Source: Balamuthia mandrillaris (taxonomy: Eukaryota). Taken from it: a DNA stretch of 50,883 nt. Every line of letters begins with the position of its first letter. Positions within the stretch are counted from its first letter, which is position 1. The notes beneath the pieces were generated by a model. The model did not search any database. It was not told the origin of the DNA and worked only from the letters and a program-made list of their open reading frames with translations. Positions 1 through 50,883 of the stretch are shown here, piece by piece. The DNA is taken from positions 124,001 through 174,883 of the forward strand of contig JAVKOQ020000100.1 in the NCBI GenBank assembly GCA_031835245.2, in the 5' to 3' direction. A program made the translations under genes and the position numbers.

Positions 1-32
1 AACGCGTGAACGACGTCGGAAGAGGAACAAGA

Positions 33-962
33 ATGGACATAGTGAGGGCGTACGTGGACGATGAAATAGTGGACAAGCACTTGTTGGGAGAGGGAGCCCC
101 GCCGGAATGGTTCCAGAAGGGCGGCTACCTTCGGGACTTTGTGGTGCTGTTCTGGATCCAGATCGTGGGCGCCTACCTTCTCTACTTCTTCTTCACGACC
201 ACCAGCTACTACATCTTCTTCGTGTGGTTCAAGGACACGTTCAACCCCACCTATAAATACAACGGCAAGGAGATCCGCAACGAAATCGTTACGTCCTGCA
301 AGGCCGTGCCTTGGTTGGCCATCATGACCGCCCCTCTCTGGGTACCCATTACTCTTCCTTTTTTAAAAAAAACTCAAGTGCTGAACAACGACTCACTAAA
401 CAAACGACCGATGAAGATGATAGACGAAAAGCTGACCTACAAGAACGTGGCGGACTATGGGGTGGGATACCTGCTGTTCAGCGTGGTGTGGTTCCTGGTG
501 TTTACCGACTTTTTGATCTACTGGTTTCATCGGTGGCTGCACTACCCGCCGCTGTACCGGGTGCTTCACGCCACGCACCACAGCTTTGTTTCCATCACCC
601 CGTTCGCCAGCCACGCCTTCCACCCGGTGGATGGCTACATACAGGCGCTGCCCTACCACCTCTTTGTGCTGTTCTTCCCCATGCACAACATCACGCAGTT
701 CTGCCTCTTTATCTTTGTCAACTTTTGGACCATCTCCATCCACGACCGAGTGCGCATGGAGCGCGGCGGCGTCATCAACGGAGCTGCTCACCATACCCTC
801 CACCACCGCTACTTTAAGTGCAACTACGGCCAGTACTTTACCCTTTGGGACAGGGTAGGCAACACCTACCTTGAGCCTGGCGATAAGCCCTCTTGGTCCT
901 ACAAGACCCTGAAAGAGGAGGCCCATCGCCGCAATGGCTTTGCCCAGGACAAACAAGATTGA
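33..962 (+). CDS. ERG3: Sterol C5-desaturase / lathosterol oxidase (fatty acid hydroxylase superfamily); probable 75-nt in-frame intron 342-416
   Basis: His boxes YWFHRWLH, LHATHH and HHTLHH, plus TPFASHAFHPVDG and NYGQYFTLWDR, typical of ERG3/SC5D. ATG at 33. An AT-rich GT..AG insert at 342-416 interrupts the conserved region. Confidence 0.9.
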   Translation: MDIVRAYVDDEIVDKHLLGEGAPPEWFQKGGYLRDFVVLFWIQIVGAYLLYFFFTTTSYYIFFVWFKDTFNPTYKYNGKEIRNEIVTSCKAVPWLAIMTAPLWVPITLPFLKKTQVLNNDSLNKRPMKMIDEKLTYKNVADYGVGYLLFSVVWFLVFTDFLIYWFHRWLHYPPLYRVLHATHHSFVSITPFASHAFHPVDGYIQALPYHLFVLFFPMHNITQFCLFIFVNFWTISIHDRVRMERGGVINGAAHHTLHHRYFKCNYGQYFTLWDRVGNTYLEPGDKPSWSYKTLKEEAHRRNGFAQDKQD

Positions 963-1170
963 GGTTGCCCATCGCCGCCCCATTGCTTTGTCCCTCCCCT
1001 TTTCTGTTATACTCCGAGTAACACCACCGAAGAAGACCCTTTTTCGTGAGAACATTTACAGCAGATATGTAATATGCTTGTGCTATTGAAGGGATTGTGG
1101 TTGTGCTTGGTTGGCGTTATTATCATTCGAACTTATCTTGATAAGAGAGAGCGAGAGAGCAAAGAAGAGT

Positions 1171-3107
<1,937 letters not shown>

Positions 3108-3420
3108 CCTTCCTCCTCCTCTTCCCTCTGTGGCTCTCTGCTTTCTTGGTCCAACAGCAGCAAAGAGGGGCAGCAGCACTACCCAGGCCAAATGGTGCAG
3201 AAATTGTGCTGTGTCGAAAACTCCGCTAAACTCCGGATCGAGGGTTCAGATCTTAAAGAGACAGAGGAAGGCCACCCCCCAATCCTCCCCTCCCAGCCCG
3301 CACCCTTGCTTTCTCTTTCCCATTCTTGCCGACTGCACCATCAGTCAACCCTTATCGAGCAACTCGAGACGAGCAAACCGCCGCCAGAGCACCAAGACCC
3401 ACCAACACACCCATCAAACA

Positions 3421-3980
3421 ATGGAGGCCCAACGAAAGAAGTCCGTACAAACCTTTGGCAGAAAGAAGACTGCCGTCGCTGTCGCCTTTTGCAAGCAAGG
3501 CCGTGGTTTGGTCAAGGTGAACGGCTGCCCTGTGGAGTTGGTGGAGCCCGAGATTCTGAGGTACAAAGTGTTTGAGCCCATCTTGCTCTTGGGTTCCGAC
3601 AAGTTCGCGGATGTGGATATCAGAATCAGGGTGAAGGGAGGAGGTTACGTGAGCCAGATCTATGGTACGCGAAACTCACCACTCAATTGTTGTTATGATT
3701 CCGCTTCTCACGCTTTTCGCTACAGCCATTCGTCAGGCTCTCGCCAAGGCCATCATTGCCTACTACCAGAAGTGTACTGTCTTCCTACCTTCTTGCTGGC
3801 ACCGCTACCTTTGCTTACCTCTATTTCCTCACAGATGTTGATGAGGCTCAAAAGAAGGAGATCAAGGACATTTTGTTGTCGTACGACAGAAGCTTGCTTG
3901 TCGCCGATCCCAGGCGCTGCGAGCCCAAGAAGTTCGGAGGACCTGCTGCCAGGGCCAGGTACCAGAAGTCTTACCGTTAA
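3421..3980 (+). CDS. RPS16: 40S ribosomal protein S16 (uS9); introns 3665-3725 and 3774-3834
   Basis: [28 protein letters not shown] and [24 protein letters not shown] after removing two GT-AG introns. Confidence 0.97.
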
Positions 3981-4569
3981 ATCCTCTCGCTTCTCCTTTT
4001 TCAACCGATTCCATCTTGTTTGTCTTGTTCTGCTCGAAATACATACCCTTGCTTGGTATCCCTCGGTTCTTCTCTTTTGTTCTATTATCCTACTCTGCCC
4101 TTTGTTTTTTGCCCTCCTTGCTTCCCTCGCCCTCCTCCCTGCCCAATGCAACCGGACTTCTTCCTCCACCCTTTGTATCCATTCTCTCTTTCTCCAAGTT
4201 GGTTGACTGGCGAGGCTGGAGGTTGGGTTGGGCGCGTTGCTTGTGCATTGGTGGGTTAGCACCGGTTGGCAGAATGAGGATTACCACCAAGGGTAATGTT
4301 GCGCGTGGTCCTCTTGCTGTTTGTTTTTGGGAAGTTTTTGGTCACTTACAAGGCCACCACGCTTCTTAACATGTGCAACTTCGGAGAAGAGGGCGGGGCC
4401 AACAACCCAACCACGAAAATGCGTCGTGGGCCGAAGTAAAATAAAAAGGAAAAAAGCAAACAAAAAACACTTCTATTCTATTCAAAAGAGAGGACTTAGC
4501 AGCAACCAGAGAGAGAGAGAGAAGGAGAAAACGGCAACTCCTGTAGCAACGAGGTGAGGAGCATAATAA

Positions 4570-6702
4570 ATGGAGGTGGACAAGAAGGCCAAGAAGCTGG
4601 CAGAAAAGACGGAGGAGGCGCGCCGCCTCTTCAACCTCCCAAACTCGGAGGAAGTTATACAGGATTACACCTGCACCATGTCTCGCACTATACGGGTTGG
4701 CGGCCGCCTTTACATTACCCAGAACTACGTCTGTTGGACGGCTGTCGTCTCTCTCACCAGCGCCACCGTAAGCTACCCTTTTACCTGCCTACCCCTTGGG
4801 ACAAAGAACTTAATAGTTCATTGTTTGATATAAACACAAACAGGAAAAAATCCCCTTTCGTGAGATTAAGAAGATAACACCACAAAAGACTTTGTTGGTA
4901 CCCAGCGCTATTGAGATACAAACCGCAAAGGCTCAGGTGCGTTTTTCTTCTTGTTCTCTACGCGCTGCTCACTTAATAAGCTAATCTCTCTCTGCCTCCT
5001 CCCCAGTACTTCTTCTCTGCGTTCATGCACAGAGATGAAGCGCTGAACCTTATGCTCTACCTCTGGCAAAACCCACCCAGCGTTGTCTCTTTGTCCGCCG
5101 CCGCCTCTTCCTCTTCCTCCTCCTCTTCCTCCTCGGCGGTCAGCGGTACCTCTCGCTCCGGCTCGTTTTCGACCACAGGCACCGCTGGGTTCGGTGCTCG
5201 TCCTTCTTCAAGCCCTTCCCTTGCCGCTTCGGACGGTGGCGCCTCATCACGACCCACCTCCACTCCTCACCCCTTGAACCGCGCCCCCTTGAAGTGGGGG
5301 AGCAGCGCTGACATTCAACAAATATCTTCCTCCCCTTCCTTGGGACATCAACAGCAAGCTCAAATTACGAATAGGAACTTGGTGGACACTGCAGCCTCCA
5401 AACGCGCACTCAAGGCCGCTCTTGAAGCCAGAGACCTTGGCCAAGATACCCTCCAGGAACTCAGCATACAAGCCGGTATCTCTCCCTCTCTCTCTTGGCT
5501 TTTGGTGACTTCTTAGACTCAAATTCATTGCAAATGCTCCACAACCATATCTCCACCACCATTCTCTACATTCAACCACAGAGCAAATCGATAGGATTGA
5601 GAACGATATAGAGAAAGTGCATGGCAATTTGGACAAAGGAGAGCGGTTGATGCGGGGCATTGAATCATTGGGCGGCTATGTGCTCAACAACGTAACGAAC
5701 CCGGTCTCTAGCGCAAAAGGAACTAATTTCACCGACAGAACGGTGTGTATGACTTCGGCGTCTATTTCATTATGTATGATCCCTTTCTTTCGCTTCGCTG
5801 ACACTTTCTTTCACTCGTTCATTGTGATTCCCTGGTCAGCTTCATGTGGCCAAGCGCACCAAAGTGGTAACTCTGGAGATACTGATAAAGCACAAAAATG
5901 ATCACCGTATCCTTTTCTTATTATATTTTTTGCGTGTTGATGCGTTTGTCGTTTTACAGTGGCCATTCCTTGATTCCAACACAGTTGCACCAGCTACTCT
6001 TCAGTTTGAGGAAGACATATTTAGATGCCTTGAAAATGGAGAGCAGATAAGGGGAATGCAGTGGCGTTACGATTCTGTAGATCGTGTGGTTGTGAGGAGC
6101 AGGCCTCTGCATTTGGATATCAGGTATCTCTTCCTCTCACTTTTTTTCATTGTGCCGTTTTGGGAGTGAGCCGAACTAATCCCCACAAAACAGATTCCTG
6201 AAGCAGGACCGCTTTCGTATATGCTCCTCATACTTGCAGGCTATTGTGAACGAGATGTATCTTCGAGTGGCAACCTGCCAAGTTGTCTTTGAGGCCGGGG
6301 CCAAGTCGTTTGACTACGGGGACCCCTCTCTCGTTATCGCCACCAAGAAAAGCAGGGATGACGGCGGAGGAGGAAGCGCCTTCTTCGGCGTACGCAAGCA
6401 GGCTCCTGACTTGGTAAGTGACAACGTTTCCCAGGAAGTGAAGCAGGCCTTGCAAGAGCAGCAAGATGATTTGGACCAAATAGAAATGTTGGTTGGCGAG
6501 ATGGGAGGCATGGGCGTCACCATATCTACTGAACTTGACAGGTCTCTCTCTCTGTCTCTTTTTTGTACTCTTTCGCTTACTGACATTGTCCCTACTTTCT
6601 TGCGATAGGCAAAACCAACAACTGGATCGCGTCACAGGAAGAGTGATTTCAGCCAACGAGAGATTGCACAACAATACCAACAGGATCGAAAAGATGTTGT
6701 AA
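4570..6702 (+). CDS. GRAM-domain, SNAP-25-like Qbc-SNARE (multi-exon, includes a U12-type intron)
   Basis: N-terminal GRAM motif (FNLPNSEEVIQDYTC..GRLYITQNYVCW..KIPFREI..SAIEI..YFFSAF..RDEA). SNARE coil 1: GQDTLQELSIQAEQIDRIEND..NLDKGERLMRGI. SNARE coil 2: DLDQIEMLVGEMGGM..ELDRQNQQLDRV..NTNRIEKML. Confidence 0.8.
5907..5984 (+). other. U12-type (minor spliceosome) GT-AG intron
   Basis: 5' site GTATCCTTT at 5907. Branch-like TTCCTTGAT at 5966-5974, with the A 11 nt before the 3' end at 5984. Removal gives in-frame KNDHLAPATLQF. Confidence 0.75.
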
Positions 6703-6844
6703 ACTTAAGCAGAATAGAACACCCTAAAGAGGCAGGCACACGCCTTCCGCTGTTAATTTACTGTAGTCTGAATGGGTGACGAATGAGGGAGGGTCATTAT
6801 GTTCAATCTTTACAAAAAAGGTTGGCGAATGGAGGAGTGGCCAA

Positions 6845-8155
6845 TCACGCTGAGTCAAAGCACAGCAAGCCTGACCGTACTCGGAAGGAGTTGCTTGAGG
6901 GGGACTGTGAAAACGGAGAAGATGGCGCTGCTTTAGGCAAACTGATCCAAGCTTTAAAACGGCAGTGGTTGCGCTGTTCAACGTCACTGGTGGGTTCATC
7001 CTCCTGGCTTTGCTGAGAAGAGGTAGCAGTCTTTTTGAGTGAAAAGGAATCTTCCTTGCGTAGTGTGACTCTGTACTTGACAAGGTTGGCCCAAGCGTTG
7101 CCCATATACTCTGCATGAAGGGGGATTGGGAGGGAGGAGGAGATTGAGGAGGAGTGATGGCAGAAAGGCCTATGTGTTTGCAGTTGTTGCGGCGAATGTT
7201 GATAAGATTCAGCAGAGTTGTTGGTTGGAGCAGAGCCAAAGCTAGAACGTGTTTTGGAGTAGAGGGCAGCTTTCGTGGCCACCAATATGAGGTTGTAGGT
7301 CAGCACATAATGCCTCAGCAGGTTGACCACTTGTCCGTGTTGTCGTTGCTTTTTATCCGTATATTTGTCCAAGTCGTGGAAGGCCGATATGCTGTCCACT
7401 ACCAACAGCCTTATTCTATTTTGGTCGCTCTTGTTGAGGTCGCCGCTACCACTGCCACCATCAGTCCCAGCAGCAGAGTCAGAGCCACCCATCCTTTCTT
7501 TGTGCTTCTGTCGTTGCGTTTGCTGTTGCTGTTGCTGTTGCAGCGAAGAACGAGTGGGTTGGGAATAGCCTCCAGCCGCAAGTAAGGGCTCCAAGTTTCG
7601 AAGTGTAGCAAAGAAGTGCAGCGTGTTGAAGCAACGAACTATGTGCAGCCGCTGTAGGCTGCTTCCAATGATTTGCTGTAGGTTTGGTTGCTCAAGTAGA
7701 TCAGGCCTATTTTGTTGTTGAAGAATGATGGTGAGACGGCTTTCCAGCATCGTCACCAACTTTAACAGGTTGAACTTATGCCGGTTGTCAAACATGAGCA
7801 CTCCCGCTTCTTCACCAGCCAGCAGCACGCCGTCCCACTCTTTTGGAAGCACTGCGTTGACTATCATCTGTAAGAGGAAGGTCGACTTGCAGGTACCCTC
7901 GCCGCCGTATACCTCCACTACATCGCCCGGTCGCAGCAGTCCTTCTCCGTCTGGTGCTTGTGGCTGACCCGAATTCCCCCTCCAACCCTTGTTGTTGTTG
8001 TCAAAGCCCTGCTGCTGTTGATCTAAGAGGCAGATCCCGGTGGTGAACGGAGGTTGTCTGCCTCGCATGAATAGCTCAGCTGCGTTCTCACTTGATTGCA
8101 GTAGCGAAGAGAAATTGAGGCAAGGCTGCCGCTGCTGCTGCTGCCGCACCTTCAT
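6845..8155 (-). CDS. XRCC2: RAD51 paralog XRCC2, apparently intronless
   Basis: GDVVEVYGGEGTCKST Walker A, AVLPKEWDGVLLAG..VLMFDNRHKF, LLVVDSISAF Walker B and HAEYMGNAW. Start taken at the ATG at 8155. Confidence 0.82.
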   Translation of the reverse strand: MKVRQQQQRQPCLNFSSLLQSSENAAELFMRGRQPPFTTGICLLDQQQQGFDNNNKGWRGNSGQPQAPDGEGLLRPGDVVEVYGGEGTCKSTFLLQMIVNAVLPKEWDGVLLAGEEAGVLMFDNRHKFNLLKLVTMLESRLTIILQQQNRPDLLEQPNLQQIIGSSLQRLHIVRCFNTLHFFATLRNLEPLLAAGGYSQPTRSSLQQQQQQQTQRQKHKERMGGSDSAAGTDGGSGSGDLNKSDQNRIRLLVVDSISAFHDLDKYTDKKQRQHGQVVNLLRHYVLTYNLILVATKAALYSKTRSSFGSAPTNNSAESYQHSPQQLQTHRPFCHHSSSISSSLPIPLHAEYMGNAWANLVKYRVTLRKEDSFSLKKTATSSQQSQEDEPTSDVEQRNHCRFKAWISLPKAAPSSPFSQSPSSNSFRVRSGLLCFDSA

Positions 8156-8160
8156 ACTTG

Positions 8161-8191
<31 letters not shown>

Positions 8192-8441
8192 TCCCACCTT
8201 TTTTGTTTTTTGCTGTTGCCCACCATTTTTTGGTTTTCTTGGAAAAAAATTATCCACCAAAAATAAAAAAAAGAGAACAGCGTGAGGAGCAGGCAAGCTG
8301 CTGTTTACACGACAAATACAAGAGGAGGGGGGGAAGGAGGGAGGGAGGGGTTGGGGTGGGACCAAAGCAGACGATGATTTACTTGATTTTTCTTCTCTGT
8401 AAAAAAAAAAAAAAAGACAAAGCGCCCACAACATGTGGCAT

Positions 8442-9386
8442 TTAAAGACGGGCAGCATGTGCGGGACAGGAACCGGAGGAGGAAGGGCGGGTGATGGTGC
8501 CCTTGATGAGGCCTTGCGGCTCGGAAACGGGGGTCAGGATTTCATTGCTCCACTCGTGCTGCAAGCCAAAGCGGGTGAGGTCCACCGTCCAGTTGTGGAT
8601 GTTGGGCAAGGTGAAGGAAATGGACTGCACGTGCACAAAGTCCTTCAAGACTGCGTCCCCAATGGCGTACACGGTCTCTTGCACGGAGCGGCTGTATCGC
8701 TCGGCAAAGAGACGGCAGGTGTTGCGAACCACTCCATTCCATACGGCAGTAAAGTCTATTTGGTGGGGAGGGGCGTTGTAGGTCCACGTGGCCTCCACCT
8801 GGGTGCGGAGCAGGCGGTCTTTGACCTCAGGCAAGGTGGTGTAGCGGTCCTTGTGGAAGCCAACGAAGCCAGAGCCGCTCGTCTTGAGGAGCTCCAGGTT
8901 CCTGAGGCCAGAGACCACCTGGATGGGGCGAGGGCCAGCGTCGAGGCCAGCAGCGCCCTTGCTGCTGGAGATCAGAGCGGTGCGCACCTCCCTACGAGGG
9001 GCAAAGGAGTGGGAGTGGGGCTGTCCAGCCACCACCAGCCGCTCCCACAGCTGCTCCTCTATGTAGGCCTCTACGGTGTGTATGTGGGAGTACTCCTCCA
9101 AAAAGTGTTGCACCAGGCGCACTCCGAACGTCTCTATGTGGGTGATGGGGTCTTTCTTGGCCAGAACGTAGATGGTGTTCTTGACCGTGTCTGTGGGTAC
9201 CACAGCCGAGTTATCACCGGTGAGGTAAGAGGCGTCCAGACCCTCTCCTTGCAGCAGGACGCGCACGTTGAGGTCCCTGACCTGCTCCTCTCCGCCACCC
9301 TCCTTCCTCGTCACCTTCAACAAGCGCACATGTCGCTTGCCGTACTCGTTACCCGATAAATAAGCTGCGGTACTGCTGCTTGCCAT
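8442..9386 (-). CDS. UOX: Uricase (urate oxidase), peroxisomal (C-terminal ARL)
   Basis: YGK..VR, SYLTGDNSAVVPTDTVKNT, LKTSGSGFVGFHKDRYTTLPE, SRSVQET, LPNIH and PQGLI motifs; ends in -ARL. Confidence 0.95.
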   Translation of the reverse strand: MASSSTAAYLSGNEYGKRHVRLLKVTRKEGGGEEQVRDLNVRVLLQGEGLDASYLTGDNSAVVPTDTVKNTIYVLAKKDPITHIETFGVRLVQHFLEEYSHIHTVEAYIEEQLWERLVVAGQPHSHSFAPRREVRTALISSSKGAAGLDAGPRPIQVVSGLRNLELLKTSGSGFVGFHKDRYTTLPEVKDRLLRTQVEATWTYNAPPHQIDFTAVWNGVVRNTCRLFAERYSRSVQETVYAIGDAVLKDFVHVQSISFTLPNIHNWTVDLTRFGLQHEWSNEILTPVSEPQGLIKGTITRPSSSGSCPAHAARL

Positions 9387-9801
9387 CGTGGTGCTAATAA
9401 CAACAATGTTGTGGTGTTGTGGGAGGAAGAAAAGAAAGAAGAAGAAGAAGAAGAAAGGCTTTCAAAACCCTTTTTTCTCTCTCTCTCTCTCTTTTTTTTT
9501 GATAAAAAGAGGGCGACTTGAAGTCGCTGGGAGGACTCTTAAAAGTCGTTACAAAGATGGCTAAGGGTTAGGGTTCAGGCCACAAGGGGGGTTACTAGGG
9601 CTACATGTGTCCTCTTCCTTCCACCCCGTGTCGACGGAGGTTTTAAGGCGAACCCTCTTTAGGCCCTCCGGCAATTAAAAAATAAGGAGAAAAGAGAGAA
9701 AGGAGGAGGAGGAGCTGCGATACACTAGCTAGCTGCGGGCGACGAGCAGCTTTCCTTCGCCACTCATTTCGTCAGCAGTCAGGATAAGGCCGATCTCTGC
9801 C

Positions 9802-12800
9802 ATGTGGTCTCACAGCATCCGCAACGGGAACTGGCGTTCCTTGCCCAGTTTGTCAAGTCCGCGTTCTTTTTTGGGGAGTTGCACCAGCGGGCTGCTGGGG
9901 CGGAGCTGCGGCCCAAACCTCGGCCCAAGCCTTCCTGCGGAAACTCGCCGACATGCTTCCTCATGCACACCATTTTCCGTCTCGCGGGGTGCACCGCCCT
10001 CCGCAACACCAACAACAAAGCCAGTGGGAGGACTGCCCACACTGGGCCGCAACGGCCGGTTTGATGGTCTCCACGCTCTTCGCACGTTCAGTACTCACTA
10101 CAAAACGTGCGGTAGGCTAGACCCCATGAAGCGGACCGGCTGGCAGACAGGTGGCAACCTTCGCTTTGTTCGTTTTTTCTGCACCAGTGGCACCGGCGGA
10201 ATTAGCCGCCTCCGCAACGTGGCCATCATCGCTCACGTCGATCACGGAAAGGTACGCACTCACGGACAGCACTCCCATCTGTTGCAACACTTGCTCATCA
10301 CCACCCCTCCTACCAAACAACAAACTACCACATAGACAAGCTTGGTTGACACCTTATTGAAACACAGTGGTAGTAACTTTGCTGATGGAGAACGTGTCAT
10401 GGTTAGTTTGCCAACCCCTCCTTATTCGTGAGCGAGGGCGATGCTAAGTTTTGTCTTGGCTGCTCTTGAAATTCTAACAGGATTCCAACGAGCTGGAGAA
10501 AGAGCGAGGAATCACTATCCTATCCAAACAAACTAGCGTTTATTACAAAGACTACAAAATCAACATTGTTGATACCCCCGGTGAGTTCTTGTTCTTTCTG
10601 CTTTCTTTGTTGTTGTCTTATCTTCTTCTTGTTCTTCTTCTTCTTGTTCTTCTTCTTGTTCTTCTTCGTTCTTCTTCGTTCTTCGTTCTTCGTTCTTCGT
10701 TCTTCGTTCTTCGTTCTTCGTTCTTCGTTCTTCGTTCTTCGTTCTTCGTTCTTCGTTCTTGTTCTTGTTCTTGTTCTTGTTCTTGTTCTTGTTCTTGTTC
10801 TTGTTCTTGTTCTTGTTCTTGTTCTTCTTGTCCGTATTTTGTTAAACCATCGTCTCCAGCGGAGTATACTAACCTCTAAGGTGTCACCGCTTTAGGGCAC
10901 GGCGATTTTGGAGGGGAGGTAGAACGGGTGCTCGGAATGGTAGATGGTGTACTTCTGTTGGTAGACGCTTCCGAGGTTTGCATTCACGTCAATGCTCTTC
11001 ATGAAGACTGCGACTAACCAGTATCACAGGGACCCATGACCCAAACTAAATACGTGCTTTCAAAGGCTCTACAAAGGAACCTGCGACCCATTGTGGTTCT
11101 CAACAAAATGGACCGTGAGACTGCTCGACCAGAGGACGTAGAAACAGAAGTACGTTCTTGCCTCTCTCCAGACAGCACTGCATTTTTTTTGATAATCCAC
11201 AACGTTTGAGTGTTGTGATGCTACTCTGACATGTTGCGGTTGCCATTAGATTTTTGATCTTTTTGTGAACTTGAGTGCATCTGATGAACAGTTGAGCTAT
11301 CCTACTTTATATGCCTCGGCCAGAGAGAGTAAGGATACACCTCCTACCAGTCGTCAATCATTATTAACACATTTTCCCCCTCTCCCTTGCCCTCCATCCC
11401 TGAAGGCTGGGCTGTGGCGAACAAGGAAGACGAAAGAGTAGATATGACACCTGTCTTTGAGGCGATCATAAACAACGGTACGTCTGTGAGCTCAATCTTA
11501 ATTTATCATGTCCATCACTGATCGGTTATTGTTTATGATGATTGCAGTCCCGCCGCCAAATGTTGATCCTAGTAAACCGTTTTCAATGCTGATTACCACT
11601 TTGGAGTATGATCCTCACTTAGGCAGACTATTAATTGGTCGCGTGGAAGGCGGGCGAGTTGTGGCTGGCTCACCCTTGCGCTCCCTTTCCTTGGAAGGAA
11701 AGGAGCTGGAATCAGGTATGCCTCTTCTTTTGTTGTTTTCCTCTATGTCTTTTCTAATTTTGCTTGCCAACCCTCACAATCGGAAAACAAACATGAAACA
11801 GGAAAGGCGTTGAAGGTGTTGGGTAGGCAGGGCCTGCAGCGCAAACCACTAGACGTTGGCGAATGCGGAGATATCATTGCTGTCGCAGGTTTTGCAAATA
11901 CTTCGGTGACAGACACTCTTTGTGACCCTTCTGTCACAGAGCCTATCAAAGCAGTTCCGATTGATCCTCCTGTTCTCTCCATGGTATTTGGAGTCAACGA
12001 CTCCCCTATGGCTGGCAAAGATGGAACCAAAGTAACATCGACAGCCCTAAAAGCTCGCATCCTCCGAGAGCTTGAAAGCAATGTGACCATTGAAATGGAG
12101 GAATTGCCAGAGGAAGGCAAGATGGAAATCAAAGGAAGAGGAGAATTGCAGCTTGCGATTCTCATCGAGAACCTTAGGAGAGAAGGCTTTGAGCTCTCAG
12201 TCTCTCCGCCCAAAGTACTTTTCCAGTACGATGAAGATGGCACCAAGCTTGAACCACAGGAAGAACTTACAATTGATGTGGATGGTGAATTCAGTGGACC
12301 AATTATTGAAAAACTTTGTATGTACACCCCCAATTGTAGTTCTCTTGGTGCCTTTTGCTTACCTCTGTTTGTTCCTCTTAGCTAATCGCAAGGCTGAACT
12401 GTTGGAGATGAAAAATGAAGGAAAGAAGGCCCGCATGACATTTTTGTGTCCCTCCAGAGCTCTCATTGGCTTTAGGGTAAGGCATCAACTGCTGGAGTTT
12501 ACTTGTAGCTGAACTCACCACGATGTCCTGGAACTACCAACAGGCAGAGATGACCAGACTATGCAGAGGTTCCCTGGTCTTACACCATACATTTCATTCG
12601 TGGGTTCCTTACAAAGGGCCAATTGATAACATGCGAAAGGGGGCTCTTGTTTCCAATGCGACAGGCGTGGCAACAACCTACGCTCTTAACCTTCTTGAGC
12701 CTCGCGGAACTCTTTTTATCCATCCTCAAACCCAAGTTTATATGGGTGAGTGCTAACAACTTCATCTCAATATCTGTTACTGATGCAGACAAATACCTTC

Positions 12801-13163
12801 TTCCAGGTATGATTGTGGGAGAAAGTGCCAAAAAGGGGGACCTCGATGTAAATCCCGTCAAAGCGAAGCAACTCTCTAACGTGCGATCGGTGCAGAAAGA
12901 GGAGAATGTGCGCCTAACTCCTCCTCGCATTCTCAGCTTAGAGGAAGCCATAACCTATGTGCAAGGTACTTGCCCAGTGACATCGGCATGCCGTTTTTTT
13001 ATTTTGCCAAAATGGTCTATTTTTCCCTCCCTAACCACTTCAATCCACATTTCCAGAGGACGAACTTGTGGAAATAACGCCAAAGCACGTAAGAATGAGG
13101 AAAGAAGTCTTGGATACTTCTCTCAGAGAACAGGCTGCCCGAAGGAAGAAAAAAGCGAACTGA
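9802..13163 (+). CDS. typA: TypA/BipA translational GTPase with a probable mitochondrial presequence, many introns
   Basis: [98 protein letters not shown] and [11 protein letters not shown]-terminal extension is Arg/Ser/Leu-rich. Stop at 13161-13163. Confidence 0.93.
10620..10830. repeat. Compound microsatellite (TTCTTCG)n/(TTCTTG)n inside TypA intron 10581-10895
   Basis: Tandem repeats seen directly. Confidence 0.9.
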
Positions 13164-13402
13164 AGAGGGTGCATCCAAGACCTCCACGCTTTGCCTACCC
13201 GAATAAACCACTGCCACAAAACAAGAATTACATCACTTTGCCCAGCCATCTCTCTGCAGGGGTGATAGATTAGGGGCTGTTGATCGTTTGCTTGTTGTTG
13301 TTTCGCTTTGTTGTAGTTCGGGAGTTTTTGGACTCGAATTGCAAATAACCAAAAAATCCGGTTGGTGGGCTGGTTGACCCGCAAGCCGAACACAAAATCT
13401 TT

Positions 13403-16400
13403 ATGAACTTACCCAAATTGAGGTGTGCTCTATATAACCCAGAAGAAGAAGAAGAAGAACAAAGCTCCAAAGCAGTGAAGCAGGAAGGAATGAGCGGTCG
13501 CTCGGTGCGAAATGGTAGTGGTGGTAGCTGCTGCGGGGAGAGCTTCTGCGCCAAAACTACGGCTACCACCGTAAACCAACTACTATGGCAGGCGGTGAGG
13601 CGGTTCGGCGAACGCCCGGCGTTGGCTTGGGAACAACAAGGCAAGTCCTGCAGAATGACCTATTCGGAGTTAGGGGAGGAGGTGCTGCGACTAGCCAAAC
13701 AGCTACAGAGACAGGGCGTTACAAGGAACAGTCGGGTGGCCATCCTAGCAGAACGGCGCGCCGAACTTATTTTGGCAGAAGCTGCTGTTATATGCGCAGG
13801 AGGAGCCTTTTGTTGTTTAGACCCGGAAGCTCCTCCCCAACGCAACCAATTGATTCTTGCAGACCTTCAACCCTCCGTCTTCCTCTGTCAGCAGCATCTG
13901 CTGAACAAACTTAGTCCTGGTGCAGCCCAATGGAAGACCGTGGTCCTTCCCTTGGAGACCTTCTGTTGCAAACAAACGAGCAGCCAAAGAACCGAGGTAA
14001 CCATTCACAACAACAACAACAACGTAGATAAGGAGCTACTAGAAGAAGAGAAAGAAGAAGACATTCAAGTAAACAACCGGCCGGAGGACTTGGCTTATCT
14101 GGTGTATACCTCCGGGACGACCGGCAAACCGAAAGGAGTTATGGTAACGCACCAGAATCTGGTCAACTTTGTGGAGAGCAGCATGAGAAGGACGTGCCAC
14201 CACCGGAAGCAACTCCATCGGACTACCAGTATCGCTAGGCGAACGGAGGAAGAGGCAGATAAGCATGAAGGAGAGCAGGAGGAGCACCATTGGTACTATG
14301 AAGAGGGGGATCGTACGCTGCCCACTGCAGCAGTGCAATTTGATATTCATGTGATGGAGGTGTGGTGTGCGCTTTCGGCTGGCGCTTCCTTATTTCTTAT
14401 AGCCAAGTGGGAGGTGCTGGACAGCAGCTTTCTTGCGCAATATCTCGGCAAGCACAACGTCAACAAGATGTTTATGGCAACGGGCTTGTTTCATCGGTAC
14501 GCCAACACGAGGCCAGATATTCTCGGTCAACTGGAGGCATTGTGTGTAGGAGGGGACTCCCTTTCGGCCTCCTTGGCTATGGCTGTAGCCAACAGCTATC
14601 CCGGATTGCGGCTGCTAAATGCCTACGGCCCTTCGGAGACCACGCTTTGGGCGTCCTACTTCCGCGTGCGCCCTGGACGTCACTATGAGAGGATTCCTAT
14701 TGGCTTCCCTTTGCACAACTACGTGATCTACGTCCTCGACGAAGAGATGCGGCCCCTCTCCTCGCACCACCAATACCGGGAGAAGGAGAAAGAAGAGAGA
14801 CAAACGCAGCGGCAGCAGGTTGGCGAGATTGTGATAGGCGGGCTTGGAGTGGCGACCGGCTATTTCAACCTTCCAGAGCTGACTGCCACCAAGTTCCTTC
14901 CGGATCCGTTTGCGGCAACAGCAGGCCGTGAACCACAACGTATGTATCGCACCGGTGACCTTGGCTACTGGTTGCCAGATGGATGTCTAGCCTTCGCAGG
15001 AAGGGCCGATGATCAGTTAAAAATCCGGGGCAACCGTATCGAGCTCGGCGAGATCGAAACTCAACTCAATCAGCATGCCGGTGTGGCGGCAGCCTGCGTC
15101 TGCGTACAGCAGACGATAACACTTGCGGCTACAGCAACCGGTACAACCCACGGCAACGAAGGTGAAGAGAAACGCTTGATAGCCTGTGTGGTGCCACAGA
15201 AGAGCAACCATGCACGGGAAGAGCAGGTTTCGAAGGAGGAGCTGTTGCGCCACATGAAAGAAAGACTTCCAGAGTATATGCTGCCGAAGCACATCTTTTT
15301 TGCAGAGCATTTGCCTACTAATTTAAACGGTAAAGTGGACAGAAACCAGGTCCTCAGCATGTGGGAGGAAAACCAGGAAGAGGAGGATCTCCGAACGAGC
15401 TGCACACCGTTGCAGCTGGATGATGGCGTAGAGGCAAGACGTGACCAGTCATCTGTGGGGTGCATGTTGCGAGACTTGTGGCAAAGCTGCCTCCATGATA
15501 CAGCTGGTACGATCGGCATGGATGCTAACTTCTTCCAAATGGGCGGAGACTCGTTTGCATGCATGGCACTTGCCGCCAAAGCCAACGAAAAGGGGCTTCC
15601 CCTTACCCCACTCCTCATCAATGAGCATCCAACACTAAGAGCTCAGCTGCAGTACTTGCTTTCCTTGCCTGCTCAAGTATCAACGACTGGTACAACGCGC
15701 GAAGACTACTTGCTGAAAGTTCGACTCACGCCTGCACAACAACGACTGGCAGACATAGTGTTGAAATCTCACGATAGTGTGGAATACCTTGTACCGGCAG
15801 CTCCTTCCCAACGAGCTCTACTTATGATGTCACTACGGCAGCCAAGCAGCGGCCTCATGCAGCTTGTTGCCTCCACTGTTTCTTCTTCTTCTTCTTCTTC
15901 TTCTTCTTCTTCTTCGTCTGGAGTGGTATTCGATATTCATGCCTTCCACAGGGCCTGGGAGATAACCTGCGCGACCCATCCTGCCCTCCGTGCAAGCTTT
16001 CACTGGACTGGCGACATGGCAACTGTTCTCCAAGCCGTTCATAACAAAGTGAAACTTCCAAGTTTTCCTGTGTTTGAGGTTGGCTCTGAAGAGAAACTCG
16101 AAGAGCGGGTGCAACGCTATATCGCTGTGGATAGGAAACGAGGAATGGACTTCAAGGTAGCTCCATTGCTCCGCATGGCTATATTCAAGAGAGGCCCTCG
16201 TTGCACATTCGTTTGGACCTACCACCACGTTTCACTTGATGGCACATCAACTTCCATCGTCTTCCAAGACTTTGTTTCGTTGTACACCACCTTGGTCAGA
16301 TCATCACCACCATCAACATCACCTTCAAATGACCCGAAACGACTGGAAACGCAAACCTCCCTCATCGAAGAGACAGCCCTCATTTCCCCCAGCAACTTAC

Positions 16401-19400
16401 AAGGCCAACAATTCAGCGCGGAACAGGAAACAAGAGCAGAGCAGTTTTGGAAGGAGAGAATGGCTGGTGCCCCGACTGAACCATTGATACCGCTAGACTG
16501 CACCAGCAGCACCCCTCCAATAGCGGAGCAGCTGGTCGTCCATCACCCACTCCGACCAGAACTGGTGATACGATTGAAGCAGTGGTGCAACAGGAATGCA
16601 ATGACTCTTGCTACCGTAACCTTTGGTGCTTGGCTGTTGCTTGGCTTCGTAGAAGATTGCCTTAGTGGAAAGAGGCGCAAGGCTCTGGGATCTCTCATCA
16701 ACTTTGCAGGACGGCCTTCAGAAAGTCTGTCGGCCGCCGCACCCAAAGCTGTGAGCATGCTAGTTAATCCTCTCCCTGTTCATTTGTCGGTGGACGAGGA
16801 GGATCGCCTTCTTCGTTGGCTGAGGCAGCTCCGCACCGCGGTGGTGCAGGCCCAGGAGTATGAGTTGTTTTCTCTCGCTAAGGCACTCTCCTTCGCCAAC
16901 AAGCAAACCTTAGGTCTCGTGCGACATTGCTTCAATTGGGACGGCTCACCATTAGAGTACCGAACGGTGGAGTGCTTTTCTACTCCTTCTTCTTCTACTG
17001 CTGCCTCTTGCGCTTTCCGAGTCGAACGTATAGAAGAGCGTACAGGATTCGGGCTGGCCATGAATGTAGCGGACCATGGAGGCTCCACCCTCACTGTCAC
17101 AGTGGAGTGGAATAACGGAATGTACCATCAGCAGACCATTCATAAACAGCTAGTACGGTTTGAATGGTTGTTGGAAGGTGTTGTTGCTGTAGACAAAGAT
17201 GATGATCCTTCATTGAGACGTCTCATCGATAACATAAGTGCTGCATCTGCACATTTACCCATTCGGCTTCCGCTTGGACTCACTCCTTCTGAGCTAGCTG
17301 TACTTCGTTACCGGCGAGGGCCAAAGAGGGCGAGGGTTGCTTCATATTTAGAAGAGAGTATGTGGAAGCTTCAAGTTGCCAAAGTCAAGGGTACTTTGAA
17401 GCCTTCTGCTCTGCATCGGTGTCTACACGAGCTGGCTCGTCGCCATCCAATACTTCGCACTGTCTTCTACCATTGCGAAGACAACGAGGAAGAGCTGTTG
17501 CGTCGCACCATTCCTCAGGAAGACGTCGACGTATCATTTCAAGCGCAAGATCTTTCCTATCTGAGCAAGGGACAACAAGCAGCTAAATTTGAAGAGGCGC
17601 GGGCCTCGGCCAAACAGCTCCTTCAGCTTGGGCAAGGCGACAACCATAACATGTTCGGCATCATTGCTTTGCGTCTTGGCAAGTTACGGCATTGCTTGCT
17701 TCTATGTTATCACGAGCTTCTCCTCGACCAAAAATCTACAGTGCTCTTCTGGCAACAGCTTTCTTTGTTGCTGAACGGCAAAGATGGCAACCTCCAAGGC
17801 GAACCTAAAAAAGATGCCTCTTCTTCTTTTTTCTCCATTCATCAAGAGAGAGGGATATCAGCCGTTTTACTGTTGCCATTATTCAACAGAACACGTTTAA
17901 GAGGAAATTATGAGAAGATATGCAATCCGCAAACGAGTTTGAGGAAGCCTCCACTCCCTGCGCAACTACCTTATAGTGTACCACCTTCTTCATTATCAGA
18001 GAGTGAAGCAGTGACGAGACGGCCTACTGCTACTGTTGTGCGCACTCTTCTTGTCCCCAATATAAATGCTGAAGAGGGAGCACAACAGCTGTTAGCGGCT
18101 CTGCTCATACTCCTCCATAGATACAACACAGAAACCGATTGTGTGGCAGCCACGCTTGTTCCTTCCGGGCTCGTGCCTCGTGGGACCGATAGCCATACTG
18201 CAGCTGTTTTGGGATGCTTTGCTGCTCCTCGTATCCTAGCAGCAAATATCCCATCAGCCAACTGCCGTGCGGAGGACGTTATACGACAGGTGCAGAGGGC
18301 TCTTTTGAATTCCGGTGCTGAAGATGACGAATACGATGACCAATTGCAGCAGCACTCATGCGACTATTCATCCGGGATTCAACATTGCCGTGGCAATAAC
18401 GTGGAGTTGCTATTCCACCCATACGTTGAGATCCCGAGGGAGGAATGCGCCCCTCTACGCCTTTCACTCCTGCCTTCCCGTTCCATGACGCTTCTCTCTG
18501 GATCCACTGAGGTTGCCTTCCATATCTCAGAAGAAAGACGCGGCGGCTCTCCTGTGGGAACGCTGGAGCTTGCTCTACACTACGATACGCGTCTGTTTTC
18601 CAGCAGAGCGGCTGCATTCATGACCGACCACTACGCCAATGTTCTGAGCAGCATTTTGGCTGACCCAGCAGTACTGCTGGGCGACATACCGCTGCTCTCC
18701 GCTGAGGAAAACCAACTCTTGGATAGCTTTAGTACCTGCAATGAGGACCACAAGATGCAAAACGCTGCAGCTGCCGTGCTGGTGCAGCACCTCTTTGAAA
18801 AAAACGTTGCTTCTCTACCCGACAGAACCGCAGCATACGTTGCAGAAGGAGATATCTCAGTCTCATACGACCAACTCAACTACAAAGCAGAAGCGATCAA
18901 GGAGATGCTATGGGATGTGTGCGGAAGACAGAAGCGAGTGGTTGCACTTTTTTTCAGGCGGTCTGTTGGTTTGTTGGCCTCACAGCTGGCTGTACTCAAG
19001 GCTGGCTTTGTGGTTCTTACTCTGGACCCCGAAGCACCGCTGCAACGCAATGCTGGCATCCTAGAAGACGCCAACTGCCAAGTAATCCTCCACATGGATG
19101 GACTGAAGAACAGTTTGCCATCGCCTACTGTCAACGGTAGCGATGATCCTCCTCTTGTGCAGCTGTGCATTGATTGCCTGGGGGAACCTGTTGTAGCCGA
19201 GTCTTCTGGCAAAGGGCGGCATCTCTGTAAGCCTACTGCTGCTGCCGCTCTTCATCATGAAGTCGCCATGCTGGTATTCACCTCTGGAACCACGGGGCGA
19301 CCAAAAGGCATTCAGGTCACTCATCAAAACATGGTGAGCATGTTTAGCAACAAGTTTCAATTCCATGTGGAGGAAGGGGATAGAGTGCTGGCCACCACTG

Positions 19401-22400
19401 CTGTGCAGTTTGACATGAGCGTGCTGGAGGGGCTGGGCACTCTATGCGGAGGAGGCAGCGTAGTTTTGGTGGACAAAGAGTCTATTCTGGATTCTCGCTC
19501 TATGGCGAAGGTTATCAAGCAGCACAAGATAACCAAGATGGTTTTTGTCAGTGCACTGTTCAACCACCATGCACGAGAGAGACCCGAAATGTTTGCAGGA
19601 CTGAAGCAAATCATACTTGGCGGAGACGAGGTGCTGCCCAAGCCTGTACTGCGGGTGCTGGAGACCAACCCAAGCCTGGTCATCACTCCTGGTTATGGAC
19701 CCACCGAGTGCACAATGGTCTCTACCTATTACTCGATGGACCCTGCCTTGTTGAGCAGCATGCAGACTTCAGTGCCTATCGGCAGACCCATTGACAACGC
19801 AGTGGCCTACGTAGTGGACAGCTATTTCAACCGCGTGCCCGTTGGTGTTTGCGGGGAATTGCTCATAGGCGGCAGAGGTGTTACCAGAGGCTACCTTGGC
19901 AATGAGGAGCTGACTGTCCGCAAGTTCGTTCCCAACCCATTTGCCTCCTCGGCTGTTGGAGGAGCAACGGGAGGGAGTGCCATGGCTCCGGTGTTGTACC
20001 GCACTGGGGACAAGGTGAAATGGCTGTCTGATGGCAATATCCTCTTTGTTGGCAGAAATGATGGGCAACTCAAGATAAGAGGAAACCGTGTGGAATTGGG
20101 AGAGATCGTCCGCGCTCTGCAAGACCACCCACTTGTTGGGGACGTTGCTGTGGTAGCCTGCGACGGGGAAGGTCCTGCACCTACAGCAGAAAAGCATTTG
20201 GTAGCCTTTGTAGTCAGGAAAGGAAAGATTGCCACGGGCAGCGGTATCACTGCTCCGCTAGAAGCTGCCATGCAAGAAGACTTCAGGACGTTTTTAAGAG
20301 GACGCCTTCCCAGCTACATGACGCCACGCAATTTCTTCTCTATCGACCGTATCCCAATGACCCTTAACCAGAAGGTGGATGCTGCCAAGCTGAGAGATAT
20401 TGCTCACATCAAGCTGCGTGAAGAGATGGAGGAAAACGATATCGGGTCGCTTCATCCGCACGGATTAGAGAATGGTGGTGAAGCCTGCAAGAATCCCTGC
20501 GTGAATGGAGCCCCAAAAGATTGGATCACCTCTATCTCGGGAGGTCGTCCGGAGCGCCACATCGCGGTGCGAAAGAAGCTGCACTCACTGTGGAAAGGGG
20601 TCATTGGCCATCCAGTGGGTCCGGAGGACAAATTTTTTGAGGTTGGTGGTGAGTCCCTCATGGTATCAAGGCTCTGCCAACAGATCGCCAACGCTTTCGG
20701 GCTTGATGAAGACGAGGACCTCATGGGTGTTTTCTTTGAGCGGCCGACTATTGCCGGCATGGAGAAGCACGTATTACAACGTTTTGAAGCTAAAACAGCA
20801 ACAGGAGAAACGCATCAGCTATTGCAACCATCCAACGCTGGTAGTATGACACAAACAATCAGCAAAATGCAACCTGAGTCGACGCCTACAGCCAGCTTTC
20901 CACCAGCGACTCACTCTGTTGATAACAAGGAAGGAAAGGAGAAAAAAGAAAAGAAGCAAGCAATGGGCAATGTAGAATCCACACACATAGCAATAGTGGG
21001 TATGGGATTTAGAGGTCCCAAGGCTAGCAATTACCAAGAGTTGTGGGAGAACCTCAAGAATGGGCAGGATTGCATTACTAGGTTTACCACAGCTGAACTG
21101 AAGGGGCATGTCTCAGATGAGGCCCTCTCTCATCCCTCCTATGTAAAGGCAAGGGGGTGGGTCGAGGATGCTCTTCAGTTTGACCCACAGTTCTTCAACA
21201 TTCCGGAGGAGGAAGCTTGCGCCATGAGTCCCCAACACTGGATGTTTTTGGAAATGGCTGCGACTGCCCTGAACGACGCTGGCCACCCCAATCCATCCCT
21301 TCTCAGGACGGAGAAGAAGCTTACTGGAGTATTTGTTGGAGCTGCGGACAGCCACAGTGATGACAGTGGGTATAGCAACGGTGAGGACGAAAAAGAGGAG
21401 GAAGAGGAGGGAACTGGTACCTGCCGGAAGAACGAGACGAAGAGGAGGACTCCAGCAGAGGAAACCAAGCAAAGCATGCTACGCTCTAACCACTTTATAG
21501 CCTCCCGTGTGGCATACCACCTGGACTTGGATGGACCAGCAGTAAGCGTGCAGGCGGCCTGTGCCTCAGCTTTGGTGGCTGTGCATCAGGCTTGTTCCGC
21601 TCTGAACAACGGTGAATGTGACATAGCAGTAGCTGGCGGAGTGGAAGCTGCCCACAAGGAAAAGGAGGGCTACTTTGTGGCAACTACGAGCCTTTCCAAG
21701 GATGGGGTGTGCCGGCCCTTTGACACCCAGGCAGGCGGCTGTGTGCCTGGTAATGGCTGCGGTGCTGTGGTACTTCGACGACTGCAGGACGCTCTTGCTG
21801 ATGAGAATCACATCTATGCTGTGATAAGGGGCTCTGCCACCAAGAATGATGGGGCAGCAGGAAAGATGGGCTATTATTGTCCTGGCGTGCAGGGCATCGC
21901 CTCCACTATTGAACACGCCATTCGTGTTGCTGGCCTGCGCCCTCAAGACATTTCTTTTGTGGAGACAAATGGTACAGCTGTACCTTTAAGTGATTCCATT
22001 GAGATTCAAGCCCTTCGCAAAGTATTTGTTGAGGGCACTGCCACCAAGGACGGACAGACTAAATACCAGATGGAGCCCCTTCATCAGCACCGTTCTCAAT
22101 ATTGTGGTAGAGAAGACAGCAGGCAGCATCCTCATGGCCATATCGCCTTGGGAGCTATCAAATCCAACATTGGTCATCTTGGAGCAGCTTCAGGTATTGC
22201 TGCCCTCATCAAAACTGTTTTATGCCTCTACCATGATACAATTGTCCCAACGGTAAACCATTCTTCTTCTCATGCCAATCTCCGCTTGGAGAGCTCTCCA
22301 TTCTTTGTGCCTACAAAATGCGAGGCCTGGCCTCTTCCTACTGTTCATTCTCACTTGGGTAAGGCAGCTGGAGACGAAACAAGAACACTTTTTGCAGGAG

Positions 22401-22651
22401 TAACTGCAATTGGTAGTGGAGGCACTAATGTCCATGTTGTACTGCAAAATACCCCTTTTCTACCAAGAAGAGGAGTTTCTCTGAGTGCTGACTCCTCCTT
22501 ACAAGAAAGGAGACCCAACATCCCTCCCCTTTGCTTCAACAGGGTATCAATGTCCTCTTTATTGTGTAAACATCAGATTGCTATTAAGGCATCAGACATA
22601 TTTGGTATATCACAAAAGGAGGAAATTGCAGCCTTTGAACTTTATGAGTAA
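13403..22651 (+). CDS. Intronless NRPS-PKS hybrid, 3082 aa: A1-T1-C1-C2(degenerate)-A2-T2-KS; no AT/ACP/TE. Start may be 13403 or 13490.
   Basis: A1: YTSGTTGKPKG (14105), NAYGPSE, YRTGDL, QLKIRGNRIELGEIE, NGKVD. T1: GGDS (Ser 15551). C1: HHVSLDG (16223). C2: HELLLDQ (17711). A2: FTSGTTGRPKG (19277), GYGPTE, YRTGD. T2: GGES (Ser 20654). KS: IAIVGMG, QAACASALVAVH (Cys 21560), ETNGT (21968), KSNIGHL (22175), GGTNVHVVL. Confidence 0.93.
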   Translation: MNLPKLRCALYNPEEEEEEQSSKAVKQEGMSGRSVRNGSGGSCCGESFCAKTTATTVNQLLWQAVRRFGERPALAWEQQGKSCRMTYSELGEEVLRLAKQLQRQGVTRNSRVAILAERRAELILAEAAVICAGGAFCCLDPEAPPQRNQLILADLQPSVFLCQQHLLNKLSPGAAQWKTVVLPLETFCCKQTSSQRTEVTIHNNNNNVDKELLEEEKEEDIQVNNRPEDLAYLVYTSGTTGKPKGVMVTHQNLVNFVESSMRRTCHHRKQLHRTTSIARRTEEEADKHEGEQEEHHWYYEEGDRTLPTAAVQFDIHVMEVWCALSAGASLFLIAKWEVLDSSFLAQYLGKHNVNKMFMATGLFHRYANTRPDILGQLEALCVGGDSLSASLAMAVANSYPGLRLLNAYGPSETTLWASYFRVRPGRHYERIPIGFPLHNYVIYVLDEEMRPLSSHHQYREKEKEERQTQRQQVGEIVIGGLGVATGYFNLPELTATKFLPDPFAATAGREPQRMYRTGDLGYWLPDGCLAFAGRADDQLKIRGNRIELGEIETQLNQHAGVAAACVCVQQTITLAATATGTTHGNEGEEKRLIACVVPQKSNHAREEQVSKEELLRHMKERLPEYMLPKHIFFAEHLPTNLNGKVDRNQVLSMWEENQEEEDLRTSCTPLQLDDGVEARRDQSSVGCMLRDLWQSCLHDTAGTIGMDANFFQMGGDSFACMALAAKANEKGLPLTPLLINEHPTLRAQLQYLLSLPAQVSTTGTTREDYLLKVRLTPAQQRLADIVLKSHDSVEYLVPAAPSQRALLMMSLRQPSSGLMQLVASTVSSSSSSSSSSSSSGVVFDIHAFHRAWEITCATHPALRASFHWTGDMATVLQAVHNKVKLPSFPVFEVGSEEKLEERVQRYIAVDRKRGMDFKVAPLLRMAIFKRGPRCTFVWTYHHVSLDGTSTSIVFQDFVSLYTTLVRSSPPSTSPSNDPKRLETQTSLIEETALISPSNLQGQQFSAEQETRAEQFWKERMAGAPTEPLIPLDCTSSTPPIAEQLVVHHPLRPELVIRLKQWCNRNAMTLATVTFGAWLLLGFVEDCLSGKRRKALGSLINFAGRPSESLSAAAPKAVSMLVNPLPVHLSVDEEDRLLRWLRQLRTAVVQAQEYELFSLAKALSFANKQTLGLVRHCFNWDGSPLEYRTVECFSTPSSSTAASCAFRVERIEERTGFGLAMNVADHGGSTLTVTVEWNNGMYHQQTIHKQLVRFEWLLEGVVAVDKDDDPSLRRLIDNISAASAHLPIRLPLGLTPSELAVLRYRRGPKRARVASYLEESMWKLQVAKVKGTLKPSALHRCLHELARRHPILRTVFYHCEDNEEELLRRTIPQEDVDVSFQAQDLSYLSKGQQAAKFEEARASAKQLLQLGQGDNHNMFGIIALRLGKLRHCLLLCYHELLLDQKSTVLFWQQLSLLLNGKDGNLQGEPKKDASSSFFSIHQERGISAVLLLPLFNRTRLRGNYEKICNPQTSLRKPPLPAQLPYSVPPSSLSESEAVTRRPTATVVRTLLVPNINAEEGAQQLLAALLILLHRYNTETDCVAATLVPSGLVPRGTDSHTAAVLGCFAAPRILAANIPSANCRAEDVIRQVQRALLNSGAEDDEYDDQLQQHSCDYSSGIQHCRGNNVELLFHPYVEIPREECAPLRLSLLPSRSMTLLSGSTEVAFHISEERRGGSPVGTLELALHYDTRLFSSRAAAFMTDHYANVLSSILADPAVLLGDIPLLSAEENQLLDSFSTCNEDHKMQNAAAAVLVQHLFEKNVASLPDRTAAYVAEGDISVSYDQLNYKAEAIKEMLWDVCGRQKRVVALFFRRSVGLLASQLAVLKAGFVVLTLDPEAPLQRNAGILEDANCQVILHMDGLKNSLPSPTVNGSDDPPLVQLCIDCLGEPVVAESSGKGRHLCKPTAAAALHHEVAMLVFTSGTTGRPKGIQVTHQNMVSMFSNKFQFHVEEGDRVLATTAVQFDMSVLEGLGTLCGGGSVVLVDKESILDSRSMAKVIKQHKITKMVFVSALFNHHARERPEMFAGLKQIILGGDEVLPKPVLRVLETNPSLVITPGYGPTECTMVSTYYSMDPALLSSMQTSVPIGRPIDNAVAYVVDSYFNRVPVGVCGELLIGGRGVTRGYLGNEELTVRKFVPNPFASSAVGGATGGSAMAPVLYRTGDKVKWLSDGNILFVGRNDGQLKIRGNRVELGEIVRALQDHPLVGDVAVVACDGEGPAPTAEKHLVAFVVRKGKIATGSGITAPLEAAMQEDFRTFLRGRLPSYMTPRNFFSIDRIPMTLNQKVDAAKLRDIAHIKLREEMEENDIGSLHPHGLENGGEACKNPCVNGAPKDWITSISGGRPERHIAVRKKLHSLWKGVIGHPVGPEDKFFEVGGESLMVSRLCQQIANAFGLDEDEDLMGVFFERPTIAGMEKHVLQRFEAKTATGETHQLLQPSNAGSMTQTISKMQPESTPTASFPPATHSVDNKEGKEKKEKKQAMGNVESTHIAIVGMGFRGPKASNYQELWENLKNGQDCITRFTTAELKGHVSDEALSHPSYVKARGWVEDALQFDPQFFNIPEEEACAMSPQHWMFLEMAATALNDAGHPNPSLLRTEKKLTGVFVGAADSHSDDSGYSNGEDEKEEEEEGTGTCRKNETKRRTPAEETKQSMLRSNHFIASRVAYHLDLDGPAVSVQAACASALVAVHQACSALNNGECDIAVAGGVEAAHKEKEGYFVATTSLSKDGVCRPFDTQAGGCVPGNGCGAVVLRRLQDALADENHIYAVIRGSATKNDGAAGKMGYYCPGVQGIASTIEHAIRVAGLRPQDISFVETNGTAVPLSDSIEIQALRKVFVEGTATKDGQTKYQMEPLHQHRSQYCGREDSRQHPHGHIALGAIKSNIGHLGAASGIAALIKTVLCLYHDTIVPTVNHSSSHANLRLESSPFFVPTKCEAWPLPTVHSHLGKAAGDETRTLFAGVTAIGSGGTNVHVVLQNTPFLPRRGVSLSADSSLQERRPNIPPLCFNRVSMSSLLCKHQIAIKASDIFGISQKEEIAAFELYE

Positions 22652-23818
22652 AGACATAAAAAACCTTATACCTTGTTGTAAACATTTATTTCTCTTTTTT
22701 TGCATTGTTAAGAGATGATTATTGAGAATAAGAATAGAGTTGAGGAAATAAAAAAAATTAAGGTTAATTAGGGATATTATTTTTTAAGGGGAAAAACAAA
22801 TATGTTGCAAAAAAAAAAGACAATAAGAAGAAACAAGTCAAATATTTTAGCCAAATTTGCCCTAATAATTGCCCAAACCCAACATCGAAAAGTATTTAGT
22901 GTACATTTACAAAAGGAACATATAACTTCTTCAATAGAATAAACCTTTATAAAATAAAAGGTCCAAAGTTGTTGAAAAAGGCGAAAAACATGAACAGATG
23001 AGGCCAAAACGTATTATTCAAACGGAACAAGGGAACAAAGAATGTTAAGAGGGAAAGGTGTGATGTGAATGAAAACAAAATTAACTAACTAAAAGAAAGA
23101 GAGAAGGAAGCAATGGAATAAAAGGAAGAAGCCTAGTAACGACAGGAAGAAAGGGAAGGAAAAGGGGCAATGGAGCTAGTATGTTGAGAGTATTTCTCAA
23201 CAAAGTTAATACTTTACTTGCAATGGTCTTTTAAAGGTATGTATTATCAACTACGTCCATGATAAAAGAGGAGTTTCCAAGGACACACCAAAGTAGGCAC
23301 ACCAACTATGAGCTGTAACAATAAATAAGTGTCTCAGCATGTTGGACTTCCTGTCAACACTTTCCTTGGATACCCCAAGTTTTCTTGCTTTTTTTTATTT
23401 TTCCTTTTTCCTTACAACATATTCAAAGCACACTTTCGTCCAACAGAAACACTAGACCAAAGTGTGTTAGACATGCAAGATGAATATAACACAGAATAGA
23501 GGAAATAAGAAAAAAAATATGAAGGAAAGAAAGATATAGAAAATAATACAAAGCTGGAGCCAATAAACTCTCCATTTTGCTCAGCCCATCTGTGTAAGCA
23601 ATGTCTTCTAGTGTATTAGTATATTTAATAGCTATGTTGTCACTGATGAATACAATGCATTAATGGAGTTGCCTTTTTCAGCATTTGCTTTTTGTAGATA
23701 AAATGACAAGGTCTTATGGATCACTGTTTATAAGCTACTATGTGTAAGTTTTCTAACATTTTTAAGGCATAGCCATTGCCAGGCAGCCAAAATAATTAAC
23801 AAACATATATATATTCTT

Positions 23819-23952
23819 GAATAACAATTGGGAAGGCATTGAGGATGAGGGAGTAAGAGAAGTAAGAGTACACTATGTATGTACAATGCTTACTTTTTAT
23901 GTATAGATTGGTGTTGCTCTCAGAGCAAATAAACTTCTTATTACTACTACAC
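23819..23952 (+). mobile_element. 5'-truncated non-LTR retrotransposon copy (3' UTR and TAC tail) with a 13-bp TSD
   Basis: Matches the 3' end of the 25795-30692 element. Flanked by TATATATATTCTT at 23806-23818 and 23953-23965. Confidence 0.88.
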
Positions 23953-24849
23953 TATATATATTCTTTCCATCAAAATTAATAAACAAACATCAATTTGCAG
24001 AAAAAGCTGAGTTAAACAAAAAGTGTGTGAAGTGAACAGATTAGGTCTTCAACAATCATCCACTTTAGTAACCATAATGATATCTTGAGAAGTTGCTAGT
24101 GAGGGATTGTTGAAAACACATTGTGAAACCAAAGATGTAAAATAGCAGAGAATCATCAGAATAAAGTTGTTGTATTAGGTGAATCAGAAATGGAACTGCA
24201 AATAGACTCATCTTGAATGGAAGTTGCAGCTCTAAAGGAGATATATATTCAAGGAATCAAAGTTCTAATATTATCATGAGTAAAGTGCTTTATCTCAAAT
24301 ACTATTGGTCCTGGTATTATAGAGGTTACTTTTTCCTTAATGTCTGCAATGGTATTGGTTCATGCCAACAGTGCTTGATCACAAAGGAATGCTGCTTTTT
24401 TCTTTTTTGTTACCTCCCTAATCTGTTTTATCATGAAGAACCCCACGTAAAAGTGATTTCTACTTGTGATTACTTTTTCTAACAGTTGCAGAATCCTTCA
24501 TTCCACACCCTTTCTGAGCAAGCTGACTACCTCAAAGCATCTTAATACAGGCTTGTTCATCAAGAAAGTGGATTTCTGATGTGTGTTGAATCCAACCTTA
24601 GGAATAAAAGAGTCAATGATGAGTGCATTCAAGAGAATAGAGGAAGGACAACGAGAGTGAATCTCTGATGTTGCTTCAAAGTACACCAAGAGAAAGGGAA
24701 AAGAGGAAAAAGGAAGGATGGAGGGATATAAAAGAAAGAAGAGCCAAGGGTCTGGGATGGATCCAACATGAGGAGTCTTAAGATAAGTGTTGGTGATTTT
24801 GCCAATGTATGTAACTTGAATTCTGGTTTAGGCAAGTGTGAAAAAATGG

Positions 24850-25783
24850 CCTGCTTCTTCATGACCAGCAGCAGTATCAAAAGCGCCAAAGTAGGAATCT
24901 GCTCGTTTCACAAAGCTTCTTCCTGTAGGAAGGTAGGTGGCCATTCATAATAATGTTGCTATTGTTGTCTCTGATTTCACCTCCTCTTCTTCTCTTTGTT
25001 GTTTCATGGAACATGCTGCATAATGAAACTTTGAACTATCCACCAAGCTCCAAAGCTTGACTCCAACTGGTCATGGCTTTTGTTTAATAACCAACCACTT
25101 TATGTCGACATCTAGCTTTGGTTGCAACTAATGATTCATCTACAACAACATTTTTGAAGGGCTCTCAATAATGCTGAAAGCAGTCGTTAAGGTGGTTGAT
25201 GAAGTCATCAATGTCGACTCATAATGACGACTTGAGCTGGTACTGATCATAGCCAATCGTCCTTCAGATAAATTTGTTTCCCCAAAAAGCATGTCCTTTT
25301 TTCCAATAGTTGGATTCCTGTCGGGCAGGTGCAAAGCTCATAACGAGGACAACAGAAAGAAAGCAAAGGAAGGAGTGGCAGGTGAAGGCAGGAAGCTTGT
25401 GGTGGCTTCAAGCACTTGCCTGGGGTCGTTGTTTGGCCTGTGCTCGCAACACTGCTTTTTCTTGAGAGGGGAAGATTGTGCTGCTCAAGAAAATCTGAGA
25501 AGAACAGCATAAAGATACCCTTGCGTGTTTTTGTAGCATCAGGTAGAATGTTTTTGGGTCCTGAAATGGTTGTTTGACAGGGAAAAGAGGGCAACGCTTT
25601 CTCTTCTATTGACCAGCCATGTTTTTCTCTCCATTTGCTGTCTTCTTTAGCAATGCGTTGCCTTTTGAGGGCTGCTTTTTGTTGGTGATCTTCTGTCCCT
25701 TTTTCTTTTTCATTCTCTTTCTGCTTCTCTTTTTCGAGTTGTTGGGTGTGTTTTTTTTTGTGTTTTCATGACACAAGGAGATT
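24850..25783 (-). pseudogene. Degenerate piggyBac-type (DDE_Tnp_1_7-like) transposase; its N-terminus lies at 30704-30771 beyond the inserted LINE
   Basis: Minus-strand translation with stops and frameshifts: SGPKNILP..IFMLFFSDFL, VMSFAP..SNYWK..FWGNKFI, LNDCFQHY*EPFKNVVVDESLVATKAR (D at 25138-25140), KP*PVGVKLWSLVD and ADSYFG (D at 24897-24899). Confidence 0.75.
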
Positions 25784-26027
25784 TATTGCAGGTAGTAGTA
25801 GTAGTAGTAATAAGAAGTTTATTTGCTCTGAGAGCAACACCAATCTATATATAAAAAGTAAGCATTGTACATAGTGTACTCTTACTTCTCTTACTCCCTC
25901 ATCCTCCAATGCCTTCCCAATTGTTACTCAATTCACAAGTGAAAGGTGTTGAATGAGATTTCAGACCAACTTTGTATCATCTAGCTATCCTTTTCTTTCC
26001 CTTTCCTTTCTTCTCTTTTCCTTGCTA

Positions 26028-29000
26028 TTACATTACTTCCAAAGATTGATAAAGTGCAGAAGAACTTCCATGCTTCCAACTTGCTCTTGCTGCCCATAAT
26101 CTCCAGACTCGTTTACAACTTTGCTTACATTGTTCCATCTCTTGAGCTCTGTTACATTTCTTTCCACTTGACAGGAGGTTTGTTGTACAGTCTTCAATAA
26201 TCAGCTTTCTGACTTGTTCTTCATTTCCATTGTCCACACTCCAGATTCTAAAGCGATCTTCCCAAAGGTTAGGACACCTTAACAGGAAGTGTTCCGCTGT
26301 TTCTTCCTCAGCATCACATGCAGGGCACTTGCTATCCTCCTCAGACTGCTGAATGGCTCCCCACTTTTTTCCAATGGGCAGTCCACCACAACAAATAGCA
26401 TTCATCAAACATTCTTTCCTTGGGTTGGTAATCACTAAGCTCCGTTGTTGTCCAACCAAACATCTTCCATTTGTCAAGAAGTTATGCCATAGCCATGCTC
26501 TTGTTCCTCTTTCTCCTTCAGCTGCATACTCCACCTTGGCTACTCGAGTTAAGGTCCTCATCCTCTTGGCTTTCTTTTCAACAACAGTCGTCCTGTCACC
26601 TCCCTCACCTTCATTCTTCTCCCCTTCCTCTTCACTTGCTTGGCTTACCTCTTCAAGTAGCTCAAAGTGGCCATCTTGTCTCTCAGCATGATGAATTACT
26701 GCTTGTCTTTCCAACTCACAGTAGGCCTTGATGGTCAACCAGCCCAATTCTGCTCTACAAACCCCTGCCACAGTCCTTCAATGAACTTGCAATACGCTTC
26801 TTGCTGTCTCATTCCACACAGCTTCGATCTTCTTCCACCATGATTTGGAAAGCTCTGTCATACATAGTCCATATGACAAGGTAGACTTGACAATAGCCTC
26901 TGCAGCAATCTGGGCAGTGCGTGTACCAAGGCCTTGGGCAATGGCTCCCCGCTGCCTAAGGCTGTAGAGGGCTTGCTTGGCCTTGGTGATCCTCTCCTTG
27001 GCATGAGTTGTCCATTCCCCACTTTCTTCAAACCACAGTCCCAGGTACTTGGCCTCCTTCACACGTTTCACAGCCTCCCCCTTCAGTCTCTACTCTTGAA
27101 AATGAGCCTTCTTTCCTTGTACTAGCACTACTGATTTCTTTGCATTGAACTGAAGTCCCAGAGCATTCACTGCCTCCACTGCTACATTCAATCTTCTCTG
27201 AAGCTCAAATGGATCGCTGGCCACCACTGCCAAGTCATCAGCAAACAGCAAGCAAACATTCCTTGCTTTATCTCCTCTTTCTTTCTCCTCTGCTGCTTGT
27301 AGCTTTCTTGCCACCACATCAATGTATACATTGAACAAGAATGGAGACAAAACTCCTCCTTGCTTAACTCCTCTTTCCACCAGAAATTCCTCCGAGAGCT
27401 GCCCATTCATGCGAATAACACTCGTCATACCACGGTACCACTCTGTAATGATACCCACTGCTGCCTCTTCAGCTCCTCTTTTGCGTAAGGTCCTTGCCAG
27501 TATGTCATGGTCGAGCATGTCATATGCCTTGCTGATATCCAACAGAGCAATATAGGTGCGTTCTTTGCTTCTCTTCATCAGGCATTTCTTCAACCGCCAC
27601 ACCTGATCCATGACCCCCCTTCCTTTTCTAAATCCACCCTGGCAATTACTTATCCACCCTTGCTCTCTTGCTTGTATGTTCAATTGTACCAAGATAGCTC
27701 CTTCAAACACCTTGGCTGCATTGCATAGGAGAGTAATACCTCTATAGTTTGCTGGATTCTGGGAATCTCCTGCCTTATGCAAGGGAATAACCACCCCCTG
27801 TTTCCACTCCTTGGGGAATATGCCTTGGTTCTCAATGGCCTTGATCAGCGTCCAAGTTGCATCTTGCACATGTTTACCTCCATACTTCATCATTTCCCCA
27901 TCAATATTGTCCACCCCAGCTGCTTTGCCCACCCTCAATCTTTTCCTCCATGCAAGATTAAAACTCTCCTTCTTAAGCCAGTTACTACCAGACCAAGGTA
28001 GTCCTTCTGGACCTGCTTCCTCTCGATGCAAGCTCCTAATGGAAGAATCCTTCCTTCCCAGCTTTGCCCAATGTTCCTTGAAGGCTGCCGTGCTACCATG
28101 GTGCTCCCTAACTGCTTTGGGCTCTGCTCTACGCTTTGCCACTATCCTCCACATGTTGCCGATCCATTTCTGCATTTCCTTGATGTTCTCTTGTCTTTTC
28201 CACTTCATCCAGTCCCATTTGTTGGCTCTCCACAGCTTCACAAACCTTTTCCTGAGTTCCACAAATTCCTCTCTGGCCTTTCCATCATTCTTTCCTTCTC
28301 TTAGCCACTGAGCATGGGCTGTCGCTACCTGCTTGTTCAAGGATGTTAACTCTGCTGTCCACCATGGCTTCCTTGCCCTGCTCGTTGTTGCTCCTATCAG
28401 TCTCCTTTCTCTACCAAACCATCTCATTGCACAATCCCACAATCCTTTTTTCCACTTGCTCCAAAGATCTTCAACAGTAGCTGCTCCCTCCCGTGTTTTC
28501 TTGACCATGGCCTTCCATTCCTCTCCTTTGAAGAAACGCTTGCACCCGCGTTTGTACTCCCTCCACCTCCTCTTGCGATCTTCCTCTGAGTAGGACTTCC
28601 ACTTCCATCGTTCCATCCAAACCCCGCCGCAATTATCTGCTGAGTCCTTCAACTCGACTACCAGTGGTCGATGATCAGTCCAAGCTTGCCATCTGTCACC
28701 AACTACCTTGCCCGTCCATCCCCATGCTACCACATAGTCCACAATGCTCTTTCGTTTTCCAGCTCTCCATGTAAATACTGGCGCTTCCTCTTCGAGCTGA
28801 GGCAACGAGAGGGCCAGCCTTTTGAAAGCCTCCACCAACACCTTTCCTCTCGCGTTGTAAGTAGATTCACCTCTACCATTCCATCCCTTTCCAACCCTGG
28901 CGTTCCAATCACCTCCAATAATCAGGGGTCTTCCTTCCTTGACCACGTCCAGGATTCTTTTCTCAATCGCAGCCAAGGTGACCTTAAAGTTGTCCACGGT

Positions 29001-29333
29001 ACCTCCTGGGGGGAGATACACTATACCGATTATAAAGATGCAACTCTGTCCCGCCAGTTCCACCCAAGTGGAGTTGGGTGTTCGCCACTCTTTCCTTTCT
29101 CTGATGTTCCCCTTGAAGCCCTCTCGAACAAAGAAACCTGCGCCACCCCTTCCATAGCCACTCCTCCCTGGAGCAGCCCCTCCACCCATCCACCGATACC
29201 CCTCCAATCGAGGAGCAACCATCCTCCTATGTTCGCACACTCCAATAATGTCAAATTGCTTACTGTCAGCCCAGCAGCTGACCAATTCCTCTTGTCCCCA
29301 GCCCCTAGTGTTGACAAACGCTACTGAAGTCAT
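26028..29333 (-). pseudogene. LINE ORF2: apurinic endonuclease, reverse transcriptase and C-terminal CCHC; two premature stops (27090, 26778)
   Basis: EN: VAFVNTRG, DIIGVCE, GGDWNA, SIVDY, TDHRP. RT: NYRGITL, QGGFRKG, LDISKAYD, GVKQGGVLSPFLFN, LFADD, KYLG. C-terminal CPAC..ETAEHFLLRC. Copy 2 has TGG where this copy has TAG at 27090. Confidence 0.92.
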
Positions 29334-30685
29334 TGGGTCTCCTCTCCTTCCTCCTCCACAATGTCAGACCAGTTGGCAGCACCGTGATACTCCTCCTCAG
29401 CCAGCGCGATGCCTGAGAGTTCCAATGAGCTGTCCAAGGCCACTGTTCCAACATTCTCCTCCTTTTCCTTCCTCTTCTCCATCTTTCTTTGCTCTTTAGG
29501 CTTCCACAGCGGTTTACCTTCATTCTTGGCTTCTTCAATTCGGGCTTTGCCCACCCACCAGCGGGTAAAGGCATACAGCCTGGCTCTTTCCGCAATAATG
29601 TCTTTGGCAGCCTGGGCCGTCTCCAAAGTAACTCCCCAATGCTGCGTGCCATTCTTCTCTCCTACTTTCCACACTCCAACGTGCTTGAGCCCCAGCTCGA
29701 AGATCCTCTCGCATACTTTTTCCTTCTTAAGGTCCTTACCGCTCACCACAATCGATCTGCCCTCCACAGCCCCTACCTTGGAGTAGGGACTGGCAAAGCC
29801 ATACTTTGGTTTTACTGTAGACCAATAGTTCAGGTCGGTTACTGTATCTTTGGTCCACGTCCTCCTGTATATGTTGAAGTTATCCTGCCAACATATCCCT
29901 TGTTCCTTTGCCATTTCTTCCTTCCAGTATTCCAAGCTTGGTGCGCTAACTGTAGTTGCCGTTGGAGGGAAATTCCTTTCCGCAGTAATCATATCACACC
30001 GCGGAGCTGATCCGACCACCTCCGCGTAAGACCGTTGGGAACCCAGAGTAAGGCCGCCTTTGGTACTATTTGCACTTCCTTTTTCCACCATAAGATTATT
30101 GATCTCCTTGTCGAGGGATTCAATCAGGTCCCTGAATCGTACAATCACTGCGAGTGAGAGTACGCCTGCCTCGGAGAGCTTACCACACTCGCGAGAAACA
30201 CGGCTAATACAATCAAACAGCAGCGCCACTTGACTGTTGGTTCGCTCCTTAACGCCGTCTGCACTGACTGAGTCCGAATCAATCTTCCCCTTGGGCACAA
30301 CACTGGTCCCTTCCTCTCGGCGGGGCGAATCCGCTACCGAGTTACACTGATCCTCTGCCCCTCTGTCGTCCTCCTCCTTTTGGTTCACCCTGGGAGAAGG
30401 AATCTTGACTGTGGTAGTGTTCAGGTGCCCATACTTTTCCCCCGCCAACTTGAACGCTTCCTCCAGAAACTGATTTAGCTTGTCCCCTTTGACAAAACAC
30501 TCGGGGATCTTTGCCTCTTTTTGCACAGCTTGCAAAGCGGGCTTCCACGAACGATTACCGTTTAGGGTCCCCAGTCTAAGACGTTCCTTCATGGCCAGAT
30601 CCACCCATCGACGTAGGACCTGTTCCCTCTCCTGACTGTCAATCAATTCAGTGCTCTTGCATGGCAGAGTCCTATTTTTCCGCAT
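29330..30685 (-). CDS. LINE ORF1 protein (451 aa, no recognisable zinc knuckle)
   Basis: Open frame directly upstream of ORF2, overlapping it by ATGA. SYAEVV motif and a coiled-coil-like segment. Homologous decayed copy at 33808-35159. Confidence 0.8.
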   Translation of the reverse strand: MRKNRTLPCKSTELIDSQEREQVLRRWVDLAMKERLRLGTLNGNRSWKPALQAVQKEAKIPECFVKGDKLNQFLEEAFKLAGEKYGHLNTTTVKIPSPRVNQKEEDDRGAEDQCNSVADSPRREEGTSVVPKGKIDSDSVSADGVKERTNSQVALLFDCISRVSRECGKLSEAGVLSLAVIVRFRDLIESLDKEINNLMVEKGSANSTKGGLTLGSQRSYAEVVGSAPRCDMITAERNFPPTATTVSAPSLEYWKEEMAKEQGICWQDNFNIYRRTWTKDTVTDLNYWSTVKPKYGFASPYSKVGAVEGRSIVVSGKDLKKEKVCERIFELGLKHVGVWKVGEKNGTQHWGVTLETAQAAKDIIAERARLYAFTRWWVGKARIEEAKNEGKPLWKPKEQRKMEKRKEKEENVGTVALDSSLELSGIALAEEEYHGAANWSDIVEEEGEETQ

Positions 30686-32180
30686 TTTTTTCTATTGCAG
30701 GTAACTTATGGCTGATGACATGCAGCACAGTTTCTAGGCTTCTTTGTTGATGTTTCTTTCTTCATCTCCATCTTTTTTGTTTGTCTTCTTTGTTTACTTC
30801 TTTTCGAATTGCTATGGGCAACAGTCATTTTCCTTCATGATGACACAAATTAACCTTGTTATCTTGAAATTCCTTAGAAAATCCGAGCTTTGAAAATTCG
30901 AATTTGGAGTGAGGGGTAGCCCAAAATTACGACATATTGGATTCCCTGCACACTCAGCATTTTTGTCTGTCAGCAGTCTACATTGGACATACTGCCGATT
31001 TCCACCTCTGCTATTTAAAAAGGGCACTTTTTGGAGGATTTTGGCAACTTTACATGTCATCACACTTTTTTATATAAGTAGTTTTTGATAGCCAGTCTGC
31101 TGGCGGTCTGTATTGAATTTACTAAACACTGCAACTATAATTTTGTTTTACATTGTATAGAAAGCTCATTCCCTGCACAGAGTACTTGACATCAGCTACA
31201 TTATCTCTTGATATGCTTGTCTGCCTTTTGCAGAGAGTGTATACAAAGGTCCTTTATCAAGATGCTATGATGGGGCCACAATGGGCCAGGTGCTTGGATG
31301 GCAGGCATTGGGAGTGCTGGGAATGCTTGAGGGTTTGGAAGTCTGCTGGTTTAGTTGAGAGAAAGAGGAAAGGTAGGCAGGAGGAGGCAGAACAAGAGGG
31401 ATAAAAGAGAATGTACCAGTGAAATAAACCATAACAACAGCCAGCCATCAAATGGTGCCTGCTGAAGCTACTGAATGCCTTATTAGTGGGAAAGAGGGAG
31501 AGAGGGAGAGAGGGAATGTACCAATAATAGGAAAAGAGAGAGAACTTAGTGATACTATCCTATTGCTGCTTAAATAGGCCACAATGGACAATGAGTTCTC
31601 ATGAACAGTCCATAAGCAATGTGTGTTGATAGATAATTACAAGTTATGATACTACTGGATTGATTCAGTTACAAGCAGAACACATAACATAGTGAGAGAA
31701 AGAAAGAGAGAGAAAGAAAGAGGAGAGGGGGAAGGAAAGAGAGAGAGAGAGAGAGAAAGAGAAAAAGATAATGAGAGAGAAAGAACTCCTACCATAGCAA
31801 TGGAAGATGGTAAGTAAAGCAGGAGCCACCGTTCTGCCTTTGCACTTTTCCAACTTCTTCCAACAAAATGTGAACAAGGTGCATCGAGGAAAAGCAAGAT
31901 GGCAGCCCCTCTGAACCACTTCACTCCGGTTCATTTTGCCCCACCTGTTGTGTACCAGGAGAACAAAAGGAGGGAGGAAGTGGCAGATGACCACACTCTC
32001 TTGAGTCTTTCTTTTGACTGAGTGTTTAACAATATGCAAACACCCCCACTGTCTCACCTTTCCCTCTCACTGTTGCTCAGGATAAAGAACCATGGTCACC
32101 TTGACCAAGGAGATAAAGGAGTAGATTTATATGACGGAAATCAATAGTTTTTCCGCCAGCTAGATTTATATAGGCATTTT

Positions 32181-32617
32181 GTGGACAATGGAAATGAAGA
32201 ACAAGTCAGAAAGCTGATTATAGAAGACTGTACAACAAAGCTCCTGTCAAGTGGAAAGAAATGTAACAGAGCTCAAGAGATGGAACAATGTAAGCAAAGT
32301 TGTAAACGAGTCTGGAGATTATGGGCAGCAAGAGCAAGTTGGAAGCATGGAAGTTCTTCTGCATTTTACCAATCTTTGGAAGTAATGTAATAGCAAGGAA
32401 AAGAGAAGAAAGGAAAGGGAAAGAAAAGGATAGCTAGATGATACAAAGTTGGTCTGAAATCTCATTCAACACCTTTCACTTGTAAATTGAGTAACAATTG
32501 GGAAGGCATTGAGGATGAGGGAGTAAGAGAAGTAAGAGTACACTATGTATGTACAATGCTTACTTTTTATGTATAGATTGGTGTTGCTCTCAGAGCAAAT
32601 AAACTTTTTATTACTAC
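32181..32617 (+). mobile_element. 5'-truncated LINE copy (ORF2 C-terminus and 3' UTR) with a 14-bp TSD
   Basis: Near-identical to the 3' end of the full copy. TATATAGGCATTTT at 32167-32180 and 32618-32631. Confidence 0.9.
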
Positions 32618-32879
32618 TATATAGGCATTTTTTCCACTGTGACAGAAGATACAACAAAAACCGCCATTATGGAAATTCATATATATATATCCTTTGCCAT
32701 TTTTTCTTTCCTATATTGTAATAAACTTGGAATATTACAATGCAATAAACTTGGAATATTACAAATAAGTCACTGAGAGCTGAAGTCCCAGGGTACAACC
32801 CAGGAGTTATCTGAATCAGGGTATCCTTTTTACTTCACAAGATAGAAGCAGTCAGAAGGTGGGCCATCATAGTTGAGGA

Positions 32880-33787
32880 CCTGTTTGACTTCAAGTCGAT
32901 TTGCAAGGGACCAGTTAGATAGATGGTAATATGCTCAAAAGGAAAAGTAGCATTTATGGACTTGAAAAGGTGGAAGCCAGGTTATGTGACATTGAAACAA
33001 AGGCATTCCTTGTAATGGCATGCTGTATCATTGCAGTCATTGCAAATGTTGGACCAAAAGTAACTTTCCTTGAGAACTTTGCAAAGAAGGCTTTCAACCG
33101 TCCTTGATGAGTCATTTAACTTGTGTGAGGAAGCTGAGAGTTGGCTGACATCGATTTTGTGGGCTTTGGGGCCAGAGTTTTGGTGTTTTAAGGAATATTC
33201 TGCAGTGCATTGCTGAGGATAGAAGAGGTGTACAATCATGAAATGGAGTCGTCTAAGAAATGATGAATATCAGGCTGGTGAAAAACCTCAAAGTCGTAGT
33301 GAAGGATCACAAGAGCCCAGTGTATGAGCATACTTTTGTGTTGAAAAGATGCATAAGAGGTCTGTGGTCTGGTAGTATAAGAAACGTTGACTGATGAGGT
33401 ATTGGAACTTGTGGTAAGCAAAAATGATAGCAAGCAGCTTTCTTTTGATGGAAAGACAATTGATTTGAGTAGCCTTGTTGACAAAGCAGATGTAGGTATA
33501 GTAAAAGTAGAGATTTTCTCTAGATAAGACATTACCAAGGAGTCATACTTAACTAAATCCAAACTGGCATTTCTCTGATGGAAACCTGCAACAGTGAGAG
33601 CATCAATGACTTTGACAATGTCACTGGTGTGCTGGGCCAGTGGAAGGAGGATCTGGTGAAAACCAAGATGTTGTCCATGAGAAATCAATCAGAAGGCAAA
33701 GGATGGCTGTTATGAAATGGAACATGACAGCCTGAATGTGCTTCACTCTGACAGGTGGGCCCACAAACTTAAGTCATACATTTATAA
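32880..33787 (-). pseudogene. Ty3/gypsy LTR-retrotransposon pol relic (RT continuation, RNase H, integrase start)
   Basis: KFVGPPVRVKHI (RT, cf. PFGLK). HWALVILHYDFEVFHQP..DDSIS (RNase H end). LKESYFWSNI..C (integrase Zn region). GFHLFKSINATFPFEHITIYLTGPL (integrase core start). Confidence 0.65.
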
Positions 33788-33800
33788 TATGAAGGTAGAG

Positions 33801-36800
33801 GAAAAAAATGCGAAAAAATAGGACACTGCCACACAAGAGTACTGAATTGATTGACAGTCTGGAGAGGGAACAGGTCCTACATCAATGGGTGGATCTGGCC
33901 ATGAAGGAACGTCTTAGACTGGGGACCTTAAACAGTAATCGTTTGTGAAAGCTCACTTTGCAAGCTGTGCAAAAAGAGGCAAAGATCCCCAAGTGTTTTG
34001 TCAAAAAGGACAAGCTAAATCAGTTTTTGGAGGAAGTGTTCAAGTTGGTGGTGGAAAAGTATGGGCACCTGAACACTACCATAGTCAAGATTCCCTCTCC
34101 CAGGGTTAACCAAAAGGAGGAGAACGACAGAGGGGCAGAAATCAGTGTAACTTGGTAGTGGATTTGCTCCACCAAGAGGAAGGGACCAGTGTTGTGCCCA
34201 AGGGGAAGATTGATTGGGACTCAGTCAGTGCAAACAGCATTAAGGAGCAAACAGTCAAGTGGCGCTGCTGTTTGATTGTATTTGCTGTGTTTCTCACAAG
34301 TGTGTGATAAGCTCTCCAAGGCAGGCGTACTCTCACTCGCAGTGATTGTATGATTCAGGGAGCTGATTGAATCCCTCAACAAGGAGATCAATAATCATAT
34401 GGGGGAAAAAGGAAGTGCAAATAGTACCAAAGGCGGCCTTACTCTGGGTTCCCAACGGTCTTACATGGAGGTGGTTGGATCAGCTCCACAGTGTGATATG
34501 ATTACTGTGGAAAGGAATTTCCCTCCAATGGCAACTACAGTTAGCGCACCAAGCTTGGAATACTGGAAGGAAGAAATGGCAAAGGAACAAGGGATATGTT
34601 GACAGGATAACTTCAACATATACAGGAGGACATGGACCAAAGATACGGTAACCGACCCGAACTATTGGTCTACAGTAAAACCAAAGTATGGCTTTGCCAG
34701 TCCCTACTCCAAGGTAGGGGCTGTGGAGGGCAGATCGATTGTGGTAAGTGGTAAGGACCTTAAAAAGGAAAAGGTATGCAAGAGGATCTTCGAGCTGGGG
34801 CTCAAGCACGTCGGAGTGTGGAAAGTAGGAGAGAAGAATGGCACGCAGCATTGGGGAGTTACTTTGGAGATGGCCCAGGCTGCTGAAGACATTATTGTGG
34901 AAAGAGCCAGGCTGTATGCTTTTACTCGCTAGTGGGTGGGCAAAGCCCGAATTGAAGAAGCCAAGAATGAAGGAAACCACTGTGGAAGCTTAAAGAGCAA
35001 AGAAAGATGGAGAAGAGGAAGGAAAAGGAGGAGAATGTTGGATCAGTGGCCTTGGACAGCTCATTGGAACTCTCAGGCATCGCGCTGGCTGAAGAGGAGT
35101 ATCATAGTGCTGCCAACTGGTCTGACATTGTGGAGGAGGAAGGAGAGGAGACCCAATGACTTCAGTAGTGTTTGTCAACTCTAGGGGCTGGGGACAAGAG
35201 GAATTGGTCAGCTGTTGGACTGACAGTAAGCAACTCCACTTGGGTGGAACTGGTGGGACAGAGTTGCATCTTTATAATTGGTATAGTGTATCTCCCTCCA
35301 GGAGGTACCATGGACAACTTTAAGGTCACCTTGGCTGCAATTGAGAAAAGAATCCTGGACGTGGTCAAGGAAGGAAGACCCCTGATTATTGGAGGTGATT
35401 GGAATGTCAGGGTTGGAAAGGGATGGAATGGTAGAGGCGAATCTACTTACAACGTGAGAGGAAAGGTGTTGGTGGAGTCTTTCAAAAGGCTGGCCCTCTT
35501 GTTGCCTCAGCTCGAAGAGGAAGCGCCAGTATTTACATGGAGAGCTGGAAAACGAAAGAGCATTGTGGACTATGTGGTAGCATGGAGATGGACGGGCAAG
35601 GTAGTTGGTGACAGATGGCAAGCTTGGACCGATCATCGACCACTGGTAGTCGAGTTGAAGGACCCAGCAGATAATTGTGGCGGGGTTTGGATGGAACGAT
35701 GGAAGTGGAAGTCCTACTCAGAGGAAGATCGCAAGAGGAGGTGGAGGGAGTACAAACGCGGGTGCAAGCGTTTCTTCAAAGGAGAGGAATGGAAGGCCAT
35801 GGTCAAGAAAACACGGGAGGGAGCAGCTACTGTTGAAGATCTTTGGAGCAAGTGGAAAAAAGGATTGTGGGATTGTGCAATGAGATGGTTTGGTAGAGAA
35901 AGGAGACTGATAGGAGCAACAACGAGCAGGGCAAGGAAGCCATGGTGGACAGCAGAGTTAACATCCTTGAACAAGCAGGTAGCGACAGCCCATGCTCAGT
36001 GGCTAAGAGAAGGAAAGAATGATGGAAAGGCCAGAGAGGAAATTGTGAAACTCAGGAAAAGGTTTGTGAAGTTGTGGAGAGCCAACAAATGGGACTGAAT
36101 AAAGTGGAAAAGACAAGAGAACATCAAGGAAATGCAGAAATGGATCAACAACATGTGGAGGATAGTGGCAAAGTGTAGAGCAGAGCCCAAAGCAGTTATT
36201 GAGTACCACAGTAGCACGGCAGCCTTCAAGGAACATTGGGCAAAGCTGGGAAGGAAGGATTCTTCCATTGGGAGCTTGCATTGAGAGGAAGCAGGTCCAG
36301 AAGGACTGCCTTGGTCTGGCAGTAACTGGCTTAAGAAGGAGAGTTTTAATCTTGCATGGAGGAAAAGATTGAAGGTGGGCGAAGCAGCTGGGGTGGACAA
36401 TATTGATGGGGAAATGATGAAGTATGGAGGTAAACATGTGCAAGATGCAACTTGGACGCTGATCAAGGCCATTGAGAACCAAGGCATATTCTCCAAGGAG
36501 TGGAAACAGGAGGTGGTTATCCCCTTGCATAAGGCAGGAGATCCCCAGAATCCAGCAAACTATAGAGGTATTACTCTCCTATGCAATGCAGCCAAGGTGT
36601 TTGAAGGAGCTATCTTGGTACAATTGAACATACAAGCAAGAGAGCAAGGGTGGATAAGTAATTGCCAGGGTGGATTTAGAAAAGGAAGGGGAGTCATGGA
36701 TCAGGTGTGGCGGTTGAAGAAATGCCTGATGAAGAGAAGCAAAGAACGTACCTATAGTGCTCTGTTGGATATCAGCAAGGCATATGACATGCTCGACCAT

Positions 36801-37472
36801 GACATACTGGCAAGGACATTACGCAAAAGAGGAGCAGAAGAGGCAGCAGTTGGTATCATTACAGAGTGGTACCGTGGTATGACGAGTGTTATTCACATGA
36901 ATGGGCAGCTCTCGGAGGAATTTCTGGTGGAAAGAGGAGTGAAGCAAGGAGGAGTTTTGTCTCCATTCTTGTTCAATGTATACATCGATGTGGTGGCAAG
37001 AAAGCTACAAGCAGCAGAGGAGAAGGAAAGAGGAAATAAAGCAAGGAATGTTTGCTTGTTGTTTGCAAATGACTTGGCAGTGGTGGCCAGCAATCCGTTT
37101 GAGCTTCAGAGAAGATTGAATGTAGCAGTGAAGGCAGTGAATGCTCTGGGACTTCAGTTCAATGCAAAGAAATCAGTGGTGCTAGTACAAGGAAAGAAGG
37201 CTCATTTTCAAGAGTGGAGACTCAAGGGGGAGGCTGTGAAACGTGTGAAGGAGGCCAAGTACCTGGGACTGTGGTTTGAAGAAAGTGGGGAATGGACAAC
37301 TCATGCCAAGGAGAGGATCACCAAGGCCAAGCAAGCCCTCTACAGCCTTAGGCAGCGGGGAGCCATTGCCCAAGGGAGTAAGAGAAGTAAGAGTACACTA
37401 TGTATATACAATGCTTACTTTTTATGTATAGATTGGTGTTGCTCTCAGAGCAAATAAACTTTTATTACTACT
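33801..37472 (+). mobile_element. Second, mutated LINE copy with an intact 5' end, two internal deletions and a TAC tail
   Basis: Begins GAAAAAAATG like copy 1. ORF1 and ORF2 homology with many stops. Deletions near 35233 and 37375. Ends TTTATTACTAC. Confidence 0.92.
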
Positions 37473-37976
37473 AAGCATTGTACATACATAGTGTACTCTT
37501 ACTTCTCTTACTCCCTCATCCTCAATGCCTTCCCAATTGTTATTCAAATTCACAAGTGAAAGGTGTTGAATGAGATTTCGGACTTACTTTGTATCATCTA
37601 GCTATCCTATTTTTTCCCTTTCCTTTCTTCTCTATTCCTTGCTATTACATTACTTCCAAAGATTGATATAATGCAGAAGAACTTCCATGCTTCCAACTTG
37701 CTCTTGCTGCCCATAATCTCCAGACTCGTTTACAACTTTGCTTACATTGTTCCATCTCTTGAGCTCTATTGCATTTCTTTCCACTTGACAGGAGCTTTGT
37801 TGTACAATCTTCTATAATCAGCTTTCTGACTTGTTCTTCATTTCCATTGTCCACACTCCAGATTCTAAAGTGATCTTCCCAAAGATTTGGACGCCTTAAC
37901 AGAAAGTGTTCTGCTGTCTCTTCCTCAGTATCACATGCAGGGCACTTGCTATCCTCCTCAGACTGCTGAATGGCTC
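37473..37976 (-). mobile_element. 5'-truncated LINE copy, tail-to-tail with copy 2, lacking its terminal ~60 bp
   Basis: Matches 25860-26359 of copy 1 in the same orientation. Confidence 0.88.
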
Positions 37977-37991
37977 AACTTTATGAAGGTA

Positions 37992-38260
37992 AGTTTTTCT
38001 TGGTGAGGTGGATGAACCAGGATTTGGTTGTAGAACCAGATGAGGCCCAAACATGTAGCCCATTCAAGAACCTTGGTGTCCTTGATAGAGTACTTATCAA
38101 CAGTGAGGAGAGGGTTAATGCTGCCAGAGTCAATACAGATCCTGACTTTTGACCATTTCCTATGTTCAGCCTTTTTGAGGACTGGAAAGACAGGAGAATT
38201 TCACTGGCAATTGAACAGTGCAATGATGCTATATCAAGCCACTTCATGAGATGCCTAAAA
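37992..38260 (-). pseudogene. Ty3/gypsy RT N-terminal relic; continues at 33787 after removing the LINE insert
   Basis: CQ*NSPVFPVLKK..KVRICID..INPLL..DKY..YNQILVHPPHQEKLTF. Confidence 0.7.
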
Positions 38261-39788
38261 ACCAAGTTGTGATACACCTGGGAAATGATGTACTCTTTGT
38301 GAAAAACAGGCATCAATGGTATTCAAGTAAATTATGCTGTCTAGAAGGAAGCTACTAGGGCCATGGGACACTTGCTGGTTGCATTGATGCATGTCATAGA
38401 TGACTTAAGCAATCTTTTAAGCAGTGGAAACCCAACATAATGAGCTTTACTAGAGATATTCAAGTCATCTTTTCATTTGCTAGAAAGAAAATAATGCATG
38501 CTGCCGAAACTGTGATATCTGTGCCTAGTTGGAGTTGAGTGCTGCATGCTGGTTTATATCAATAACCAGGATGCCAAGGCGCTAAGCACTTACAAGGTCT
38601 GCTTGTTGGAGGATGGAGAATGTCCTGACACATACAAGGCTCATACTTTGGTTTCTAACCCCTTTTTCCTGTGAATATACCCAGAGTCACTTATGTGCCA
38701 TTCCTTTCTTGATTTGACACCTTTTCAATGAAAAATTATCCAAAAAATTTGGCTCTCAATCTCACCCAAAATTTACTCTCCCAATTTTTGGACAATTTTC
38801 CCCATCTCATACCCCTTGTCATTGGAAAATTGTCATTTGCAGGATTTATCTCTTATCAATAGAATGAGCTAGGCTGTACAGCACCATACAGTACAACCAT
38901 CGTTAGCTACTGAGTAAAAGGCAAGGGAAAGTGTTGAAAATACTTAGTTACTTTACGCCTTTTATTTTCCCTTTTTTCCTCATGACACATTCAAAGCACA
39001 CACTTTGGTCCACACCTCTTTTCCTGTTAATGAACCCGGAGTCACTTACATGCCATCCCTTTCTTGATCCACAGGGTTAATCCCCCATCAACAATCTCCA
39101 CAACTTAGGTCTGCTGCTGAAAGACTTCCACAGAGGGCGTGACCCAGCTGGTGGAAATGGAGCACGTGCTGGGGTTTGTCTTCCAAGAGACCTCAAAGGT
39201 GCTGGACATGAGACCCACCACAGTGGACCTTGGTCACGTCAAGCCAACAACAAGGACTGGGGATGGACCAGCTACCCTCTGGGACAACAACAGGGTGGCC
39301 ACTGTGACCCTGGACTCTTAGCAACACAAGGAGCAGCTCTTCCTTAAGCAAAAAGTGCAAAAGGGTGAGGTCATCACACCTCAACTGAAGGAAGAGCATA
39401 CCAAGCAAAGAAAGTGCTGGAGGAAGAGAAAGCCAAGAGGCTGAGACATACTATGGAGGAGGGCAACCAATGCTAGACTTTTGGCAAGTTTGCCCACTAC
39501 TGTGGTCTCCAAGAAGTTGGGATAAGAGAGCGTATAGGAGATAAAACCGAGTGGATAAGAGAGTAGATAAGCGAGAGAGCAAGACCTATCAACGACGAAT
39601 AATCCTGCAACCACTACGGTTTTATCTCTTTTACACTCTCGCATTAAAAATCTCTTTGTGTCCCATAATATAAAGATGTTAACAATTGAATTGCTCAGTT
39701 TCCGCACAACCCCAACTCGCTTCGCTCTCTTTGTCTCTTGATCTTGCACCACTCATACCCTTCACATCCTTCCCCCAGAGAGAGGAAG

Positions 39789-42366
39789 ATGGCGGACCCT
39801 TTGACCCTCCTTAGAGAATTTACCATTGCCAAAAAGCCTGTTATCCTCTCCGGGGATGACCTGGTGTTCGATGGGGTGCGATTTCCTCGCTCGGTGGACA
39901 CGAATTTCAACTCTCTGCGAGGGCGAGGACCACCCTATCCTTTGGATGCCTGTTGGTTCATGCTACTCAACCAGGACAAGAAACACGCTGACTACTTGAT
40001 GGAAGCCAACAAGCGTAAGTTCAGCAAGATCTCGCTGGTTGATAAAAAGGACCTGGTGGACTACTTGACGGGTCGCATCCAAACTTGCCCCTCCATCAAC
40101 ACAGACCTTGCTTTTGGGCCAGCTGCAGTGGCGGCACCTTCCTCTGCCTCTGATGAGGCTGCTTCCAGCTCTTCTTTTTCAACGGCTAAAGGGGAACTGA
40201 AGAGGGACGCTTCGGTCCTCCTCCCCTCCACGGACGCTCCTCACGGCGCCCTCACTGCAAACAAAGCGGCAAAAAGAATGAAACTGGAGGTTCTGCCTCC
40301 TCAAGACCTTCAACTAGATGAAGAACTTCAAAGGTCCAAGCGTTTGGTGGCTCGACATCTGGAGCAGCCTAAAGTTAGGGCCAGTGCTATTTCTGCCATT
40401 TCTGAACCTTCTCCGTACGACCTCACTGTCTTGCTCTTGCTCTTGCTCTTGCTCTTGCTCTTGCTCTTGCTCTTGCTCTTGCTCTTGCTCTTGCTCTTGC
40501 TCTTGCTCTTGCTCTTGCTCTTGCTCTTGCTCTTGCTCTTGCTCTTGCTCTTGCTCTTGCTCTTGCTCTTGCTCTTGCTTTGCTCTTGCTCTTGCTCCAC
40601 ATCCTTCCTTCCAATGACAGGCACTGTTTTGGAGGTTCTGCTTATTGATGGTTCGTTCGTGCGCATTTTAACATGATAAAACAGGGAACTGTTAGGGTCC
40701 GGCATGACTACCGACAAGCTTATGGAAATCAAGACCAAGCTGCTCAAAAACAGGCGCACAAAAATAGAAGGCGATGAAGAGGACATTGAGGAAAAAATTA
40801 AACAGGTTCCTCTCCCTCTCCTTCCCACTCTTCTTCGTGTTCACTCTCATGCCTATCTTCTCCATTTTCCTTTGCAGGACAAACCAAGTTATGTGGAAGC
40901 AGATGCTTCTGTTACCCAGTCAATTGTGAACAGGGAGCGGATCATTCGCAATCGTTCCACTATTCTGCAGAGTGACACCAAGGTTTGTATTGCCGCTTTT
41001 CTTATCACCGCTCGGCCACAAGCTAACATTCATATCCTTGTTTAGCGTTTTACAGATCTTATTCAGTTCGCGACCGAGTTTTTCCAGAAAGAACGAGAAC
41101 GCAAGAAGGCAAAACAACACAGAAAGGTACAACAGATTAAGACCTCCACTCATGACCGCTACAATATCAACGAGTCACAGTTTTGGAAGGCTAAGCTTGG
41201 GCCTGAAAATGGTCCGTAGTCACTCAGCACAAACACTCCCTATTACTGATGCTCACACATTTTATTGCCTTATTTAGCAGCGGATTGGAACATCAACACA
41301 ACTGGAAGCTTTACAGGTCCTACAGGTGGACTTTCGATGGAAGCTCTTCGCCTTAAAGGAGCAGAGGAAATAGAAAAGGGTAAAGAAGCAGAGGGAAGCA
41401 AAGAAAAAGCAAACGAGCAAGAGAAACATAAAGGGATTGCTAAACCTGCAGAACACGAGCGTAGAGGAAAGCTAGTCGCTGCTCAAGATCAAGAAAGGGC
41501 GGTTTCCGTGCCAAGCGGTACTGAAAGCGGGCTTACTACACACTCTACATCTACGCCCCACAAACGTGAGTATCGAGAATTTAGTCCCACAGACCGTCTG
41601 ACATTACTAACCTCCATTGTTTTTTTTAACACCAAAAGGAGCACCCATCATCATCATACCCTCTGCCCTTACTTCTCTCTTGACTGTGTACAATGTGCGT
41701 GAGTTTTTGGAACAAGGTGTTTTCGTGCCCTCTGTGGATAAGAAGCAGCAAGGAGAATCTCGTGAATGCCCCAAGATTGTGCACAGGCCAAAATCAGCAA
41801 CAAGATACGACCTGCCAACAGTGTTTCACGTCACAGATAATCCCTCCAAGCTCTCCACCAGTGACTGGTACAATTTCCCAACTTCTTTCTTTATTTATTT
41901 ATTTATTTATCATGTCCTTGAATTTAACGGGATGTGCCCTTATAGGAATAGAGTAGTTGCTGTGTTTGCGCTTGGCCCTGCCTGGCAGTTCAAAAGCTGG
42001 AAGTGGTCGGATCCTGTGGAATTGTTTGCAAATGGTATTCTTGTAGCGCCCCTGTTCTTTCATTTCCTCCTCCCCGGATGGACTACTCACATGCTGCTGC
42101 TTTACACTATGATTCCTCCTCGCAGTGCGTGGCTTTTACCTGGGCTTTGAGGATAGCCAAGTGCCTCCCAGTGTTAAGTCTTGGAATGTAAAAATCCTGA
42201 AAGTCTGTATTGTGTTTCCTATTGTCTCTCCTCCATGGCTGACCTCGCTTTTATTTGGCAGATATCCAAGCACAAAAGGCACCTTGACAGCACTGCCTAT
42301 CTATCCTTTTGGAACGAGCTTGAGACTTGGCTGCAAAGCAAAAAGGCCCGACAATTGTCCCATTAA
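39789..42366 (+). CDS. CDC73: PAF1 complex subunit CDC73/parafibromin, multi-exon
   Basis: MADPLTLLREF..DKKDLVDYLTG N-terminal domain. IVNRERIIRNRSTILQ. C-terminal PIIIIPSALTSLLTVYNVREFLEQG, VVAVFALGPAWQFKSWKW and ISKHKRHLD. Confidence 0.93.
40431..40598. repeat. (TTGCTC)n microsatellite in CDC73 intron 40415-40684
   Basis: Near-perfect hexamer array seen directly. Confidence 0.95.
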
Positions 42367-42550
42367 CTTTTCACCTTCTTATGCAGAGAGGGAGAGAGAG
42401 AGTGAGAGAGAACGAATCTGGGAGGAATGTTCTAAACTCCGTGCATATTCAAATTTTTATTAAAAATTATAATAATACTAATAAATAAAAATAAATAATC
42501 AACAAAGATCGCAGAGACAAAGGGGGAAAATGTTGTTATCTTGGTTTTGT

Positions 42551-43927
42551 CTACTCCTGCGGGCTTTCACTAGAAGTGCCGCTACTGTGGGTGGAGAAGG
42601 GAAAGGAGGAAGAGAAAGAGGGAGAGAAGCCTGATGGTGCACCATCACCAGTAGTAGAGGAGGTGTTGTACTCTAAAAATCCAAGGTCCGAAGCCACAAA
42701 GTCTTTGTAGAAGGCATCAATCCGCTGTAATTCCAGTCGATGGGGACAGTAGGAGCAAGAGCATCCACCGTCATTCCCACTGCTACCGGCAAGCAAACTT
42801 CCTTCTTTGCTGTGCTTGAGAGAGCGCTTAGCTCCACCGCAGCCACTTGTATGGTGAGACTTGGGGGTAGAGCAGAGGCCCCGGAAGAGCTCGGACAGTT
42901 GCTCCGTCTCCTTGGCGGAGCATGTTTTAGCAACCCGGTGTATCTTGGCGGGCTTGTCTTCGGGGTGTAAGCTTTGAAAGGCGGAGAGGAATTGGACAAA
43001 GGCAGAAAGGAATTGATCTTGCGGGGTGGGGCTGCTCCTTGCGGGGGGCCGCCGTTGAGTTGCTGTTGTGTCCAAACTCGAACGGGCCGTTGTGGAGGAG
43101 GACGAAGAGGAGGATTGTATGAGCTCCATAGAAACGGGGCACTTGGCGAAAACTTTTTGTCGTTTGAGGGGGCGGTCCAAGGGAAGGCTTGGGATCTGTG
43201 CGGCAGCCAAGTCTCGTCGAGCAAGCAGGGCCTCTATTTGTTGGTGTTGTGCCTTCTGTTGGGCTTCAATTCTCTGTGCCGTTTCGACAAGGAGGTCGTT
43301 TAGGCTGCGCTTCTTCACGGGTTTTCGTTTTTTGAGCTGTTTGGGCTTGGAAATGACCTTAATGGGTTCGGAGAGAACCTCGAGCGGAGGAAGAAGAGGT
43401 CGCTTAGTCTTCGGATCTAGGACCCGCATGCGCACGCGGAAGAACATATCCTCGTGCTGACTGGTGAGCACTTTGATCTTGGTGTTCAACCAGAGCTGGT
43501 TGCCCTGCTCGTTGACAGTGGGCTTGCAGTCCACAGGCTTGGTCTTGATAAAACTTACTGGCTTGAACGTGTCGTTGTCATAGAGGAGAGTCACGTCCAA
43601 GGGAAGGTGGTGGAAGTCAAGGTACTGCCCGTTTACGGCCAGAGGGCTCGTCAGACCCAACTGCAGCACGAAAGGAGTGTTCTTGACGACCACATAGACG
43701 TTCTTGAGGAGACCGTTCTTTGAGATTTGCTCTTGGCTCTGCGAGGTTTGCCGTAGGAGGTTGAGCTGCAACGCAGCAGAGGCTGCGCCAGTTGTTGAGT
43801 GGCTGTGTAGGGGAGAGGAGGAGGTCTCCGCTGCCGTGGGAAGCACTGGGGAGAGCGGGAAAAATGTGCTCAGCTGTGCCAGGGGCATTTGTGTGGCGGT
43901 CATGCCAGCTGCTGCTAAGGGGTCCAT
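42551..43927 (-). CDS. CudA-family (amoebozoan) transcription factor, intronless
   Basis: VVVKNTPF..TLLYD..KPVSFIKTKPV..KIKVLTSQHEDMFFRV..SEPIKVISKP core and a C-terminal CSCSYCPHRLELQRIDAFY motif, recognised as CudA-like. Confidence 0.8.
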   Translation of the reverse strand: MDPLAAAGMTATQMPLAQLSTFFPLSPVLPTAAETSSSPLHSHSTTGAASAALQLNLLRQTSQSQEQISKNGLLKNVYVVVKNTPFVLQLGLTSPLAVNGQYLDFHHLPLDVTLLYDNDTFKPVSFIKTKPVDCKPTVNEQGNQLWLNTKIKVLTSQHEDMFFRVRMRVLDPKTKRPLLPPLEVLSEPIKVISKPKQLKKRKPVKKRSLNDLLVETAQRIEAQQKAQHQQIEALLARRDLAAAQIPSLPLDRPLKRQKVFAKCPVSMELIQSSSSSSSTTARSSLDTTATQRRPPARSSPTPQDQFLSAFVQFLSAFQSLHPEDKPAKIHRVAKTCSAKETEQLSELFRGLCSTPKSHHTSGCGGAKRSLKHSKEGSLLAGSSGNDGGCSCSYCPHRLELQRIDAFYKDFVASDLGFLEYNTSSTTGDGAPSGFSPSFSSSFPFSTHSSGTSSESPQE

Positions 43928-44575
43928 GGTCTTAGTTGGGGCGTGTTAACTTGCTCGAGTCAAGGAGGGAAACCAGGAAGGAAGCGAAAATGCAAGGAAA
44001 GACCTCCCTGCTGCTGTTGCCGTGCCTGTTGTGAGGGGGAAATTTTGAGTGGTTGGTTTTTTGTGGCCCACCACCCAACGAAAAGAAAGAAAGAAAGAGA
44101 AAGAAAGGACACACTTGACACACAATAGAGCAGGCGAAACACCCTCCACAGAACCAATGGGGGGAATCTACGGGGAATTAAAAAGTGGAAAACGCTTGCG
44201 GCTTTTCTAAGTCGACAAAAATTTATCGCTTCGCGAGATGTTTTCCTTTCGTGCTGCCTCTGACGTCATATGCCGATCGCGAAAATTCGGGCATTTGCGA
44301 GAAGAGGAAAAGGAAAAGTAAGGGGCAGGCAGGCAGGCAGGCAGAGGGGGGCGGTTGACCGAAAACAGGCACGTGGTCTCCATAGGCACAGAGGAAAAGG
44401 AGGAGGAAGAAGTTGCCAACAACAACTCTGCCCCCCTGTCAGCAAGCCCCTTGCCCTGCTATTTGCCCTATTCCCTCTTTTATTATTTCCTCACCTTCGA
44501 AGAAGAAGTAGAAAAGCATTAAGAGAGAGAAAGAAGAACAAGAGGAGAAGGAGCAGCAGCAAAACAAAAAGATAA

Positions 44576-47500
44576 ATGCTGGGTAATTACGGTTCTTCTT
44601 CGGACGGCAGATTGGCTTTTGTGGCGGCCTCGCACGACCCGCTACTTAATCCTGAGCAAGCGGAGCACTCCCGGCGTGAAGATCTTCCCCAAAGACAAAC
44701 ACGCAGGGCCCTAATAACCGAAGAGGAGGAAGAAGAGGAAGAGGAGGGAGATGGAAGACCTCGCAATGCCTCCGAGGAAGGAGCAGGAGTGTCCCTCCTC
44801 AGAGAATTCACTCTGAGCGAGTTCTGGGATGCGGAGGACCAACACCAGCTTCAAGAAAAAAGGGGGATTGATATGAGTTGTTCCGGCACACAGAAAAGTA
44901 GCACCCCCCTCACCATCGGAGGCAAACCCAAACCCAAGCACTACGACTCTACCCAAAGATTGCTCGCCAAGATAAAGGGCTGGAAGGACGAGCTCATGGA
45001 AAGCGTGCGCAAGATTGACAAAGATCTGAACGAAGAAGCTCACGAACGATCCCGCGAACTTTCTGATGGTTCTGCAGAACTGCTAAACCAATTCAAGGAC
45101 CAATTCCTCTCCACCAAAGAAGTATGCGAAGTGGTGTTGGACCCAAAGTATCAAGGCAACTGCCTAGGCGCCGATATGAACAAGCTCGCTTGTGACACGC
45201 TTCTCTCTCGGGCTCCCGACGCTTGGAAGAGTGCTGTCATCGACAGCGTACCACAAAATATGGAGCAGGTCATCAGTTTGTCGAACAACATGCTGGAGGA
45301 ATGCTTCGAGGAAGAGGAGGAAGACGAACTCTCCAGAGAACCATCTGCGGACGGCGTTGACCCTGCCATGTTCGCGCCCTCACGTGGCGGTGAATCGGTC
45401 CAGCTTCATAAGTTTTTCGAGGTGAGGCCTATCACATTTCATCTACTTGTGTTATTGTCGAGCCGATATCTAATGCTATCCCTTGTTTCTTTCTTGTGTC
45501 GTTTATTGTGGTGTTGAAACATAGATGTACAAATCCTCCAGGGAGAGAATGTTGCGCTCGCGCATGGAGAGCCTGAAGAAAAAAATCGAGGCCCACACTT
45601 CGGAACTTGTAGAAGATGCCTGCAAGACAGCCCTCACAAGTCAGGTTCTCAGCCAAGCAAATCGCATCAGTGGAAACACGCAAACATACCACAAGTTCGT
45701 GGAGGGGACGCTGCCCCAGGTTCCCTTAGAGGCTGCCAAGAATATCAGGAAACGCTTCTCCGAGTTGGTGGGCCAAGCCATGGGTGAAATCGATGAGATG
45801 CAATCTGAAGTTCTCAACCAGAAAGAAAACTATTCCAATCTGGTCAATAAGTTACGGGATATGCTCATCCAAGAGCCTCAAGCAAAACGGTATAGAGCAT
45901 CCACGCTGGATGATGGGTGCTCTTCTTCTTCTGGCGGGCGGAGCTCGGACACGGCGGCCTCTCCTCCAGACTCTTCTCTCAGCTTGGGAAATCACAGGCG
46001 GCGATCAAAGGGTCCTGCCCCTTCCGCCGTTCTGCGCCGTGCTTCGTTTGCGGCTCCCCAACTGCGACGAGTGTGCCCTGTGCCTAAGCTCGCTCACCTT
46101 TGTGTAGCGACATGCGCCACCTATGCGGACTACCTTCCGGACATTCCGGAGGGGTGCCTCCCAGAGGAGTTGACCCAAAATCTGTTAGATCTTCTCATCC
46201 TTCAAAACAGATTGAACGATGAGATACTTCAAAAGCTGCTGAACCCCTGCATATTGTCGCTAAGCTTGAAACGGTGGGACGCATTGGATATCTCCTCCTG
46301 CCAACTGATACTCTCCCAGTGTCCGCGACTGCGCTGCCTGGACCTCTCTCACTCCAATGGGCTTACGGATGATTGCGTACGAGCCATTGCAAAGAACGCT
46401 AGTCATCTACAAAGCGTTAACTTTTCCTCTTGCCCCAAGATTACCGACCGCTCTGTCTGCGAGCTACTCTTTCGCTGCTCCCGCAATTTGCGAGAAATAT
46501 CGTTCCACAAGTGCCATCAGCTGACCGACGCCGCTTTTCAGCATATTTCTGACTGTTGGAAGCTGAGCAGCGTTGACCTCAGCAAATGCCCTCGCATTAC
46601 CGACAAGACCCTCAGTGGATTGGGACGTTGCCACCAACTGCGGAGACTTTATATGTGCGGCAAAGGCATAACCGATAATGGCATATTCTCCTTGGTAGTG
46701 CCCCTCGCTTATCAACAGCAACAGTCAACAAACCAAGGAGCCCATACCCCCACCTCCTCTCTCTTTTCCAGCCCTCCTCACCTCTCTTCTTCTCCCTCTT
46801 CTACTGTTGGTGTCTCGCCCTTCGTATTCTCTCCTCCTCTGGCCTCTCCCAATTCTCTCTTCAGCAACACCCGATTTAAGCTGCAAAATGCCTCGAGAGG
46901 TCTGGAGCATCTCTCCCTGATCAACGCGGAGATTACCGATAAAAGCGTGCATGCTCTCATCTTCTATTGTCCTTCCTTGCGCCATCTGGACCTTACGCAT
47001 TGCAAGCATCTCACTGACTCTGCCTTCCTCCTCAACGACTGTTTCAACTCGGAGGATATCCAAGCGCTGTTTGGCAGCGATGAAAATTCTCTTTTTGCGC
47101 CGAGGAATACCACATCCTCCTCTACCACTTCCTCCTTCGTTGTGCCTTTTGGAGGACGAGCACACGATAACACCAGCTGTAGTTCTCCTCCTACCCACTT
47201 CTCGCCAATCGGACATCGTTCCCTCCACAAGCACCGCCATTGCGTTTCTGCCTCCCCAGCCACCACTTCTACTTCCACATCATCCTCATGTTCCCCAATA
47301 GGGGGCGAGACTTCCTACAATGGCAGCGCGCCCGCCTATAGGCTCTACAAGCTTGAATCCTTGAACCTAACCCACTGCCTCAACATCGGCAACTCTACGG
47401 TACGACAGATCGCCAAATACTCGCCGAATGTACATAGTCTAGATCTGAGCACCTGCGAAGAGATAACGGACAGTGCCCTGCTGTTTCTGGGCAACCGGTG

Positions 47501-48287
47501 CAAGAACCTTCGCAAGCTATCCCTCTCTCGGTGTAGACGAGTAACGGACAAGGCCCTTGTGCAAATCCTGAAAAGCACGGGACAAACCTTGCAGTCCCTC
47601 AGCTTGCAAGGCTGTCCGCTTATCACCCAGCAAACCATTATGGCCATCGCCGAGCATTGCCCCAACCTGCTCAAGCTGGACTTGAGCTGGTGCAAATGTA
47701 TCACGGACGAAGCGCTCGTTGAGTTGGTACAGGGCTGCCCAAGGTTAGAAGTGTTTATGGCAGAAGAGGCCTCCCTTTCGGAGCGTGGCGTGATGGAGCT
47801 TTGCCACCTGCCTCGCCTTCGCCGCCTTAATCTGGCCTACTGCTCCCAGCTGAGCGATGCTTGCCTCGTTGCCCTCTCTCGCGGCTGCCCCGCCCTCCTC
47901 AAAGCCGATTTCTCCTACTGCAACAACGCTATGATAACATTCGAGGGTCTCCAGGAGGCGATCTCCTCTTGGGACTTGCTCTCCACCCTTACTCTCCGCG
48001 GCTGCAACTTCATCACTCTCCATTCTATCCATCACCCCAATCTGAAGACCTTAAACCTTTCCTGGTGCAAGAACCTGCAAGACAGTGCTTTGGAAGGATT
48101 GCCCAGAGGATGCCCTCAACTGCGTTCCATCGACTTGGCCTGGTGCAGCAAGATCGGTGGCACTGCTGTGCATCAGCTGGCCCGCCATGCCCCTAACCTT
48201 CATACCTTCAACCTCAGAAAGTGCAGCAACATCCCTTCCCTCACCATCAAATTCCTTGCCAAAGCTGGCAAAACCGTTTATCGATAA
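44576..48287 (+). CDS. Cysteine-containing LRR protein (FBXL/AMN1-like repeats) with N-terminal helical region and BC-box-like motif; intron 45422-45524
   Basis: Many LxxLxLxxCxxITD repeats in two blocks, preceded by VPKLAHLCV..LPEELTQNLL. Confidence 0.8.
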
Positions 48288-48730
48288 TAAAAACAGGGTT
48301 TTTTTTTATTACATAAAACACGGGCGCAAATTCGAACAATGTCCTCCCTTGCTCTTTTCTATGCTCTCACAGCTTCTTCCCTCTCCCTCCCTGTCCTCTT
48401 CTACCCTCTCTGGCCCTGCCGGCTTCTTCCTACCCTCCCTCCTCGCGTTTCTCCCCTCCTCCTGCTCTCCCCTTCCCAGGAGAAAGGCGAGGAGGGAGGG
48501 TGGAAGAACGGAGGGAGCGGCCCCATTGACGTCAGCATTCGGGGGCCCCCCCCCAGGCAAATTTAGTGTATATCACCTATGAGGTTGGACAACCTAGCCC
48601 AAAAGGCTAATAGCCGTTAATTAAATAAAAAAGAAAGAAAGAAAGCAAGCAAGCACGGAAGCAAAGGCTGCAGCCAACCTTGCTCAGTTGTTGCTACAGT
48701 TGTCGCCTGACTGCCACCTTTGGAACGCGG

Positions 48731-50816
48731 ATGGAACCCACTTGCGAGGAAATGCAGAGCGAAGAGCTAGAAGCTCTCGCTGCCATATTAGGGGTCACCA
48801 CTATTTTTTGTCGCTTTTTTTGTTTTGGCTCTTCTGCAACACTGCTAACTTTTTTCTGCGTCGCGCCTTCACTTTATAGGACGACTTTGTGCTTCTTCCT
48901 GGCACATGGAAGAACCAACCCGCGCAATTCCAAATGAAAGTGCTTCCACCAACGGGACAAGTAGAAGAGACATACGCCAGCGTCTACATTATCATGCGGT
49001 TCTCTGCTCCTCTGCTCCTCTGCTCTCTCCTCTCTCCTCTCTCCCTTGGTTGTTCAGTCCGGTGCTTACCAGAGAGGGGGATGGCAACAGGTACACAAAG
49101 AATTATCCAAAGACGGCGCCGGTTGTTGAAGTGCAGAAGAAAGCAGGCCTTTCAGCAGAAGAGTTGAAATCTCTTGAGAAATTGTTGCAGACCAAGGCGA
49201 GAGAGCTCGTTGGAGAGGTTATGGCGTGGGAGTTGATCGACACGGCAAAGGAGTACCTAGCAAAGCACAACAACAAGCCACCTGTATCATTCTACGAGGA
49301 GATGGTCATGAACAGACAGAAGGGACAGCAAGAGTCTTGGCAACAGTCCAAAGAAGATAACCAGTCGCTAGCACCAGAGGCAACCAGAAGGAAGGAGTTG
49401 ATGACGAGCAATGCGGCTGGCAGAAGTGAAGCTCACCATGCCGACGACCTATTCGGCAACAAGCAGAGAGTATCCCCACGCGGCAGCAGCACAGAGGATT
49501 GGTTGATGCCTTTTTGGGATGACCCCATCACAGCTGACCCCTATCTTTCTGACTTTTACGGTGACGGTGCCGACACTTCGGCCTCTAACGACGTTAGAGG
49601 AGACGAAGGCGAAGGATTGGACAAGGGAGAGGAACATGGGGCCAAGAGACGTCTTTCTAAGAACAAAACAATGGATGCACACCCCTCTCATTATCCTTTT
49701 CACAACAACCTTCTTCAAGGGAAGGGTCGTGGCGTGGATGCGCACAACTTGGCGGGATGGTTGCAGCAACCAGCTATCCAGTGGAAGCGGAGGAATACCC
49801 TTGGCAAAGGCACTTTTGGAGAGGTCATTCTTGGTATGAATTTGACAACCCATAAGCTCATGGCTGTAAAAGAAATTGACTTTGGTGGCGTCGCCAACCC
49901 TTCTCAAACGGTTGGTACTCATTGATCAGCCTATTCTTTCTCTCCTCTCACATCTTACGCTTTTAGATGGAGTTTGTGGAACAGGAGATCGATTCTTTAC
50001 GAGACTTGCATCACCAGCACATTGTCAGCTACTTGGGAACTGAGCGAGAGGGCAACACTCTCCGTATATTTTTGGAGTGCGTCTTTGAACTTCTTAACGT
50101 ATTGTCACCAGAATTACTAATCCCCGCTTTATCATTTTTTGAAATATTATTTGTACTTGCCTTTTCTTTTGGTCCTTCTTCTGTTCTTTAGATTTGTGGC
50201 AGGGGCCTCAACCATAGATGCCTTATTACGTGAAAACGGAGGCTTTGAGGAAACGATGTTGCGCAAGTACACACGGCAGATTCTTGAAGGGCTCAAGTAT
50301 CTGCACGACCGGGCTATAGTGCATGGCGACATCAAATGTCCCAACATGTTGTTGGATCACAAAGGCAACATCAAGCTCTCTGACTACGGCTGTTCCAATC
50401 AAAAGATCAAGAGTAGATTTCCATCTCTCCCTCCCTCCCTCTCCCCTTCTCTCCCTGTCTTTCTATCCATTCGTTCTGTTCAATGCCAACAAATCCTCTC
50501 CCCACAACAAAAAAACAAACAAACAAAAACAAAAACATCCGACCAGGTTTGCTATCTGGAAAAGGACAAACTAAGGATCATCCTTCCGATCTTATGAGTG
50601 GCAAGTATGTGAACCGGTGACAAAAGTTGTTCACATTTTTAAAACGTTAACTAATGACATTTTATAAAACACCAAAGGCAAGAAGATATTTATGACCTTG
50701 GTTTAGCGGTTTTGCAGATGGTGGATGGCGTTTCTCGGAATCGCGATAAACCTCCTGTTCTTCCTTCAACTCTTCCTACTCATGCTAAGGATTTCTTGGT
50801 ATCTTGTTTCAAAAAG
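48731..50816 (+). CDS. GCN2: GCN2-like eIF2-alpha kinase, 5' part (RWD domain and first kinase-like domain); continues beyond the window
   Basis: EMQSEELEALAAILGDDF..YTKNYPKTAP..GEVMAWELI..EYL..SFYEEM (GCN2-type RWD). Followed by a kinase fold: GKGTFG, MAVK, EQEI, HGDIKCPN, SDYG. Confidence 0.72.
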
Positions 50817-50883
50817 TAAGGCGCTATCATATTTCACGTTACTAGTATTCCTCTCGTTCCTTCTAATTTTTGTTTTCTCTTTT

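Follow-up and report, generated by a model that had tools for sequence, protein, structure and literature searches.

The window analysed here, a 50,883-nt stretch of the Balamuthia mandrillaris contig JAVKOQ020000100.1, contains an intronless open reading frame (ORF) for a nonribosomal peptide synthetase (NRPS) ending in a lone ketosynthase (KS) (Table 1). Its stop-free frame spans 13349–22651, and an ATG at 13403 yields 3082 amino acids. A Pfam search of the ORF returned two AMP-binding, two AMP-binding_C, two PP-binding and two Condensation domains together with the N- and C-terminal parts of a KS; AT, KR, TE and reductase domains were absent among the nine Pfam families listed at E ≤ 0.1. 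With its adenylation core motifs, carrier serines and at least one condensation domain bearing HHxxxD, the ORF belongs among the NRPSs. A preliminary description, made from the letters alone, had predicted the uninterrupted frame, the lack of AT, TE and reductase, and two each of adenylation (A), carrier (T) and condensation (C) domains, with core motifs in both A domains, an intact Ser in both carriers and one of the two C domains degenerate; the search and motif readings bear this out. It had also placed the start about 240 bp after an intron-rich host gene, and the stop codon of that gene, TypA/BipA with its 12 introns, indeed lies at 13161–13163, 239 nt before the ATG.

Table 1. Features of the window, with positions counted from its first letter.
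Feature	Position	Strand	Description and basis
Fatty-acid hydroxylase/sterol desaturase family gene	3–962	+	
Thiolase fragment	1171–1686	-	
RecA-like ATPase	6845–8533	-	XRCC2-like by our reading; single long frame
Uricase	8442–9461	-	single long frame
TypA/BipA, upstream host gene	9802–13163	+	12 spliced GT..AG introns; open 737-aa frame after splicing
NRPS ORF, intronless, 3082 aa	13403–22651	+	A1-T1-C1-C2-A2-T2-KS-66-aa tail, C2 degenerate, KS putatively non-elongating; ORF calling, Pfam, motifs, RNA runs
Adenylation domain A1 (aa 55–655)	13565–15367	+	Pfam, motifs, pocket code DIMFCGALW(K)
Carrier domain T1	15455–15673	+	Ser717 intact; Pfam, motifs
Condensation domain C1	15770–17212	+	DCL-type, HHxxxDG intact; motifs, tree, profiles
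Degenerate condensation domain C2	17270–18727	+	LCL-leaning, catalytic His to Glu; motifs, profiles, fold
Adenylation domain A2 (aa 1792–2335)	18776–20407	+	Pfam, motifs, pocket code DMLVIGGMV(K)
Carrier domain T2	20564–20788	+	Ser2418 intact; Pfam, motifs
Ketosynthase (KS)	20981–22450	+	post-NRPS (hybrid) type, Cys2720/Asn2856/His2925; motifs, trees, model
C-terminal tail, 66 aa, and stop	22451–22651	+	low-confidence helices; no KS-AT linker match
133-nt high-copy repeat	23817; about 25800–25931 (inverted); 32487		
LINE-type retroelement, first copy	26028–30691	-	endonuclease and reverse transcriptase
LINE-type retroelement, second copy	35169–37457	+	endonuclease and reverse transcriptase; opposite orientation to first copy

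The neighbours of the ORF are housekeeping genes and LINE elements, and no tailoring, AT, ACP or TE gene was present among the 23 window ORFs scanned. Hidden downstream exons, or a split gene carrying AT, ACP and TE, were considered and rejected: no GT..AG joint leaves the ORF, and the downstream ORFs are LINE elements.

The ORF is a genuine Balamuthia mandrillaris gene. Its best protein match, KAL6062732.1 (P0002), comes from an independent NCBI assembly of the same species, where it lies on a 164-kb contig; it is 94% identical, has the same KS triad and the same last residue, and was automatically named ‘Non-ribosomal peptide synthetase MassC’. This protein starts at residue 449 of our ORF and therefore lacks most of A1. 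Among 18 listed sequencing runs, 13 (five studies, one organism) contained 0.37–0.80 of the sampled ORF words. By contig depth, a rough measure, two runs put the ORF level with TypA (30.4 vs 30.2; 17.1 vs 16.9), and in a third TypA was deeper (140 vs about 80 for the ORF); none of the contigs listed bridges TypA and the ORF. Codon use in the ORF correlated with that of the pooled neighbour genes (r = 0.70; 0.13 for a LINE control), and the protein carries host-like homopolymer runs. If a piece of DNA from a contaminating bacterium or an endosymbiont had been wrongly joined to the amoeba contig, this would explain the lack of introns and the fact that nearly all named matches in the protein searches are bacterial. 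The lack of introns is a weak sign of foreign origin, however, as a number of neighbouring host genes likewise consist of one long frame, and the independent contig, the 13 runs, the matching depth in two of them, the host-like composition and the distance of the closest domains outside Balamuthia (26–39% identical) leave this explanation with a negligible probability. The location in an amoebozoan genome, as first described, therefore holds.

The same 26–39% identity indicates that a bacterial origin of the gene is likely but old. The domains are bacterial in type, as the preliminary description had it, and parts of the protein likely came long ago from a bacterial NRPS-PKS whose AT-ACP end was lost. 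A search for the same architecture in other protists, which had been suggested as a check, gave no recognisable orthologue among the best 120 matches of three protein searches (word-limited candidates, many of them unnamed). A HMMER search of 50% representatives returned nothing informative beyond KAL6062732.1, its best 150 matches being filled by multi-KS giants, and two metagenome scans, whose reach is close relatives only, gave 0 of 590 and 0 of 108 pattern hits. A giant-virus source was also considered: six viral contigs (L001–L006), five of them giant-virus bins, carry a type I KS 24–31% identical to the Balamuthia KS, and this source was rejected because these values fall below those of the bacterial hybrids. 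NRPSs in protists are rare but known, with 7 of 32 algae reported in the available part of one survey (PMC4661987), and hybrid assembly lines in eukaryotes are known from nematodes, according to the portion of PMC10394414 at hand. The accessible text of the dictyostelid genome paper treats PKSs and contains no NRPS term (PMC3188802). A literature search found no paper on this gene, although annotation tables may list it; term searches gave no mention of the gene in PMC8569187 and PMC10471605 (for each, the main text with one supplement) or in the main text of bioRxiv 10.1101/2025.02.25.640156.

Three raw RNA runs, sampled to 3–5% of each run, gave the ORF a low depth comparable in order to that of TypA; it is covered as well by an RNA-like contig run in which TypA is fully spliced. 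No GT..AG joint was seen inside the ORF in the RNA runs examined; an apparent joint at 13462–14041 was rejected as an intron, being a trinucleotide-repeat artefact with AG..CT ends. Coverage fell to about zero just beyond the 3′ end of the ORF, a weak control given the apparently unstranded libraries and a 3′ flank that is not the same in all strains. All of the indels listed within the ORF (10 of 10) were multiples of three, and all 11 listed for the flanks, with 69 more left out, were 1–2 nt. The 62 best-supported ORF SNPs, a selection that leaves out 188 and 543 further rows, comprised 29 silent and 33 residue-changing changes and no stop; with an expected silent share of 24–29%, this corresponds to an omega of about 0.35–0.46 (p = 0.002). 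The ORF is under purifying selection. A silent gene with a neutral dN/dS, which the preliminary description had named as the outcome that would count against it, is thus not what we found.

Between the two strains, residue differences amounted to 1.4–5.3% in the domains other than C2 and 6.4% in C2; the corresponding values are 6–16% for the linkers and 13.6% for the tail. Among the large domains A2 is conserved best (1.8%), and the KS differs at 11 of 490 residues (2.2%). Past the stop codon (22651–22660) the strains no longer resemble each other: contigs of runs X1 and X2 leave the window there, and runs X7 and X12 have other 3′ flanks. One contig of run X12 (contig 10, 8996 nt) aligns to 18086–22656 with 128 differences. 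Its remaining 4143 nt have no window match at ≥88%, and X12 gives nearly no cover of 14020–18085. The length of this remainder fits a collinear diverged allele of the A1 core, T1, C1 and half of C2; the other reading considered for it is an unrelated insertion.

By motif reading, the A3, A4 (Asp), A5, A7, A8 and A10 cores are intact in A1 and A2 alike (A10 Lys644 and Lys2324). Their pocket codes, extracted by comparison with PA1221 and an A domain of teicoplanin type, retain the Asp that binds the alpha-amino group, and they agree at only 4–6 of nine positions with reference codes. From these codes A1 is weakly predicted to prefer a small, Gly/Ala-like alpha-amino acid, and A2, as weakly, a hydrophobic one. 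A1 and A2 were sisters in the A-domain tree (support 99), which suggests an old duplication, with the caveat that both branches are long; the A domains of modules 1 and 2 may thus have arisen from one another by duplication.

C1 carries HHxxxDG at aa 941–947 and, with profiles built from fetched proteins, scored 176 bits as DCL, 73 as LCL and 38 as epimerase (E); the C-domain tree agrees with the DCL assignment, placing C1 outside the 100-support E clade. C1 as an epimerase, with the ORF containing an E-DCL junction, was rejected on both counts, and no epimerase precedes this DCL-type domain in the ORF. C2 carries HExxxDQ at aa 1437–1443, is weakly LCL-type (LCL 68, DCL 58 and E 30 bits), and by fold matches retains the C-domain fold within a C-A-T module. 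In other scanned proteins, tandem C-family pairs were E-like then C in 31 of 31 cases, so the set offers no counterpart for an active C that precedes a dead one, nor for a T2 that must reach C1 with the dead C2 lying between C1 and A2-T2.

This order, unprecedented in the set, raises an alternative in which the halves act separately or only in part: A1-T1-C1 would acylate a free amine or other soluble acceptor, and C2-A2-T2-KS would load and transfer a single amino acid or be a slowly decaying remnant. A dead C2 that is also the fastest-changing domain fits this view, as does the X12 contig, which matches 18086–22656 but fails to match the preceding 4 kb, as would be expected if module 1 varied by itself. 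The conservation of all domains, with A2 foremost, the in-frame indels and the RNA across the whole ORF argue against it, and we consider it improbable.

The terminal KS that had been described is present but departs from the canonical form: in both strains its triad, Cys2720/Asn2856/His2925, has Asn where the His of HGTGT is expected, a change that had been missed. Loss of this His is a mark of non-elongating KSs, as stated in the available part of PMC4661987. With Asn at this position and no AT or ACP, polyketide extension by the ORF protein is unlikely and the initial ‘NRPS-PKS’ label does not fit; judged from its residues, the KS likely cannot extend a chain. We surveyed 1015 full KS domains from 507 fetched proteins. 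An A-T unit precedes 54 of them, of which 36 are Cys/His/His, 16 are Cys/His/Asn (TAS1-like) and two, the two Balamuthia copies, are Cys/Asn/His. In all four KS trees, which are quick trees, a branch with support of 99 sets the KS on the side of the hybrid and TAS1 KSs, relatives that take aminoacyl or peptidyl chains. It was never nested in the TAS1 clade; as sister to that clade it received support of 87–91 under single-matrix models and 0 under a mixture model, and an AU test rejected neither a placement with TAS1 (p = 0.71) nor one with bacterial hybrids (p = 0.75). The predicted KS model (pLDDT 81) best matched ClbC and oxazolomycin KSs; SalC also ranked near the top by fold, and TAS1 was a further match. 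P0055 and P0056, hybrid NRPS-PKS proteins of other origin, stop 4 aa past a post-NRPS KS with Cys/His/His intact, and these ends may be a bacterial counterpart of the terminal KS.

Our leading reading, which we hold tentatively and at slightly less than even odds, is by analogy with TAS1: a dimodular NRPS joins two residues, predicted to be one small and one hydrophobic, into a dipeptide that the terminal KS then unloads. A host phosphopantetheinyl transferase would prime Ser717 and Ser2418. A1 would activate the small and A2 the hydrophobic alpha-amino acid, and C1, with its intact motif, would join the two on T2, C2 presumably having a structural role, both as a spacer and as the partner of A2. 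The dipeptidyl group would then move to Cys2720 of the KS, from which it may leave either as a diketopiperazine, by cyclisation, or as the free acid, by hydrolysis. A dipeptide-derived product, proposed at the outset, thus stands as the best guess. For release speak the conservation of the KS, which exceeds that of the linkers and tail despite the lost first His, the shared last residue of the two strains and the want of AT, ACP and TE in the window ORFs. TAS1 offers a precedent as an NRPS ending in a lone KS that releases the product, on the available portion of PMC4640141. In the part of PMC10006239 at hand, the terminal KS of CalA3 likewise releases its product, needs its first His for C–N bond formation, and as a first-His mutant lost amidation and hydrolysed about 3.4-fold more. 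Because TAS1 has the opposite triad and CalA3 needs its first His, neither is an exact precedent for the Balamuthia KS.

In the main alternative, the KS would be a relay that passes the dipeptide to a separate, unlinked partner (a carrier-bearing PKS, a fatty-acid synthase or another protein). The 66-aa tail would then serve for docking, and the end product would be a larger peptide-polyketide or a lipopeptide. A KS at the C-terminus of a multimodular PKS subunit is usually read as a hand-off to the next protein, and 8 of 15 other Cys/Asn/His KSs in the set sit at just such ends, 45–84 aa from the C-terminus; the structure model, at low confidence, predicts helices in the Balamuthia tail, and the ORF has no release domain. 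The KS nonetheless lies outside the terminal-KS0 clade (a 100-support clade across the 99 branch), being 27–30% identical to that clade and 36–39% to hybrid KSs. The tail had no significant match to KS0 tails (E = 0.012, 2.3 bits) and was rejected both as a KS0 docking tail and as a KS-AT linker remnant; it is also among the most variable parts of the protein. No related Balamuthia PKS or NRPS appeared among the best 120 matches of the three word-limited protein searches. We regard a relay as less likely than release. A further proposal, in which malonate from an AT and a carrier acting in trans lets the KS lengthen the dipeptide to a CorA-like pyrazinone, draws on the order A-T-C-(C)-A-T-KS, which resembles CorA in the accessible portion of PMC13691573, and on the retained Cys and second His. 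CorA itself, in that same portion, is Cys/His/His with its own AT-ACP; the Cys/His/His majority of the 54 post-NRPS KSs, among which only the Balamuthia copies are Cys/Asn/His, makes this proposal very improbable.

If release by the KS is correct, this would be a second, apparently independent case of a KS turned NRPS release domain, a Cys/Asn/His triad would be new in that role, and a nonribosomal product would be made by a free-living amoeba that is also an opportunistic human pathogen. A bolder version, which we consider doubtful, is that an amoebozoan evolved the KS release enzyme of a stand-alone NRPS independently of TAS1 and with a mirror-image triad, so that its product would be the first nonribosomal peptide from any free-living amoeba and, with module 1 varying by strain, would differ between strains. 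As a single intronless gene, the ORF is directly expressible and assayable. An enzyme of such a class would be a possible marker or drug target, should its product matter to the amoeba; a role in disease has no support in the present sequence analysis. The system had been put forward as undescribed. This stands insofar as no paper on the gene was found and neither the active-then-degenerate C tandem nor a Cys/Asn/His KS after an A-T unit had a parallel in the set outside Balamuthia, but not for the lone-KS end, known from TAS1 (PMC4640141, as far as available), nor for the gene itself, which has an automatic NCBI annotation.

Among known systems, the NRPSs of the AusA, FtmA and GliP types, which form diketopiperazines and pyrazinones, share the A-T start, two modules and absence of a TE; AusA is A-T-C-A-T-R. 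Unlike the Balamuthia protein, they end in a reductase or C domain and lack the tandem of active and dead C domains. AusA was the third-best NCBIfam match to the ORF (633 bits against a cut-off of 2500). The trans-AT non-elongating KS0 domains and the terminal KSs of SalC and CalA3 share the His-to-Asn change in HGTGT and, in 8 of 15, a C-terminal position with a short tail. The Balamuthia KS differs from them in its post-NRPS lineage, its place after an NRPS carrier and its position outside the trans-AT KS0 clade. CorA, the Corallococcus dimodular NRPS-PKS for alkyl-pyrazinones, also performs two adenylation steps and delivers a dipeptide to a KS, as given in the available text of PMC13691573. 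It goes on to extend the chain with a Cys/His/His KS-AT-ACP, and of these marks of an elongating module the Balamuthia protein has the post-NRPS KS lineage and neither the Cys/His/His triad nor the AT and ACP.

TAS1, the Pyricularia oryzae tenuazonic acid synthetase (C-A-T-KS; PDB 6KOG), is likewise a eukaryotic NRPS with a lone terminal KS and no AT, ACP or TE, on the accessible part of PMC4640141, and its KS, to which that of Balamuthia is 32% identical, lies on the hybrid side of the tree. It differs in having one module with an active starter C, where Balamuthia has two A-T units and a dead C before A2, and in its triad, Cys/His/Asn in all 16 TAS1-like KSs of the set, as against Cys/Asn/His followed by a 66-aa tail. 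The Balamuthia A domains do not group with that of TAS1, and its KS stays outside the TAS1 clade, with a sisterhood that depends on the model. Given the opposite triad and different architecture, the Balamuthia protein is not a member of the TAS1 family; by analogy, it may work like TAS1 in logic.
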